A stretch of DNA of 64,000 nucleotides from a bacterium (GCA_963674595.2 CAXXFV010000018.1:32001-96000); one strand, 5' to 3'; positions 1-64,000 are shown, counted from the first letter of the stretch. Numbers and translations are program-made. The notes: generated by a model not told the origin, from the letters alone.

Positions 1-477
1 GATATTATCTCCCAACATCTCAATATCGGAACCACTATGCATCTTTGCAGAATTTTCCAGAGCCAGAGTAACTTGATAATCATTACAAATATCCAGAACT
101 ATTTTTAAATTTTTAATTACGTTTTTCAACGTTTCCCGACGAAAATAATTCATTACCGTATGGCCGACAAAGCTGCCCAAATGCAGGGTAATGTGAGTAA
201 TCCCCAGTTTTGCACCAATTTTAATACTCTTAATGATGTGGTTTATGTGCTTTCGCTTTAAAAAAAATTCTGAATATCCAAGATTTAATGAAGAACCGGC
301 ATGAAAACTTGAACTAAATCCATGAGTTTGAAACAGGTACTGCAAATTTAAAATTCTGTTTTTGGTAAAAGTTTGCAGATGTGAATGGCGAGGTGTTAAA
401 TTGATTTCAAAATGCTGAATGTTATGGATTAAAGCATAATCAATACAATGTTCAACAGGTTCATCGTATACATTCAT
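1..477 (-). CDS. Sugar phosphate isomerase/epimerase (AP endonuclease 2 / xylose-isomerase-like TIM barrel), 5' part, runs off the window edge
   Basis: Not in the ORF track. Manual translation from ATG 477 is open to base 1: MNVYDEPVEHCIDYA...SFHAGSSLNLG...GAKLGITHITLHLG...VTLALEN, the typical H...TLH.G...LALEN metal-binding pattern. The start could be as far up as 507. Confidence 0.7.
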   Translation of the reverse strand, partial: MNVYDEPVEHCIDYALIHNIQHFEINLTPRHSHLQTFTKNRILNLQYLFQTHGFSSSFHAGSSLNLGYSEFFLKRKHINHIIKSIKIGAKLGITHITLHLGSFVGHTVMNYFRRETLKNVIKNLKIVLDICNDYQVTLALENSAKMHSGSDIEMLGDNI

Positions 478-624
478 AGCAAAACGATATGATGTTATTT
501 CAGACAGAATTTCACTCTATTTTTAGTAAATAACAAACATCATTTTAAAATATAATATGAATAAAAAAGAAAAAAAGCAATTGAATAAACAGGAATATCT
601 TTTAGTTTTTTTTTAACATAGTGC

Positions 625-653
625 TTGATTGAATAAAATTCATTTTGTATATT
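625..653 (+). promoter_or_regulatory. Putative sigma70 promoter for the DUF4212/symporter genes
   Basis: TTGATT-17 nt-TATATT with TG directly before the -10 box. Confidence 0.5.
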
Positions 654-715
654 TCGCATTATTTAGGGGACAGCTAATTCCGACCACTTGATTACAAAAC
701 GCAAGGAGAGACACT

Positions 716-1420
716 GTGGAAAAGACTGCACACGTGAAGGTGAATTTTTTCAAACCAATCACAGAGCACGCCAAATCAAACATGAAGCTCATTATCACTC
801 TCGCTATCATCTGGGCTGTTGCTGTTTTTGGATTTCAGATTCTGCTCATCGCTTTAAACAAACCGGTTCCTGAGGAAAATTTTTCAAAATTTGAAAAAAT
901 TTGGCCTGAAATTGCTGATGGGACAAATGAGGACACGCTGGTAAAGCAGGAAATGAGCAACATTGTATTATCGGTTCTCGGAAAAAACATTGCACTGAAA
1001 CAACCTCACAAGGATGTTTTAAAACTCACTATCTCCAAATTAATCATTGATCTTTTGCCTGAAGAACAAAAGAGTTTGTTCGCTCAAGATCCCCTTGGTT
1101 TCCTGGCCGGAAATGATTTACATGAAATTTTAGGACTGGAAAAAGACGGACTTGATAAACTGAGGTATGATCTGTTACCCGAATCTTTGGTGAGTGTGGA
1201 AAACGCTGATTTTACACCAGAGATAAAAGAACAAATCCCTTCAATTATGCAACTTTATCTTGTACATAATCGTAGTTTTTTAACTGATTTTTCCTTTATA
1301 GGATTTCCTTTTCATTATTGGTACACGGCGCAATTCTTATTGATCATGTTTGTCGTGTTATGCATCATTTACGCGGTTGCAATTGACAAACTACACAAAA
1401 AACATAACATTGATGAATAA
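716..1420 (+). CDS. DUF4212-family small symporter-associated membrane protein with a large central insertion
   Basis: N-terminal TM (IWAVAVFGFQ) and C-terminal GFPFHYWYTAQFLLIMFVVLCIIYA; GGAG RBS; directly upstream of an SSF symporter. Confidence 0.75.
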   Translation: MEKTAHVKVNFFKPITEHAKSNMKLIITLAIIWAVAVFGFQILLIALNKPVPEENFSKFEKIWPEIADGTNEDTLVKQEMSNIVLSVLGKNIALKQPHKDVLKLTISKLIIDLLPEEQKSLFAQDPLGFLAGNDLHEILGLEKDGLDKLRYDLLPESLVSVENADFTPEIKEQIPSIMQLYLVHNRSFLTDFSFIGFPFHYWYTAQFLLIMFVVLCIIYAVAIDKLHKKHNIDE

Positions 1421-1448
1421 AACCAGTCCAAAATAAAAGGAGATTCCT

Positions 1449-3128
1449 ATGTTACGAAAATCGAGTTTATTAGCCATACTATTGATCTTGTGTTTATCCT
1501 TACCAATTTTGGCAAGTTCAGCCGGTGTAACCAAGTTGGAAGGTGATTTCAAAGTTGGGCCGGCAATTTTACTTATTATCATTCTTGTTACATTTGTTTT
1601 AATTGGCGTTTTTAATCGTGCAAAAGATACATCAACCTATTGGGCGGCCGGTCGAAAAATTTCACCGGTTGGGGCCGGTATGGCCATAGCCTCGAACTGG
1701 ATGAGCGCGGCGTCATTCTTAGGTATGGCCGCCATTATGTATGCATCCGGTTATCACGGTCTGTCCTACGTTGTCGGTTGGACAGGCGGGTATGTATTAT
1801 TACTTATTCTCATGGCAGGCCAAATCAGACGTTATGGGAAATATACTGCGGCAGACTTTATTGGCGACCGCTACTATTCCAAAGGTTTGCGTGGATTTGG
1901 TGCGTCACTTGCTATTTTTATCTCTTTCTCCTATTGTGTAGGCCAGTTTGCCGGTATTGGTATTATGTTTAAATGGGTTATGGGAATTGATTATACCTGG
2001 GCTGTACTTATCGGCGCATCGGTTGTGTTGGCATATACACTTATTTCCGGTATGCTCGGGGTAACCAAAAATATGCAGGTCCAGTATGTCATTATTATTG
2101 TATCCTTTATGATTCCATTGTTCATATTGACTTATAAATTTGGCTATTTCTGGCTCGTACCACAGGTTGGTTATGGTCAGGTTGTTACGGATGCTGTAAA
2201 TGGTCTGGCCCCCGGTAAAGGATTATCAGCCCTGGGTCATGATTTTGGAATATTACCCTCACCGGAATTTGCCATGCCCTGGGACCCGGCAACGGGTCAA
2301 ACCGCTTTTCAATGGATTGCTATTTGTTTTTCACTTATGATTGGAACAGCCGGATTACCCCACGTTATTCAACGATTTTATGTTGTGCCCAAAGCCCGGG
2401 ACGCACGATGGTCTGTTGTTTGGGGACTTTTCTTTATTTGTCTTTTATACTGGAGCGCACCCGTTTATTCAGTATTTGGCAAAATATTGTCTTCCAATCC
2501 GGAAGTTGGTGCATTAGCCAAAGATGCTATTGTGGTTTATACAGCTCAACTGGGATCAGTTTTCCCACTGATTGTTGGACTCCTTGCGGCAGGCGCTATT
2601 TCAGCCGCATTTTCAACAGTTTCCGGTCTGCTGGTTGCCGGTGCTTCAGCTTTTTCCCATGATCTTTATTATAAAACAATAAATCCAAACGCAACAGAAC
2701 ACACACAAATGCTTATGGCGCGTATCGGAACAATTTTAATGGCGGCATCTGTGGCTATTGTCGCTTTGTTAAAACTGGGTTTAATCGCACAACTTGTTGC
2801 CATTGCCTTTTCATTGGCCGGTTGTACCATTTTTCCGCTATTCCTATTAGGAATCTGGTGGGGTGGTTCCAACAGAACAGGTGCCTGGGCCGGTTTGTTG
2901 GCCGGTTCTGCTGTTGCGCTTGTTGCTTTGGTTTATTTTATTGTCGGAAAATATGGCGGAAATTTACCAGCACAAGAATTTATCAACTATTATTTAAATG
3001 CCTGGTATTTTGCATGGCTGGGTGCCCCGCTGGCAATCATTGTTAATATTGTTGTGTCACTTTTGAGCCGGGCAAAAACACCAGAAGATATTCAACAATT
3101 TCTCGCTGAAAAAGTACACAATGCTTAA
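1449..3128 (+). CDS. Sodium:solute symporter, ActP/VC_2705-like cation/monocarboxylate subfamily
   Basis: YWAAGR, GMAIASNWMSAASFLG, GTAGLPHVIQRFY, AAFSTVSGLL motifs; many TM helices. Confidence 0.9.
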   Translation: MLRKSSLLAILLILCLSLPILASSAGVTKLEGDFKVGPAILLIIILVTFVLIGVFNRAKDTSTYWAAGRKISPVGAGMAIASNWMSAASFLGMAAIMYASGYHGLSYVVGWTGGYVLLLILMAGQIRRYGKYTAADFIGDRYYSKGLRGFGASLAIFISFSYCVGQFAGIGIMFKWVMGIDYTWAVLIGASVVLAYTLISGMLGVTKNMQVQYVIIIVSFMIPLFILTYKFGYFWLVPQVGYGQVVTDAVNGLAPGKGLSALGHDFGILPSPEFAMPWDPATGQTAFQWIAICFSLMIGTAGLPHVIQRFYVVPKARDARWSVVWGLFFICLLYWSAPVYSVFGKILSSNPEVGALAKDAIVVYTAQLGSVFPLIVGLLAAGAISAAFSTVSGLLVAGASAFSHDLYYKTINPNATEHTQMLMARIGTILMAASVAIVALLKLGLIAQLVAIAFSLAGCTIFPLFLLGIWWGGSNRTGAWAGLLAGSAVALVALVYFIVGKYGGNLPAQEFINYYLNAWYFAWLGAPLAIIVNIVVSLLSRAKTPEDIQQFLAEKVHNA

Positions 3129-3135
3129 ATATATG

Positions 3136-3164
3136 TGCCCTTAATGCGTTAAGGGCATTTTTTT
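3136..3164 (+). terminator. Rho-independent terminator
   Basis: TGCCCTTAA-TGCG-TTAAGGGCA followed by T7. Confidence 0.75.
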
Positions 3165-3214
3165 CACGAGTTATGTATAATTAGTAACAAAAAAATATTT
3201 CGGAGGTGGCTACA

Positions 3215-4435
3215 ATGAAAAAATTTTTAATACTCTGTTTTTTTATGTCGTTTCTCCTGACGGGTCTAGCATTAGGGCAAGCGGCAGATCAGGACTTTGG
3301 AATAAAATTCAGCGGCTATGTAAAAACCGACTTTATGTTTGACAGCAGACAAACCGTTTCTGCGCGTGAAGGCCACTTTTTGCTCTATCCTGCCCCTGAA
3401 TCAAAAGACCAAAATGGTGATGATAAAAATGCCGTACCCAATCTTAATATACTGGCCGTGCAAACCCGCTTAAAAGGCACCATTACCGGTCCGGATGCTT
3501 TTGGCGCCAAAACCGGCGGAGCCATTGAGGCTGCGTTTTTTGGACATTCAAATAGTGATGTCAACGGTTTTCGGCTTCGTCATGCTTTTTTAACATTAAA
3601 ATGGACAAATAAAACATTATTAATGGGTCAGTTTTGGCACCCCATGTTTGTAACCGATTGTTTTCCCGGCACTGTTTCCTTTAACACAGGTATGCCTTTT
3701 CAACCCTTTTCGCGAAATCCGCAAATTAGGTTGACACAATCAGCCGGCAACCTTAATATTATGATTGCCGCCATTGCCCAAAGAGATTTTACAAGTACAG
3801 GACCTGACGGAACAAGTTCCAATTACTTGAGAAATGCAGCTATCCCGAACATGCATTTACAACTGCAAGTTAAAAATGAAAAATCTGTTGTAGGCGCCGG
3901 TGTTGATTGGAAAACATTAAAACCACGTTTGACAACATCGCTGGGATACAAGTCAACATCAAGAGTAAACAGCCTGTCTTTTATTGGATATGCACGGATC
4001 AATCTGCCCAAGATAACCTGGAAAGTTGAAGGTGTTTATGGTCAAAATTTGACAGACCATTTAATGCTCGGAGGTTATGCCGTTGAAACCGTTGATGCAA
4101 AAACAAAAGAAGAAACATATATGCCGACAAAATTATATTCACTATGGACGGATATTTCCGGCGGTAAAAAAGTGGGACTAGGCTGCTTTGCAGGTATTCA
4201 AAAAAACCTGGGAACGGACAAACAACTTTTGGATATTTGGGGCAGAGGTACGGATATTGACATGTTATATCGTATTTCTCCGCGAATTATGTGGAACTCT
4301 GGGAAAACACGGTTTGCTGTCGAATGTGAATATACAGGCGCCAGTTACGGATCTATGGATGAAAAAGGTAAGGTACAAGATGCGGAATTCGTCAACAATC
4401 TGAGAATGCTGTTCGGCGCTTATTACTTTTTTTAG
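3215..4435 (+). CDS. DcaP-like outer-membrane porin
   Basis: Signal peptide, FSGYVKTD, FRLRHAF, LLMGQFWHP, RNPQIR, C-terminal YYFF; ATG 3215 follows GGAGG. Confidence 0.75.
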   Translation: MKKFLILCFFMSFLLTGLALGQAADQDFGIKFSGYVKTDFMFDSRQTVSAREGHFLLYPAPESKDQNGDDKNAVPNLNILAVQTRLKGTITGPDAFGAKTGGAIEAAFFGHSNSDVNGFRLRHAFLTLKWTNKTLLMGQFWHPMFVTDCFPGTVSFNTGMPFQPFSRNPQIRLTQSAGNLNIMIAAIAQRDFTSTGPDGTSSNYLRNAAIPNMHLQLQVKNEKSVVGAGVDWKTLKPRLTTSLGYKSTSRVNSLSFIGYARINLPKITWKVEGVYGQNLTDHLMLGGYAVETVDAKTKEETYMPTKLYSLWTDISGGKKVGLGCFAGIQKNLGTDKQLLDIWGRGTDIDMLYRISPRIMWNSGKTRFAVECEYTGASYGSMDEKGKVQDAEFVNNLRMLFGAYYFF

Positions 4436-4451
4436 AAAATTTTAAATATTT

Positions 4452-4500
4452 TAATAAAAAAATCCTCATTTTTTTTTCAATTTTGAGGATTTTTTTATTA
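4452..4500. terminator. Hairpin terminator (AATCCTCA...TGAGGATT family)
   Basis: Perfect 17-bp inverted repeat TAATAAAAAAATCCTCA / TGAGGATTTTTTTATTA. Confidence 0.65.
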
Positions 4501-4660
4501 AACAAAATTAAAAATCATTATATTTTAGGCGAAATAGAAATTATTCATTACTTTTGAAAATTTAATGGATAACAACATTTGCTGCCCAAAATATGGTAAA
4601 AAATATGCGGACATAATTGCAAAAACGAATGGTCACCCTTAATTGGTGGGAGGATAATTT

Positions 4661-5203
4661 TTGGAAACATTCATTACAGAAAAAAAATTGGTTAATAATC
4701 CGGATTTTGTAAAGCAAAAAGAAAAATGCCTGTCCGGTTTAACAGATGACATGATCGATAGACCAATTCTTAATCTCGTCAATAAACTAAACAGACTATC
4801 TTTTTGTTTCACACTGCAAAGTTGTTATGGGCATTTCGTTTATAAAGGACAAAATGAGCCGGCTAACCTTGAGCCTCTGCCGTCAATATCAGATATTGAA
4901 AAAGTCGAGTACCGGATTGCCTATCTTGCTCTTTGTTTAGAAAACAGCGAGTCCGGGAAAACCTTTTTACAGGAATTAAAAGGCTTGGAGCAAATTGATC
5001 CTCAAAATATTCAATTCGGCAGTGCCGTGTGGTTTTGGCAAAGACAGATCAATTCCTATGCGATTCAGGTTGAACCTGACAAATATAAAACCAGAGACAG
5101 CGTTATAATCGACTATCAGGAAGCTTTACGTATAGAAAAAACAAGAAACGAATTTTATAAACATTTGCGGATATGCCTTAACAAGTACTTTACTGAAAAT
5201 TAG
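4661..5203 (+). CDS. Hypothetical protein with TYW3-like N-terminal motif
   Basis: IDRPILNLVNKLNRL..CFTLQSCYGH resembles the TYW3 pattern ID..I..L...IN....Y.TTSSCSGR; TTG start after GGAGG. Confidence 0.45.
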   Translation: METFITEKKLVNNPDFVKQKEKCLSGLTDDMIDRPILNLVNKLNRLSFCFTLQSCYGHFVYKGQNEPANLEPLPSISDIEKVEYRIAYLALCLENSESGKTFLQELKGLEQIDPQNIQFGSAVWFWQRQINSYAIQVEPDKYKTRDSVIIDYQEALRIEKTRNEFYKHLRICLNKYFTEN

Positions 5204-5204
5204 A

Positions 5205-5792
5205 TTACGGCATCCAGTCGATAATGCCCTTTTCCGGTTGAGTTTTTTTCCACTGCTCAAAATCAGTATAATTTCGAATGCCTTGTTGAATCACTGCCTG
5301 ATATATTTCAATACCCATCACTTTTTCCCCGGGGGGAATGTCATTTTTAATCACCAGAATCGCATGTTTATATTCCGGTATTAAAACCGCGTTTATCCGG
5401 TCCGCAACCTTTTCAAACCAGCCGGCATAGGGCGATTCTTTTAAAATATGGATCATGTCTATCTGCCATAATTTATCATCATTGTCCAGATACCATGCAT
5501 GCCATTCAACGCACAATTCTTCGGTTTCAAGCTGATTCCTGTATTCAACCCTCTTAATTCGCGGATTCTGTGCAATTTGTGCGATGGCGGCAAAACTGTC
5601 TGTGATGGAAAAATTATCCGAATAGATATGAAAATCAATATCCAAATTGTTCATCAACAATCCGGTTTTTAAAGACCCAACCAGATTGACCTGAGCGCCA
5701 AAAGATTCCCATGCTTCAATAATTTGTGTTTCCCGGATAATATCCCAGGCACGTTTTTGGTTTTGTTTTGAAATTTTTAAAAGATTATCCAT
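5205..5792 (-). CDS. Pol-beta-type nucleotidyltransferase domain protein
   Basis: LVGS.......DIDFH motif and a downstream WQIDMI third Asp. Confidence 0.65.
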   Translation of the reverse strand: MDNLLKISKQNQKRAWDIIRETQIIEAWESFGAQVNLVGSLKTGLLMNNLDIDFHIYSDNFSITDSFAAIAQIAQNPRIKRVEYRNQLETEELCVEWHAWYLDNDDKLWQIDMIHILKESPYAGWFEKVADRINAVLIPEYKHAILVIKNDIPPGEKVMGIEIYQAVIQQGIRNYTDFEQWKKTQPEKGIIDWMP

Positions 5793-5922
5793 ACATACCT
5801 TTCCGTGTTAAAAATCCAAAGCATAAAATGTACAAATAAAATCCACAAAAATCTCATTTTTTTTCGACACCCGGTATTGTCATTTTAAAAAAAATATTAA
5901 TCGGCCCTGTATCCATATCTTA

Positions 5923-6570
5923 TTAGAAATGTTTTTTCTTTTTATAGATATAATAAATTTCATTATCTATATATTTAAAACCGGTATTTGTCGGTTTTAA
6001 TTTTGATGTTCCTTTGGTTGTTATATTGTTTTCAATTCGATATTTCCCATTTACACATCGAATTTGATGCAGTAATTCATAGTCCTGATGTTTCACAACC
6101 GAATCATGATCCGAGAACAGACTGGTTGTTAATATCAATCCATTCGGTTTAATATAGTGCTCACAAAATTCTATCAGCCGGCCACTAAAAAGGGACAATA
6201 ACAGGTCAAAGGAATTTTCTCGTAAATCCAGTTCCTGAGTAAAATCCTTATTTATAAATTTCCAATAAGCAATTTCCCTGTATATTTTGTATTGGTCAAT
6301 TAAAGATGAAACGTTGGCCGGATGATTAAAAAAATCAATCGATTGACGGCACTTGTCCACATAGACAATATGTTTAAAATAAAAGGACGGTGTTATGTGG
6401 ACCAAACAGCCCGGATACAGGACCGTTTCTGGATTGAACTGTTTTTTTATCAATTCAAACAATCCTTTGCGTTCAAATCCCGTGGACTGGTAAATGTAAT
6501 AGTACTGATCCTGAACAGCGGCTGGTTTCACAGATCTGTTTATATTTTGATTCAGGTCCATCTTAGTCAA
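5923..6570 (-). CDS. Class I SAM-dependent methyltransferase-like protein
   Basis: VLYPGC, VYVD, SFDLLLS, IKPNGLIL elements. Confidence 0.55.
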   Translation of the reverse strand: MTKMDLNQNINRSVKPAAVQDQYYYIYQSTGFERKGLFELIKKQFNPETVLYPGCLVHITPSFYFKHIVYVDKCRQSIDFFNHPANVSSLIDQYKIYREIAYWKFINKDFTQELDLRENSFDLLLSLFSGRLIEFCEHYIKPNGLILTTSLFSDHDSVVKHQDYELLHQIRCVNGKYRIENNITTKGTSKLKPTNTGFKYIDNEIYYIYKKKKHF

Positions 6571-7291
6571 CCTTTTGCCCTACCAGGGTATTCATTCCAT
6601 TAATAATGTCGTTATAAATTATATTGAATCCGTTAATAGTCAACAGGTCTGAAATCATCTCCCCGGTGACACGCACCTTAAAATAGGAGCTTTTTTTAAA
6701 AATCCAGACACCGGATTCTTTTTCATACAGTAAATCTGTGACTCTTACTTTTCTTTCAAAATATTCTATAAAGCAGGTCAAAATTCGCTGCGGATCGCTT
6801 TTTACCGGGATAAAACGATTCGTATCGCTCAATTCCTGACTATAATCTCTAAAGGACAAGATAATTTTTCCACTTGGAATCAGAGTTTGGTAGATATGAC
6901 TCAAGGTTTGTGATATGTCGGATTCAGAATCGAGATGTGAGATGGTATCACCGCAGCAGACAATGAGTTCGGGATTTTTATCTTTATAATATAGTACATT
7001 CTGCAAATCATCGTTGATGATTTCAATAGGGAGTGTTTTTTTATACCCGGCAATTTCGGTTAACAAGTGTTCATTAAAATCAATGGCCGTTACGCTGAAT
7101 CCTATTTTCGCCAAAGCGACAGATTGGATGCCGTTTCCGGCGCCCAAATCAAGGGCCGCACCGGTATACTGCGGAAGGATTTGTTGACTCGTGCAAAATT
7201 CAATAAACTTGTTTTTGTGTGATTCAAAATCACCCAGCATCCAGGAATAAAAAAATCCAAGGTGAGAATCATAGTGTTGTTTGACTGTCAT
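6563..7291 (-). CDS. Class I SAM-dependent methyltransferase
   Basis: ALDLGAGNG motif I, VTAIDF, LIPSGKIIL. Confidence 0.85.
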   Translation of the reverse strand: MTVKQHYDSHLGFFYSWMLGDFESHKNKFIEFCTSQQILPQYTGAALDLGAGNGIQSVALAKIGFSVTAIDFNEHLLTEIAGYKKTLPIEIINDDLQNVLYYKDKNPELIVCCGDTISHLDSESDISQTLSHIYQTLIPSGKIILSFRDYSQELSDTNRFIPVKSDPQRILTCFIEYFERKVRVTDLLYEKESGVWIFKKSSYFKVRVTGEMISDLLTINGFNIIYNDIINGMNTLVGQKVD

Positions 7292-7585
7292 AAAAGTCTC
7301 TGTGTTTTTAGAGTGACCTGTTATCTTTACTAATTTAGAAAGAGATATTTAAAGGGCAATGAAAAATTTACAAAAAACAAAGGAGAATATTATGTCATCC
7401 CTTCGGGATTTAGTCTTCTAAAATTTCAGGGGTATAACAAATTTATATCTTAAGGATTGCGGGTGAATAAAAGTCGGGATTACAATACTTTTATTCCTTA
7501 TAGATTGGTTTAGGTTGAATTTATAAGTATAAATTGTTATTTCCCGGGACGAATTTATTGCGATGGGACCTGGTAGTCATAAAAA

Positions 7586-7617
7586 AATCCTCAGAGGTTT
7601 AACAACCTTTGAGGATT
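7586..7617 (-). terminator. Hairpin terminator downstream of TerC (end of the long minus-strand operon)
   Basis: AATCCTCAGAGGTT-TAAC-AACCTTTGAGGATT preceded by an A-run (T-run on minus). Confidence 0.6.
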
Positions 7618-7805
7618 AGGGTTTAATGTGTGTCGATATAAATATATTAAATTACGAAATATCTTTTGTAAGATAAAAGATTAAACTACATTTTGCAAAA
7701 CATATCACAGATAACAATTCTTTTATACCTGCCAATAGCCCCCTATAAATATATATTGTGGTTTTGTTTTTATATTATGTTGCTTGTAAAAATCAAGTCA
7801 ACATA

Positions 7806-8762
7806 TTATTTTTTATTGTCCCCGAATTTTATTGATGCCAAAACTCCAACCGCCAGTGCCGCACAAATAATGACCAGCGAAACCGTTACAGGAATATGAC
7901 AACAGAGCGACAGTATCATTTTCAGCCCTATATAGGCGAGAATAAAAATAAGGCTTAGCTTCAAATATTTGAACTTGTATATCAGCGAAGCCAGAACAAA
8001 ATACAAAGACCGGAGTCCGAGTATGGCAAAAACATTTGACGTAAAGATAAGATAGGGGTCCGTAGTAATGGCAAAAATCGCCGGAATAGAATCTACGGCA
8101 AAAACAACATCCATACTTTCAATTAAAAGTAACACAAGAAACAGGGGCGTAACAGCCGCAGCACCATTCATTTTCACAAAGAATTTTTCACCCTGAAAGT
8201 CTCCAGTTACCCGCATATATCGCCTGGCGAGTTTTAACAATACATTTTTTTCAGGGTGCACGCTTTCATCCTTTTTAAACAGCATTTTCACGGCCGTAAT
8301 GATCAGGAATACACCGAATACAATAATCATCCATGAAAAACGCTGCACCAGGGCTGTACCGAGCAGAATCATAAAACCCCGCATGATCAAAGCGCCCAAA
8401 ATGCCCCAGAACAAGACCCGGTGTTGATATAAAGCAGGTACCTGAAAATAGGAAAAAATCATGGCGATAACAAAAATATTGTCCAGACTGAGAGATTTTT
8501 CAACAAGATAACCGGTAAAAAAGAACAATGCCGCTGTTTTTCCGGACAGCGTTCCCGTCGCACTTGTTCCTATATGCAGCCAATGGTGCTGATAGGCAAA
8601 ATAGATAAAAACATTAAACAGCAACGCCAGAAAAATCCAAAACACTGTCCACAACAGCGCTTCACGGGTATGGATAACATGGGTTTTACGGTGAAATACC
8701 CCCAAATCCAGGGCCAGCAAAAGTACAACCAGAACTAAAAAACCGATCCAAAACAGCAGCAT
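7806..8762 (-). CDS. TerC/Alx family membrane protein
   Basis: LALDLGVF, EKSLSLDNIFV, QHRVLFWGILGA, DVVFAVDSIPA, TSNVFAILGLRSLYF. Confidence 0.92.
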   Translation of the reverse strand: MLLFWIGFLVLVVLLLALDLGVFHRKTHVIHTREALLWTVFWIFLALLFNVFIYFAYQHHWLHIGTSATGTLSGKTAALFFFTGYLVEKSLSLDNIFVIAMIFSYFQVPALYQHRVLFWGILGALIMRGFMILLGTALVQRFSWMIIVFGVFLIITAVKMLFKKDESVHPEKNVLLKLARRYMRVTGDFQGEKFFVKMNGAAAVTPLFLVLLLIESMDVVFAVDSIPAIFAITTDPYLIFTSNVFAILGLRSLYFVLASLIYKFKYLKLSLIFILAYIGLKMILSLCCHIPVTVSLVIICAALAVGVLASIKFGDNKK

Positions 8763-8783
8763 ATTTACTCCGAAAACATTTAG

Positions 8784-11015
8784 CTATTCTTCGATACTTA
8801 TTTTATGGCCGGCATGTACGAACAAGAGGTCCGGAATATTTTCAAAACTTTTGAAAAAAGCCCCGTTATCCTGCACTGACTTGGACACGGAAAAACCGGT
8901 AATAACCAAATCAGCATCCTGGGAATTTTCATTTACCAGGGCCTCAAAGGCCTTGATGCCTTTTTTAAAAGGCATTTTTTGGACATTGTTACGGGAAATA
9001 GGTATTCGCCCACGATCAATGAGCATATTTAAACGATTGACCTCTTTGGTCATATCTTCTTCATTAAAAGCGGCAAAAATGCTGATTTCGCACCCTTTCC
9101 AATCGTTTGAACCCATTAAAATATAGGCGAGCAAAATAATAAGGTTGGCATTGCTGTAATCACCGGGAGTCAGCCAAATGTGAATGGATTTGCGGTAACC
9201 AAAATGCCGTTCCGAAGAGCGCAGTACACAGATACTAAAATTAAGTGTGGCGGCGAACTGGCAGCCGTCGATGATATTTTGCAGCTCGCCGTTTTCATTG
9301 GGACGGAATTCAAAGAGAATGCTGTTATTTTCCATTCCAAAAACACCGGGCGCCTGAATGATCTGGGCAACAGCGGTTTTAAAACTGGGGGAAATAATCG
9401 TATCCGCATATATACTGGCTTCAGCGGCAATGCCCTGAGAAATCAGTTTATCCAGCAGTTTTTTTGCGTTTTCAGAATTCTCTTTTGTCAAAGGTCCTTT
9501 GATAAAATGAAAATAGGAACCGAAACCATAATAATGTGAAATCCAGCGTAAAAAATCATAAGGCGCAATTCTGTTAACCGTGTTGGATGAAATAGCAATA
9601 AATGAGGGTCGCCAGGAATCTGACTGTGATGTTGAACGGTTTCGTTGCATAAGAATATGAAGCTGACGGGTGATTTTAAATAAAACTCCTTTAAACACAT
9701 CGGTCAGATCGGTATCATCTTCCCGCACCTTTTTCAGTCCCAAATAAATCAATATCATAACCACCAAGGCTAAGAAAGCATAGGGGGCATGGATCTGAAA
9801 CATCATATAAAAAGACGCCACAGCGCCGATAAAGGATAAATACCATTTGGAACGAAAGGTCGGGCGGTAAGACGGACTACCGGCAAAATGTTCCAAAAAA
9901 CTGACCAGGCACAAGGTACCATAAGTAATTAAAAAGAACATACTAATGATCTGGGCGACAAAATCGACATTACCCAGTGCGACAAAAGTGAGAACAATAA
10001 TAGATGTTATTAATGTAGCGTTTACCGGTTCATTACTGTCGCCTTTACCGGCTTTTAGGAACTGATTAATTTTTCCAACAGGCCAAATCTCATCCGTAGA
10101 AAGGGCCTGCATGGTACGCGGGGCTATTAAAATTGAGCCGATAGCAGAAGAAATGGTTGCGGCAGCCAAACCAATAGGAATAATGGGTCCCCAGAGGGCT
10201 ATTTTACTCATGACGAGTTGATCGGCAGCCAGGGTATCGGGCGCGGCATTAGCGGACAGTTTGAGAACCACTAGTACATAAACAATCATACCGGTTAATG
10301 TGGCCGTCAATGTTCCGAGAGGTATAGACCGGCGGGGATTTTTTAAATCCCCGGACAATCCGACACCGGCCGTCATTCCGGTAAATGCCGGAAAAATAAT
10401 GGCAAACACTTTGGAAAAGTGGTCCGGATTGGTAATATGATTATAAAGTTCCAGATTCACATTTTGGTCTACCGAGCGTCCAAGAAAAAACGCCGCCAAA
10501 GAAACAGCCAAAAAAGCAACAACAACCCACAAAGCGGAAACGCCCAAATTTGCCCCTTTTTTTAAAATTAAAAGCAGCAGAATAATTGTAAAAGGGATGC
10601 TGATCATACGGGCATCCGGCGTTATACCGGTTACCTGTTGAAACCAGGCAAACAAGGGCGTAAAGGCCTGAGAAAAAGCAATCATATAAAATGCGACGGA
10701 TATGGCCTGGGACAAATAAAGCGTAATGCCGATAGCACCACCGATCCTGGCTCCAAAAGAACGACTGATAATAAAATACTCACCGCCTCCTTCGACTTTG
10801 AGATTGGTGGCAATTTCAGCGATGGCCAGGGCTGTTGGTATGGTAATGGCATGACCGATAAGTATTAAAAAAATAGCTCCCATAGCTCCGGTTTGAGCAA
10901 CAGCATAACCAAAACGCAGAAACAATATCGCGCCGAGAATGGTGCTGATGGCGGCTAAAAATACAGGGGCGGTTCCAAAACCGTGACCTTTTGACGGACT
11001 TGTATGATGTGTCAT
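8784..11015 (-). CDS. SLC12-like cation-chloride cotransporter / APC amino-acid permease
   Basis: TILGAILFLR, GGGEYFIISRSFG..IGGAIG, FPAFTGMTAG..LSGDLKNP..SIPLGT and a cytoplasmic C-terminal domain starting WRP. Confidence 0.85.
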   Translation of the reverse strand: MTHHTSPSKGHGFGTAPVFLAAISTILGAILFLRFGYAVAQTGAMGAIFLILIGHAITIPTALAIAEIATNLKVEGGGEYFIISRSFGARIGGAIGITLYLSQAISVAFYMIAFSQAFTPLFAWFQQVTGITPDARMISIPFTIILLLLILKKGANLGVSALWVVVAFLAVSLAAFFLGRSVDQNVNLELYNHITNPDHFSKVFAIIFPAFTGMTAGVGLSGDLKNPRRSIPLGTLTATLTGMIVYVLVVLKLSANAAPDTLAADQLVMSKIALWGPIIPIGLAAATISSAIGSILIAPRTMQALSTDEIWPVGKINQFLKAGKGDSNEPVNATLITSIIVLTFVALGNVDFVAQIISMFFLITYGTLCLVSFLEHFAGSPSYRPTFRSKWYLSFIGAVASFYMMFQIHAPYAFLALVVMILIYLGLKKVREDDTDLTDVFKGVLFKITRQLHILMQRNRSTSQSDSWRPSFIAISSNTVNRIAPYDFLRWISHYYGFGSYFHFIKGPLTKENSENAKKLLDKLISQGIAAEASIYADTIISPSFKTAVAQIIQAPGVFGMENNSILFEFRPNENGELQNIIDGCQFAATLNFSICVLRSSERHFGYRKSIHIWLTPGDYSNANLIILLAYILMGSNDWKGCEISIFAAFNEEDMTKEVNRLNMLIDRGRIPISRNNVQKMPFKKGIKAFEALVNENSQDADLVITGFSVSKSVQDNGAFFKSFENIPDLLFVHAGHKISIEE

Positions 11016-11029
11016 GATTCTTTCCTGTT

Positions 11030-11236
11030 CTATTCTTTAGTTTTAACAGAAAATACTTTAAACCGAATTAAAAGCCCGGTCCCCAAACCAAAAAGAAAAA
11101 AGAAAAGCAACAATAAAATACGAGGCATTTCCAAATGCCAAAACAGAATTTGAAATCGCATCATTTCTGTGTTTTGTAATAAAAGAATGCCTAAAAATAT
11201 TCCCACAACTATTAAAATAATTGATTTTACTTTCAT
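11030..11236 (-). CDS. LapA (DUF1049) family small membrane protein
   Basis: ILLLQNTE...FLFW...P.ILLL..FF.FG...G pattern; ATG 11236 follows GGAG. Confidence 0.7.
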   Translation of the reverse strand: MKVKSIILIVVGIFLGILLLQNTEMMRFQILFWHLEMPRILLLLFFFLFGLGTGLLIRFKVFSVKTKE

Positions 11237-11313
11237 TAGAAACTCCAAGTTAGAAAATATATAAAGAAAATATTGTAAAAAAATCCTAATGTCAATACCT
11301 GTCTGAAAAATGT

Positions 11314-12375
11314 TCACTCCATCCAGCCTAATCCCGGAATCTGGTTCGGATATAATACGCCGCTCTTTAACTGCACGGCACCATTTGACGGATCATCTAT
11401 CAGATCGAGATGCCCGTCTAAATCCGCATACAGGACATTTGGGCGGGCCAGAGCAAAATGCAATCCGGCTGCAATGCCCAGGGCACATTCATCCATGCAA
11501 CCCACCATCACTTCCAAACCGGCGGCTCTGGCAACACTGTTTATCTGCAACGCCTCGGAAATACCGCCAACTTTCATAAGCTTGATATTGGCCATATCAG
11601 CAAAATTACCCTTTGCCAGACGAAAAGCATCGCGGAGGTTCATTAAACTTTCATCAGCCATAATCGGCAGCATAACTTTGTTGGTTACCTGACCGAGTAA
11701 ATCATATTTATCACGAGGTGTCGGTTGTTCCATCAACTCGAGTTTGGCGGATTTTGTCTGCTCAATAAACAAGATTGTATCCTCAACACTGTATCCCTGA
11801 TTGGCATCAAACCGCAATTCAATTTGTTTGCCGATGGCTTCACGGACTTTTAAAACACGCTCAACATCCTGTTCAACATCTATTCCCCCCTTAATTTTTA
11901 TGGCCTTAAAACCCATTCTTTTATATTCGGCTGCTTTATATACGGCCTGAGAAGTTGAACCTATGCCTATTGTCACACTGGTCATTATGCTTTTTCGAAA
12001 ACCGCCGATGAGTAAATATACAGGTAAACCGGCAGTTTTACCAAGAATATCAAACAATGCCATGTCAACCATGGAAAAAACCGAAGGCTGATCGACAATA
12101 TTTTTTTTCAACTGCTCCAAAATAAACGCAATCCGTAACGGGTCCTGATTTATCAACAGAGGCTCTACCATGTTCTGACATGTTTGCATTACAGAAACCG
12201 CGTCTTCACCGGTTACTTTTTCATCCGGAGCGGCACACCCGTAACCTGTAATATTTTTATCTGTTATGATCCTACAAAAAATATTAACCGATTTATCAAT
12301 CGACTCATAGGCAATTTTGTATGGTTCGGCAAGTTTCATTTCCACTGGCCAAAATTCAACGGCTTTTATTTTCAT
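11314..12375 (-). CDS. Enolase-superfamily dipeptide epimerase (L-Ala-D/L-Glu epimerase / DgcA-like)
   Basis: KIK, DANQG, EQP, DES, NIKLMKVGG and DLDG signature; likely start MKIKAVEF at 12375. Confidence 0.88.
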   Translation of the reverse strand: MKIKAVEFWPVEMKLAEPYKIAYESIDKSVNIFCRIITDKNITGYGCAAPDEKVTGEDAVSVMQTCQNMVEPLLINQDPLRIAFILEQLKKNIVDQPSVFSMVDMALFDILGKTAGLPVYLLIGGFRKSIMTSVTIGIGSTSQAVYKAAEYKRMGFKAIKIKGGIDVEQDVERVLKVREAIGKQIELRFDANQGYSVEDTILFIEQTKSAKLELMEQPTPRDKYDLLGQVTNKVMLPIMADESLMNLRDAFRLAKGNFADMANIKLMKVGGISEALQINSVARAAGLEVMVGCMDECALGIAAGLHFALARPNVLYADLDGHLDLIDDPSNGAVQLKSGVLYPNQIPGLGWME

Positions 12376-12394
12376 AACTTTCTCAAATAAATAA

Positions 12395-14734
12395 TTAATA
12401 TCGACGTTGATATAGTTGATCAAGTGATATACTTTTTAAATCTTCGATCAAAGTGACAAGGTGCGCTATCATTACTTTCCAGATTTTTTCACCCTTTTCC
12501 GGACTGGCAATAGTAGGATCACCCATAACACCACTTTCGGAAATTTTATTTGTATAGGCGTGCCATGAAATACCACGTTGGGATGAAAAATTTAAATACC
12601 GGCTGGAAAACTCGGGAACAAGTTTAACAGCTCGTTCCATTTTGACCAAATCCGGCCGGATGGCAAGGGAAGTGCTGGTCTCTATTTCACCGGCATGGAC
12701 ATCATTTGGTGTTTCGGTAATTTTTTCAATATCAACATCACTTGTCTCTCCGCTATCTACGGCGATAAAAATTCGGGCATCCTTGTTTATCATTTGCGCC
12801 GCATAATTTAAAGCCGGATCATTACCGCCGTGGCCGTTTATAATAACCAGCTTTTTAATTCCGTCTTTGGCCACACTCATACCAATTTCATAAACCAATC
12901 GAGACAACGTGTCATTACTAATCGCAATGGTCCCTGGAAATTCATTATGATGATATGAAACACCAAAGGATATAACCGGCAGTACAAAGGGTTTGGGATG
13001 GCTGCATGCCTCTGCCACTCTTTTGGCGAGATACTCGGCGTCGAACGCATCGGTGTCCAGCGGTAAATGAGGTCCATGCTGCTCAACAGCACCGACAGGC
13101 AGCAAAGCGATGTCAACCCGTTCAAGTCTTTTTTTTGCTTCAGGCCAGGAAAGCTCACCCCATAAAAACGATAAATCAGAATCATCAATTTCCATCTCGT
13201 TTATAGATTTGCGACGGTTGGTTGATAATTCAAAAGGATACAATTTATGTAAATCAGGATCGTTTTCCAAATCAATGTCAATCCATTTACGATTTGCACG
13301 TTTTACAGTCCCTTCAACGTATTCAAGAAAAATGTTAAACAAGGGATTTCTTAAATCGTTTGGAATGGTATCAAATGGTGATTTTTCATTATCGAATCTC
13401 AATTTTAAAATTTCATAACAGGGTTTCGTTTTATTCACAGCCTCTACAAAATTTTGCTGCTGGAGCATGAATAATAAATGATTTTTACCCTCATCTTCCT
13501 GATGGAGGTCTTTGGTTTGTATTTCCTCAAGGCAACGATCTATTTGCTCCTGAGTATAACCACTCTGCTTCGGATCAGCTCCAATTGCCGTCAACATGGC
13601 AACGATACGGCGGCATTTTTCACATTTGCCGCAGGGATAAAAACGGTCGTCTTTCTGATGAGCAGCATGACAGGACATTTGCATCTTTTGAAGATTGGGA
13701 TATCGTGCTGTTAAAATCTTTTCAACCAATAACTCGGAAAGCGGACGAAGTATGGAAAATTGATTAAAAGACCAGCCTTTTTTTAAATAATAACGCGATA
13801 GATAGGAATCAAAATAACGGCTTTGATCATATAAACCATCATAATGAGCAATCTGTTTATATTTGGCTTTAACACTGGTATCAAATTCGTCACCGATAAC
13901 AAGACGTCCGATTTGATATTTACGTAAAAGCGGAACAGCGCCGAAAAGAAAAACAGCAACGGTCCACAGCCGAATCGGATAGTCATCAGAACGAACAGCG
14001 GTAAAATCCTGACGAATAAAAGGCAAATGTCTCAACATCCAGTTAAAAACGCGGTCGGAATTTGTCCAGACTCTTTTGGTGTTTTCAATTTTTTCCGAAA
14101 AATGGCGAAAAGCATTCAAAGCTGTAAACCAGTGCCTGCCGGATTCATTAATAAATATGGGAAAAACCTGTTTACCAATTTCATCCAACAATCCATAAGA
14201 AAAAAGACTTTCCTTTCCCCCGCTTGAAAGTACGGCATGTTTGTTTTTATCGGTTTCCCACAGGTTCCATTTGGTGCTTTTACGTCCTTCGGTTTCTTCA
14301 AATTCGATAACAGCCTGATTAAAATCCAAGGGTTTATGGTACTCTACTACAAAATCTTTAATCAGGAACGAATTTGGCTGCAGGATTTTTTTAACATATA
14401 TTTCTCGTGCTGTGTTTTCAACAGCTTCTTTAATCATTTTTTGATCCAGATCATCATAAACACCGGAAAACACAATTTTTTTACAAAATAGTCCGTAATT
14501 TACCGCAACCTGGGCGGCAATCATGGCCGCAATATTTTGAGATCCGGGATCATCCGGTTCAAAAACATCTTCATGATAACTGTAAATCAACTCAATTTGA
14601 TCGATTTGGTCCTTTGTTTTAACCTGGTATGGGGCGCTTAACCGTTTTTTGTCAATGGTCACAGGGCCAATTTTTAGTTCATCGATTACAACAAGTTTAG
14701 ACAATGGATTTATATTTTGATCTAATTCATTCAT
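12395..14734 (-). CDS. Fusion of an N-terminal PP-loop/Zn (QueC/MurL-like) domain and a C-terminal creatininase/MftE-family amidohydrolase
   Basis: LSSGGKES and SCH...PCGKCEKC in the N-part; LPVGAVEQHGPHLPLDTD, INGHGGN, HAGEIETS, SGVMGDP in the C-part. Confidence 0.8.
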   Translation of the reverse strand: MNELDQNINPLSKLVVIDELKIGPVTIDKKRLSAPYQVKTKDQIDQIELIYSYHEDVFEPDDPGSQNIAAMIAAQVAVNYGLFCKKIVFSGVYDDLDQKMIKEAVENTAREIYVKKILQPNSFLIKDFVVEYHKPLDFNQAVIEFEETEGRKSTKWNLWETDKNKHAVLSSGGKESLFSYGLLDEIGKQVFPIFINESGRHWFTALNAFRHFSEKIENTKRVWTNSDRVFNWMLRHLPFIRQDFTAVRSDDYPIRLWTVAVFLFGAVPLLRKYQIGRLVIGDEFDTSVKAKYKQIAHYDGLYDQSRYFDSYLSRYYLKKGWSFNQFSILRPLSELLVEKILTARYPNLQKMQMSCHAAHQKDDRFYPCGKCEKCRRIVAMLTAIGADPKQSGYTQEQIDRCLEEIQTKDLHQEDEGKNHLLFMLQQQNFVEAVNKTKPCYEILKLRFDNEKSPFDTIPNDLRNPLFNIFLEYVEGTVKRANRKWIDIDLENDPDLHKLYPFELSTNRRKSINEMEIDDSDLSFLWGELSWPEAKKRLERVDIALLPVGAVEQHGPHLPLDTDAFDAEYLAKRVAEACSHPKPFVLPVISFGVSYHHNEFPGTIAISNDTLSRLVYEIGMSVAKDGIKKLVIINGHGGNDPALNYAAQMINKDARIFIAVDSGETSDVDIEKITETPNDVHAGEIETSTSLAIRPDLVKMERAVKLVPEFSSRYLNFSSQRGISWHAYTNKISESGVMGDPTIASPEKGEKIWKVMIAHLVTLIEDLKSISLDQLYQRRY

Positions 14735-15804
14735 CTTGAATCTTTTCCTGATGTTAAACCTACCAACAAGCCTGCCAAATCATCTGCTCCATTAAAAAGA
14801 ACATCAAAACAGGGAACACCCAGAGTCGTTTCCAGGGTAGAGCAAATGACGTCTATTTTATTGATCTCTAAATTTTCATGATTAATGGTTATTGCAGCAA
14901 CAGGTTTCCCGGACAATATTTCTACGGCCTGTATTTGTCGGGGTAACGGATGAATTTTAAATCCGGGAAAACCATCATACTCATGTCGTCCGGGGGCATG
15001 CTGCAGCACAATGACATCCGGCTGCCCTGCTGCAATGATTTCCAGTCCACCCGGATAAGCGGGATTCATCAGACTCCCCTGCCCTTCTATAACAATCACA
15101 TCCGGTTTTTCAGATTCCCAGGCGCTCCATATCTGGTGCTCTATTTCACCGGTGACAAAATCATTCACAATCGAATCCAGAATAACGCTATATTTTGCAC
15201 CCTGCATCCAGGCTGTTTGTCCTGTTCCAATCATGCAGGTATTGGCACCCACTTTTTGCAAGGCATGGACCAGCAGCCAGGCTGTGGTTCTTTTGCCAAT
15301 AGCGGAATCCGTACCCAGGACGGCTACTTTTAAACAGGGTATTTTTCGCCCGGCATAAAAATGTAAATTCTCACGACTGGGCGGTTTTCGTACGTCTCGT
15401 AATATGATATTATTCTCTCGGGCTAATCTAACAAGTTCAGGATCATCAGATAAAAAATCATGCAATCCGCAATCGATATTCAAACCATATTTTATGGCCT
15501 TTTTAATGACATCCTTGTCTTTTTCCTGCAAGCGGCCGCCGTCCGGAGCCAGACCGATGACAAAATGGCTCACATTTTTATTTTTAGAATATTCCAACGC
15601 TTGTTCCAGGGAGCCGAGGACGGGGGTATTATTTTTTTTATTATCCAGGACCATGCCGGAATCCTGTCCCGAATAATTTGAATCAATAACCGATTCAACA
15701 ATATACCTGGATGTATATCGTACCAATCCATGAGCGGTTTTTCCGTTTGGTGTGTTAAAGGCGTCCTGGCAATAGACTATTGCGTTGCCGTCCAGAGGCT
15801 TCAT
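14731..15804 (-). CDS. DUF1611 family P-loop protein (DgcN-like)
   Basis: GKTAHGLVRY, GLHDFL, VLGTDSAIGKRTT, GTGQT, IEGQGSL..PAY; ATGA overlaps with both neighbours. Confidence 0.88.
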   Translation of the reverse strand: MKPLDGNAIVYCQDAFNTPNGKTAHGLVRYTSRYIVESVIDSNYSGQDSGMVLDNKKNNTPVLGSLEQALEYSKNKNVSHFVIGLAPDGGRLQEKDKDVIKKAIKYGLNIDCGLHDFLSDDPELVRLARENNIILRDVRKPPSRENLHFYAGRKIPCLKVAVLGTDSAIGKRTTAWLLVHALQKVGANTCMIGTGQTAWMQGAKYSVILDSIVNDFVTGEIEHQIWSAWESEKPDVIVIEGQGSLMNPAYPGGLEIIAAGQPDVIVLQHAPGRHEYDGFPGFKIHPLPRQIQAVEILSGKPVAAITINHENLEINKIDVICSTLETTLGVPCFDVLFNGADDLAGLLVGLTSGKDSR

Positions 15805-16883
15805 GACTTTCTCCCAGTTAAAATAATTACATATCGATCATTTGGCAGCGAATTGATTTTCATAAATTCCAATAAAGCCACCAGTCCGGCTGTTGACGCC
15901 GGTAACACGTGCAGACCTTCTCGTTCTCTTAAAAGTTTTGAAAACTGCAACAACTTTTTATCCGAGGCATTAATGGCCCATCCCTGAGAGGCATAGATAG
16001 CGTCTAAAGATACATCACCATCAAAAGAGTGCCAGTTAATAAGCGGTTCATTTATTTTTGTCTCTTTAATTTGGTCAGGTACAAGATTTTCACAATACTC
16101 CTTTTTGTCGATGAATGCCTGAACAATGGGATTTTTGTTCAGAGAGGAACCAGCTATCATTTTGGGGATACGGGAAGTTTTCCCTCGTCGATACAAACTC
16201 AAAAAACCTTTATAAATACCGGCCAGTGTCGTTCCGTTTGATACCGGAACAGCACAGGCAAAAGGGGCGTCTCTTAGTTCATCATAAATTTCATAGGCAA
16301 TTTCACCATAAGCTTGCAGCTGAATGGCTGTATTGGCGCCTCCCGGATTCGCATCATAAACTTCCTCTTTTTCAGCTATTGAACGGGAAATATCAACTGC
16401 ATTTTCATAATCACCCTCTATACGAATTATCTCAGCACCCAGGTCGGTTATCTCTTTAATACGATTGGTATGATAATTTTTAGGAATATAGATCAAACAT
16501 TTTAATCCTGCCATGGAAGCCGCCATAGCTATAGCACTTCCATAATTGCCGCATGTTGCTACGGTAATAGCGTCATATCCCCGGCGCACTGCATCCATTG
16601 CCTGGCTAAAGGCGATCCTGTCTTTTTGTGTTCCGGTTGGATTGCTTCCTTCAAATTTCAAGTATAACTGCCGGAACGAGATTTCTCGCTCGATGTTTCT
16701 GGCGCGAACAAGGGTTGTATCACCAACAGCGGACTCGAAAATATCCTCAAAAGCTTCAAGACGTTCCAGTAAAGGATATTCCTTGTTGGCGGCAATTTTT
16801 TGTAAAGGCTCGGCCTCCTGAGCGAGTTCCTGTATATCACCGTTCGCTCCGTCCAGCAAATTATTTAAAACGAATGGGGTCAT
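15801..16883 (-). CDS. PLP-dependent fold-type II (threonine synthase-like) enzyme
   Basis: GDTTL, LKFEGSNPTGTQKDR (Schiff-base Lys), ATCGNYG, PVSNGT, ILTG. Confidence 0.85.
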   Translation of the reverse strand: MTPFVLNNLLDGANGDIQELAQEAEPLQKIAANKEYPLLERLEAFEDIFESAVGDTTLVRARNIEREISFRQLYLKFEGSNPTGTQKDRIAFSQAMDAVRRGYDAITVATCGNYGSAIAMAASMAGLKCLIYIPKNYHTNRIKEITDLGAEIIRIEGDYENAVDISRSIAEKEEVYDANPGGANTAIQLQAYGEIAYEIYDELRDAPFACAVPVSNGTTLAGIYKGFLSLYRRGKTSRIPKMIAGSSLNKNPIVQAFIDKKEYCENLVPDQIKETKINEPLINWHSFDGDVSLDAIYASQGWAINASDKKLLQFSKLLREREGLHVLPASTAGLVALLEFMKINSLPNDRYVIILTGRKS

Positions 16884-16893
16884 CTTTTATACC

Positions 16894-17514
16894 TTATTTG
16901 TTATCAACAATTTTTGCATAATTAAGTTCTTTTTTGGGAATCGGGTAAATTTTACTGACAAATCCAACATCTTCAACTGTATAAAAAGCATTTGGATTGA
17001 ATTCTTTAATAATTGAAATAATACTTTTTAATTCCCGACGTTTAATAACCATAAAAATAACACGAACGGGTCCCAGATTACCAAAAGCTGGAACATCCGT
17101 AACAACCTGTCCCAAATCTCTCAATTTGCTTACCAGTAAAGTACCTTCCTTTGCAGTGATCACACGTATCATGGACATACCCATTGCCAGTTTGTTTTCT
17201 ATTTTCATTCCGGACCAGTTTCCTACAGCATAACCCAGTGCATAGGCTAAATAATTTAGCGGATTCTCCAAATTTTTCACTACATGACTGATAATAACAA
17301 GCCATAACAGTATTTCTATAAAACCGATGATTGAAGCCAGGTATTTTTTATTCTTTGATACAAAAACAATCCGCATTGTGGCCAATGCAACATCAATTAT
17401 TTTTGCTATAAAAATTAATAAAGGATAGACAACCCAGGATAGTATTTCATGCTCTTGCACGGGCTCACTCACTTCCTTGTCTTGAGCATTTGTTTGGTAA
17501 AATTCGTCAAACAA
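16894..17514 (-). CDS. DUF2179/DUF5698 membrane protein
   Basis: IFIAKIIDV.LATMR, IGFIEILLWL, YLAYALGYAVGN..G..IE.KLA, FNPNAFYTVEDV. Confidence 0.85.
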   Translation of the reverse strand: MFDEFYQTNAQDKEVSEPVQEHEILSWVVYPLLIFIAKIIDVALATMRIVFVSKNKKYLASIIGFIEILLWLVIISHVVKNLENPLNYLAYALGYAVGNWSGMKIENKLAMGMSMIRVITAKEGTLLVSKLRDLGQVVTDVPAFGNLGPVRVIFMVIKRRELKSIISIIKEFNPNAFYTVEDVGFVSKIYPIPKKELNYAKIVDNK

Positions 17515-17583
17515 ACGCTATGTAAAAAAATTAAATGTCATAATTAATTACCTTTTAAAAATTAAAATCCCCCTAATCATAAT

Positions 17584-17961
17584 TTAAAGAGTTGTTTCTT
17601 CTTCCGATTCTTCTTCTGAACTGATTATTGTATATTTATTTACATCAATCCATAAATTGCCGTCTTCATCTGTCTTTACCGTGCCTACAGCCTTGACCTT
17701 TTTGTCAATGTAATTAAACAACTCTTTACCTTTTTCCGTATCTCCGATAATGTAATCAACAACTTCCGTATCATCTTCAGATTCTACAGTAACGGAAATT
17801 GCAATTCCGATGACATTATCATTATCATCCCACTCTATCGCGGAAATGACGCCGGTTATGGTTTTCTCAGATTGATCTGAGCAGAGTCCTTTATTAACAA
17901 AAAGTGTTAATCCACAAAAAACGAAAAGAACAGCGACAGCTTTTTTAAATGAATTGCTCAT
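17584..17961 (-). CDS. Secreted small OB-fold-like hypothetical protein with an acidic tail
   Basis: Signal peptide; TITGVISAIEWD...KGKEL..YIDKKVKAVG; AAGGAG RBS before ATG 17961. Confidence 0.6.
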   Translation of the reverse strand: MSNSFKKAVAVLFVFCGLTLFVNKGLCSDQSEKTITGVISAIEWDDNDNVIGIAISVTVESEDDTEVVDYIIGDTEKGKELFNYIDKKVKAVGTVKTDEDGNLWIDVNKYTIISSEEESEEETTL

Positions 17962-17998
17962 TTTAGACTCCTTAAAGTTTTTAGAACCCATTAATTAA

Positions 17999-18274
17999 TT
18001 ACTTTTGGACAAGCTTGTATTTATAAACGTTAACGATTTTATTACCGAATAAATCTTCACCAACCAGCAAACACTCACTCTGAACATACTTTTCTGTCAA
18101 GGTAAGCAATTGTTCGCTAATGCCGTTTTCTGAAACAATGAATTTTTCAAATTGGTCATTAATAATAGCAACCTGAAGGACATGGTCCCCTTTGTCTCTT
18201 TCCATTGCGATTACAAGCCCGTTTATGTTGATATTTGGCTTACTTGAACAATTTTTAGTTTTGTCATGCTCCAT
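17999..18274 (-). CDS. Hypothetical protein, signal-less paralogue of the 17584 protein
   Basis: NINGLVIAMERD..D.V..VAI...GN....V..Y aligns with the neighbour; start 18274 preferred over 18337. Confidence 0.55.
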   Translation of the reverse strand: MEHDKTKNCSSKPNININGLVIAMERDKGDHVLQVAIINDQFEKFIVSENGISEQLLTLTEKYVQSECLLVGEDLFGNKIVNVYKYKLVQK

Positions 18275-18325
18275 AATAACTATTATAAACCCAATCATAA
18301 TAAAATCAAATGACATTGATGTATA

Positions 18326-18341
18326 TATAAATTTCATGCCA
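18326..18341 (-). promoter_or_regulatory. Possible sigma54 -24/-12 promoter (imperfect -12)
   Basis: TGGCATG-AAAT-TTATA on minus versus consensus TGGCACG-N4-TTGCW; lies between the palindromes and the operon. Confidence 0.35.
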
Positions 18342-18388
18342 ATATTTTAAAACAATATTAACAATAGTTTGCAGCAAACTGAAGCAAG

Positions 18389-18413
18389 AAATCGGAAATA
18401 ATATTTCCGATTT
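18389..18413. promoter_or_regulatory. Palindromic site 1, candidate enhancer (UAS) for the adjacent sigma54 activator
   Basis: AAATCGGAAATA-A-TATTTCCGATTT, perfect 12-bp arms. Confidence 0.6.
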
Positions 18414-18524
18414 AAGGTAAAAAGACATATTAACTAAAATAATAATTTTACAAAGATATGTTTCAGGAAGGAAATAAAATTTTGTTTATTATATTGTTAA
18501 GACCCAGGTTCACCATTAAAAATA

Positions 18525-18549
18525 AAATCGGAAGTAATTTTTCCGATTT
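18525..18549. promoter_or_regulatory. Palindromic site 2, candidate UAS
   Basis: AAATCGGAA-GTAATTT-TTCCGATTT, same 25-bp geometry as site 1, 136 bp away. Confidence 0.6.
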
Positions 18550-18555
18550 ATTATT

Positions 18556-19953
18556 TTAATTTTTATAATAGTTCTTTTGCAAATTATATTTTGCCATCAG
18601 GTTGTTTAACTGACGCACGCCCAAACCGGCGGCCTGGGCTGTTTTATCAATTCGCCCATTAAATTTTATCAAGAGCTGCTCAAGGTATTCTTTTTCATAA
18701 CGCTCACAAACAATTTGCCTCCCCTGTTTCAGTGTGATCGATGTATCCGTTAAAAACTCTCTATACGGTTTATTTTCCTTAAACAAATCCTGCGGAAAAC
18801 TTTTTCTGCCCAGTATTTCCGTCTTTTCCAGAATATAGGCCCTCTCTATAATATTTTCGAGTTCACGGATATTTCCAGGCCAGGAGTATGCGAGCAGCGC
18901 ATTAAGAACAAACGGATCAATTCCCTTGATATGTTTAGCATGGTATCTGTTAAGCTTTTTAATAAATTTGTTGATGAGAAGAGGTATATCGTCAATTCGT
19001 TCCCGTAACGGAGGAATGTCAATCGGGAAAACATTTAATCGATAATACAAATCCGGACGAAAGCTCCCGTCGTTACACATTTTTAAAAGATCGGAATTCG
19101 TGGCAGCAATGATCCTTACATCTACTTCTATTTGCGATTCTCCGCCAACACGTTCAAAAGTTTTTTCCTGAAGGACCTGAAGTAATTTAATCTGCATGGC
19201 ATTTGAGATGGTACCGATTTCATCCAGAAATATCACACCGCCATCGGCTATTTCAAACTTGCCTAGTCTTCTTTTTATGGCTCCGGTAAAGGCCCCTTTT
19301 TCATGACCGAACAATTCACTTTCCAGCAAATTTTCCGGAATGGCGCCGCAATGAACGCTGATAAACTGATTGTTGCGCCGATAGCTATGCTGATGAATTA
19401 AATTAGCAACAACGCCTTTTCCGACACCTGTTTCACCTGTCAATAAAACCGTCGTTTCTGTTTGGCTCACAGCACGAACTTTGTCAAACACAATTTTCAT
19501 TGAATCACTGTTTGTCTGTAAAATGGCAAGGGATTCTTTTTGCCAGAATTTATCACGTAAATAATCCAATTCAGATTGAAGTCTTGTGTTTTCATCAATG
19601 CTTTCCAGACAAAGTTCAACTTCGTGTTTTGTAAAAGGGAAAATAATGTATTCACTGGCCCCAAACTTGACCGCTTTAACAGCATCCCCAATTAAAGATT
19701 GCGGACAAATGATTATTATTTCCATTGTCGGAAAAATATTCCAAACCTTTTTTAAAATTTCTTTATAGTTTCCGGTATTATTTGACTTGAATAAATCAAT
19801 ATCTATAAAAAAATAATCAAACCTTTTGTTATGCAAACAATCAAAGCTTTCCTGTAATCCGGTCGCAATTTCAATATCATATTCCGAACGAAACGATGAA
19901 AACAGACTATACCCAACCTCTTTGGTTTTAGAGGCAACAAGAAACGATTTCAT
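18556..19953 (-). CDS. Sigma54-dependent (NtrC-family) transcriptional activator with atypical receiver domain
   Basis: GETGVGK, ESELFGHEKGAFTGA, FLDEIG, FRPDLYYRLNV, WPGNIREL, C-terminal HTH. Confidence 0.93.
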   Translation of the reverse strand: MKSFLVASKTKEVGYSLFSSFRSEYDIEIATGLQESFDCLHNKRFDYFFIDIDLFKSNNTGNYKEILKKVWNIFPTMEIIIICPQSLIGDAVKAVKFGASEYIIFPFTKHEVELCLESIDENTRLQSELDYLRDKFWQKESLAILQTNSDSMKIVFDKVRAVSQTETTVLLTGETGVGKGVVANLIHQHSYRRNNQFISVHCGAIPENLLESELFGHEKGAFTGAIKRRLGKFEIADGGVIFLDEIGTISNAMQIKLLQVLQEKTFERVGGESQIEVDVRIIAATNSDLLKMCNDGSFRPDLYYRLNVFPIDIPPLRERIDDIPLLINKFIKKLNRYHAKHIKGIDPFVLNALLAYSWPGNIRELENIIERAYILEKTEILGRKSFPQDLFKENKPYREFLTDTSITLKQGRQIVCERYEKEYLEQLLIKFNGRIDKTAQAAGLGVRQLNNLMAKYNLQKNYYKN

Positions 19954-20072
19954 AAATCTACCCTGTTGACATTTAATAATCAGTGCTTACACAATTTGTA
20001 TAATATTATATATACAAACTTTATAAAATGTTAACAATATAAAAATCAGGATTTTCTTTACGGAAACAAATC

Positions 20073-20735
20073 CTAAACCTGATTAGCGTGAATATTTCCC
20101 AAAATTTCAAGACTAATTTCAGAAAAATTATTTATAACAAAATCAGCAATTGCAAGTTCGTTTTTAGTATGTGTCGTTGCCAGTGCAATGACTTTCATAC
20201 CTGCGTTTTGCGCGGAAGCAATACCGGACAATGAATCTTCAAATGCAATGCAATTTTCCGGTTTTTGTTGTAAGATCTCGGCTGTTTTTAAATAAATTTC
20301 CGGGTGCGGTTTACTGTTTATAATGTATGTATTGTCAATAATGACCTTGAAATAATCCAGTAAATCCGTATTGGACAATACAAATTCCACATTAACAGGC
20401 GGTGCGGAAGTAGCAATAGCATATTCTATTTTATTTTCAACCAACTGCTGCAGAAAATTTTCCAGTCCTTGTAAAGGTTTTATATAGGGCCGAAACAGAT
20501 TTCTGTATTTGTTGTCGATAGCCGTTGTATATTTTTCAATATCATCATTGGAAAGTGCTGCATTGAACAAAATTTTCAGCGCTTCACTTCCGGTCCTGCC
20601 AAAGACCTTTTCCCGCAGTTCTTTTTCGGTTAAATGAATATTGTGCTGTTTTAAAAATAAATACCACGCTTTTTGGTGATAGGGATTGCTATCCACAATT
20701 ACACCATCCAGATCAAAAATAACAGAAAAATCCAT
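20073..20735 (-). CDS. HAD family phosphatase (beta-PGM/CbbY-like)
   Basis: FDLDGVIVDS, ATS, KPHPEIY, FEDSLSG. Confidence 0.9.
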   Translation of the reverse strand: MDFSVIFDLDGVIVDSNPYHQKAWYLFLKQHNIHLTEKELREKVFGRTGSEALKILFNAALSNDDIEKYTTAIDNKYRNLFRPYIKPLQGLENFLQQLVENKIEYAIATSAPPVNVEFVLSNTDLLDYFKVIIDNTYIINSKPHPEIYLKTAEILQQKPENCIAFEDSLSGIASAQNAGMKVIALATTHTKNELAIADFVINNFSEISLEILGNIHANQV

Positions 20736-20819
20736 ATAATTTCTTTTTTATTTAAATGAATAACAGTTGTAAAACAGTGAAAATTAGCTAAAATTCAAAG
20801 ATTTTACAAATAAAAGAAA

Positions 20820-20851
20820 AAATCCTCAAAAACAAAAATTTTTGAGGATTT
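20820..20851 (-). terminator. Hairpin terminator (AATCCTCA family)
   Basis: AAATCCTCAAAAA-CAAAAA-TTTTTGAGGATTT. Confidence 0.55.
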
Positions 20852-20876
20852 ACGGGTTGTATATTTAACGTCTCTG

Positions 20877-21614
20877 CTAATTTTTAGTTTCCAAATTTTC
20901 GCTGAGTTGTGTGATAGGTACAAGCTGAAGTTTTCGAAATTCTACAACCGAACCTTCGGCCTGTAAAGCGATCTGTCCTTTAGAGGCGGTACAATCATAT
21001 CCATAATTAACCAAATCACCGTTTACCCACACTTTGATGGAATTTTCAAAACATTCGATCACCATAACATTCCACTCACCCAGAGGTTTCTCAGAATCAT
21101 CAGTCAGATTAAGAATCCGGCGGTTTTTACCGTCTGTTGAACCCCATTTTTCTTTTGGGCCCCGCCGTGCCTCCATGTCGGGAACGGTAATGTCTTCGGC
21201 AATACACCAAAAGTCACCGGCATTTTCATGGTGCATCTGCACTTCAATGGATTGCGGGAACATGCTGTAAAGCGCCCGTGGTGTTGACGAGTGAACAAGC
21301 ACACCGCAATTTCCCGGTTTTTCCGGGAAACGGTATTCCACCGTCAATTTGTAATTAGAAAAGCTGGAATCTGTGATCAGGTGGCCTCGGGGCTCCCCAA
21401 GGCTGACAAGCAATCCATTGCGAACAATAAACGGGCTTGTAACGTTTGCATTTTCATCATCCATGGCCGGAACATCCGCATGCCACCCTTTTAGATCCAC
21501 ACCATCAAACAACGCCAAAGAGCCGTCTTTAGATTCAGGTTGAGGTTGATGTTGGGATTGACAAGCCGGTAATAAACATAAAACCAGGTATAGTAAATGT
21601 CTTTTCTTTAACAT
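20877..21614 (-). CDS. DUF1080 (3-keto-disaccharide hydrolase family) lipoprotein
   Basis: Lipobox LPAC; LFDG.DLKGW, NY.L.VEYR, GNCGV, IEVQ, GEWN, G.IALQAEG. Confidence 0.88.
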   Translation of the reverse strand: MLKKRHLLYLVLCLLPACQSQHQPQPESKDGSLALFDGVDLKGWHADVPAMDDENANVTSPFIVRNGLLVSLGEPRGHLITDSSFSNYKLTVEYRFPEKPGNCGVLVHSSTPRALYSMFPQSIEVQMHHENAGDFWCIAEDITVPDMEARRGPKEKWGSTDGKNRRILNLTDDSEKPLGEWNVMVIECFENSIKVWVNGDLVNYGYDCTASKGQIALQAEGSVVEFRKLQLVPITQLSENLETKN

Positions 21615-21702
21615 AATGCTCCTCCTCATTTAACTATTATTCAAATCCTGTACTAAATACTCGGTTATTCTCTTAATCCTAAATCTGATGTTTTAACGCT
21701 AT

Positions 21703-22311
21703 TTATTTTTCGGATTCACCATTATTCTCACCGGGATAATAACAATTTAGAATTGAATCCATCGGTTCTTTACCATCAGCAATACCGCTTACTTTTTGCC
21801 ATAACTCAGTACCTATTAATTTTAGCAGCGGTTGCTCAACAGAAGGAATTTTTTTAAAAGCCTGAAAAAGTTTCTTGTCCCAAATACGGGCATATTTTAC
21901 AATATCATCAGGATAGACAATTTTTCGCCGGGTGCCTTCCGGCATCGCTCTAAATGGGCGGGATAAGTTCAAATATCCATAATCGTCGGTTAATTGATCG
22001 CCGGGTTGAATATCACGAATAGCGATCTCAAAATCATAAGCAGTTGTTAAACAATTTGAATTAAAACTATGATTAACATACCGGCCATTGTCCCAGCAGA
22101 GCACAAAGTTACCCTTGTTATTTCGAAAAGAATAAGTATCCAGGATGTCTTTATAAATATCGTCCATTTCCAAAATATCCAGCGGTGAAAATTCACGGTC
22201 CAGTTTGTCCTGAACCCAAACAATCGTCCCCTTTTTAATCAGAGTTTTGGCCAGCACGCCATAACCGATTTCGTTATTAATATATCCAAGTTCAGTTTCC
22301 GGATGTATCAT
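21703..22311 (-). CDS. SET domain-containing protein
   Basis: GYGVLA, RYVNHS..SN, AIRDI.PG.QLT.DYG. Confidence 0.88.
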   Translation of the reverse strand: MIHPETELGYINNEIGYGVLAKTLIKKGTIVWVQDKLDREFSPLDILEMDDIYKDILDTYSFRNNKGNFVLCWDNGRYVNHSFNSNCLTTAYDFEIAIRDIQPGDQLTDDYGYLNLSRPFRAMPEGTRRKIVYPDDIVKYARIWDKKLFQAFKKIPSVEQPLLKLIGTELWQKVSGIADGKEPMDSILNCYYPGENNGESEK

Positions 22312-22496
22312 TTTCTTTATTGATCCTCTCGAAAAAAGGTTAAATCATAAATAAAAAACAATTAAACCGCGAATATACATATTTTTTTGAAAAATCAAAT
22401 AAAAATATTTTACATCCAGACAAAACTCAAGCAATTAACCTTATGAAAACCAAACATCCTGATTATTTAAAAAAATCCAAAGCAAAATTGTATATC

Positions 22497-24800
22497 TCAA
22501 TCTTTTATCTGTGAGTAAATTCCTGAAAATGAATATTGACCGGATGGAATTTCACACACAGTGTATTCTTTAAATTTCTCTATAATTTTAATATCTCCGG
22601 CATCAGACAAGTTTTTATCGTTTTCTGTTAAAGACTTTATTTGCACGCATGGCAACCACACCTGAGCGTGGCAATTGGCCGGTATGGTTATATCGAAATT
22701 AAAACGGTCTTTATCAAGTTTCCAGTCACATACTATCTCTCCCCGGACCGTGGGACAACAGACAGAAGCTTTTTCCAGATCAGCAGGTTGTGGTTTTATT
22801 TTAAAAACAGAAAAACCCGGCTCAAGCGGTTCTATACCAAAAAGTTTACGGGGAATAATATTAGCCGGAGCCGCGCCCCAGGCATGGGTCCATCCCAAAT
22901 TGGGTTTAAAATATTCATCCCAGGCCTCTGTCGTTATTGTTGAACCGACATTAATCATATTCATCCAACTGCGTTGTGATTCGGATGTCATTAGCTGTAA
23001 CGCATATTCAGCTTCTCCACAATTATACAGGGCTTCCAGCAAATACTGCGCACCATAAACACTGCAAGCCATGTTTCTCGTTTTAATAAATTTTATAACG
23101 GATGGTATGTATTCGTCGGGTACAATACCAAAGGCGAGCGGAAACATATTGGCATGCAAAGATGAATGGTCTGTGCCGATGCCATCGACATAAATATTTT
23201 TCTCTTTATCAAACAGCAATTCATTTATTGATTTCTTGACCCGTTTCGCCTGTTCCTTATAAAAAGCAGCATCCTGTTCTTTATTTAAAGCCAAAGCCAT
23301 TTTTGCCATCATGTCCAATCCTTTGTAGTAAAAAGCATTCACAACCGTATTATAGGGCATAAAAACGTGACCGTCCGTTTCGCCATTCGCTAAAGGACTC
23401 TGATTACTGGCCTGTTTTTTTCCGGTAGGCGTTCCCGCCGGCCAGTCCACAATGTCGCGAAAGCTTTTCCCGTGGTAATAAACACTTTTCAAAAATTCAG
23501 GAGTGACCAAACCGGTTTTGGTGCTGATCAGATTATTTTTTTCGGACAAGGCCATCAATGTTTTGGCTTTTAAAACATCATAATTTTGCTGAATATTTTC
23601 CGTATTACCGGTATACATAAAATCGGCAAAAGCCATAAAAATTGAGTGACTATGCCATTCTGTCGGCCAGGATGGATTGTAAAAAAGAAACTGGTTGGTA
23701 TACCGGGCAACGGAATATTCGCGGTCCACACAATAATGCCCAAGCTGCTGTATATAGGCATCTGCCTCATAGGGCATTCGTTCCCTGTTACCGTCCGCAT
23801 ATAAAGCCAGAAACGGGGTCGCCTTTAAGGAATATTTACACAAGTCCCACACCTGATTTAAATTGTCATTTGATGATGTAAAAAATGAAGCATTATCATC
23901 GAAATAATAAAACAAGGCAAACTGTTTGATGTCTTTTTTCTCAAGATTTGACGGACAGTTGATAATTTCCGCATACCGAAACGGCAAAACTTCGGTCATG
24001 TGTTCGGCAAGGACCTGACTGTTCGGATAATGTGAGATATGTCTTGGTAATTCAAGTTTATAATCGTACTTACCTTGTTTTAAAGGTAATATAACTTTTT
24101 TAAAACCAATATTGGTTTTTCCAGGATGTTTATGTACGGCATCCCCTTCTCTGCGTGAACCCATGTAAATGATTACCGAATCATTTGCTGTATCACTTTT
24201 CATTGAAATTTTAAGAGTCGCAAAGGCTGCTTTGCCGAAATCAACAAAATAGTGTCCTTTACCGATTTTAAGAATTTCTTTTGGATCAATATCAAAATAA
24301 GTAGAGCGCTGGCGGTTTTCCAACAGCCACTGATCATCCACCTTTACCCAGTCACTTTCAAAGGGCCAGTTACGATCAAGTTTATTAAAAACTCCTGTCC
24401 TGAATTGTTGCGGTCTGCTGAAATCACTCGGTTTGCCGTCACCATCATAGGTTTTGACCTTCCAGAAATAATTCGAATTCTCCTGCAAAGCTTTTCCCTG
24501 GTATTCAACAGAAACCGATTGTGATGACCGGACTTTGCCGCTGTCCCACATATCACCCTGGTCTTTATGCAAAAGTTGTTTATCGGAAGCAACAAGAATT
24601 TGAAAAGCTGATTGAACGGCACCGCGACGGGTATCGTTAACAATCCATGAAAATTCCGGATTTTGGTCGGTAATTACTGCCTGAGAAGGCTCACGCAGTA
24701 ATTCACATAAAAGCCCATAAGGCGCCTCTAATTTGGGTGTCGGCGCACACATTATAAAACCGATAACGATCAATACAACAAACAAATCCAGATACTTCAT
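22497..24800 (-). CDS. Alpha-L-rhamnosidase family (GH78) glycoside hydrolase, secreted/lipoprotein
   Basis: WDSGKV.SSQS, DFG, DGNRER..YEADAY, TTEAWD, HAWGAAP, I.P.EPGF. Confidence 0.88.
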   Translation of the reverse strand: MKYLDLFVVLIVIGFIMCAPTPKLEAPYGLLCELLREPSQAVITDQNPEFSWIVNDTRRGAVQSAFQILVASDKQLLHKDQGDMWDSGKVRSSQSVSVEYQGKALQENSNYFWKVKTYDGDGKPSDFSRPQQFRTGVFNKLDRNWPFESDWVKVDDQWLLENRQRSTYFDIDPKEILKIGKGHYFVDFGKAAFATLKISMKSDTANDSVIIYMGSRREGDAVHKHPGKTNIGFKKVILPLKQGKYDYKLELPRHISHYPNSQVLAEHMTEVLPFRYAEIINCPSNLEKKDIKQFALFYYFDDNASFFTSSNDNLNQVWDLCKYSLKATPFLALYADGNRERMPYEADAYIQQLGHYCVDREYSVARYTNQFLFYNPSWPTEWHSHSIFMAFADFMYTGNTENIQQNYDVLKAKTLMALSEKNNLISTKTGLVTPEFLKSVYYHGKSFRDIVDWPAGTPTGKKQASNQSPLANGETDGHVFMPYNTVVNAFYYKGLDMMAKMALALNKEQDAAFYKEQAKRVKKSINELLFDKEKNIYVDGIGTDHSSLHANMFPLAFGIVPDEYIPSVIKFIKTRNMACSVYGAQYLLEALYNCGEAEYALQLMTSESQRSWMNMINVGSTITTEAWDEYFKPNLGWTHAWGAAPANIIPRKLFGIEPLEPGFSVFKIKPQPADLEKASVCCPTVRGEIVCDWKLDKDRFNFDITIPANCHAQVWLPCVQIKSLTENDKNLSDAGDIKIIEKFKEYTVCEIPSGQYSFSGIYSQIKD

Positions 24801-24924
24801 CTCGCCTCCAATATAATTTACCTGCTATCTTTGCAGCCACGTAAAATTCTGTTTAATGTCCTGTTAAACTCTTACCAATATTCTAAATATAGTTAAATTT
24901 TTCAAGTACTTTATCTCTTTACAT

Positions 24925-24978
24925 AAAAAAAGTGAAAAATGAATCGGTGCTTACAGCAAAACCGTTCACTTTTCACTT
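24925..24978 (-). terminator. Probable terminator hairpin after the jelly-roll gene
   Basis: AAGTGAAAA...GAA.CGGT / ACCG.TTCA.TTTTCACTT with an A-run on the left. Confidence 0.45.
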
Positions 24979-25031
24979 ATATTTTTATCTAATAATTTTA
25001 ACGAAAACTAAATCAATACATCGTGTGTTTG

Positions 25032-26078
25032 TTATTCAAAAATTTGTTCGATAAAGTTTTTGGATCGATTATGTTTTCTTTGCATCCATTTATACTGATC
25101 ACGGGTGACAATTGCCAACGGACCGTATAAAATACCACCGTCACCAAGTACATCATAAACACAAACAGCCAATGTATTGTCCTTGTCCCATCGAATAAGG
25201 TGAGACGGAATGAAATAGTAACGCACCCTTTTCCAGTTGAAATGTTTTGTCTCAGGGTACTGTTCACGATAAACAGGCCCGGTATGCCCTATTTTTACAC
25301 CATTAAAATAAACTTCATCAAAATCATCTATCATTCCCAGTACAAGAATAAATTTTGTGTCCTTGTCTTTTTTATCAAAGTCAATTTTCTTTCGGTACCA
25401 TGCAAATCCGTCATAATCCGGGAATCCCTGTGTTTCCCAAACACCCGGTGCTGTAATTTCTTTCCAATCAGAGTCGTTAAAGTCGGGACTCGCCCATGAC
25501 TCATCATCACCGGGAGAGAACTTCCAGCTTCCGGCAAGGTCGTGCTCAGTAAATGTAAAGTTCTCTTTACAAGAATAAATTCCGATATCATCACCATCTT
25601 TAATACCGCCGTGAGACGTGTAATCATAAACTCTGATGGCTATAACATTCCTTTTGTCAAAGTTCAGATAACTTTTAGGAAGCTCATAAAGTCTTAATTC
25701 ATTGTGCGCTGTTCTTGTGTTTGGCGGAAACATTCCCTTTCCCCCCAACTTTTTGCCATTGATAAAAAGTTCGTCCACATCATCGATGTACCCAAGATTA
25801 AGAATTAATCGTTCCTTTTCCAGGTCATCAGACAGGTTAAAACTTTTTCTGTACCAGGCAAATCCGTCATACCCTGGAAAACCCTGTTCTTCCCATGCGG
25901 ATGGTACTTTAATCAACTCCCAGTGAGAATCATCATAGTCCGGCTTGGCGTATGCAGCATCATCACCTGGTTCAAACCGCCATTTACCTTTCAAATTAAC
26001 CTCTCGATCAAAATCATCAGCCACTGCTGAGCATACAAACAAAGCCAGAAAAACAAAAATACAGTAATACCTGTTCAT
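25032..26078 (-). CDS. Secreted protein of two tandem galactose-binding jelly-roll domains (GH2-N / sialate O-acetylesterase-type)
   Basis: Duplicated L.G.W.F.PGDD...D..W..I..P..WE.QGFP.YDGFAWYRK...LG.IDD.DE...NG. Confidence 0.8.
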   Translation of the reverse strand: MNRYYCIFVFLALFVCSAVADDFDREVNLKGKWRFEPGDDAAYAKPDYDDSHWELIKVPSAWEEQGFPGYDGFAWYRKSFNLSDDLEKERLILNLGYIDDVDELFINGKKLGGKGMFPPNTRTAHNELRLYELPKSYLNFDKRNVIAIRVYDYTSHGGIKDGDDIGIYSCKENFTFTEHDLAGSWKFSPGDDESWASPDFNDSDWKEITAPGVWETQGFPDYDGFAWYRKKIDFDKKDKDTKFILVLGMIDDFDEVYFNGVKIGHTGPVYREQYPETKHFNWKRVRYYFIPSHLIRWDKDNTLAVCVYDVLGDGGILYGPLAIVTRDQYKWMQRKHNRSKNFIEQIFE

Positions 26079-26245
26079 AAACTTCTCCCATATTTTTAAT
26101 TGTCAGCTAAAAATTTATATATAATAAAATAACGACAGACTTGATCACTTCCCTATGAAAAATTATAAGGAATTATTGAAAAAATGTTTCAAAATATATC
26201 ATTTTTTTAATTGCCGTTAATTTAACATGCTGGTTTTTATAATCA

Positions 26246-26767
26246 CTAAAACAACGAAAAAAACCTTTGCCGAAAGTGCGAAAGCAGGTAATCCAGCACG
26301 ATAAAAAAGATCAGGACGGCTATGGAAATAAGGATGATGGGATTGATTTGCCCCAATACAATGCCGGCAGAATGAAAAATTTTTAAAACCGCATCCGAAT
26401 CAGGTAATAACAGCGACCAGTCATTTTTCAAATTTTTCCATAAAACAGGAATATCAACATTTGACAACGTCGAATTAATTGTAATAATAATTCCGAATAA
26501 AATGAGAAAAACATACCAAAGGTCCGCATGAACAGAACCAAGCTGCTGCCTTTTAATTTTTTTCATCACTTTTTTGGAAAACCTAGGAGACAATTGAACA
26601 CGAGTCCCTTGTTTAACCTGAACAGCCAATGACCGATAAAACGCTTCAACCTGCCTGCATTCCGGGCATATTTCCAAATGTTTTTCCACAATCGACAGCT
26701 CTGCCGGATTGAGGCTATTATCGATAAATGATTGTATCTGCTCGTCTGATATATGTTTTATTGCCAT
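26246..26767 (-). CDS. Zinc-finger anti-sigma factor (zf-HC2) with TM helices
   Basis: H..D.Q...F.D..L......V..HL..C..C; overlaps the ECF stop. Confidence 0.85.
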   Translation of the reverse strand: MAIKHISDEQIQSFIDNSLNPAELSIVEKHLEICPECRQVEAFYRSLAVQVKQGTRVQLSPRFSKKVMKKIKRQQLGSVHADLWYVFLILFGIIITINSTLSNVDIPVLWKNLKNDWSLLLPDSDAVLKIFHSAGIVLGQINPIILISIAVLIFFIVLDYLLSHFRQRFFSLF

Positions 26768-27333
26768 ATTTCCTCCTTTTGGAACCTGGAAATCAGGCGT
26801 TCTTTTAAATACTTGCGTGCTCGGAACAAATAATTTTTTACAGTGCCTTCCGGCATATCCATCAACTCTCCTATTTCCTCGTAACTCATCTCCTGGATGT
26901 GAAACAAAACCAGCACAGTACCATAACGGGGCGGTAACTGGTCGATCTCACGATGCAAGCGCTGCGCCATATCATTAGACATTGTTATCTGCTGCGGATT
27001 ATCATTTTCTTCAGAATATTCAAAGGACTGATCATCGGACGTAAAATCATCATATAAAGGTACTTTCTTTTTTTCCAGATAATTTAAGCAAGTGTTAAAG
27101 GCAATTTTACCGATCCAGGTTGATAATTTGGATTCAAATTTAAAACGACCCAGGTTACGGTAAACTTTGAGAAAAACGTCCTGACACAAATCTTCACGTA
27201 CGGATACGTCAGACACCATTTTAAAAATGATATGCGCAACAAGGTTTTGATATTGTTTAATAATCTTTTCAAAGGACCGATGGTTCCCATTCTGTATTTC
27301 GTCGATCCAATTTTTTTCCTGTTCTTTTGTCAT
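26758..27333 (-). CDS. ECF RNA polymerase sigma factor (SigW/RpoE-like)
   Basis: DLCQDVFLKVY, KLSTWI.KIA.N, MSYEEIG...GTVKNYLFRAR. Confidence 0.92.
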   Translation of the reverse strand: MTKEQEKNWIDEIQNGNHRSFEKIIKQYQNLVAHIIFKMVSDVSVREDLCQDVFLKVYRNLGRFKFESKLSTWIGKIAFNTCLNYLEKKKVPLYDDFTSDDQSFEYSEENDNPQQITMSNDMAQRLHREIDQLPPRYGTVLVLFHIQEMSYEEIGELMDMPEGTVKNYLFRARKYLKERLISRFQKEEIWQ

Positions 27334-27518
27334 ATTTTTAATAGACAGGTCATTCCTATAAATGTTGCAGATAAAACACTATATTCAAAGTTAAATGAAA
27401 TGATTGAAAAAATCCAGATGATAAAAATAAAATTAATAATGGTGCAACATTTAAACAATCCATCTGTCATATATAATTGAAAGACAAAACAGTCTCACTG
27501 ATTATAAAGGAGAATACG

Positions 27519-27860
27519 ATGGGAGAATTAATACCTATTGTCATGTTTATTGTTGTTGCTGTCATTGTAAAAATTACTTCCGACAACCGTATCAAACGTA
27601 TTTTGATCGAAAAGGATATGGTAAACGAAAATATAAAGTATCTTACAGGAGATATCATCGAAAAATATGTATCACCATCATTGAAATGGGGCATTGTATT
27701 AACAGCCATAGGCGGCGCATTGTTACTGGCCCGGCTGGTACCCGCCCTTGATGATGAAGAGACTATTGTGGCAATGATGCTTATCGGCGGCGGCCTGGCT
27801 CTTATCTTTTATTATGCACTTGCAAAAAGCAGGATCAATAAAGAACAAAAAGATTTATAA
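27519..27860 (+). CDS. DUF6249-like small membrane protein, divergent from the ECF sigma factor
   Basis: R..LIEK...SLKWGIVL.AIG...GGGLAL..YY; AAGGAG RBS. Confidence 0.7.
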   Translation: MGELIPIVMFIVVAVIVKITSDNRIKRILIEKDMVNENIKYLTGDIIEKYVSPSLKWGIVLTAIGGALLLARLVPALDDEETIVAMMLIGGGLALIFYYALAKSRINKEQKDL

Positions 27861-27874
27861 TTGCACTTTCCTCC

Positions 27875-27901
27875 GGGAGTAAGGTTATTTACCTTACTCC
27901 C
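27875..27901 (+). terminator. Terminator hairpin
   Basis: GGGAGTAAGGT-TATTT-ACCTTACTCCC followed by a pyrimidine-rich tail. Confidence 0.65.
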
Positions 27902-28012
27902 TCTCTTCTTCTTTCCATTCAAAACATCTTCTTTTTACTTGAATTAAGTCTAAAAAATTTGTATATATATTTTCCGTTTGAATAATTTCTAAAAATAGCG
28001 CAAAAGGAAAAA

Positions 28013-28882
28013 ATGATGACAAAACAGAATTCCGTTTCTGCGATATTACTAATATACTGTCCTGATCAACAGGGTATTGTAGCGGCGATTACAAAATTTT
28101 TAGCTGAATATAACGGCAACATTCTCCATTTGGACCAGCATGTAGATCTTGAGCAAAATGTGTTCTTTACGCGGGTTGAGTGGGATTTGACCGATTTTGC
28201 ACTCAAAAGAAAAGACATATTTGAACGTTTTAAACCGATTGCTGAAAAATTTTCCATGACATGGGACGTACATTTTACAGACTATAAACCCAAAGTAGCT
28301 GTTTTTGTCTCCAAACTGACCCACTGCTTATATGACGTATTGTCACGATACCAGTCCGGTGAATGGAACATTGAAATCCCGTTGGTCATCAGCAACCATC
28401 CGGATGCGAACCCGATCGTTAAAAAATTTGATATAAACTATTTTGAAATACCTGTGAGCGGTGAAAACAAGGAAAAACAGGAAAAAAAACAGCTACAGTT
28501 GTTATCGGACCATGAGATAGATTTTGTCGTGCTGGCGCGTTATATGCAGATATTATCACCCCAATTTTTAGACAGCTACCAAAACAGAGTCATTAATATT
28601 CATCATTCTTTTCTGCCGGCCTTTCCAGGTGCAAAACCCTATCACTCCGCCTATGCCCGGGGTGTTAAAATTATCGGTGCGACAAGCCATTACGTTACTT
28701 CTGATCTGGATGCGGGCCCGATTATCGAACAGGATATTATCCGGGTTACTCATAAAAATTCCATCAAAGATATCATTCACAAAGGCAAAGACCTGGAGAA
28801 AATAGTACTGGCACGTGCTATATGGTATCATCTTCAACATAAAATTTTGGTATATAACAATAAAACGGTTGTCTTTGATTAA
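28013..28882 (+). CDS. purU: Formyltetrahydrofolate deformylase
   Basis: CPDQQGIVA, VLARYMQILS, INIHHSFLPAFPGAKPYH, GATSHYVT.DLDAGPIIEQ. Confidence 0.96.
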   Translation: MMTKQNSVSAILLIYCPDQQGIVAAITKFLAEYNGNILHLDQHVDLEQNVFFTRVEWDLTDFALKRKDIFERFKPIAEKFSMTWDVHFTDYKPKVAVFVSKLTHCLYDVLSRYQSGEWNIEIPLVISNHPDANPIVKKFDINYFEIPVSGENKEKQEKKQLQLLSDHEIDFVVLARYMQILSPQFLDSYQNRVINIHHSFLPAFPGAKPYHSAYARGVKIIGATSHYVTSDLDAGPIIEQDIIRVTHKNSIKDIIHKGKDLEKIVLARAIWYHLQHKILVYNNKTVVFD

Positions 28883-30015
28883 TGGAAGGAACCAAACAAA
28901 ATATAGTTATTTTAGGTTCCGGCATGGTCGGCCGGGCAATAGCAGCAGACTTGAGCTATGATTATAATGTCACGGCTGTTGATATTGATAAAAATAATTT
29001 AGCAGAGCTTGAAAAAACGCATTCGGTTAAAACCGTGTGCGCAAACCTGGGTGATGTTGAACAACTAAACGCCTGTATCAAAGACCAGGACCTAGTTATC
29101 GGCGCCGTTCCCGGATTCATGGGATATAAAACCCTTAAAAATGTCATACTTATCAAAAAAAATATTGTTGATATTTCTTTTTTTCCTGAAGACCCGTTTG
29201 ATCTGTTTGATTTAGCCAAAGACAACAATGTAACAGCGATTATCGACTGTGGTGTTGCACCGGGCATGAGTAATTTGATTTTGGGATATCATAATGCCCG
29301 AATGGACGTTAAACGATTCGAATGTTATGTAGGCGGTCTGCCGTTTACACGGACCTGGCCCTTTAACTACAAGGCCCCTTTTTCACCCATTGACGTTCTT
29401 GAAGAGTATACCCGGCCTGCACGTCTGGTTGAAAACAGCCGGATCGTTACAAAACCGGCCCTGACAGATCCGGAAATCATCGAATTTGAAACCGTTGGAA
29501 GCCTGGAGGCCTTTAACACAGATGGTCTAAGAACATTGTTGAAAATTGACGTACCGTTTATGAAAGAAAAAACATTACGCTATCCGGGGCATATTGAAAT
29601 CATGCGCTTATTACGGGAAACAGGTTTTTTCTCAAAAAATCCGGTACAAATCAACAACACCTTTGTTACACCTCTGGAATTCACGTCGAAAATACTTTTT
29701 CCGCAATGGAAATTAAAAGAGAACGAAAAAGAATTTACCGTGATGCGTGTTATTGTAAACGGCCTTGAAGGCAATAAAGAAAAAACATACGAATACAACC
29801 TGTTTGATCAATATGACAAAAAGACCAAAACAAGTTCAATGGCACGGACCACAGGCTATACCTGTACAGCCGCCGCCCGTTTGCTATTAAGCGGGAAATT
29901 CGATGAAAAAGGACTTTATCCCCCGGAAACAATCGCCGACAAACCGGGCGTATTTCAACATATAATTGATTATTTAAAAGAACGAAATATACACTACGAC
30001 CTTGAGGAATATTAG
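28882..30015 (+). CDS. Saccharopine dehydrogenase family / lysine 6-dehydrogenase-like
   Basis: ILGSGMVG, DCGVAPGMSN, EAFNTDGLRTL, EKTLRYPGH, SMARTTGY. Confidence 0.85.
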   Translation: MEGTKQNIVILGSGMVGRAIAADLSYDYNVTAVDIDKNNLAELEKTHSVKTVCANLGDVEQLNACIKDQDLVIGAVPGFMGYKTLKNVILIKKNIVDISFFPEDPFDLFDLAKDNNVTAIIDCGVAPGMSNLILGYHNARMDVKRFECYVGGLPFTRTWPFNYKAPFSPIDVLEEYTRPARLVENSRIVTKPALTDPEIIEFETVGSLEAFNTDGLRTLLKIDVPFMKEKTLRYPGHIEIMRLLRETGFFSKNPVQINNTFVTPLEFTSKILFPQWKLKENEKEFTVMRVIVNGLEGNKEKTYEYNLFDQYDKKTKTSSMARTTGYTCTAAARLLLSGKFDEKGLYPPETIADKPGVFQHIIDYLKERNIHYDLEEY

Positions 30016-30023
30016 TACCACCT

Positions 30024-30674
30024 ATGCCGAAAAAAAAATTGAAGCGCATGAAGGCGCTTCCGTCCTTCGAAACAGTAGTTCAACATCCGGAAAAGTATCG
30101 CGGAACATGGAACAAGAACTATTTTAAAAACAACAATAAAATCACTCTGGAATTGGCCTGTGGAAAAGGTGATTATACAATTGCTTTGGCAGAAAAATAT
30201 CCCGGCCAAAATTTCATAGGAATTGATCTAAAAGGGGCGCGTCTTTATATCGGAGCTCAAAAAGCGCAGAATCAAAACCTGAAAAATGCAGCGTTTATTA
30301 ACACAAACATCCAGAATTTGGCTGATATTTTTGGGCCCGAGGAAATTTCGGAAATATGGATTCCCTTTCCGGATCCATACCCCAAAGTCAGCAAAGCAGG
30401 AAAAAGGCTTGTTTCTCACGGTTACCTTGCTCTTTATCAACAAATAATTGATAAAGATTGTCACATACATTTCAAAACAGATGATGACCCGCTTTTCCGT
30501 TATGCGCTCGCATCCATAGAATCCTTTCATGGTGAAATTGTGCATTCGTTAAAAGACATATATGAACAACAGTTGGAAAACGAAAACATAACCGTACAAA
30601 CAACATACGAAAAGCGTCATCTGCAATCCGGTAAAAAAATCAAATACATTTGTTTCACATTAAAAAAGATCTAG
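30024..30674 (+). CDS. trmB: tRNA (guanine-N7)-methyltransferase
   Basis: LELACGKG, FIGIDLKGAR, FPDP, HFKTD, TTYE. Confidence 0.93.
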   Translation: MPKKKLKRMKALPSFETVVQHPEKYRGTWNKNYFKNNNKITLELACGKGDYTIALAEKYPGQNFIGIDLKGARLYIGAQKAQNQNLKNAAFINTNIQNLADIFGPEEISEIWIPFPDPYPKVSKAGKRLVSHGYLALYQQIIDKDCHIHFKTDDDPLFRYALASIESFHGEIVHSLKDIYEQQLENENITVQTTYEKRHLQSGKKIKYICFTLKKI

Positions 30675-30816
30675 TTTCTTTTTATTCATTGATTCTTGCA
30701 AGATTTCTTTTTAACTTGAATTCCAGGAATTAAAAAATTAAATCGGGAACTTTTGCGGTTAAAATTAAATTATAATAGAGTCTGGTTTAATCATATAAAA
30801 ACTGACAAAACATAAT

Positions 30817-31567
30817 ATGGATGCTTTAAATTTTTCTCAGGTGGCCGACCGGTTGTCAAAGGCAAAACATGTTGCCGTATTGACAGGTGCAGGAATTTCT
30901 GCGGAAAGCGGAATAGCAACATTTCGTGGAGAAGGCGGTTTATGGCAGAAATTTAAGCCTGAAGAATTGGCAAGTATGGACGCATTCATGCGCAATCCTC
31001 AATTGGTATGGGAATGGTATGAATATCGTCGTAAAATCATCAATGAAGTTACTCCAAATGCTGCGCACCATATTTTGTCAGAAATGGAAAAGTATTATGA
31101 ACATTTTACTCTCAGCACTCAAAATGTAGATAGTCTGCACGTTCAGGCAGGAAACAAAAACGTTCTTGAATTACATGGAAACATTTTACGTAATAAATGC
31201 TCTCAATGTAATAAAATAATGTTTGATGTACATTTTAAAAAGGGTGATGTACTTCCACGTTGCGAATGCGGCGGCATGATAAGACCAGATGTTGTCTGGT
31301 TTGGAGAAATGCTACCTTCTGAAGTTTTGGAAGCGTCATTTGAAGCTGCAACGACCGCAGATGTATACCTGTCTATTGGTACCTTCTGCGATAGTTTATC
31401 CGGCGGCCATGCTTCCTATTGAGGCAAAACGGCACGGAGCTTTTGTCATAGAAATCAATCTTGATCAAACACCATTGACAAAACAAGTGGATGTCAGTTT
31501 TTTAGGAAAGGCCGGAGAAATTTTACCAGTATTATGGGAAGCCGTAAAAAATTCACCCCAATCTTGA
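30817..31567 (+). pseudogene. cobB: NAD-dependent protein deacylase (sirtuin) with a +1 frameshift at ~31384 (lesion or sequencing error)
   Basis: LTGAGISAESGIATFRG, TQNVD.LH, ELHG, RPDVVWFGE; removing one T from GGTACCTTCTGCG restores GTSAIVYPAA...EINLD to the stop at 31567. Confidence 0.85.
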
Positions 31568-31589
31568 ATAATTTTTAGAAATTGTTATT

Positions 31590-33956
31590 ATGAAGCCCTG
31601 CAATAAAGTTTATATTCTCTTCATTGTCCTGTTATTTTCAGGATGCGCCTATTACAATACATTTTTTAATGCAAAACAAGCTTTTAATAACGCAGAAAAA
31701 GAGCGTAAAAAACGGGAAAAAACACAAATCGTTGAATTATCTGCTGAAGAAAAAGCGCAATTAAAAAAGAAAGGCCAATATTACTCAAACAGCAGCAACA
31801 GGGCCAGTACCCAGGAGATGCAGGAATATCAGGTTGCCATCGAAAAATCTTCCAAAGTTTTAGAATTTTATCCCAAAAGTAAATATATTGATGATGCGCT
31901 GGACCTTATCGGAAAAAGCTTTTATTACCGTCGTGAATATAAAAGAGCTCTTAGAAAATTTGAAGAAATTATAAAGTTGTATCCTGAAAGTGATTATGTA
32001 CCCGAAGCACGATTATACATGGCAAAAACCCTTATCGGGCTTGAAGAATTTGAAGATGCTGAACAGCACTTTCGCCAAATCATTAATGATACAAAAATAG
32101 AAAAACGATTAAAAGAAGAAGCAAAATACGAGCTTGCCGGACTGTATTATGAAAGAGAAAATTATGAACAAGCAAGCCAATATTACAAAAGTTCGGCCAA
32201 AGAAGCAGATGACAAACTTATCCGGGCCCTTTCTTTATACAGGCTTGGTGAATGTCTCATTTATTTAAAACAATTTGATGAAGCGCCTGAAATATTTAAA
32301 AAAACAGTTGATATTAGTCCGAATGAAGACTTTAAATCTCAATCTACGTTTAAATTAGGAGAAGCTCAAAGTTTAAACAATGATTATGAAAACGCCATCA
32401 AAACATTTAGAGATTTACTTTCAAAAGAGTATGAAGTAAAGCGGATTCCAAATATCAAATTCCAGCTTGCGGAAAATCTTCGGCTAAACGGACAACTGGA
32501 TGACGCTATAAAATGGTATGATGATATTATTGAACTTCATAAACGAACAGATGCCTCGGCCCGCAGTTACTTTTCTCTCGGTGAAATTGAAGAATTTACC
32601 AATCTCGATTATAAAAAAGCTAAAGAAAATTATGACATGGTCAGAGGGGAGTTTGTAAACTCTATCGTAGCACCCAAAGCTACCGAAAGGGCCAAAAATA
32701 TCGGAGAACTCTTGGACCTTTCAAAAGATATTGCTGTTTTGGAAGGAAGGGAAGTCGAATCGGATTCTCTTAATGCTGAAGGTGATTCTGATTCCAAAAG
32801 AGACAAAAGGGAACGTGATAACGCACCTATCGACCTCGATCCCGATGGAATATGGATCAACTATGCGGATAGAGACAGACCAGCTCCGTTGACTTTGCAA
32901 GACAGAAACAGAATGGCTTTAAACGGTGCTGAACACGATAGCACTGGAAATTCCGTATCGGCTGACAGTTTAACGGCTACCTCGGCTGAAGATGATAGTT
33001 TAAGGCTTGTAGAACAAAAAGAACAGGAAGAAAAATCAAAAAAGGCACAGCTTGCAACAAAATATATGTCACTGGCTGAATTACTGAATTTTCATTTTGA
33101 AAAACCAGACACTGCGCTTACAGACTATCAAATGGTCGTTGATTTGGATGTCGATTCATCCATGTCTGCACGCGCCATTTATTCCATGGCTTATATTTAT
33201 GAAAACGAAAAAAAGGATACAAATACATCCGATTCTTTATATCAGTATATAATAGAGCATTATCCATCAAGCCCTCATGCAAAGGGCGCAAAAAGACAGC
33301 TCAATTTAATTACTGAAGAAAAAGTGGATTCCGCCAAAGTATTATTCACGAAAGCAGAAAAAATTATTGAGGAAAATGATAATATTAATGAAGCGTTTGA
33401 TCTCTACTCAAATATTATAGACACGTATCCGGACTCACCCTATGCAGCAAAAGCGGCATTTGCACGGGGTTGGTATTTTGAAAACAGCATGTTTAATAAC
33501 GACTCTGCCAAAGCACAATATGAATTCATTGTGGAAAAATATCCTGAAACACCTTATGCAAAAAATGTCCAGATAAAACTGGATGCCATCGAAGAAGCAA
33601 TAAAAGCTGAGGAAGCCAGAAAACAGGCAATTGCAGATTCGCTTGCAAGCCTGGAAAAAGCAAAAAGTGATTCACTCGCGGCACTAGCTTCAGACAGCCT
33701 GGCGTCTGACAGTTTGTCCGTAGCAGCATCTCTTTCCGATACCACCCTAACAGCGCCTGCTGACTCTTTGCAAGCACAAACCAGCACAGACACAAAAACT
33801 GCCGGTCAGGATACCACACCTAAAAATGATGAAAAAAGCCTGAATTCTCAAGATCTAAAAAGTATCATGGAACAGAGAAAGAGAATCCATCAAGAAGAGC
33901 AAGAAAAACAAGAAAAATCAAAAAAAGAAGAACCCAAAAAACCTGAAAATGAATAA
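31590..33956 (+). CDS. TPR-repeat lipoprotein (SprE/PorW- or BamD-like)
   Basis: Lipobox FSGC followed by AYYNTFFNA; many TPR and YP.S.Y repeats. Confidence 0.75.
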   Translation: MKPCNKVYILFIVLLFSGCAYYNTFFNAKQAFNNAEKERKKREKTQIVELSAEEKAQLKKKGQYYSNSSNRASTQEMQEYQVAIEKSSKVLEFYPKSKYIDDALDLIGKSFYYRREYKRALRKFEEIIKLYPESDYVPEARLYMAKTLIGLEEFEDAEQHFRQIINDTKIEKRLKEEAKYELAGLYYERENYEQASQYYKSSAKEADDKLIRALSLYRLGECLIYLKQFDEAPEIFKKTVDISPNEDFKSQSTFKLGEAQSLNNDYENAIKTFRDLLSKEYEVKRIPNIKFQLAENLRLNGQLDDAIKWYDDIIELHKRTDASARSYFSLGEIEEFTNLDYKKAKENYDMVRGEFVNSIVAPKATERAKNIGELLDLSKDIAVLEGREVESDSLNAEGDSDSKRDKRERDNAPIDLDPDGIWINYADRDRPAPLTLQDRNRMALNGAEHDSTGNSVSADSLTATSAEDDSLRLVEQKEQEEKSKKAQLATKYMSLAELLNFHFEKPDTALTDYQMVVDLDVDSSMSARAIYSMAYIYENEKKDTNTSDSLYQYIIEHYPSSPHAKGAKRQLNLITEEKVDSAKVLFTKAEKIIEENDNINEAFDLYSNIIDTYPDSPYAAKAAFARGWYFENSMFNNDSAKAQYEFIVEKYPETPYAKNVQIKLDAIEEAIKAEEARKQAIADSLASLEKAKSDSLAALASDSLASDSLSVAASLSDTTLTAPADSLQAQTSTDTKTAGQDTTPKNDEKSLNSQDLKSIMEQRKRIHQEEQEKQEKSKKEEPKKPENE

Positions 33957-33959
33957 TTA

Positions 33960-34784
33960 ATGGTTAATAATTTGAATAAAAAACAGCTATCCGAATCCCG
34001 CATTATATCAATCGAAAAAAAAGCTTTAGATATTTACAGATATCGTTTAACGGCACCAAACATTTCACAATCTGCCCGATCGGGAAATTTTATTAATGTA
34101 GAGGTTCCCCATTGTGAAGAAATTATGTGGCGTCGTCCGTTCAGCATACATAATTCACAGCCGGATGCCGGAACATTTGACATTCTATTTGCCGCTATTG
34201 GGCGCGGCACGCATGCACTGTTGAAAAACAAACCGGGTGATTCTTTAAATATTATAGGGCCACTCGGCAATTCGTTCGATTATCCGGATGACTTGCAGGA
34301 GGCAATTATTGTTGCCGGTGGAATTGGTATCGCTCCGTTTTTGTTAATGATGCAAGAATTGCCAACCAAAGATATAAAAAAATCTATTTTTTACGGCGCC
34401 GGGACCAGAGAACAACTGTGCTGCCTTGATGATTTTGAAAAAACCAATGCGGAAATTCATATATCGACAGACGATGGCTCTGCCGGATATAAAGGTTTTA
34501 TTACGGATATTTTAAACGATTATCTGGCATCTTTAACATCAACAACAGGCAAACAGCTTTATGTCTGCGGACCAACGCCAATGATGGTTAAAGTGCAGCA
34601 ACTGGCAAAACAATATAACATATCCGCACAAGTCACAGTCGAAAATGTTATGGCTTGTGGTTTTGGGGCCTGTATGGGCTGCCCGGTACCAATGGCAAAC
34701 CCGCCTCACGACGGTAAAAAATACCTGTTAGCATGTAAAGATGGTCCGGTTTTTAATATGAATGAGATTAATTTAAATGACTAG
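33960..34784 (+). CDS. pyrK: Dihydroorotate dehydrogenase electron transfer subunit
   Basis: RRPFSI, GPLGN, VAGGIGIAP, CGP.PM, MACGFGACMGC, CKDGPVF. Confidence 0.94.
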   Translation: MVNNLNKKQLSESRIISIEKKALDIYRYRLTAPNISQSARSGNFINVEVPHCEEIMWRRPFSIHNSQPDAGTFDILFAAIGRGTHALLKNKPGDSLNIIGPLGNSFDYPDDLQEAIIVAGGIGIAPFLLMMQELPTKDIKKSIFYGAGTREQLCCLDDFEKTNAEIHISTDDGSAGYKGFITDILNDYLASLTSTTGKQLYVCGPTPMMVKVQQLAKQYNISAQVTVENVMACGFGACMGCPVPMANPPHDGKKYLLACKDGPVFNMNEINLND

Positions 34785-35691
34785 CCTAAAAATAAATATT
34801 GGTTCTCTTGAATTATCAAATCCTGTTTCTGTAGCAAGCGGTACATTTGGTTACGCGGAAGAGTTTAAAGACTTTATCAATCTTGATCAGCTTGGTGCAA
34901 TCGTAACAAAAACAGTAACACTGGAACCCCGTCCCGGTAACAAACCGCCCAGAATTGTGGAAACACCCTCCGGAATGTTGAACGCCATCGGCCTTCCCAA
35001 TGTTGGTGTTGAACAATTTATCGTCGAAAAAATGCCCTTCCTGAGGACCCTAAACACGAAACTCATCGTTAATGTGGCCGGAAAGGCAGACAGCGATTTT
35101 GTTGAAGCCGTTGCAAGACTTGACCAGGTTGAAGGCATTGATGCTTTTGAGCTGAATTACTCTTGTCCCAATGTAAAAGAAGGCGGCATATCTTTCAGCG
35201 CTGATCCTGTAACGGCTGAAAATTTGACAAAGGCCATCCGTAAGGTCACGCAAAAACCCCTTATTGCCAAACTAACCCCCAATGTGACATCCATCAGTCA
35301 GATTGGACTCGCCGTGCAGAACGGAGGGGCTGATGCGGTCTCTGCGGTTAACACTTTTGTCGGTATGGCTATTAACGCCGTAACACGCAGACCCAAAATT
35401 GCAAACATAACCGGCGGACTCTCCGGTCCGGCAATAAAACCCCTGGCCCTGGCAAAGGTGTTTGAGCTGCATAAGGCGCTTTCCATTCCCATTATCGGAA
35501 TCGGCGGTATAATGAACGGACCGGATGCCATCGAGTTTTTTCTTGCCGGTGCTTCTGCCATTCAAGTCGGTACAGCCAATTTTATGAATCCTGATTCTAC
35601 GATTAAAATTTTAGATGAAATTAAAGAATATTGTTCTCAACACAATGTTACAAATATCCAGGAACTCATTGGCGGGCTTGTCATAGAGTAG
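34777..35691 (+). CDS. pyrD: Dihydroorotate dehydrogenase family 1B, catalytic subunit
   Basis: ASGTFGY, GMLNAIGL.N.G, ELNYSCPNV, KLTPNVT, GGLSGPAIKP. Confidence 0.96.
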   Translation: MTSLKINIGSLELSNPVSVASGTFGYAEEFKDFINLDQLGAIVTKTVTLEPRPGNKPPRIVETPSGMLNAIGLPNVGVEQFIVEKMPFLRTLNTKLIVNVAGKADSDFVEAVARLDQVEGIDAFELNYSCPNVKEGGISFSADPVTAENLTKAIRKVTQKPLIAKLTPNVTSISQIGLAVQNGGADAVSAVNTFVGMAINAVTRRPKIANITGGLSGPAIKPLALAKVFELHKALSIPIIGIGGIMNGPDAIEFFLAGASAIQVGTANFMNPDSTIKILDEIKEYCSQHNVTNIQELIGGLVIE

Positions 35692-35743
35692 CAGTCAAAT
35701 CAAACCAACAATAGTTTTCAGTTACAAACTGAGAGGAGTCTTT

Positions 35744-36571
35744 TTGAATTTAAAATCCTTTGGTATACGAACGATTATTGCCCTTATCTTTGGTCCGTTG
35801 ATTATTTTATCTGTTTTATTTGGAGGATATTATTTATTAGGATTTGTTCTCCTCGTTGTTATACTTTCAGTTTATGAATTTTACAAACTCGCTGAAAAAA
35901 AACAAACTTTTAGCAACCTTTTTATCGGTGAAATTTTTAGTATCGCCGTTGTTTTATCGCTATTCTTTTACGGAGTAGAATCGCTTATTCCGCTCATTAT
36001 GCTTTCAATGATTAGTGTATTCTTTTGGGCACTTTATCGTCCGAAAGGCTCTCCAACCTTAAATGTGCCGGTTACCTTTTTTCCCATTCTTTATTTTCCA
36101 ATAATGTTCGGCAGTTTACTGTTGGTAAGAGAGCTGCCGCATACTTATGACATTCCATACGGCGCGGCCGGGAAATGGCTGATGATGATGGTATTTGCAA
36201 CCTGGATTTGTGACACAGCCGCATACATTTTTGGTTCCTATTTCGGAAAACATAAATTAATTGAACGTATCAGTCCGAATAAAACCATTGAAGGTTCAGC
36301 CGCCGGATTTATCTTTTCTGTTTTAACAGCGTGGGGGTGCCATATGTGGTTTATCGACGGATTAAGGCTGGTGGATTCGCTGGTTATCGGGGCTATTGCC
36401 GGCATTTTCGGACAATATGGCGATCTGTTCGAATCCATGATCAAACGTGACGTCGGCGTTAAGGACTCTTCCTCTCTTATTCCCGAGCATGGAGGCGTTT
36501 TAGACCGGTTTGACAGTTTGACCTTTTCTACCCCGATTGTTTATCTGTATTTGAAATTCTTTGTATTTTAA
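35744..36571 (+). CDS. cdsA: Phosphatidate cytidylyltransferase
   Basis: DTAAY..G..FGKHKL..ISPNKT.EG, GDLFES.IKR..GVKDS..LIP.HGG.LDRFDS. Confidence 0.95.
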   Translation: MNLKSFGIRTIIALIFGPLIILSVLFGGYYLLGFVLLVVILSVYEFYKLAEKKQTFSNLFIGEIFSIAVVLSLFFYGVESLIPLIMLSMISVFFWALYRPKGSPTLNVPVTFFPILYFPIMFGSLLLVRELPHTYDIPYGAAGKWLMMMVFATWICDTAAYIFGSYFGKHKLIERISPNKTIEGSAAGFIFSVLTAWGCHMWFIDGLRLVDSLVIGAIAGIFGQYGDLFESMIKRDVGVKDSSSLIPEHGGVLDRFDSLTFSTPIVYLYLKFFVF

Positions 36572-36574
36572 AAA

Positions 36575-36600
36575 AAGAGCCGTTTTACAAAACGGCTCTT
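36575..36600. terminator. Terminator between convergent cdsA and ROK genes
   Basis: AAGAGCCGTTTT-AC-AAAACGGCTCTT, 12-bp stem. Confidence 0.75.
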
Positions 36601-36609
36601 GAAACATAT

Positions 36610-37548
36610 CTATTTATTTTCCATCTCTACACCATAAAGTGCAATTGAAATAGCGGCATAATCCCCTATTTTTTCTCCCAAAGCTGTCGGCACAATTTTG
36701 CATCCGCTTAAAGGTCTTGCCAGCGTTTCCTGTTCCAAAACCTCGCGAATCGGTTTTTCCAGCAAGTCCTGACACCGGGCATACAAACTTCCCAAAATAA
36801 TAACCTCAGGATTTAATATATCAATTATAGTTGATAAAGCCTGACCGGCATACCGCCCGGATTGATAAAATATATCAGCGGCAAATGCATCACCGGCACG
36901 TGCAGCTTCTGCAACATCTTTGGCGGTTATATCATACAGTTCTTTATTTTTAAACAATACGGATTCGTTTTCTCCTTCGGCCGCTAATATTTGCACCCAT
37001 TTTGCAATACCACCTCCACTGCAAAATCCTTCAAAGGAACCGTGTTTACCATATCCAATCGGGCCATCTGGTGCCAGTCGAATATGTCCTACTTCACCGG
37101 CCGCATATTGTTTCCCTTCGTAGAGCCTGCCGTTCAAAACAAGGCCCGCGCCCATACCGGTGCCATAGGTCAAAAATGCAACATTGTCATATCCTTTTCC
37201 GGCGCCAAACTTCCATTCCGCCAGGGCGCCGGCATTGGCATCATTCATAAGAAAAGCCTTACCGCCGAACCTTGAAACAATATCATCCACAATTGTAACA
37301 TGGTCCCAGTCCGGTAAATTGGGTGGTGATAAAATAATACCTTTTTCCTTATCCATCGGGTCACCACAGGCAATTCCAAAAATCGGATCTGTTAAAGGTT
37401 TTGCCTTTTCAATAACAGAAAAAAGCCGTTCCAGCGTTTCCGTAACTGTTGTTGTTTGAAATGTTTCTTTGAACGAAAAATGTCCGTTTTCATCGGATTT
37501 AACGACCGAACATTTTGTGCCGCCAATATCCAATCCGATTACATCCAT
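36610..37548 (-). CDS. ROK family sugar kinase
   Basis: GLDIGGTK, NDANAGALAE, GTGMGAG, AGEVGH. Confidence 0.92.
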   Translation of the reverse strand: MDVIGLDIGGTKCSVVKSDENGHFSFKETFQTTTVTETLERLFSVIEKAKPLTDPIFGIACGDPMDKEKGIILSPPNLPDWDHVTIVDDIVSRFGGKAFLMNDANAGALAEWKFGAGKGYDNVAFLTYGTGMGAGLVLNGRLYEGKQYAAGEVGHIRLAPDGPIGYGKHGSFEGFCSGGGIAKWVQILAAEGENESVLFKNKELYDITAKDVAEAARAGDAFAADIFYQSGRYAGQALSTIIDILNPEVIILGSLYARCQDLLEKPIREVLEQETLARPLSGCKIVPTALGEKIGDYAAISIALYGVEMENK

Positions 37549-37592
37549 GTTATAAAGCTCCTATCCCTTTTTTATATATTAACAGTTAATTT

Positions 37593-37751
37593 TTACAACG
37601 GTTCAAACATATCCTTACCAACATAACAGATAGGACAGAGCCAATCGTCCGGTGTGTCGTCAAATTCCGTTCCAGGGGGAACATCATTTTCAGGATCACC
37701 GACTTCAGGATCATATACGTAGCCGCAATTTGTACAAACATACTTTTCCAT
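37593..37751 (-). CDS. Rubredoxin (52 aa)
   Basis: [15 protein letters not shown]...WLCPIC; GGAGG RBS; true start 37751, not 37997. Confidence 0.93.
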
Positions 37752-37770
37752 GCTGCCTCCATCTTTTTTA

Positions 37771-40700
37771 TTAATCTGCTCTAAAATATTTAGCCTGTGG
37801 ATGATGAACAATAAAAGCTGACGTCGTTTGTTCAGGAACCATCTGGTCTTCGTCCGAAATGGAAACACCAATTCGACCAGGATCAAGCAGTTGAAATAAT
37901 TTTCGGTTTTCAGCCAAATCCGGACAGGCCGGATAACCAAAAGAATATCGTGAACCACGGTATTTTTGTAAGACAAATTCGTCAATGGAATTTCCATCCT
38001 GATCCGCTATACCCAATTCAAGACGAATTTGTTTATGCCAGTATTCGGCAAGCGATTCAGCAGCCTCAACACTGAGTCCATGAAACTGCAAATAGTCTTT
38101 ATAGGAATCACTCTCATACAGCCGTTTGGATTCCTGATCCGCATTATGACCGACAGTTGCCACCTGTAAAGCAATCACATCTTTACGCCCGGATTTAACC
38201 GGCAGGAAAAAATCGGCAATACATCGAAAGGGCGACTGTTTTTGTCTCGGAAAATGAAACCGGGTCCATTCTTTATCGGTATTGGGATGATAAATGACAA
38301 CATCATCACCGTCGCTGTTACACGGATAATAACCATAAACAACTTGAGGAGCAAGTAAATTTTGCTCAATACAGATCGTTTTTAATCTTTTATATTCGGG
38401 ACGAACATGATCATTTAACAATTTTTCATATTCGTTTGTTGAAAGCTTTCCCTTTTTATATCCCCAGCGTCCCCGGAACAAAACCGTCTCTGTAATATAT
38501 TCAAAAACTGTTTCCAGTTTTATATCGGAAACAATTTTACTATTCCAAAAAGGCGGTTCAGGAACTTCAATATCCTGAGAAATAATTTCCTCTTTAACTT
38601 TAACAGCCGGTTTTTTAATTACGTTCTTGACGGATTTTTGAGTCGATTTTTGAAAATTGAGATTATTTTCTTTAATCGCTTCCATAACCCGCAAACCTTC
38701 AAAGGCATCTGAACAGTAAAGCACAGGTGAATCAATAACGGCATTACAAACATCATCGACATAACTTTTTGTTAAAGCAGCGCCGCCAAGTAACACCGGG
38801 ATATGAATATTTCTTTTCTGCATCTCTTCGAGGTTTTCTTTCATAATAACAGTAGACTTGACCAGTAATCCACTCATACCGATAGCGTCTGCATGGACCT
38901 CTTTTGCTTTTTGCAAAATTGTATCAATCTCGCATTTAATACCGAGATTATAAACTTTGTAACCGTTATTACTGAGAATTATATCAACCAGATTTTTACC
39001 AATATCGTGTACATCACCTCTTACGGTTGCCAACACAATACTTTTTTGAATGTGGTCGTCGGTCTTTTCCATATATGGTTTTAGTTTGTCGACGGAAAAC
39101 TTCATCACTTCAGCCGCCTGAAGAACAAAAGGAAGCTGCATTTTTCCGGCCCCAAACAATTCACCCACGACTTTCATGGCAGGTATTAGTAATTCATTCA
39201 CAATATCCAATGCAGATATTTGCTCAAGTTTTTCTAAAAGCAGTGTTTCCAAACCGGATCGGTTACCCTGAATGACTTTATGCTTAATCTTTTCATCAAT
39301 GTCCAGTTCATCTTCGACAATATTTTTGGTTTCAACGCCGGCTTTTTGTTCAAAATGTTTTATAAATGAAATAAGAGGATTTTCACCCCTGTTGTAAACC
39401 AGGTCCAGACTAAAATCAATATCCTGCTGGTCGATCTGATACAGCGGCATTATTTTTTTTACATTAACAATAGCCAAATCCAAACCGGCTTTAACAGCTT
39501 CATCTAAAAAGACGGAATTTAACACTTCTCTGGAATGGGGACTTAGTCCGAAGGAGATATTGCTGACACCCAATATTGTAAACACACCCGGCAGTTCGGC
39601 TTTTATATTGCGGATACCCTCGATGGTATTAATCCCGGCGGTCATTAATGATTCATCACCGCTGCCCAGGGTAAATGTCAGTGCATCAAAAATCAAATCC
39701 TGAGGATGTAATCCATGTTGGTCCACAGCAATTTGATGCAGCCGTTTGGCTATTTCTACTTTTCTATCCACTTCAAGGGCCATGCCCTGCTCATCAATGG
39801 TCAGGGCTATAAGCGCGGCGCCGTATCTTTTTGCCAATCGGCAAATCTCATGGACCTTATCCTCACCGGCTTCCAGGTTAATGGAATTGATAACGGCCCT
39901 CCCCCCAATTAACTTCAAAGCGTCTTCGATAACAACCGCATCCGTAGAATCGATCACTATCGGCAAATCGATCTGTGTTACAATCCTTTTAACAGCGTTT
40001 TCCATATCAGCCGTTTCATTTCGGCCGGTATAAGCAACACATAAATCCAAGGCATGGGCGCCGGTATTTTGCTGTTCTCTGGCGACATCGACAATACCGT
40101 CCCAGTCCTCTTTTAACAGATAATCTCTGAATTTTTTACTGCCGTTGGTATTGGCGCGTTCACCCACAAAAAAAGGACCCGGCTGCTGATGTAAATTCTT
40201 TTCACTGAATAATGAAGACACCGTATAGTTTTTATCAACAGAACGAACAGCCGGTTGAATATGCTCAAATTGTTTGCTTACTTGCGCCATAAAATCAGGC
40301 GTTGTGCCGCAGCAGCCTCCGACAATTTGCACACCATCTTCTTCAATAAATTCAGTGAGCACCTTGACAAAATCTTCAACCTTTAGTGTATAAACCAATT
40401 CCCCGTCAACATTTTCCGGCAAGCCGGCATTGGGTTGACACAAAACAGCGCCGGGAAACTGGCGGCAGATTTCTTTAATATAGGGCCGCATGTGTTCCGG
40501 ACCGGTGGCACAATTCATTCCCAAAATATCAACATCAAAGGGCGCCAAAGCGCGCTTAAAACAGCCGTAATTTCCGAACCGACTAAAAGAGTTCCGGTGG
40601 ATTCGACTGTCACCGAAACAGCAATCGGCAGCCGAACGTTCATTGATTTAAACGTATCGGTAATGGCCGCTAAACATACTTTTATTTGCAGCAGATCCTG

Positions 40701-41174
40701 ACACGTTTCAACCACCAGTAAATCAACGCCGCCTTCAACAAGGCCCTGTACCTGCTGCTGGTAGGAATGATACATGGTGTCAAAATCGGTTTGTCCCAGA
40801 CTGACGAGTTTTGTCCCGGGACCAATGGAACCGGCGATATAACGCGGTTTAATGGAATTGTATTTTTCGACAGCTTTACGGGCAATTTCCCCGGCTGTTT
40901 TGTTAATCTCCAGAACACGGTCCTGTAAATCATATTCCGACAAAACAATAATATTTGCGCCAAATGTATTGGTTTCAACAACATCACATCCGGCTTTTAA
41001 ATAGCCTTCATGAATCGCCTGAATTTTATCGGGCACAGTCAGATTCAGCACCTCGCTGCAGCCGATTTTATTGTCCCACTCTTCAAGAGTGGGCTGAAAG
41101 GCCTGAATTTGTGTTCCCATGGCCCCGTCAAATAAAACCGGACCTTTTTTTAATCTATCTAAAAATATCATCAA
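37771..41174 (-). pseudogene. metH: B12-dependent methionine synthase split by a frameshift at ~40550 (lesion or sequencing error)
   Basis: [56 protein letters not shown]; deleting one GC from GCGCGC (40550-40555) joins the two ORFs as ...SALAPFDV. Confidence 0.9.
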
Positions 41175-41409
41175 CCCCGACTGCTTTCTTTATTCAATAT
41201 ATTATAATCATCAACACAATCTTTTAAAGATTGAAATATAACAATTTAGATGAGAATTTCAAATATAATAATAATCTTATTGCATTTTATTCAAAATTCT
41301 CTTAGGTTCAGCAAATTCTGTCATAATTGGTTTTCAACCCATATTCAATAAAAAAGCAGACCGATTTTTAAATCCATTTACCCAAAACGACCCATTTTAA
41401 GAGAACAAA

Positions 41410-42624
41410 ATGAACATAACAACAGAATTTGAAAAAAGATGGCAATCACTGGATGATAATATAAAAACCTGGTGGGACGGTGATTTCAGCAGGGCCAATG
41501 AAAAAGAGATACGTAACGATCCAAAAGGGACCCTGCTTTATCTACCGCATCCCTACAGTACCGCCGGCGGCAGTGAATCGGCTTTCCCTGAAATGTATGG
41601 CTGGGACACCTATTTTATCAACCTTGCCCTGCTCGAACACGGACGTTTTGACCTGGTTCGCAACCATATTGTCAACCATCTTTTTATGATTGAAAAGCAT
41701 GGTATGGTGCTGAACGGTAATCGCGATTATTATCTGACCCGTTCCCAAACGCCTTTACTGGCCGAGGGTATTTGGCGGTATCACCAAAAACATCCGGACA
41801 AAGATTTGTTGTGTATGGCTTTTCCCTTGTTAAAAAAAGAGTATAATAACTATTGGCTGGCGGAACACCACCAAACACCCACAGGTCTGGCAACAAACCG
41901 CGACCTGGGTGATCCCAATTGGCGGCCTGAGCTGGCTGCCGAAGCAGAGATAACGGACTTTACCCCTTGTTTTGACGGAGATGTTAGACAATGCAATCCT
42001 GTGGCAACAAACTGTGCCCTGATCCAATACGCCAACAATATTGCCAAAATTGCCGGTGAACTGGGCTGGCCCGAGCAAGCACAGGAGTGGCAAAAAGAAG
42101 CACAAAAAAGAACAGAACTCGTTCAAAAATATTGCTGGGATGAAGAACAGGGATTTTTCTTTGATTATCATTTTATCAGACAGGAAAGATTACCCTATTG
42201 GTCTGTTTTGGGATTTTGGCCCATGTGGGTTAACATCGCCACGCCGGCACAGGCTGAAAAGATGATGCAAAACCTTGAAAAATTCAACCAGCCGCACGGT
42301 TTAACATCTACAGCGGAACAATATGCCAGTCCGCACCCCGAATATGAATGGGTGCAATTCAACTATCCGGCAGGATGGCCGCCCATGCATGTTATGCCGG
42401 TGGAGGGATTGATAACATACGGTTATGAAAAACAAGCCAAAGAGGTGTGTCATAAACTTTTAAACCTTATGCTGGACCTTTATGACAAAACGGGTAAACT
42501 GTGGGAAAAATACAATGTGGTTAAAGGAGATTTGGACCTTCCCAAAGAAAGATATGCCAGCGAACCCATGCACGGATTCATATCCGCATCGGTCGTTATA
42601 CTGGGTCGGCTGCTGCTGAAATAA
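41410..42624 (+). CDS. Trehalase family glycosidase (GH37), no signal peptide
   Basis: F.EMYGWDTYF, NG.R.YYLTRSQ.P, QFNYP.GWPP, WEKYNV. Confidence 0.88.
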   Translation: MNITTEFEKRWQSLDDNIKTWWDGDFSRANEKEIRNDPKGTLLYLPHPYSTAGGSESAFPEMYGWDTYFINLALLEHGRFDLVRNHIVNHLFMIEKHGMVLNGNRDYYLTRSQTPLLAEGIWRYHQKHPDKDLLCMAFPLLKKEYNNYWLAEHHQTPTGLATNRDLGDPNWRPELAAEAEITDFTPCFDGDVRQCNPVATNCALIQYANNIAKIAGELGWPEQAQEWQKEAQKRTELVQKYCWDEEQGFFFDYHFIRQERLPYWSVLGFWPMWVNIATPAQAEKMMQNLEKFNQPHGLTSTAEQYASPHPEYEWVQFNYPAGWPPMHVMPVEGLITYGYEKQAKEVCHKLLNLMLDLYDKTGKLWEKYNVVKGDLDLPKERYASEPMHGFISASVVILGRLLLK

Positions 42625-42635
42625 AGGAACCATCA

Positions 42636-42917
42636 ATGTTTTTAAAATACATAGACAAAGTACCTGAAAAATACTGGGAAACAATCGGACTGCTTTTCGG
42701 CGTTGTCGCCAACCTTGCCATTGCTTTTCAAATCGTTCATGAATTTAAGACTCCCGGCAGCAGTTCCATTTCCATTTTTCATCTGCTGTCATTTACTGGC
42801 ATTTATATTTTTTGGACATTGTACGGAATACGGTTCAGACGAATTGCAGTCTGGCTGACAAACGGTCTGGCAATGATTTTGCAATTTTCATTAATGATGA
42901 TTTGCCTGTTCTTTTAG
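42636..42917 (+). CDS. SemiSWEET/PQ-loop-like 3-TM sugar transporter
   Basis: 93 aa, three TMs, Q....K...S..IS, W.LYG......W..N. Confidence 0.6.
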   Translation: MFLKYIDKVPEKYWETIGLLFGVVANLAIAFQIVHEFKTPGSSSISIFHLLSFTGIYIFWTLYGIRFRRIAVWLTNGLAMILQFSLMMICLFF

Positions 42918-43040
42918 CATTACACGGTTATAATGGTACTGGCTTATCCTTCAAGTCAAATGTAGAGGGCCGGTAGTGCTTATGGTTGTTGGACAGGTGA
43001 AACAAAAAGATTTCCTTTACACAAAACAAAGCGATAAAAA

Positions 43041-43511
43041 ATGACACCAGCTATTAACACAGCCCAAAAAGCAAAAATCAAATTTACGGTCCATGAATAC
43101 AGTCATGATCCAAACACAAGTTCCTATGGTGAAGAGGCTGCTGAAAAACTGGGAATTGAGCAGAACAGGGTTTTTAAAACGCTTGTTGTGGCAAATGAAC
43201 AAAACGATCTTTATGTTGCCATTGTGCCGGTTTCATCCCAGTTGAATTTCAAACTGTGCGCCAAAGCCATCGGATGTAAAAAAATCGCCATGGCGGATAA
43301 AAAACTGGTTGAAAGAACAACCGGGTATTTGCTGGGCGGCGTTAGCCCGATCGGACAGAAAAAAATACTGCCGACAATAATCCATGAAACGGCTAAAGAG
43401 TTTGATACCATATTCGTTAGTGCCGGGAAAAGAGGTCTGCAAATAGAACTCGTGCCTGATGATTTGCTTTTTCTGACCAGGGCAAAATACGATTGTATTT
43501 GCGAAGAATAA
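43041..43511 (+). CDS. ybaK: Cys-tRNA(Pro) deacylase
   Basis: MTPAI, VFKTLV, TGYLLGGVSPIGQKK, SAGKRGLQIE. Confidence 0.94.
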   Translation: MTPAINTAQKAKIKFTVHEYSHDPNTSSYGEEAAEKLGIEQNRVFKTLVVANEQNDLYVAIVPVSSQLNFKLCAKAIGCKKIAMADKKLVERTTGYLLGGVSPIGQKKILPTIIHETAKEFDTIFVSAGKRGLQIELVPDDLLFLTRAKYDCICEE

Positions 43512-43897
43512 ACATTGTTTGTTGATCATACAGTGGTTCCAACATCCGGACACAGTAATTTAAGGCTTGGCCTTTGCAGATATTAACCATCATCATCAAA
43601 AAAAGGTTACATAATTATTCGTTGGCCCCGGCCTGCAACTAATAAGAAAAAAGTATTTGCTGCCTTATAAGAGCCGGCAGGCAAAAGGTTTATCAAATGG
43701 AGTATATTTTTATCGATTAAAAGCTGAGGATCCTTTGACAGGTTCAAGACAAAGTTTTTCAGAAACAAAAAAATTAATTTTGCTAAAGTAATGTGTATGA
43801 ATTATATTGTATAATGCTTAACCGTTGTGTTCCGGATTTATCGCGCTGTTTTCATTAAATATTTTCCGGCAACCTATAATTAACGAGGGGAATTGAT

Positions 43898-44728
43898 ATG
43901 AATCGCTCAGGAAAAATAATTTTATTTTGTATTATACTCTCAGGTTTTCTGATTTATTGCAGCAAAGACGACTCTCTTTTATCTGATAATTATGAAACAA
44001 CCAATTATAAAACAGACCCGAATTATCCCACCACCTTAATGCCCTTAACCCAGGACAAATTACAGCCGTTACAAAAGGAATTTGATGCTTTAAACGGTTC
44101 TGCAATTCGTACACGACTGAATCAATATGGATTCACAGGTAAAGATGATGATACATCACTCCATCCGTATCCCGGAATAAAATTTACCAAAAATAAAGCC
44201 CTGCAAATGGCGGTAACCTGTTTGTTAAAAAACAAAAAGTTTACAAATACCGCCGATAGCCAGGATTTATTGTCAAATATCCACCATATTCAGCTACTTG
44301 AAACCGACAGCACAGCCTGGAAAATCGTATTTGGTCCGCAAAGTTATAACGGCCTGAAAATTCCTCATTCCTTCATACCCGTCTATTTATACGGAGACGG
44401 CGTTTACGAATTGTCCGGTTTTTGGTATTCAAACATTTATATACCGCCAATTGATAATTTTACCATAAACCATGCAAAAGCCAATATCATTGGAAAATCC
44501 ATCACCTATTACGGTGATGACGGCAAACCAATCGAGTTTATTATCGCTCAAAATTCAATACTGGAACCGATAGAAAAAGCCATATATGCACTGGACAAAC
44601 AAAATTCTATCGAATTACGTGTGGTATGGAAAATACCTATTGGAGAGGATGATTTTGCAGCATGGCACCTGTATTTTGATACGACAACCGGTGAAATTGT
44701 GAAAATAATTCAAGAGTTTAGAACGTAA
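43898..44728 (+). CDS. Hypothetical lipoprotein with PepSY-like C-terminus
   Basis: Lipobox-like LIYC; ELRVVWKI...W..YFDTTTGEIV. Confidence 0.55.
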   Translation: MNRSGKIILFCIILSGFLIYCSKDDSLLSDNYETTNYKTDPNYPTTLMPLTQDKLQPLQKEFDALNGSAIRTRLNQYGFTGKDDDTSLHPYPGIKFTKNKALQMAVTCLLKNKKFTNTADSQDLLSNIHHIQLLETDSTAWKIVFGPQSYNGLKIPHSFIPVYLYGDGVYELSGFWYSNIYIPPIDNFTINHAKANIIGKSITYYGDDGKPIEFIIAQNSILEPIEKAIYALDKQNSIELRVVWKIPIGEDDFAAWHLYFDTTTGEIVKIIQEFRT

Positions 44729-44900
44729 AAACTTGAAACATCCCGGACGTTTCCCAGGGACGGTAAATTACAGGAATATCTATTATCAATATAAGGTTAA
44801 TGTAATGAATTATTATAATCGGAATAAATCTATTAATTGTTTTTTTGTAGCATACTGCAGACGCCGGACCGCAAACAGGTAGTTGAAAAGAGGAATGGAT

Positions 44901-45272
44901 ATGTCTTATACCATTGAGCATCTGGAAAATGAGGGGATATTTCTGATTACAAATATCGGTAAATTCACACACAAAGATTTTATGAAGCAAGCCATCGAGG
45001 CAATAAAAATCGCCGAAACCCAAAATTGCCACAAGTTTCTGTCGGATTGCACCTCAATGTATCTCGAAACAAACACCATGAATATTTACGATACTTCCGG
45101 CTATTATAATGAAATCAATGTTTCCAGGGAAAGCAAAATAGCGTTGCTGGTTCCGCCCGGACACAAAAGTGAAAAAGACCTAAAGTTCTTTGAAACCGTC
45201 AACGTCAATAAAGGCTGGCAAATTAAATTATTCGGCGATAAAGAGTCTGCCGTGAAATGGCTTCAGGAATAG
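44901..45272 (+). CDS. STAS/SEC14 (SpoIIAA-like) small protein, tandem copy 1
   Basis: K.L.D, KIALLV, F.ETV..N.G...K.F.D.ESA..WL. Confidence 0.7.
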   Translation: MSYTIEHLENEGIFLITNIGKFTHKDFMKQAIEAIKIAETQNCHKFLSDCTSMYLETNTMNIYDTSGYYNEINVSRESKIALLVPPGHKSEKDLKFFETVNVNKGWQIKLFGDKESAVKWLQE

Positions 45273-45316
45273 TCACATCCACCAAATGACGCATTCAGTC
45301 AAAAAAAGGAACGGAT

Positions 45317-45688
45317 ATGTCTTATACTATTGAGTATCTGGAAAAAGATGGGATAATTCTGATAACAAACATCGGTGAGTTCACGCACAAAGATTTCATG
45401 AAGCAGGCCAGTGAGGCACTGGAAGTGTCGCATCGTAAGAATTGTAAAAAGTTACTGGTAGACTGCACCTCGATGATTCTCAGCTCAAATCTCATGAATA
45501 TATATAATACTTCTGACTATTATGAAGAGATTAATGCACCCAGGGAAAACAAAATAGCTTTGGTGGTTACGCCTGGATCGGCAATCGAAAAGGACATGCG
45601 GTTTTATGAAACAGTCTGCATAAATACCGGTTGGCAGGCCAAAATGTTCGGCGATGAAGAGTCGGCAATGCAGTGGCTTCAGGATTAA
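45317..45688 (+). CDS. STAS/SEC14 (SpoIIAA-like) small protein, tandem copy 2
   Basis: Closely similar to copy 1 (MSYTIE.LE..GI.LITNIG.FTHKDFMKQA). Confidence 0.7.
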   Translation: MSYTIEYLEKDGIILITNIGEFTHKDFMKQASEALEVSHRKNCKKLLVDCTSMILSSNLMNIYNTSDYYEEINAPRENKIALVVTPGSAIEKDMRFYETVCINTGWQAKMFGDEESAMQWLQD

Positions 45689-45982
45689 TACTGTCGCCCA
45701 GCATAATTTTAAACTGTCCCGGATATATTGTCATCTCACGCTTAAATAAATGAGGTGTTTTCCCCGCATAGAAAAATTAACAGGGAAAGTTTAACAACAA
45801 GGGAGAAGAGTGATTTATATCCTGATTAAAAAGGCATAACAAGGAATCCGGAGAACAAGTCAAGTGGATTTTCTGTAAGGTGTAATAAGGAATAACGAAT
45901 TGATTATTTTTTAAAAAAAATTTGCCTTCACCGGAAATTTTTACGGCTAACCAAATCGCTTATAAAAATCAAGTGAGGTATT

Positions 45983-46483
45983 ATGATACGAAAAATTGCT
46001 CTTGTAATTTTTTTACTGGTGTGTGCGTTTTATATAGCACAGGGGATATATTATTATCCGCAATTGCCGGAAAAAATCGCCTCTCATTTTACCATGTCCG
46101 GCCGGCCAAACGGGTGGATGGCTAAAAGCAATTTTATGACAATTAATTACAGCATTACGGGATTCATAATCATCACTTTTATGGGACTCAGTTTCGGCCT
46201 GTCTAAAATTCCTGTTTCCATGCTCAACATGCCCAACAAAAATTATTGGCTTTCTGATGAACAGAAACAGAAAACTTGTGATTTCATGTCACACTATATA
46301 TTATGGTTTGGCTCAATGACCGTGATGTTGTTGACATGTATCAACTATCACTTATTTCAATTCAACATAAAAAAAATGCAATTCTTGCCCTATAATAAGG
46401 AAATTTTTAGCATATATTTCGTATTTACAGCTATATGGATTTGGGGCCTGTATAAAAGATTTGGTAAAAAAGATAAATCATAA
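45983..46483 (+). CDS. DUF1648 (SdpI-like) membrane protein
   Basis: YPQLPEKIASHF..SG.PNGW..K, N.PNK.YWL. Confidence 0.85.
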   Translation: MIRKIALVIFLLVCAFYIAQGIYYYPQLPEKIASHFTMSGRPNGWMAKSNFMTINYSITGFIIITFMGLSFGLSKIPVSMLNMPNKNYWLSDEQKQKTCDFMSHYILWFGSMTVMLLTCINYHLFQFNIKKMQFLPYNKEIFSIYFVFTAIWIWGLYKRFGKKDKS

Positions 46484-46509
46484 AATATCCTGAACTATTT
46501 AAAAAACCG

Positions 46510-46537
46510 CAATGCGACAGTCCTGCCGCATTGTTTT
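46510..46537 (+). terminator. Terminator hairpin
   Basis: CAATGCGACAG-TC-CTGCCGCATTG followed by TTTT. Confidence 0.55.
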
Positions 46538-46999
46538 ATGTTCACCCTATTTAATACCGTTGCCAAGATAAACCATCATCATTAAACGGAAACGTTATTA
46601 AATTATTGTCGTTCCTGGTCCTGGGGTTAGGGCGTTCATCTTGTTATTAAAAATCACTCCACAGGTCCCCCCTTTCATACCATTCAGCGTATTAAAATTT
46701 TCCGTCCATAAAAGATTTTGCGACGAAAAACCGAATTTTCTTCAAAACCGCTTACGCCACTGACTCAAAATTCGTACAATTTATTCACCAATCATAAAGG
46801 ATTGTTTTCAGGATAATTTATCCAAGTACGGGATGGCATGACATTCCTGGTATTTTACAGTCAATATATTTTGAGTTACACGCTACAGCAGAACGGCGCT
46901 CTATAACGATCCAGTTTCTAATCGAAAATTAAAACGGTCAACTGATAAAAGACACCAGGTGTCTTTATATATATCATATTTTTATTTGGAGGTATATTA

Positions 47000-47764
47000 A
47001 TGGTCGATTTTTTGTATGAAGGAAAAAAAATATTAATAGTTGAAGATCAAGTTATTATTGCAATGAATGAGATGGAAGAATTAAAATCTGTTGGATTTAA
47101 TCCTCTTTATGCCACCTCGGGCGAAGGTGCAATAAAAATCGTTGAAGAAAAAAATGGAAATTTTGATTTAATATTAATGGATATTGATCTGGGGCATAAT
47201 AAAATTAATGGCGCAGATACGGCAAAAAAAATTTTAAAAAAATATGATATTCCTATTGTTTTTGTATCGTCACATACCGAAAAAGAGATCATAGACGAAA
47301 CTGAAAAAATTACGGCTTATGGGTACATTTATAAAAATATTGAAAATTCGTTAAAATTGGCAAGTATCAAGATGGCATTAAGGTTATCTGAAAGTACTTT
47401 AAAAATAAAACGTTCTGAAGAAAAATTCATGACGGCATTTATGCTTAATCCTGCAACCGTGTCAATAAATGACATGGAAACAAACCAAATAGTCGACTGT
47501 AATTTAGCTTTCGAAAAAATAACCGGATACACCAAAGAAGAAGCTGTTGGAAAAACGGCCGCAGAATTGAATTTTTTTGAAGATATTGAAGAATTGGGAA
47601 GAATGTTAAAAGTTATAGAAGAACAAGGTGAACTGACAAACTTTAAACATATCTTTAAAAATCGCAGAGGAGAATCATTTTTAACATATCTGTCAACAAA
47701 AAAAATATGGTTAAATAACAGGCAATATCACATGGTATGCCAAACAGAATTCGAATCATTATAA
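47000..47764 (+). CDS. Response regulator with receiver + PAS domains and no output or kinase domain
   Basis: ILIVED, DLILMDIDL, FVSSH, YIYK; N.AFEKITGY.KEE..GK. Confidence 0.85.
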   Translation: MVDFLYEGKKILIVEDQVIIAMNEMEELKSVGFNPLYATSGEGAIKIVEEKNGNFDLILMDIDLGHNKINGADTAKKILKKYDIPIVFVSSHTEKEIIDETEKITAYGYIYKNIENSLKLASIKMALRLSESTLKIKRSEEKFMTAFMLNPATVSINDMETNQIVDCNLAFEKITGYTKEEAVGKTAAELNFFEDIEELGRMLKVIEEQGELTNFKHIFKNRRGESFLTYLSTKKIWLNNRQYHMVCQTEFESL

Positions 47765-47855
47765 AAAACCAGGTAAAAAGTTGAGAACAATACCAACAAG
47801 CTGTCTTTTACTCAAGTTTATGGTTTTATAATTTTCTACATTTTTTAAAAACCCC

Positions 47856-47884
47856 TTGCACCAATGACTGAAAATTTGTAATAT
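47856..47884 (+). promoter_or_regulatory. Putative sigma70 promoter at the head of the repeat-delimited gene array
   Basis: TTGCAC-17 nt-TAATAT with TG directly before the -10 box. Confidence 0.5.
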
Positions 47885-48107
47885 TATTTTATCAGTCATA
47901 AAGGTCTGTTATTCGGGGTAATTTAATAAGTATCCCCGCTGCTCACCGGCCTTTGGCTGGTTTTCCACACACATAAATGGGCTTTATACACACACGAGGA
48001 AGAGATTGCATCTGTTATTTAATCACATTCCTGCTGGTCCGTGTTCAATATATTTTGGATTGGGTGTGGTACGTCATGTTGCAAACATGTTGATTTTTTT
48101 GATGATG

Positions 48108-48251
48108 TTGTCATCCAAAGGTTCCGGCCTTTGGATGCAGAAAAATAAAGGCTGTGCCTTTGTAAATGATAACGTTAAACAAAAATCCATGAAATGGAGG
48201 GCCGAGCCCTCATGTTATTCCGTCCAGGGGTAGAGAATCCCTGGACTATCA
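48108..48251 (+). repeat. 144-bp multi-hairpin element, copy 1 (full length, variant left stem)
   Basis: Near-identical to 55338-55481 and 57453-57596. Confidence 0.92.
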
Positions 48252-48340
48252 GAGAAAAACACACGTCAATTATGGCCTACAGTTCAAACGGGCGTTAGCA
48301 TTTATAATCAATTATCACTACTCACATAAGGAGGAGAAAC

Positions 48341-49690
48341 ATGTTTAAACGAACTTTGTTTTTTAGCCTATGTATGATATTGGTTCAAGCAGTTTTTGCT
48401 CAAATTGTAATTCATGGGACAGTGACAGATAACGGAGCCGAATATTTGGGTAACGGAGCCGAACCGGTATCAAACGCGTTTGTTAAACTGGTAGATCAGG
48501 CTGACACCAACCACATCTTTAGCTCTTATACAAATGAACAGGGGCAATATTCTTTTCAAATAACGGCAACAGGCGTTGAAAATAATTCCCTGCAAAAACC
48601 CGATGGTTTCCGGTTGCTGCAGAATTACCCCAATCCCTTTAATCCGTCTACAGTTATAAGCTATGAATTGGCCCACCCTTCTCATGTCAACATTGAAGTT
48701 TTTAACGTTTTGGGCCAGCATGTAAAAACCCTTCTTGATGCTTTTCAATATGGTTCGGGCAGCGTCGTCTGGAACGCGACAGATGACAATAACCGGGGTG
48801 TGGCTAGCGGATTATATATTTACAGCATGAAAGCGGGAGACGTTAGAATTAATAAAAAGATGTTGTTGATCGACGGTCAAATGGGCAGTACAGCTACGGC
48901 GGCAATTCATTCATCATCTGTAATGAACAATCAGCACTTTTTGAATAAACAAATGTCAGGTAAATACACTCTTTCGGTTAGCGGAGTTGATATTGAGGTT
49001 TATAAATTAGAAAATATTAATATAAGTGCGGACAGTTACATTGATGTTTCTGTTAACCGTGTAGTTAGAGACTATGACGGCAATGTTTATCGAACAGTAA
49101 AAATAGGTGCTCAATGGTGGATGGCAGAGAATTTAAAAGTAACACATTATCGTGATGGAACACCTATCCCTCATGTTCCCGATAATACTTGGACTATATT
49201 AAGAACAGGCGCTTATTGTGCTTATAATAATGATGAAAATAATGTTGCTACCTATGGTCTATTATATAACTGGAAAGCTGTAATTGACACGTGCATTATT
49301 TCCCCTGAAGGCTGGCATGTACCGACAGATGAAGAGTGGAAGCGATTAGAAAAATTTCTTGGTATGAGCGAATCTGAAACAAATAATCTCAATTATCGCG
49401 GTACAAATGAAGGAAGTAAACTTGCGGGTAATGCGGATTTATGGTCTTATGGAGACCTTGAGATAAATCCTGCATTTAACGAAAGCGGCTTTTTTGCCTT
49501 ACCCGGTGGTTGGCGCGTTTACTACGATGGAGACTTTAACGATATGGGTATAGCCGCCGTCTTTTGGTCGTCAACATTAATCAATGGTTACAGCGTGTGG
49601 CGCCGGGCAATCACCTGCGATTATTCAAGCATCCTTCGGAGCGCATACGTTAGTAACAATGGAATTTCTATTCGCTGTGTCAGAGATTAG
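48341..49690 (+). CDS. Secreted protein: carboxypeptidase-regulatory-like + FlgD-Ig + FISUMP (Fibrobacter succinogenes major paralogous) domain
   Basis: QNYPNPFNPST; D.DGNVY.TVKIG.Q.WMAENL, YG.LYNW, P.GWHVP..EEW, G.SIRCVRD. Confidence 0.88.
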   Translation: MFKRTLFFSLCMILVQAVFAQIVIHGTVTDNGAEYLGNGAEPVSNAFVKLVDQADTNHIFSSYTNEQGQYSFQITATGVENNSLQKPDGFRLLQNYPNPFNPSTVISYELAHPSHVNIEVFNVLGQHVKTLLDAFQYGSGSVVWNATDDNNRGVASGLYIYSMKAGDVRINKKMLLIDGQMGSTATAAIHSSSVMNNQHFLNKQMSGKYTLSVSGVDIEVYKLENINISADSYIDVSVNRVVRDYDGNVYRTVKIGAQWWMAENLKVTHYRDGTPIPHVPDNTWTILRTGAYCAYNNDENNVATYGLLYNWKAVIDTCIISPEGWHVPTDEEWKRLEKFLGMSESETNNLNYRGTNEGSKLAGNADLWSYGDLEINPAFNESGFFALPGGWRVYYDGDFNDMGIAAVFWSSTLINGYSVWRRAITCDYSSILRSAYVSNNGISIRCVRD

Positions 49691-49713
49691 GCTATTTATT
49701 TGTTTGACGACTT

Positions 49714-49793
49714 TGATCGTCCAAAAGTTCTGCCTCCCGGACGTGTAAAAATAAAGGCTTTACCTTTGTAAATGATGACGTTAAATAAAAATT
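49714..49793 (+). repeat. 144-bp element, copy 2 (left half)
   Basis: TGATCGTCC...CCGGACG..AAAAATAAAGGCTT.ACCTTTGTAAATGATGACGTTAAA. Confidence 0.85.
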
Positions 49794-49844
49794 TTAACAC
49801 CCGTAATAAAATGTCTGAGACCAACAAAAACAAAGGGGAAAACA

Positions 49845-50531
49845 ATGAAAATTTCCAACATCTTTTTATATGCAGCACTCGTCATGATCTTTACGAGTAC
49901 CATTTGTACGGCAACCGGCAATCACAATCCATTAAAATTTAATATCTTTGCAGCTTATGGATATTTTGATTATCGTGAAATAAGCAATAAAATAGAGGAA
50001 TTCCATAAATTAGATGCCATCGATTGGCTTCCCAATGCCGGCATTGATGTTGAATATTCTTTTTCGCGCTTTTTTATAAAAAATCAAATCTCATATTCCA
50101 GCGAAAAGCTTAAAAAAAAACATAGAAATCGAACGAATAGTTTTTCATTCCGGGAAATTCAAGACCAGTTAAAAATAGGTTGCCCTGTTATAAATAATAA
50201 ACACAATCGATTTTTCCCTTTTGCCGGAATTTTATTCCAATATCAATCTATTAAAGCCGATTTTAATTATTATTTAAAATGTCCTAGTTGTTTTTTTCAA
50301 TATAATCATGACTATGACAGTTTTACAATCGGCATAATATACGGCGCCTCTTATGAACAGAGTTTATTCTCGAAATACTTAAAGCTCGGTGTGGATGTGG
50401 GCGGCGTTATACCTGTGCAAAATAAACTATGGTGGTTCAACGGAAAAAAAATTGAAACTAAAGAATATGTTCCTGGAAGCAATTTCCAGGTTTTTGCTAA
50501 CCTGAAACTTGTTTTATGTTTTAATAATTAG
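49845..50531 (+). CDS. Secreted/outer-membrane beta-barrel-like hypothetical protein
   Basis: Signal peptide, alternating beta-strand pattern. Confidence 0.5.
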   Translation: MKISNIFLYAALVMIFTSTICTATGNHNPLKFNIFAAYGYFDYREISNKIEEFHKLDAIDWLPNAGIDVEYSFSRFFIKNQISYSSEKLKKKHRNRTNSFSFREIQDQLKIGCPVINNKHNRFFPFAGILFQYQSIKADFNYYLKCPSCFFQYNHDYDSFTIGIIYGASYEQSLFSKYLKLGVDVGGVIPVQNKLWWFNGKKIETKEYVPGSNFQVFANLKLVLCFNN

Positions 50532-50596
50532 CATGATTGTTTACCCCGGAAAAGGAATTCCGGGACGACCCAAAAATGGAAAAAAACGGAACAAAC

Positions 50597-51328
50597 ATGA
50601 ATTCAACTAAATTTATCAAATATTTTTTCGTTATAATACTTGTGAGCGGTCCTGTCTATTCGGGTATTCCATTTGGTATTAACGGGATCAAAGCCGGAAT
50701 AACATCGTCCGATTTTTATGATACAAATAGTCAATTTAATAAAGGATATCAGTTTGGTGTTTTCTGGGAAAAAAATCTGACAGACAATGCCGGCTTGTGT
50801 TGGGAAGCCGTTTATACAACCAGGGGTGGTAGAATGCCTGACGCAGCAATAATTACTGACAGGAAAACTGAGAATCCCGAATTTTACTTGTACGATATTT
50901 ATTGTTCTTCAAAATTTTTTGAAATTCCAATTTTATTAAAAATTACCATACCTGTAAATAATGACTTTTCACTATTGTTCATGTCCGGACCTTCTATTTC
51001 TACTGCCCGTACCGATAATTCTTCTCTTGATAATAAAAAAACATTTACAGGAACAGAAGATGAATATTACAAAGAACAAACGAAAACGAAAAACAATGTA
51101 AACTATGATAATGGAACATATTTCTCAAAAGAATTAGATAAAAGTATCAGATTAGCATTTAATTGGGGGATTGGATTTAAATACAAAAAATTTACCTTTG
51201 AAACAAGGTACAGCACTCTTTACCAGGATTTGGGACATCTGGAAAACATCTATTACGTTGGCCTTCGGACCTATTCAATTCAATTTATCTTAGGCGTCCA
51301 GTTTATTAATTCGAAAAGAGAACAATGA
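50597..51328 (+). CDS. Outer-membrane beta-barrel (PorT-like porin family) protein
   Basis: GIKAG, E..YT.RG, EIPILLK, GPS, ETRY, SIQF.LG. Confidence 0.75.
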   Translation: MNSTKFIKYFFVIILVSGPVYSGIPFGINGIKAGITSSDFYDTNSQFNKGYQFGVFWEKNLTDNAGLCWEAVYTTRGGRMPDAAIITDRKTENPEFYLYDIYCSSKFFEIPILLKITIPVNNDFSLLFMSGPSISTARTDNSSLDNKKTFTGTEDEYYKEQTKTKNNVNYDNGTYFSKELDKSIRLAFNWGIGFKYKKFTFETRYSTLYQDLGHLENIYYVGLRTYSIQFILGVQFINSKREQ

Positions 51329-51987
51329 AAAAAAGTATAATAACAATTTTTATCATCATTATGGCCCACTCTTGCGTTGCAGGTTATCGTATATATGGTG
51401 GGAGTACTTTTTCTAAACTCAACACAAATAACAGCCGAATTCGCATCAACAATTCATTTGGTATTGATAAAACCTGGGATACAAAGTTTTTTAGTACAGC
51501 ACTGGGATTAAGGCTCATCATTCGAAGCACATACAAGGCCGATAATATCATGGTTTTCGGCATGACGAATCACGGATACTATTTTGACGCATTATTTTCA
51601 GCAGGTTACCTTGAAGTTCCATTAATGGTAATCTTGCCAATATATACCCATAATTCTATAAAAATAAGTTTCACCGTGGGACCTTCAGTCGGCATACACC
51701 TTTTGGATAATTCTAAAAAGTTTAATACGGAATATTTTGAGTTTGAACAGAATCCCGAATTGAGACAAACACTTGAAAATTACTATATGGAAGCCGACGA
51801 GCTTTATCCCAATAAACCGGTATTTTTAAACACCGGGATTATGGCTGAATATAAAAATATGTATATTGAAGCCCGCTATAATCACGGACTATCAGAATTA
51901 GGGGAGCTTTCCGGTTTAGTGATGAAAAATGAAAAATTTAGAACGCTGGAAATTGTATTTGGTATCTATATAAGAAATAGAAACTGA
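51325..51987 (+). CDS. Outer-membrane beta-barrel (PorT-like) protein
   Basis: YLEVPL, VGPSVG, IEARYNHGLS; ATGA overlap with the preceding paralogue. Confidence 0.7.
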   Translation: MKKSIITIFIIIMAHSCVAGYRIYGGSTFSKLNTNNSRIRINNSFGIDKTWDTKFFSTALGLRLIIRSTYKADNIMVFGMTNHGYYFDALFSAGYLEVPLMVILPIYTHNSIKISFTVGPSVGIHLLDNSKKFNTEYFEFEQNPELRQTLENYYMEADELYPNKPVFLNTGIMAEYKNMYIEARYNHGLSELGELSGLVMKNEKFRTLEIVFGIYIRNRN

Positions 51988-52002
51988 GTTATACAAACAC
52001 AC

Positions 52003-52134
52003 AGAGGGCCAGGCTCTTTTGCTAATCCGTGCAAGGAAAGGCATGGACCCTTGGACGATCAAAAATTTTGAAAAATGTTCTATTCAATATTTTGGATTTG
52101 GGATGAATTCCTTGTTTCATTGATTCCGCAGGGG
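52003..52134 (+). repeat. Variant (type B) element, rearranged: right-end hairpins followed by the type-B core
   Basis: GAGGGCC..GCTCT...CCCTTGGACGATC then AAAAATTTTGAAAAATGTTCTATTCAATA...GGGG, shared with ~56200-56275. Confidence 0.75.
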
Positions 52135-52242
52135 ATAAAATATGATTCAACCAAAATTTTAAATTTCAAATCCCTGCACAATCGGTAATTTTAATTTCGG
52201 CCCGGTTTGGTAATATTCCGTAGCGAGTGAAAAGAGGTATAT

Positions 52243-53028
52243 GTGATCAATAAAAATCTGTTAATAATTATAATGAATTGTATATTTTTTAGTTATGGTT
52301 ATTTAAACGCCTGTCCACAAGACAGTTCTTGTATAGATAACATACAATGTGATGGAAAAAGTTATTATCTGAAAATCTTTCCATCCGGTTCAAACAACGT
52401 AAATGGAATCGGGGTAAAATATTTTGCACCCTTGTCATATCAAATATGTGATACCATCCGAATAAATGGAGCACATATCGATATAAATCCATTACATAGT
52501 GTAATGGGAGCTTTAGCTGCAGGTATTTCGATTTTTATAATACCTGGGCACTCTATTACCAAAATTATGGAAACAAGAGATAATTTAGAAAATAATGAAA
52601 TATTCAGGGATTCAACATTTGAAATATATTCAGGTACGGAAATAAACGGGATTTCATTATCCATATCCAATCTATTCCCATATCATAATAATGGAATTAA
52701 TGTTTGTTTACTATATGGCGAATTTGCTGATGTTAATGGATTATCCATTTCCGGATTTATAAGTACTTTTGATGATTTTAACGGAATCTCATTCTCCTTA
52801 ATATATAATAAATGTCATAATATACAGGGAACCTTTATATCGGGAATAGGCAATAGCGTTTCAAATGGAAAATGGTTTTCATTTGCCGGATTATATAATG
52901 AAAGTGTTAATTTTACTGGCGTGCAAATCGGCCTGTTTAATTTTACTAAAAAGTTAAAAGGAATCCAACTGGGATTATGGAATTCAAATGGTAAAAGATC
53001 ATTACCTTTAATAAACTGGCAATTTTAA
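52243..53028 (+). CDS. LA_2272-like surface repeat protein
   Basis: Repeated NG.S.S..N units, GVQIGLFN, GIQLGLWN.N.KRSLPLINW.F. Confidence 0.75.
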   Translation: MINKNLLIIIMNCIFFSYGYLNACPQDSSCIDNIQCDGKSYYLKIFPSGSNNVNGIGVKYFAPLSYQICDTIRINGAHIDINPLHSVMGALAAGISIFIIPGHSITKIMETRDNLENNEIFRDSTFEIYSGTEINGISLSISNLFPYHNNGINVCLLYGEFADVNGLSISGFISTFDDFNGISFSLIYNKCHNIQGTFISGIGNSVSNGKWFSFAGLYNESVNFTGVQIGLFNFTKKLKGIQLGLWNSNGKRSLPLINWQF

Positions 53029-53083
53029 TTTCTGTCCGGTTTGGTAATATTCCCGGAACGGACCGGCGTTAAGGTGACATATT

Positions 53084-54517
53084 ATGAAAATAAAAATCCA
53101 AATTTTATCAATTCTTTTCATTATAACGGCCTCTTGTTCGGATAACAAAGAAAAACCGTATATTGGTTCATACTCAATGCTGTGTGGTGGCGGAGGATTC
53201 TATGTTTTAAAAATAGAAAAAAATAAAAATTTTGAATATTATTGCTGGAATGATGTTGGCGGCTATTATACAGGTCTTAATGGGAAATATACTATTTCGG
53301 ATGAAAAATTGTTTATAAACATTTATTATCCCGTAAACAGTGACACACATGCCGTCCGGCGTGATACTTTATTCTTTAAGAGATATAAAGATTACCAATT
53401 TTTAGTATCATCTTTATCCATAAACAGGTTTAACGAATCATTAAAAAATAATGATATGCAACGTTGGTATTGGATTGATGAAAATACAAAGCATCATTCT
53501 GGTTTATTATGCTACATGAAAGTTGATGAGAAAGACCTGCCTGTTAAGGATGAAAAAATAGAATGGGATATTGTAAAAAATCCGAAAAGTGTTGCTATCG
53601 AAGCGCCCACGCCTCCACATCTTCCGGTTTACATGCCATCACATATACCAATAGAAGCCTTGCCCGTTCAGAATGAATGCCCTGAATTTCAGATTTATGA
53701 AGAAGAAATTAAATGGCGCCTATTTGAAAAAAATATCAGCGATACGTTAAGAATTCTGCGTAATAACATATTTGCAAAATACGGCTATCCGTTTAAATCA
53801 AAAGACCTTAAAAGCTACTATGAGCATAAAAAATGGTATAAAGCTAATCCGGATTATGACCACTCGCAAATTACAAGTAAAGACAGTACCACAATTCAAA
53901 CAATACTCAAATATGAAAACCTGCTGGGTACCCTGAGTGCCGATAGTGTTAAACTTTTAAAAAACATTTTTGATTTTCGAAAACAACTGCTTGCCACAGG
54001 ATATGATACGACCATAACCGTACATAAAAACATCACCGGAAACAAGCACAATGACGAGTTTACAACACGCATAAAAATTCAAAATGAAAAAATATTTGTT
54101 GAAAATATTTTAAAAAACCAGGACCAGTTACTGTGGTCGGAATTATTTAGTGATGAACCATGTGTCGATTCTTACACGATGGAAAATGATAATATTTTAA
54201 AAACATATCCGAAATATGGTTATTTTTACATTCTTGTAAAAGATTATCTTGATACAGTCATACCAAGGGCAGAGCCTTTGTCAAAAAATTATGTCGAGTT
54301 ACAAATTACCGGCAATGATACAAGTTACAGCTTTAGTTGGACAGGTTCCAACTGTCAAGACCATTCCAACCGGTTTAAAAAGTATTTATATAATTTTAAC
54401 GGCAATCAGGTACTGTTCTCTCAGGGCTTCTGTCTATACGATGAGGATGTTGGCTATGATGTTAAGGTATGGAACAAATTTTCAAATGATTTTGTTATGC
54501 TCTGGTCCGGACCATAA
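53084..54517 (+). CDS. YARHG-domain lipoprotein
   Basis: Lipobox TASC; LRILRNNIFAKYGYPFKSKDL..YY....WY. Confidence 0.8.
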   Translation: MKIKIQILSILFIITASCSDNKEKPYIGSYSMLCGGGGFYVLKIEKNKNFEYYCWNDVGGYYTGLNGKYTISDEKLFINIYYPVNSDTHAVRRDTLFFKRYKDYQFLVSSLSINRFNESLKNNDMQRWYWIDENTKHHSGLLCYMKVDEKDLPVKDEKIEWDIVKNPKSVAIEAPTPPHLPVYMPSHIPIEALPVQNECPEFQIYEEEIKWRLFEKNISDTLRILRNNIFAKYGYPFKSKDLKSYYEHKKWYKANPDYDHSQITSKDSTTIQTILKYENLLGTLSADSVKLLKNIFDFRKQLLATGYDTTITVHKNITGNKHNDEFTTRIKIQNEKIFVENILKNQDQLLWSELFSDEPCVDSYTMENDNILKTYPKYGYFYILVKDYLDTVIPRAEPLSKNYVELQITGNDTSYSFSWTGSNCQDHSNRFKKYLYNFNGNQVLFSQGFCLYDEDVGYDVKVWNKFSNDFVMLWSGP

Positions 54518-54558
54518 CAATCTTTAGGGTGTGGTTCTACCGCCCCATTAAAGATTCA

Positions 54559-54653
54559 GATCGTCCGGAGGTTCCGGCCTCCGGACGCAAAAAATAAAGA
54601 CTTTGCATTTGTAAATGATATCGTTAAATAAAAAATTTATAATTTAGAGGGTC
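54559..54653 (+). repeat. 144-bp element, copy 4 (left two-thirds)
   Basis: GATCGTCCGGAGGTTCCGGCCTCCGGACG...TTTGTAAATGATATCGTTAAA...GAGGG. Confidence 0.85.
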
Positions 54654-54694
54654 TGCTCGCCTTGGGAATATTTTCCAAGCGACAATTAAAAGCA

Positions 54695-54779
54695 TCCTTT
54701 GTGAGCTTTGAGAACTTTGAGAGGATAAAAAAAGCACTCACAAAGCGCACAGAGCACACAAAGGAATAATAATTAAATC
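54695..54779. repeat. 9-nt-period hairpin repeat upstream of GxxExxY
   Basis: TCCTTTGTGAGCTTTGAGAACTTTGAGAG ... CTCACAAAGCGCACAGAGCACACAAAGGA. Confidence 0.8.
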
Positions 54780-54829
54780 TATTGTGACATTGAAAAAATT
54801 TGAGATGAAAAAAATGGGGCGTCTATTTA

Positions 54830-55210
54830 ATGAATGAAAATGAAATTTCTAAAACTGTTATTGATTGTGCGATAAAAATCCACAAGATACTCGGTCCCGG
54901 GCTACTGGAATCAGTTTACCGTGATGTGCTGGCTTTTGAATTAAACAAAACCGGATTATCGGTTGAAATAGAAAAGGATATTCCTGTAATTTATAAAAAT
55001 TTAAAATTTGATAAAGGCTTTAGAGCAGATATCATCGTTGAGAATAAAGTTCTTTTGGAACTTAAATCGGTTAAAAAACTGCAAGACATTCATTATAAGC
55101 AAACATTAACATATTTAAGACTAATCGGTTTTAAACTGGGATTAATTATTAATTTTAATCATATACTATTAAAGGACGGAATTAAAAGAATCATTAACGG
55201 AACGATATAG
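54830..55210 (+). CDS. GxxExxY protein (PD-(D/E)XK nuclease superfamily)
   Basis: IH..LGPGLLESVY, FRADIIVE.KV.LELKS, Q.LTYL, GL.INF. Confidence 0.93.
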   Translation: MNENEISKTVIDCAIKIHKILGPGLLESVYRDVLAFELNKTGLSVEIEKDIPVIYKNLKFDKGFRADIIVENKVLLELKSVKKLQDIHYKQTLTYLRLIGFKLGLIINFNHILLKDGIKRIINGTI

Positions 55211-55250
55211 CTTTTCATAAAGCTCGCAGACTAGAAAAAAAATAATTAAA

Positions 55251-55319
55251 TCCTTTGTGAGCTTTGAGAGCTTTGTGAGAGGATAAAAAAAAGCACACAA
55301 AGGAATAATAATTTAAATC
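55251..55319. repeat. 9-nt-period hairpin repeat downstream of GxxExxY (direct repeat of 54695-54779 lacking two units)
   Basis: TCCTTTGTGAGCTTTGAGAGCTTTGTGAGAGGATAAAAAAAAGCACACAAAGGAATAATAAT. Confidence 0.8.
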
Positions 55320-55337
55320 ATCCCTTGTGGCCTTTTT

Positions 55338-55481
55338 TGATCGTCCGGAGGTTCCGACCTCCAGACGTGTAAAAATAAAAGCTTTGCCTTTGTAAATGAT
55401 AACGTTAAACAAAAATCTATGAAATGGAGGGCCGAGCCCTCATGTTATTCCGTCCAGGGGTAAAGAATCCCTGGACGACCA
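55338..55481 (+). repeat. 144-bp element, copy 5 (full length)
   Basis: TGATCGTCCGGAGG...CGTCCAGGGG..AGAATCCCTGGACGACCA. Confidence 0.92.
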
Positions 55482-55783
55482 CATTTTACCTTCCCTACAA
55501 ATTTGTGCCGATTATGGAGGCGCACAGCCGTACGTTTCTGCTATTTTTAAAATTCGTTAAAAATCCCTTGCATTGATTTTATGCAAGTTGTAAAATTATT
55601 TATCATGCATCTTTTGAATATTTCCTGATCGCCCGATATTATAGCCACAAATAAGGAATGTTTGACCTAAAAAGACCAGGCCCTTTTATTAATCCGAGGA
55701 AAAAGATTATAAAATCAAACAAACAAGTTTTTCTTCTGTTGTAAAAGCAGATGTATTATAGTCGTCAGCGAGAGGAGGATTCT

Positions 55784-56158
55784 ATGAGTTATAAAATAAC
55801 AATATCTGAAAATGGTGAGTATATTATTGGTAAAATCTATGGACCATTAAATAGAGAGACCGCCCAACAATTGACTAGAGAATATGTTAAAATTATTAAT
55901 TCAACAGGCATTAAAAAGATTCTGAACGATGTTCGTGATGCTCCTGATGCTATGGGCATTTTTAATGACTATGAATTCGCCTATAAAGACACTAAAGCTC
56001 TTAATCTTCCTATGGATATTCAAGCTGCCTTTGTAACGGATCCCAATGACAATACTCATAATTTCCATGAGACAGTTGCTGTTAATGCGGGCTATTTTGT
56101 TAAAGTATTTAAGGAAATAGAGTCAGCCGTTACCTGGCTTTTAGAAGAAAAACGCTAA
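55784..56158 (+). CDS. STAS/SEC14 (SpoIIAA-like) small protein, distant third paralogue
   Basis: K.L.DVR, F.ETVA.NAG..VKVF...ESA..WL; GGAGG before ATG 55784. Confidence 0.7.
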   Translation: MSYKITISENGEYIIGKIYGPLNRETAQQLTREYVKIINSTGIKKILNDVRDAPDAMGIFNDYEFAYKDTKALNLPMDIQAAFVTDPNDNTHNFHETVAVNAGYFVKVFKEIESAVTWLLEEKR

Positions 56159-56167
56159 TCCGGCGCT

Positions 56168-56328
56168 TGATCGTCCGGTAGTTCCGGCCTCCGGACGCAG
56201 AAAAAATTTTGAAAAATGTTCTATTCAATACTTTGGAGTTGAGATGAAATCCCTGTTTCATTGGTTCCACAGGGGCTTGCAAGCCCCCATATTGCTCCGT
56301 CCAGGAGTAGAGAACCCTTGGACGATCA
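56168..56328 (+). repeat. Variant (type B) element, full length 161 bp, same terminal hairpins with a different core
   Basis: TGATCGTCCGG...CCTCCGGACG ... GGGGCTTGCAAGCCCC ... CGTCCAGGAG..AGAACCCTTGGACGATCA. Confidence 0.88.
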
Positions 56329-56511
56329 CATGACCAGACAAGTGGAATTTATTTTTTCAGATTACAATCGGATAATTTTTCAGAGACAAAAAAATTAGTT
56401 TTTCAAAAATAATATCAATTGAACAGCGCAAATTCAATGTATTATCTAACGCCCTGGAACAAAATTTCAGGGATAGCAAGACTCTATTTGTAAAATAGTT
56501 TAGGATAATTT

Positions 56512-57297
56512 ATGAAGATTGATGATTTATCAACACTAACACAGTTTGCATTGAAATTGTATAAAATAGACCAACTTTCAGTAAAAGCTGTTATAAATAA
56601 AGATATAAAAGAATTGAGCTTACTTATAAGTCAATATTCCTCAATCAAAAAGGAAATTAAAACAAAATTAATAAAGCATCATTATGTCGAAATCCAAGAT
56701 CATAAAGCGAAAGAAATTCTACAAAAAATCAGTCACCAAGAACCTTTATTAACGGATAAAATAATCGAGCATTTATCAAAAAAATCTATTGAAACACTTG
56801 AACTAGATGAATTGGATGAGGAAGAAATCAATTCATTAGGTTCTGAATTTCTTTATTCTTGGTTTAGTCATTATGAATATATTCGTAACCTGTATAGTAT
56901 TAGCTCATTAATTTTGGGTATTTCTATACCAAATCAATTAAAGCAATTAGTTACAGAAGCAAGGTTGTGTTATGCTTTTGAAAGAACCTATGCGGTTTGT
57001 TCATTATGTCGTACTATTTTAGAGGTGGTTATTAAAGATATTTGTGTTCGGGGTCAACTATTACAATCAAATAAAAAAGGCAATCTAAATTTTGATGACT
57101 ATTCAACAAAAGATCTACGTGATACAGTATCAGATGGCGACTTAAACGATGATATAAAAAATTTGTACCGGAAAACAAGTTCAGTTATTCATGGTAATAA
57201 AGATATATCAATTGAAGTGATCAGTACTTTCAAACAAACTATCAAAATAGTACAAAAATTATATACTAAACATGAGTTAATCCTTGAAAAAAGATAA
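56512..57297 (+). CDS. DUF4145/HEPN-like domain protein
   Basis: EA..CY....YAV..LCR..LE...K and S..IHG; very AT-rich gene. Confidence 0.55.
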   Translation: MKIDDLSTLTQFALKLYKIDQLSVKAVINKDIKELSLLISQYSSIKKEIKTKLIKHHYVEIQDHKAKEILQKISHQEPLLTDKIIEHLSKKSIETLELDELDEEEINSLGSEFLYSWFSHYEYIRNLYSISSLILGISIPNQLKQLVTEARLCYAFERTYAVCSLCRTILEVVIKDICVRGQLLQSNKKGNLNFDDYSTKDLRDTVSDGDLNDDIKNLYRKTSSVIHGNKDISIEVISTFKQTIKIVQKLYTKHELILEKR

Positions 57298-57452
57298 ATT
57301 CATTTGTTTATATAACAACACTAATGCATTTTATAAAAAGATTATTTATTTTTGTGATTAAATTAAGGGTAGTAACAGGTGTTTTTATAACCAATCATCT
57401 AACTGCTCTTCCAAGGATTCCTTTTATTGTACATGAATAATTAGAGTATCTT

Positions 57453-57596
57453 TGATCTTCCGGAGGTTCCGACCTCCGGACGCAGAAAAACAAAGGCTGT
57501 GCCTTTGTAAATGAAAACGTTAAACAAAAATCCATGAAACGGAGGGCCGAGCCCTCATGTTATTCCGTCCAGGGGCAGAGAATCCCTGCACGATCA
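57453..57596 (+). repeat. 144-bp element, copy 7 (full length)
   Basis: Near-identical to copies 1 and 5. Confidence 0.92.
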
Positions 57597-57797
57597 CAAT
57601 ATTTAAAAAATTATTAAAAATATTTCCTGTGGAATTTTTGCGTAAAAAATAATATTTTCTAAAAATCGTATCGAAATTTAGAAAATATACTATTCGGAAA
57701 AAATAGAATGAAAAGATTTTTAGCGCTATCCCCTGCCCTGCTCATTATAATTTTATTACCTTGAAATTGCAATAAAAAAATGGACACCTAGTTAAGT

Positions 57798-58619
57798 TTA
57801 AGCTGCTTTATTAAATTTTAAGAATTGTACTGGTGACATATTGCCCAAAAAGGAATGAATTCTTTTTCGGTTGTAAAATATTTCAATATATTCAAATATT
57901 GATTGCTTCGCAATTAATCGTGTTTCATAAGTATGATGATAAATCAGTTCTTTTTTCAAAGTACCAAAAAAGCTTTCAGCCACAGCGTTGTCGTAGCAGT
58001 TTCCTTTTCCGGACATACTTTGGACCATTTGAAAAAGAGCTAACATTTTTCTGAATTCTTTACATGCATATTGAACACCACGGTCCGAATGAAAAATCAA
58101 ATCTGTTGAAGGACGAAAACGATGATATGCATGTTTTAGGGCCGGGATTGTTGTTGAAGAAGCATGCAGGTTGTTACTCATGGCCCAGCCGACAACCTGG
58201 CGATTGTATAAATCAATGATCACTGTCAGGTACAACCATCCTTTGCGAGTCGGGATGTATGTAATATCAGAAACCCAGACTTTATTGGGTTGATTGACTG
58301 TAAAATTCTGTTGTAAAAGATTTGGTGATATTGGCAGTCTGTGATCACTATTTGTGGTTACTTTGAATTTACGTTTTGTTTTTGCACAAATTTTGTTCTT
58401 TCTCATTAAACGAGCAACACGCGGACGGCTGACAATCAAGTTTTCCTTATGTAACTCTTGTGTTATTCTGGGACTGCCATAGCTTCCTCTGGATTCCTTG
58501 TGGATATGTTTGATCCGTTCAAGTATCTTTTTGTTTTCCAGTTCTCGTTGACTCATTGGTCGCTTGCTCCAGGTATAAAACCCGCCCCGGCTGACATTGA
58601 GAACCTGGCACATTTTCAC
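57798..58619 (-). CDS. IS3 transposase OrfB (DDE integrase core), probably fused to OrfA by a -1 frameshift
   Basis: YGSPRI, WVSDITY, HSDRGVQY, S.KGNCYDNAVAESFF..LK.E, YN.KR.HS. Confidence 0.95.
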   Translation of the reverse strand: MKMCQVLNVSRGGFYTWSKRPMSQRELENKKILERIKHIHKESRGSYGSPRITQELHKENLIVSRPRVARLMRKNKICAKTKRKFKVTTNSDHRLPISPNLLQQNFTVNQPNKVWVSDITYIPTRKGWLYLTVIIDLYNRQVVGWAMSNNLHASSTTIPALKHAYHRFRPSTDLIFHSDRGVQYACKEFRKMLALFQMVQSMSGKGNCYDNAVAESFFGTLKKELIYHHTYETRLIAKQSIFEYIEIFYNRKRIHSFLGNMSPVQFLKFNKAA

Positions 58620-58660
58620 TATTGGGAATTCCTGTTGATGCTTTTGGATAAACCCAAACT

Positions 58661-58957
58661 TTAATGGGACGGTTTTGAGAAAATGGCCACAGCTTTTTTT
58701 AATATATCCCGCTCCAGTTTTACGTCTGCAAGTTCTTTACGCAGTTTCTGTATTTCATCACTTTCTTTGCTGTTCCCTAGTCCTGGAAAGGAATGTTCTT
58801 TATCAATTTTGTATTCTCGAACCCACTTGGAGAGAAGGTTAGGCTCAATACCAAGATTTCTGGCAACTTCTGAAGCATTACCATTGCTTTTAGAAAGTAC
58901 AAGCTGAACAGCTTCTATTTTGAATTCTTTTGTGTAACGTCGTCTTCTGTTTGTCAT
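58661..58957 (-). CDS. IS3 transposase OrfA (HTH)
   Basis: RRYTKEFKIEAV, VARNLGI...L..W, ERDILKKA; A7G slippery site at 58693-58700 on minus. Confidence 0.93.
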   Translation of the reverse strand: MTNRRRRYTKEFKIEAVQLVLSKSNGNASEVARNLGIEPNLLSKWVREYKIDKEHSFPGLGNSKESDEIQKLRKELADVKLERDILKKAVAIFSKPSH

Positions 58958-60425
58958 GTGGACACCTCCTTTGGTTTATAATATAAAAAGTGCTTAACTT
59001 TGTGTCCACTAAAATATAGCAAGTTTACCTGCCTGTAACAATAGCAAACAAAATGGAGAGAAAAAAGGCGAAATCCCAAAACCACTCCATCTGACATTGG
59101 AACAAGCGGACCGTCTTGCCGAACTGCCCCTGGCGTGTATGCAAACAGAGTATCCCAACAAATTGGGACAAACACTGGGCGGCAAAAAAGATATCGGCGA
59201 ACCGCATGTATTACATCCGGCATTTTACGGCTGTTATGACTGGCATTCTGCGGTCCACGGGCACTGGTCACTGGTAAAACTATTAAAGGAATTTCCTCAA
59301 TTAGCCAGAGCCGATGAGGTCCGTTTAAAACTGCAGCAAAACATCACAAAACAAAATATTCTGGCAGAGGTGGCTTATTTTGAGGGTAAACACAACAAGT
59401 CATACGAACGGACCTATGGATGGGCGTGGCTGTTAAAGCTGGCTGAGGAATTGTATACCTGGGATGATCCGTTGGCAAAACAGTTGTCACAAAACCTTCA
59501 GCCATTAACAGATTTGGTTGTTCAGAGATATATCGAATTTCTGCCCCGGTTAAAATATCCCATCAGAGTGGGCGAACACACCAATACGGCTTTTGGATTG
59601 TGCTTTGCCTGGGATTATGCCAATACAACACAGCACGAACAACTGAAATCGGCAATAGAATCCAGGGCCCGGGATTTTTACATGGACGATATAAACTGTC
59701 CCCTGGGCTGGGAACCGAGCGGTTATGACTTTTTATCACCCTGTCTTGAAGAGATCGACCTGATGCGCAGAATATTGAATAAAGCCGAGTTTAAAAACTG
59801 GCTTGACGGATTTTACCCCCGGCTTGAGGATAAAAACTTCAAACTGGAACCGGGCCAGGTTTCGGACCGAACAGACGGCAAACTTGTTCATCTGGACGGC
59901 TTAAATTTCAGCCGGGCCTGGGTTTTATATGGTTTGGCTGGCCAATACCAGGAATATAAACACCTGATAAATAGTGCCAACGAACATATAGAATACTCTT
60001 TACCCAACCTGGTAGGTGACAGTTACGAAGGCGGCCACTGGCTGGGCTCATTTGCTATCTATGCTCTCAATAGTTTTTCCGAAAGATAAAATATTATCTG
60101 GTCTACCTGCATGGCAATGAAAAAACAGGATCCTTGTCTACTTGTTTTTCAGCTAATGCGATGTTTTAAATATAAAAGGGGGAAATTATCAAAATTATGC
60201 ATTTTAATACCGGCCCACCGAGGGATGGCAAATAGAATTTGTCAAATTATAGCTTGCGCCAATAGATCATAATTTGTATTATTCCTTTATCAGTTGTCAA
60301 GGTTTGCTTTTCAATGCTTTATTCGTGATACCTTTGGCTGATTTACCACTTTACCAATTACAAGAGAATTATTGTGGGCGGCTTTTATCCAGTCTGATTG
60401 TTGGCAAAATAAAGGAGAGCCAGAA

Positions 60426-62684
60426 ATGAAATCAATAAAGACTCTTTTATTTTTTTTAATGCTTAATTTTATAAATCCCCTTTTAGCAGCAAACCAGATT
60501 GTAACGAACAATAATGATTCAGGAGCAGGATCGCTCAGGCAGGCCATTTCAGATGCCTCCATAGGTGATGAAATCACATTCAATCTCGCTGCAGGCAATG
60601 AAACGATTGTCCTTACTTCTTCTGTATTGTTTATATCAAAATCCTTAACAATTGACGGGTCTAACTCATTGGGCAGTGGTACTCAAATAGCTATTGATGG
60701 TGATGACACTCACCGTGTGCTGGAGATTATCGGAGGTTTAGTATCATTAAAAAACATGACAATCCAGAATGGGTATTCTCCGGATGGAGGCGGTGGAATT
60801 CATAATTCAATCTATGATATGTGGTTGACTATTAACAACTGCCAAATTATAAATAATACCGGGGGACATGATTATACTGGGGGAGGCGGCATATGCAATG
60901 AGGGGATTATCGACATTATTTCGAATACAACTTTTAGCGGCAATTATTCAGGAAAGTATGGGGCCGGTATTTATAATCGCGGAACAATTTTCGGCATATC
61001 ACAATGTACAATAAATGATAATATTTTATCTTCTAAAAACGGTGGCGGTTTGTATAACGACACAGATGGAACGATCTATACTATTGACAACTCGACAATA
61101 AGCGGAAATATGTTTGCCGATTATGGAGGGGGATTATATAATTCCGGTACAATTTCTCAAATCGATTTTTGTACGATTGCCAATAACCAGGCAGATAATG
61201 GAGGTGGAATATATCTGGATGGAGGCAGTGTAACAATTAAAAATTCAATCAGTGCCAATAATGCGGCGACATTCGATGGTGATGATTATTATCGAAACAG
61301 CGGAACACTGACAGATAACGGGTACAACATTGTCGAAAACTCAAATGTGCCCGCTTTCGGAAACGGATTTAATAACATAAATACGATTTTATACAACACA
61401 ATATATAATAACATAACCACCTCCAACACCACCTGGACAAAAGGTGGAACAGCTTTAAGCAATCAAAACCTGTCGCTTTCCGCTACGTTAGCCGATAACG
61501 GCGGTTCGACTCAAACTCTCGCGGTGAACGCCGGCAGTTTTGCCATCGGCAGCGGGTATTATGCCAGCACTATTACCACAGATCAGCGAACTGTGAGCCG
61601 GGTTAGTCCACCCACAATCGGGGCCTATGAAATGAACCAGGCCGTCACCTTCACAGACGGAAGTGCTTATTCGCCCGCTCCGGTTCCCGGTCAAACCAAT
61701 CAGCCTATCGGACGGTTCGCATTGCAGGCCGCCGGTAATGGAAGTGTGTTAACCGGCGCCGACATGACGCTGAATAATACACGAAGCGGTGTAACGAATT
61801 TTAAACTGTGGGCAAGCGCAGACGCTGATTTTAACGCGGGATCAGATACACAACTGGGCTCTACAGTTGCCGCAGATCCCGGCGATGGCAATTCAGTGAG
61901 TTTTTCAGATTTTTCAAGCAGTATCGGAACATCGGCCGGATATTTCTTTCATACATGTGATATTGCTTCGGATGCTGAGGGCAGTATTAAAGGAGTTGTT
62001 GCCGGCAATGCTTCACTAAGTGTTATTGGCGGTGAAATTTCCGGCACACTCAGCAACGAACCACTTTCCAGCGGCGACACCTCATTGCCTGTCAATCTGG
62101 GGCTGTTCACTGCTAGTCAGGAGGGCATATCTGTTATACTCGATTGGACCACAGAAAGTGAAATGAATAACCTGGGTTTTATTTTACATCGGTCTGAAGA
62201 TAAAACTCAATGGCAGAAAATTGCTTCCTATAAAACATGTGCTGAGCTTAAAGGCCAGGGTTATTAATCAACTCGGACAACATATTGTTATATCGACAAA
62301 AAGGTAACTCCTGAAACAGGGTATTACTATCGTATTTCTGATGTGACTGTATCAGGAGAGACCAGGACCTATAACCCGATTTTCATTCAGCTTGATAAAT
62401 TACCGAACGAAACTTTTCTGGGAAAACCATATCCCAACCCCTTCAATCCGCAAACATATATTTCCTATAAATTAAAGAACGAAAGTCTTGTGAATATATC
62501 CGTGTATGATATGCTTGGCAGATTAGTCAAAGTCCTTTATAATGATAATCAGTCGGCAGGATATTATAATGTGTTTTGGAACGGGACAGACGAAAACGGC
62601 CAACAGGCTTGCTCGGGTACCTATATAATCTGTATGCAGACAGATGACAAAAGGCAAATTCAAAAAGTGCTATATCTAAAATAG
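60426..62684 (+). pseudogene. Secreted beta-helix / choice-of-anchor Q protein with FlgD-Ig/T9SS-type tail, interrupted by an in-frame TAA at 62265-62267
   Basis: VTNNNDSGAGSLRQAI, GGG[IL]YN repeats, LADNGG.TQT...DQR...IGAYE, LPVNL..F.A, W.TESE.NN.GF; the frame continues past the TAA (STRTTY.YID...) into YPNPFNP at 62343-62684. Confidence 0.8.
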
Positions 62685-62691
62685 AAAAAAT

Positions 62692-62732
62692 ACCTGTGTA
62701 CGTCAGGAACGGTTTTCCTGACGTACACAGGT
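62692..62732. terminator. Terminator between convergent genes
   Basis: Perfect 18-bp stem ACCTGTGTACGTCAGGAA-CGGTT-TTCCTGACGTACACAGGT. Confidence 0.8.
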
Positions 62733-62750
62733 GTAAACGTTGCGCTTTAA

Positions 62751-63077
62751 TTAAATATCTTTTTCTTCATCATCTTTATGGCTGCGCGGGTTGCAGAAGC
62801 GGTCACGGAATTTCTTTTTCCATTGATCATCATGCGGGTGACCGTTTTTGTGGGGAAACGATTTGAATAAAATATGCGATAACACTAAAAGTCCCCATGC
62901 CTGCCAGAATGTGATGGTTGTAAGACCGAAAATGGCCGGCATAAGCCAGTTCCAGAGCCACATAACGACAACAGCAAACAACAAAGCCATAAGCATGGCC
63001 AATATAACGCCGCCAATCGCCATACCAACTATGGTCCTGACGCGTTTTGCTTTATGTAAATGATCTGTTCTTTCCAT
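62751..63077 (-). CDS. Small membrane protein downstream of an ECF sigma factor
   Basis: VMWLWNWLMPAIFGL..ITFWQA.GLL.LS.ILF. Confidence 0.7.
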   Translation of the reverse strand: MERTDHLHKAKRVRTIVGMAIGGVILAMLMALLFAVVVMWLWNWLMPAIFGLTTITFWQAWGLLVLSHILFKSFPHKNGHPHDDQWKKKFRDRFCNPRSHKDDEEKDI

Positions 63078-63086
63078 GATATACCT

Positions 63087-63635
63087 CTATGTTTCATTAA
63101 ATAGTTTTTTAATTTCCGCCAATTCATTACGAAGAAACTGCACCGCATAACGTTTTCGCGCCAGCAGTGTATTCACCGAATCACCGGTTTCCCGGGCAAG
63201 TTCCTGAAAGGTCCTTCCTTCAATGACCTGCTGAACAAAGACATATTTTTGTTTTTCCGGCAGGGACTCAATACCTTCAATAATGGCGTTATAAACAAGC
63301 TCTCTGTCCGATTCATTCAGGTTATCCGGAATGTCCTCCGTCAGCACGTCCTCAAACCGGATGCCGTTTTCGACCGGTTCGTTGAGAGACACAACAGGCA
63401 GTTTACGCCGCCGATAACGATCGATAATTTTGTTTTTGGCAACTGTGTACAGCCATCCCGTTAAATTATCAATGGAATCAAGTACATTAACATGGCCTAT
63501 CAGTTGAAGATACACGTCCTGCAAGAGGTCTTCAGATTCTTCGAGAGACGAGATTTTTGACCGGATATAGTTCAAAAGTCCTGAATGTTCGGCGCTAAAA
63601 ATCTCTTTGAATTTTTTGGATTGTTGTATTGTCAT
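63087..63635 (-). CDS. ECF RNA polymerase sigma factor
   Basis: EDLLQDVY, WLY.VA.NKIIDRYR, LPE.Q..VF, NTLLARKRYAV. Confidence 0.92.
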   Translation of the reverse strand: MTIQQSKKFKEIFSAEHSGLLNYIRSKISSLEESEDLLQDVYLQLIGHVNVLDSIDNLTGWLYTVAKNKIIDRYRRRKLPVVSLNEPVENGIRFEDVLTEDIPDNLNESDRELVYNAIIEGIESLPEKQKYVFVQQVIEGRTFQELARETGDSVNTLLARKRYAVQFLRNELAEIKKLFNET

Positions 63636-63913
63636 TTCACTATTAATGACGTAAAACGTATAAAATTATTGTATATTTTTTTTAAAATAACAAAGAAATA
63701 TTAAAAAAACAAAAACCACAGGTTAATTCCCGCACCACATCACATTAGTATGAAATAGTATATTTCCCCCAAATTAACCTAATTACCTCTTGCGACAGTT
63801 TATAAGAATTTGTATTATTCACCTTGCAATTACTCTAGTTTGCTTTTCAGGATTATTAAAAATTAAGGGCATACTATTTATAACAGTTGACATCTTAAAT
63901 CCAGGAGCTGACC

Positions 63914-64000
63914 ATGAAATATAAAATACCAGGCATTATTATTTTATTGGTAATTATAATCCAATTTATACCCTATGGCAAAAACCATACAAATCCATCT
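63914..64000 (+). CDS. 5' end of a probable heme-binding domain protein (partial)
   Basis: AGGAG RBS, MKYKIPGIIILLVIIIQFIPYGKNHTNPS; IQF.P....TNP is the typical N-terminus of this family. Confidence 0.55.
   Translation, partial: MKYKIPGIIILLVIIIQFIPYGKNHTNPS

Follow-up and report, generated by a model that had tools for sequence, protein, structure and literature searches.

A co-oriented, clustered doublet of two-hairpin units in bacterial gene islands and a RAYT gene as its probable partner

Between positions 48,108 and 57,596 of the window (the whole stretch analyzed here, 64,000 nucleotides, GCA_963674595.2 CAXXFV010000018.1:32001-96000, on contig C18 of the genome G000), accessory genes alternate with copies of a structured repeat. 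The host is uncultured and probably a KSB1-like bacterium. The arrangement raises the questions of what the repeat is, whether it captures or shuffles the genes between its copies, and which enzyme might act upon it.

The window was searched for repeat families, with identity expressed relative to a reference copy, as well as with an iterated nhmmer profile and a covariance model. The 148-nt full-length family comprises three copies (at 48106, 55336, and 57451), 86–100% identical to the reference copy. The 81-nt left part is present in five copies (48106, 49712, 54555, 55336, and 57451), the first hairpin in six (48107, 49713, 54557, 55337, 56167, and 57452), and the 62-nt right part in four (48205, 55435, 56282, and 57550). 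The nhmmer profile finds eight loci, all of them on the + strand. All seven copies listed in the preliminary description are recovered in this way, in the single orientation reported there; that list omitted a half-copy at 43522–43595 and a decayed fragment at 55636–55697. Neither the nhmmer profile nor the covariance model places any copy in 1–43521 or 57599–64000, and the earlier statement that the first 43 kb contain no clear copy is correct as far as the half-copy beginning at 43522.

All copies described below lie on the + strand. The left half-copy 43522–43595 (nhmmer model 1–75, E 7.2e-10, also matched by the covariance model) starts 11 nt past the stop of a YbaK-like gene. The first full copy, 48106–48253 (nhmmer 48111–48251, model 5–144, E 2e-31; covariance model 147.8 bits; single-stranded DNA fold z −5.9), sits between a promoter-plus-leader module (47828–48075) and the FISUMP gene, whose stop codon is followed after 23 nt by the left half-copy 49712–49794 (nhmmer 49713–49794, model 1–82, E 7e-12). 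The right half-copy 52002–52062 (model 89–145, E 6.4e-07) lies 15 nt past the third beta-barrel gene, with a copy of another sequence, module B, directly 3′ of it. The half-copy 54557–54653, a left half reaching into the center (nhmmer 54559–54653, model 3–97, E 9e-15), follows the YARHG gene by 42 nt. A second full copy occupies 55336–55483 (nhmmer 55337–55481, model 1–144, E 1.3e-33; covariance model 157.7 bits; z −5.4), and the fragment 55636–55697, detected by blastn at 80–82% identity to the corresponding part of copies on contigs C29 and C26, comprises the center and the third hairpin and lacks the fourth. The copy 56167–56328 (model 1–144, E 3e-14, also found among the repeat families) is a full-length variant with a foreign center, in which hairpins 1, 3, and 4 are retained and the second hairpin and the center are swapped for module B (56202–56277). 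The last full copy, 57451–57598 (nhmmer 57452–57596, model 1–144, E 1.5e-32; covariance model 153.7 bits; z −4.8), ends the array 160 nt upstream of an IS3-family element. For the seven copies described earlier, the distances to the upstream stop codon are, in order, 347, 23, 15, 42, 127, 9, and 155 nt, and four of them thus lie within 45 nt of it (23, 15, 42, and 9 nt), as had been noted. Module B, which adjoins one copy and replaces the center of another, is a second repeat family with the same distribution.

The element, about 145 nt long, starts with TGATCG, continues with two hairpins, a variable center, and two further hairpins, and ends with CGATCA. Its basic unit, about 55–60 nt in length, has GATCG as its foot, followed by a 10-bp hairpin and, past a short spacer, a hairpin of 6 bp; two such units, inverted around the variable center, make up the element, and single units constitute the left or right half-copies. 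In the whole genome, 104 profile matches on the two strands collapse into 52 loci, each matched on both strands, so that the two halves are inverted images of each other. Changes on both sides of a stem are found in 18 of the 32 pairs of the four local hairpins, compared with 8.1 ± 1.9 in shuffled alignments (none of 500 reach the observed value), and sliding the partner columns lowers pairing from 84% to 28–55%; maintenance of these hairpins by compensatory change is therefore supported. For pairing between the left and right halves, which would create one long REPIN-type hairpin, 75% of the cells are pairable, but covariation does not rise above that of the shuffles, 432 of 500 of which reach the observed percentage paired. 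When folded as single-stranded DNA, each of six sequences beats all 200 of its own shuffles (z −4.8 to −9.3). Among close copies, similarity ends at the element ends in 6 of 7 pairs (0.85–0.96 inside versus 0.42–0.58 in the 60-nt flanks). Across all copies, mean column identity is 66%. The repeat population is old and diverged.

An integron-like platform for gene capture or shuffling, using a different recombination site, had been proposed for this locus; the rival considered here is a cassette array of that kind, or one driven by another recombinase, with the repeat as its recombination site. Structured repeats of about 60–145 nt between co-oriented accessory genes, here one to three per interval, do resemble integron cassette arrays, and a genuine integron integrase is present in the genome. 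That enzyme, however, is the sole match to TIGR02249 above its cut-off and lies on another contig (C3:115823-116767), where classically formed attC-like sites follow it, with GTTAGGY at their ends and unlike this element. Their core, AACGTTAGGY, has 10 occurrences in the genome, none of them on C18, and the core motif is likewise absent from C13. None of the eight tyrosine-recombinase (Phage_integrase) matches in the genome falls on C13, C18, C26, or C29. No integrase is adjacent to the array, promoter modules are present within it, and the element ends carry TGATCG and CGATCA in place of the GTTRRRY core; the integron reading is not supported. One further observation might seem to favor recombination, since in a more distant strain (X5) a contig is interrupted within the right half, at 52036, and picks up again within a left half, at 49763, but the joint is not clean, with 296 unrelated letters between the two sides and only 93% likeness on one of them. 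The cassette-array reading can be considered largely refuted, its remaining likelihood being negligible, and on the reading preferred below the genes between the copies are ordinary island genes rather than captured cassettes.

The preliminary description also suggested searching the genome for an HUH (RAYT) gene flanked by the same hairpins, and one such gene is found, on contig C29 (G000:C29:40579-41121). It is intact and single-copy, encodes 181 amino acids, and has a left half of the element (41200-41125) on one side and a right half (40611-40523) on the other. The protein scores 102.2 bits (cut-off 80) on the NCBIfam model NF047646, 'REP-associated tyrosine transposase', over the entire profile (1–146 of 146). 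An alignment of eight sequences shows no variation in the HxH motif or in the Tyr of Y-[IL]-H-x-N-P, and this Tyr aligns with residue 115 of the chain in PDB entry 4er8, which we take to be the catalytic Tyr. Orthologues with 69, 57, 56, and 50% identity are present in four other genomes, each with a foot and two hairpins laid out in the same way on either side, the stems differing yet staying complementary. Of the 13 genomes of the taxonomic family with a RAYT-like match, 9 contain copies according to the covariance model; in the five without such a match it detects none. The best other matches in the same genome, 50% and 48% identical, are paralogues bearing other hairpins, each its own.

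A gene of this kind could also be a working transposase of an autonomous IS200/IS605-type insertion sequence that arrived with horizontally acquired islands, the short elements being its internally deleted, MITE- or PATE-like derivatives, rather than a long-resident, domesticated RAYT. Like IS200/IS605, the locus has subterminal hairpins at both ends around a Y1 transposase gene, and Pfam Y1_Tnp matches the protein with 27.4 bits (cut-off 23). The short elements are also what internal deletions would yield, as the approximately 25 nt before their third hairpin match the 3′ end of that gene exactly, and copies are restricted to repeat-rich island contigs that also carry that gene. On the other hand, there is one gene copy only, its paralogues being at most 50% identical and associated with other hairpins; tnpB is absent; and on the IS200 model NF033573 the protein scores 24.3 bits where 55 are required, while it does exceed the threshold of the RAYT model. 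The 66% average likeness of the copies furthermore excludes a recent burst. We consider such an insertion sequence unlikely.

The distribution of the copies is unusual in its regional clustering and co-orientation. Four contigs (C13, C18, C26, and C29) that hold 16% of the intergenic DNA contain 47 of the 52 loci; in 5000 trials of random placement they receive 8.5 loci on average and never more than 20. Every nearest-neighbor pair with at least 0.90 identity falls within the same cluster. Judged by the ORF-based gene calls of this analysis, 47 of the 52 loci are free of called ORFs, and the other five are overlapped only by ORFs of 75–92 amino acids. An even scatter in both orientations, named earlier as the mark of an ordinary dispersed repeat, was looked for, and clustered, co-oriented copies were found instead.

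Such a pattern might be expected if the repeats were mainly cis-acting RNA or DNA structures of the host, such as 3′-end terminators or mRNA stabilizers, kept by selection, with the transposase-like neighbor incidental. The direction of the genes is followed by 32 of the 38 copies located between same-strand genes, five of the eight copies in the window start no more than 45 nt past the upstream stop codon, the stems co-vary, and hairpins 3 (+ strand) and 2 (− strand) of the consensus are flagged as terminator-like. Genome-wide, however, the upstream stop is not preferred over the downstream start (median distances of 107 and 89.5 nt), the T-runs are weak, and Rfam contains no match to the element. 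A role in the host would also leave unexplained why both halves bracket a RAYT gene in five genomes. As the main explanation it is highly improbable. E. coli REPs do have roles in the host, and by analogy the present repeats may well have such a role in addition.

The reading that we prefer, and hold to be very probable, takes the repeat as the RAYT's non-autonomous partner, the two forming a REP/REPIN-RAYT system (REPtron or TIRtron-like) of a known kind. The 145-nt element is a REPIN-like doublet, and the gene between a left and a right unit on C29 is a REPtron or TIRtron arrangement. The REPIN/MITE family offered as the second option in the preliminary description is thus borne out in kind, since the element is an extragenic inverted doublet of a two-hairpin unit whose halves bracket a single-copy RAYT elsewhere. 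RAYTs are HUH/Y1 enzymes that cut single-stranded DNA. By analogy with TnpA-REP of E. coli and with IS200/IS605, the enzyme would recognize the hairpins on single-stranded DNA, cut beside the conserved foot, and rejoin the ends. Short elements might in this manner be copied or moved into intergenic DNA, mostly over short range, and a few variable gene islands would over time fill up with co-oriented copies. In strain X3, taken from another study and about 1% different, the copies 49713, 52003, 54559, and 55337 are in the same places, with no movement seen. This stasis is counted against the RAYT reading, together with the low mean identity of the copies, the rarity of the 16-mers flanking the gene, the GATCG foot, the clustering of 47 of 52 loci, the marginal resemblance in sequence to the E. 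coli enzyme of known structure (E 0.017), and the lack of left-right covariation.

Comparison with the known systems reveals both likenesses and differences. In REPIN-RAYT systems (Bertels & Rainey 2011, PMC3116915; RAYT groups, bioRxiv 10.1101/119735), inverted palindromic doublets occupy extragenic space, with single units occurring too. The element described here shares the extragenic inverted doublet, the single units, a single-copy HUH/Y1 gene flanked by the same units, and the presence of several RAYT paralogues per genome with hairpins of their own. It differs in its unit, which has two hairpins and measures about 55–60 nt rather than about 20–25 nt, in its foot, GATCG instead of GTAG, in covariation that backs the local hairpins and not left-right pairing, and in its regional clusters, Pseudomonas REPINs being spread randomly through extragenic DNA. 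A highly abundant exact 16-mer in the flanks is the criterion of REP association in Bertels et al. 2017; such words number from tens to more than 100 for RAYT groups 2 and 3, whereas the commonest in the flanks of the present gene occur only 2 and 3 times in the genome, with 52 diverged loci, the copies being too diverged for exact words. As in the E. coli REPtron with its TnpA-REP (PMC3333891, PMC8266576; PDB 4er8), the gene is bracketed by its own repeats and the HUH motif and Tyr are conserved, although the sequence similarity is weak. TIRtrons, in which 'double palindromic' terminal inverted repeats flank a RAYT-like gene (TIRYT; Di Nocera et al. 2013, PMC3733652; for TnpA-Y1 subclasses, see Quentin et al. 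2018, PMC6006769), are similar in their long, partly self-complementary inverted repeats and in their moderately abundant families of singles, dimers, or clusters; the GGGGWSAS motif shared by them in that source was not seen by eye in the element.

Two REP classes were considered and rejected. A classical REP of the GTAG superfamily requires an unpaired GTAG foot, and the foot here is (T)GATCG or CGATC(A). CGTC-tagged REPs, as defined in PMC3733652, have an unpaired terminal CGTC, an 8–9 bp stem starting from A-T pairs, a 4–5 nt loop, and a CCA tail; in the present element, CGTC occurs inside a 10-bp, G+C-rich stem with a 6-nt loop.

With the RAYT assignment, what appeared to be an enzyme-less 'cassette array' becomes a named system with a located enzyme gene, and a little-known uncultured lineage contributes a REP/RAYT system with features of its own, namely units of two hairpins, GATCG as the foot, and another repeat family distributed along with it. 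Textbook REPINs are spread at random; strong confinement to variable gene islands and an orientation that follows the genes do not fit that picture, and could bear on target choice by single-strand transposases, whether through local action or through strands exposed by transcription or replication.

We can also speculate that a left and a right unit bracket cargo other than the RAYT gene, and that such left unit-cargo-right unit modules are moved or duplicated within islands, in which case accessory genes, and not just short repeats, would be shuffled by enzymes of the RAYT type. The pair 49713/52002 brackets three outer-membrane beta-barrel genes, its cargo being located at model position ~82–89, counted as the same place in the element as that of the RAYT gene (~76), and C29 has two more left-right pairs, bracketing 5.4 and 9.7 kb. 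On the X5 contig, the right unit and the 296 letters are succeeded by a left unit, after which the first cargo gene begins a second time, and copying is local with orientation kept. In G000, however, each cargo is seen only once, the left unit at 49713 and the right unit at 52002 are of different subfamilies, and chance alone is expected to give ordered left-right pairs when 27 half-copies lie in co-oriented clusters. The near-identical strain X3, moreover, keeps the same order across four copies, and the earlier suggestion that pairs of copies mobilize the genes between them remains conjectural; the modular version appears improbable.

As for the genes themselves, domain matches support FISUMP (together with a T9SS tail), YARHG, PDDEXK_3, the LA_2272 repeat, and GxxExxY. 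Two of the three reported beta-barrels are confirmed, the first (49845–50531) being without Pfam or NCBIfam support, as are the labels 'DUF4145-like' (56512–57297) and 'STAS/SEC14' (55751–56158). The 135-residue protein encoded by the latter is a paralogue, 27–30% identical, of the SpoIIAA-like pair at 44883–45688. The statement that no mobilizing enzyme is in view applies to the repeat's own enzyme, which lies outside the window; inside it, an IS3-family insertion sequence (57759–59029) stands directly after the last copy.

Eight loci of the hairpin-rich element (~145 nt) are found in the window, all of them on the + strand and with E values from 1e-33 to 6e-07, starting at 43522, 48111, 49713, 52002, 54559, 55337, 56167, and 57452. 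They were recovered with an iterated nhmmer profile seeded with three 148-nt copies (48106, 55336, and 57451) from a repeat search of the window, in which the remaining starts listed in the preliminary description were covered by shorter repeat families. All seven copies of that description are real, their starts being recovered by the repeat search and nhmmer, and the list lacks only the left half-copy at 43522, which had been overlooked, as well as a decayed fragment detected with blastn (55636–55697). Neither the profile nor a covariance model places a copy in the first 43.5 kb of the window or beyond 57.6 kb, which bears out the earlier remark that the first 43 kb show no clear copy, and no Rfam family matches the window at gathering thresholds. 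The genes of the first 43 kb have ordinary roles in metabolism and regulation, with MetH, a rhamnosidase, and a sigma-54 activator among their products. Small accessory genes occupy the window from 43.5 kb onward, with products assigned by family models to FISUMP with a T9SS tail, two OMP β-barrels, YARHG, and PDDEXK_3/GxxExxY, as well as an LA_2272-repeat protein; three proteins of this region have no family match.

An alignment of all genomic copies reveals the order of the parts of the element. The left half starts with TGATCG, followed by hairpin 1 (10-bp stem, 6-nt loop), an A-rich spacer, and hairpin 2 (6 bp); after ~35–40 variable bases, the right half consists of hairpin 3 (6–7 bp), a T-rich spacer, hairpin 4 (10 bp), and CGATCA. 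The two halves are reverse complements of each other, and the 104 nhmmer matches in the whole genome merge into 52 loci, every one of which is matched on both strands. The mirrored halves and the double matches together identify the element as an inverted doublet whose unit spans ~55–60 nt and contains two hairpins. By our classification, the 52 loci comprise 20 full copies, 12 left-only and 18 right-only copies, and 2 internal pieces.

The structure was tested on an alignment of 17 full copies. Since RNAalifold, applied to the MAFFT alignment, returned nothing beyond part of hairpin 4, the structure was drawn by hand and then tested with controls. The four local hairpins pair in 84% of the cells, a value that drops to 28–55% when the partner columns are slid. 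Two-sided changes are present in 18 of the 32 pairs, compared to 8.1 ± 1.9 after shuffling, and the observed value was reached in none of 500 shuffles, although this control, unlike the sliding of columns, overstates significance because copies in one genome share descent. Pairing between the two ends of the element accounts for 75% of the cells, a percentage reached in 432 of 500 shuffles, and no covariation for this pairing is present among the 17 full copies. Folded as single-stranded DNA, all six sequences form the four hairpins (z from −4.8 to −9.3).

Pfam Y1_Tnp matches eight places in the genome, and one of these (C29:40834-41013) is bracketed by two half-copies of the element, a left one at 41200-41125 and a right one at 40611-40523 of C29. 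The parts of this locus on contig C29 are, from one end to the other, a foot, hairpins 1 and 2, 21 nt, ATG, an ORF of 181 codons, TAG, hairpins 3 and 4, and a second foot. Its protein scores 102.2 bits on the NCBIfam equivalog NF047646, "REP-associated tyrosine transposase" (RAYT; cut-off 80), and 24.3 bits on the IS200 model, below the cut-off of 55. When this protein is aligned with its orthologues and paralogues, neither the HxH motif nor the tyrosine of Y-[IL]-H-x-N-P varies, and the tyrosine region aligns weakly with the solved structure of E. coli TnpA-REP (4er8, E 0.017). The gene is single-copy in the source genome, where the next-best match (C29:188857-189390) is 50% identical and a further one (C26:87966-88496), interrupted by one in-frame TAG, is 48% identical. 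The hairpins beside these two genes and beside C23:97891-98440 differ from those of the element, with the RAYT-like paralogues at C29:188857-189390 and C23:97891-98440 each flanked by distinct hairpins of their own. IS200-like genes of the Y1 type are located at C23:900985, C23:918599, and C7:35097, and the two on C23 are near-identical copies.

The final ~25 nt of the RAYT gene, ahead of hairpin 3, recur in the center of many short elements, which, judged from this shared sequence, resemble the gene-bearing form after internal deletion. Taken together, the element and the RAYT gene of C29 have the defining layout of REPtrons and REPIN-RAYT systems, as outlined in PMC3116915, 10.1101/119735, and PMC6006769. 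The preliminary description had offered a REPIN/MITE family as one of its readings and proposed a genome search for an HUH (RAYT) gene flanked by the same hairpins; the C29 ORF is such a gene and probably encodes the mobilizing enzyme of the element, and the inverted doublet, with its halves bracketing that ORF, supports this reading.

Among the systems described, the closest likeness is to the TIRtrons, for which Di Nocera et al. (2013; PMC3733652) describe RAYT-like genes enclosed by long inverted repeats that are themselves partly self-complementary and belong to moderately abundant families; the element is outside the CGTC-tagged family of that paper. Compared to the classical picture, the foot is GATCG rather than GTAG, the unit has two hairpins, and the copies are diverged and moderate in number. 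Unlike the REPIN doublets of Pseudomonas, for which PMC3116915 gives a random distribution across extragenic space, the copies are regionally confined and aligned with gene orientation. The distribution of the copies is unusual and worth recording.

All 52 loci are intergenic by our ORF-based calls, five of them being overlapped only by ORFs of 75–92 aa. Contigs C29 (19 loci), C13 (10), C26 (10), and C18 (8), the last containing the window, together carry 47 of the 52, in accord with the expectation that copies cluster in arrays. These four contigs make up 9.5% of the genome and 16.4% of its intergenic DNA, and random intergenic placement put a mean of 8.5 and a maximum of 20 loci on them in 5000 trials. 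Within the densest stretch of 15 kb there are 8 copies, compared to a random mean of 2.5 and maximum of 6. The four contigs are also rich in other reused intergenic sequences, and no copies of the element are present on other repeat-rich contigs (C3, C5, C19, C10, and C25). A binning artefact is unlikely to have created the clustering, as all eight copies of C18 fall within 14 kb of a 127-kb contig, and identical IS3 copies connect C18 with C29, C3, and C8. The reverse complement of C13 shares with C26 a 107-nt exact overlap inside a FISUMP paralogue at the starts of both contigs, so that the assembly broke within a repeated gene; the two contigs are probably neighbors in the genome, which would place 14 co-oriented copies across ~97 kb. 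The FISUMP paralogues at C26:2286-4556 and at 48341–49690 of the window are 72% identical, and each has copies of the element on both sides.

Among copies located between same-strand genes, 32 of 38 lie on the strand of the genes (binomial p 2e-5, a value that ignores local copying), and along C26 and C29 the orientation of the element switches as the surrounding genes change strand. Local GC skew switches in the same manner, making replication and transcription inseparable as causes of the orientation. A preference for the 3' ends of genes, seen in the window, where five of the eight copies start within 45 nt of an upstream stop codon, is absent genome-wide, with median distances of 107 nt to the upstream stop and 89.5 nt to the downstream start. 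A second repeat family, module B, with a core of ~48 nt, has 39 loci in the genome (C13 19, C29 13, C26 4, C18 2, and C3 1), those of the window being 52061–52136 and 56202–56288. It frequently adjoins the right end of the element, and on C13 and C18 all of its copies share the element's strand. The RAYT paralogue that carries the in-frame stop (C26:87966-88496) has a copy of module B a short way downstream, so that this family is probably the paralogue's own repeat.

The system extends to relatives of the source genome, whose lineage is probably KSB1-like: the best named matches to its MetH come from a "Cytophagia" MAG (66%) and a MAG of candidate division KSB1 (65%). Orthologues of the C29 RAYT are present in four other genomes, namely two public MAG records (69% and 57% identity), G018 (56%), and G013 (50%), and in all four a foot, a long hairpin, and a short hairpin stand on each side of the gene. 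The stems vary between genomes yet remain complementary, and the sequence profile of the source genome matches the flanks only in the two closest, L010 and L009. The covariance model, run on 18 other genomes of the family, matches nine of them: G013 (27 matches), G011 (10), G010 (7), G003 (6), G017 (4), G012 (4), G008 (3), G009 (2), and G001 (1), with both strands of the same locus included in these numbers, which are given without statistics because kin are not independent. All nine belong to the 13 genomes with a RAYT-like match (E ≤ 0.001), and no copies were detected by the model in the five genomes without one (G002, G004, G007, G014, and G016). The other four genomes with a RAYT-like match are devoid of covariance-model matches; the RAYT-like match is strong in G018 and G015 and weak in G005 (3e-15) and G006 (8e-6). 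The family genomes compared contain no relative of the same genus; among the 18, the flanking DUF2891 gene was found in none, and a close orthologue of the flanking glycosidase (56% identity) is present in G011 alone.

The alternative reading of the array as an integron-like capture platform is unsupported. A genuine integron integrase is encoded elsewhere, at C3:115823-116767 (TIGR02249, 454 bits, cut-off 265), in a locus (C3:111900-116812, − strand; L056 11900-16812) in which it is followed by three same-strand genes with intergenic, attC-like inverted repeats that terminate in GTTAGGT or GTTAGGC. This layout is unusual, since the integrase and the putative cassettes share one direction. The genome contains the core AACGTTAGGY at 10 places, of which two are beside this integrase and none is on C18, and none of eight tyrosine-recombinase matches falls on the four repeat-rich contigs. 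With integrase, attC-like cores, and recombinases all located elsewhere, the repeat of the window is not the site of the C3 integron. Large CRISPR arrays directly adjoin the integrase locus.

Nearest-neighbor pairs of copies with at least 0.90 identity always belong to one cluster (the window trio; C13 4915/11460; C26 2128/4590/7550; C29 44148/44452; C29 95131/124097). In six of seven such pairs the similarity ends at the boundaries of the element (0.85–0.96 inside, compared to 0.42–0.58 in the 60-nt flanks), and in the seventh it continues along the ends of paralogous FISUMP genes. Such boundary-limited likeness is what short-distance copying of the element itself would give, and gene conversion between neighboring copies may also account for the likeness within clusters. 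Whether copied or converted locally, the population is old overall, as indicated by a mean column identity of 66% and by the most frequent exact 16-mers next to the RAYT gene, for which the genome has no more than 2–3 occurrences. The halves at 49713 and 52002 were considered as one doublet split by a gene insertion, and this was rejected as their nearest relatives differ (0.83 to 55337 versus 0.72 to a copy on C13).

Mobilization of genes between pairs of copies, also proposed in the preliminary description, is not demonstrated by the assembled contigs of four public sequencing runs, compared over 42000–61000 of the window. Most joints, with sides of only 20–31 letters, probably stem from other repeat copies and were excluded, and uncovered parts, such as those of X3 before 49500, were left uninterpreted. 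X1 has no differences to the window and is probably the source sample. X3, from another study and ~1% different, is collinear over 49510–52090 and 52075–56230, spanning four copies. The single element-associated difference is a contig of X5 (~3% different) that joins 50398–52036, 296 unrelated letters, and 49763–49869 (93% identity), with one breakpoint within a right unit and one within a left unit; the joint is not clean and could represent a second, diverged gene unit set behind the first. X5 is also collinear over 42001–47241 apart from a 425-bp deletion between two SpoIIAA-like genes, which it would fuse; these tandem paralogues (44883–45688) share 65% protein identity. An IS3-family insertion sequence on the − strand (57759–59029; orfA 58661–58957, orfB 57798–58619), one of five genomic copies with 98.6–100% identity, is missing from this place, with a clean joint (side 140), in both X3 and X4; in X4 an IS3 copy adjoins 55105 instead.

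Several smaller features accompany the accessory genes. The GxxExxY (PD-(D/E)XK) gene is flanked by direct repeats of ~70–85 nt (54694–54780 and 55250–55316) that carry inverted repeats of their own, and may form with them a separate small mobile unit. A 36-nt direct repeat with 92% identity is positioned just before the LA_2272-repeat gene (52184–52219) and across its end (53018–53053). The YARHG protein, used as a query in a metagenome scan, retrieved no relative. A promoter-like sequence with a conserved leader of ~200 nt is reused ahead of unrelated genes, at 47828–48075 and 55541–55605 of the window, at C3:116782-116981, and at no fewer than 15 further loci; one of its copies lies directly upstream of the C3 integron integrase gene, with the similarity extending into the first codons.
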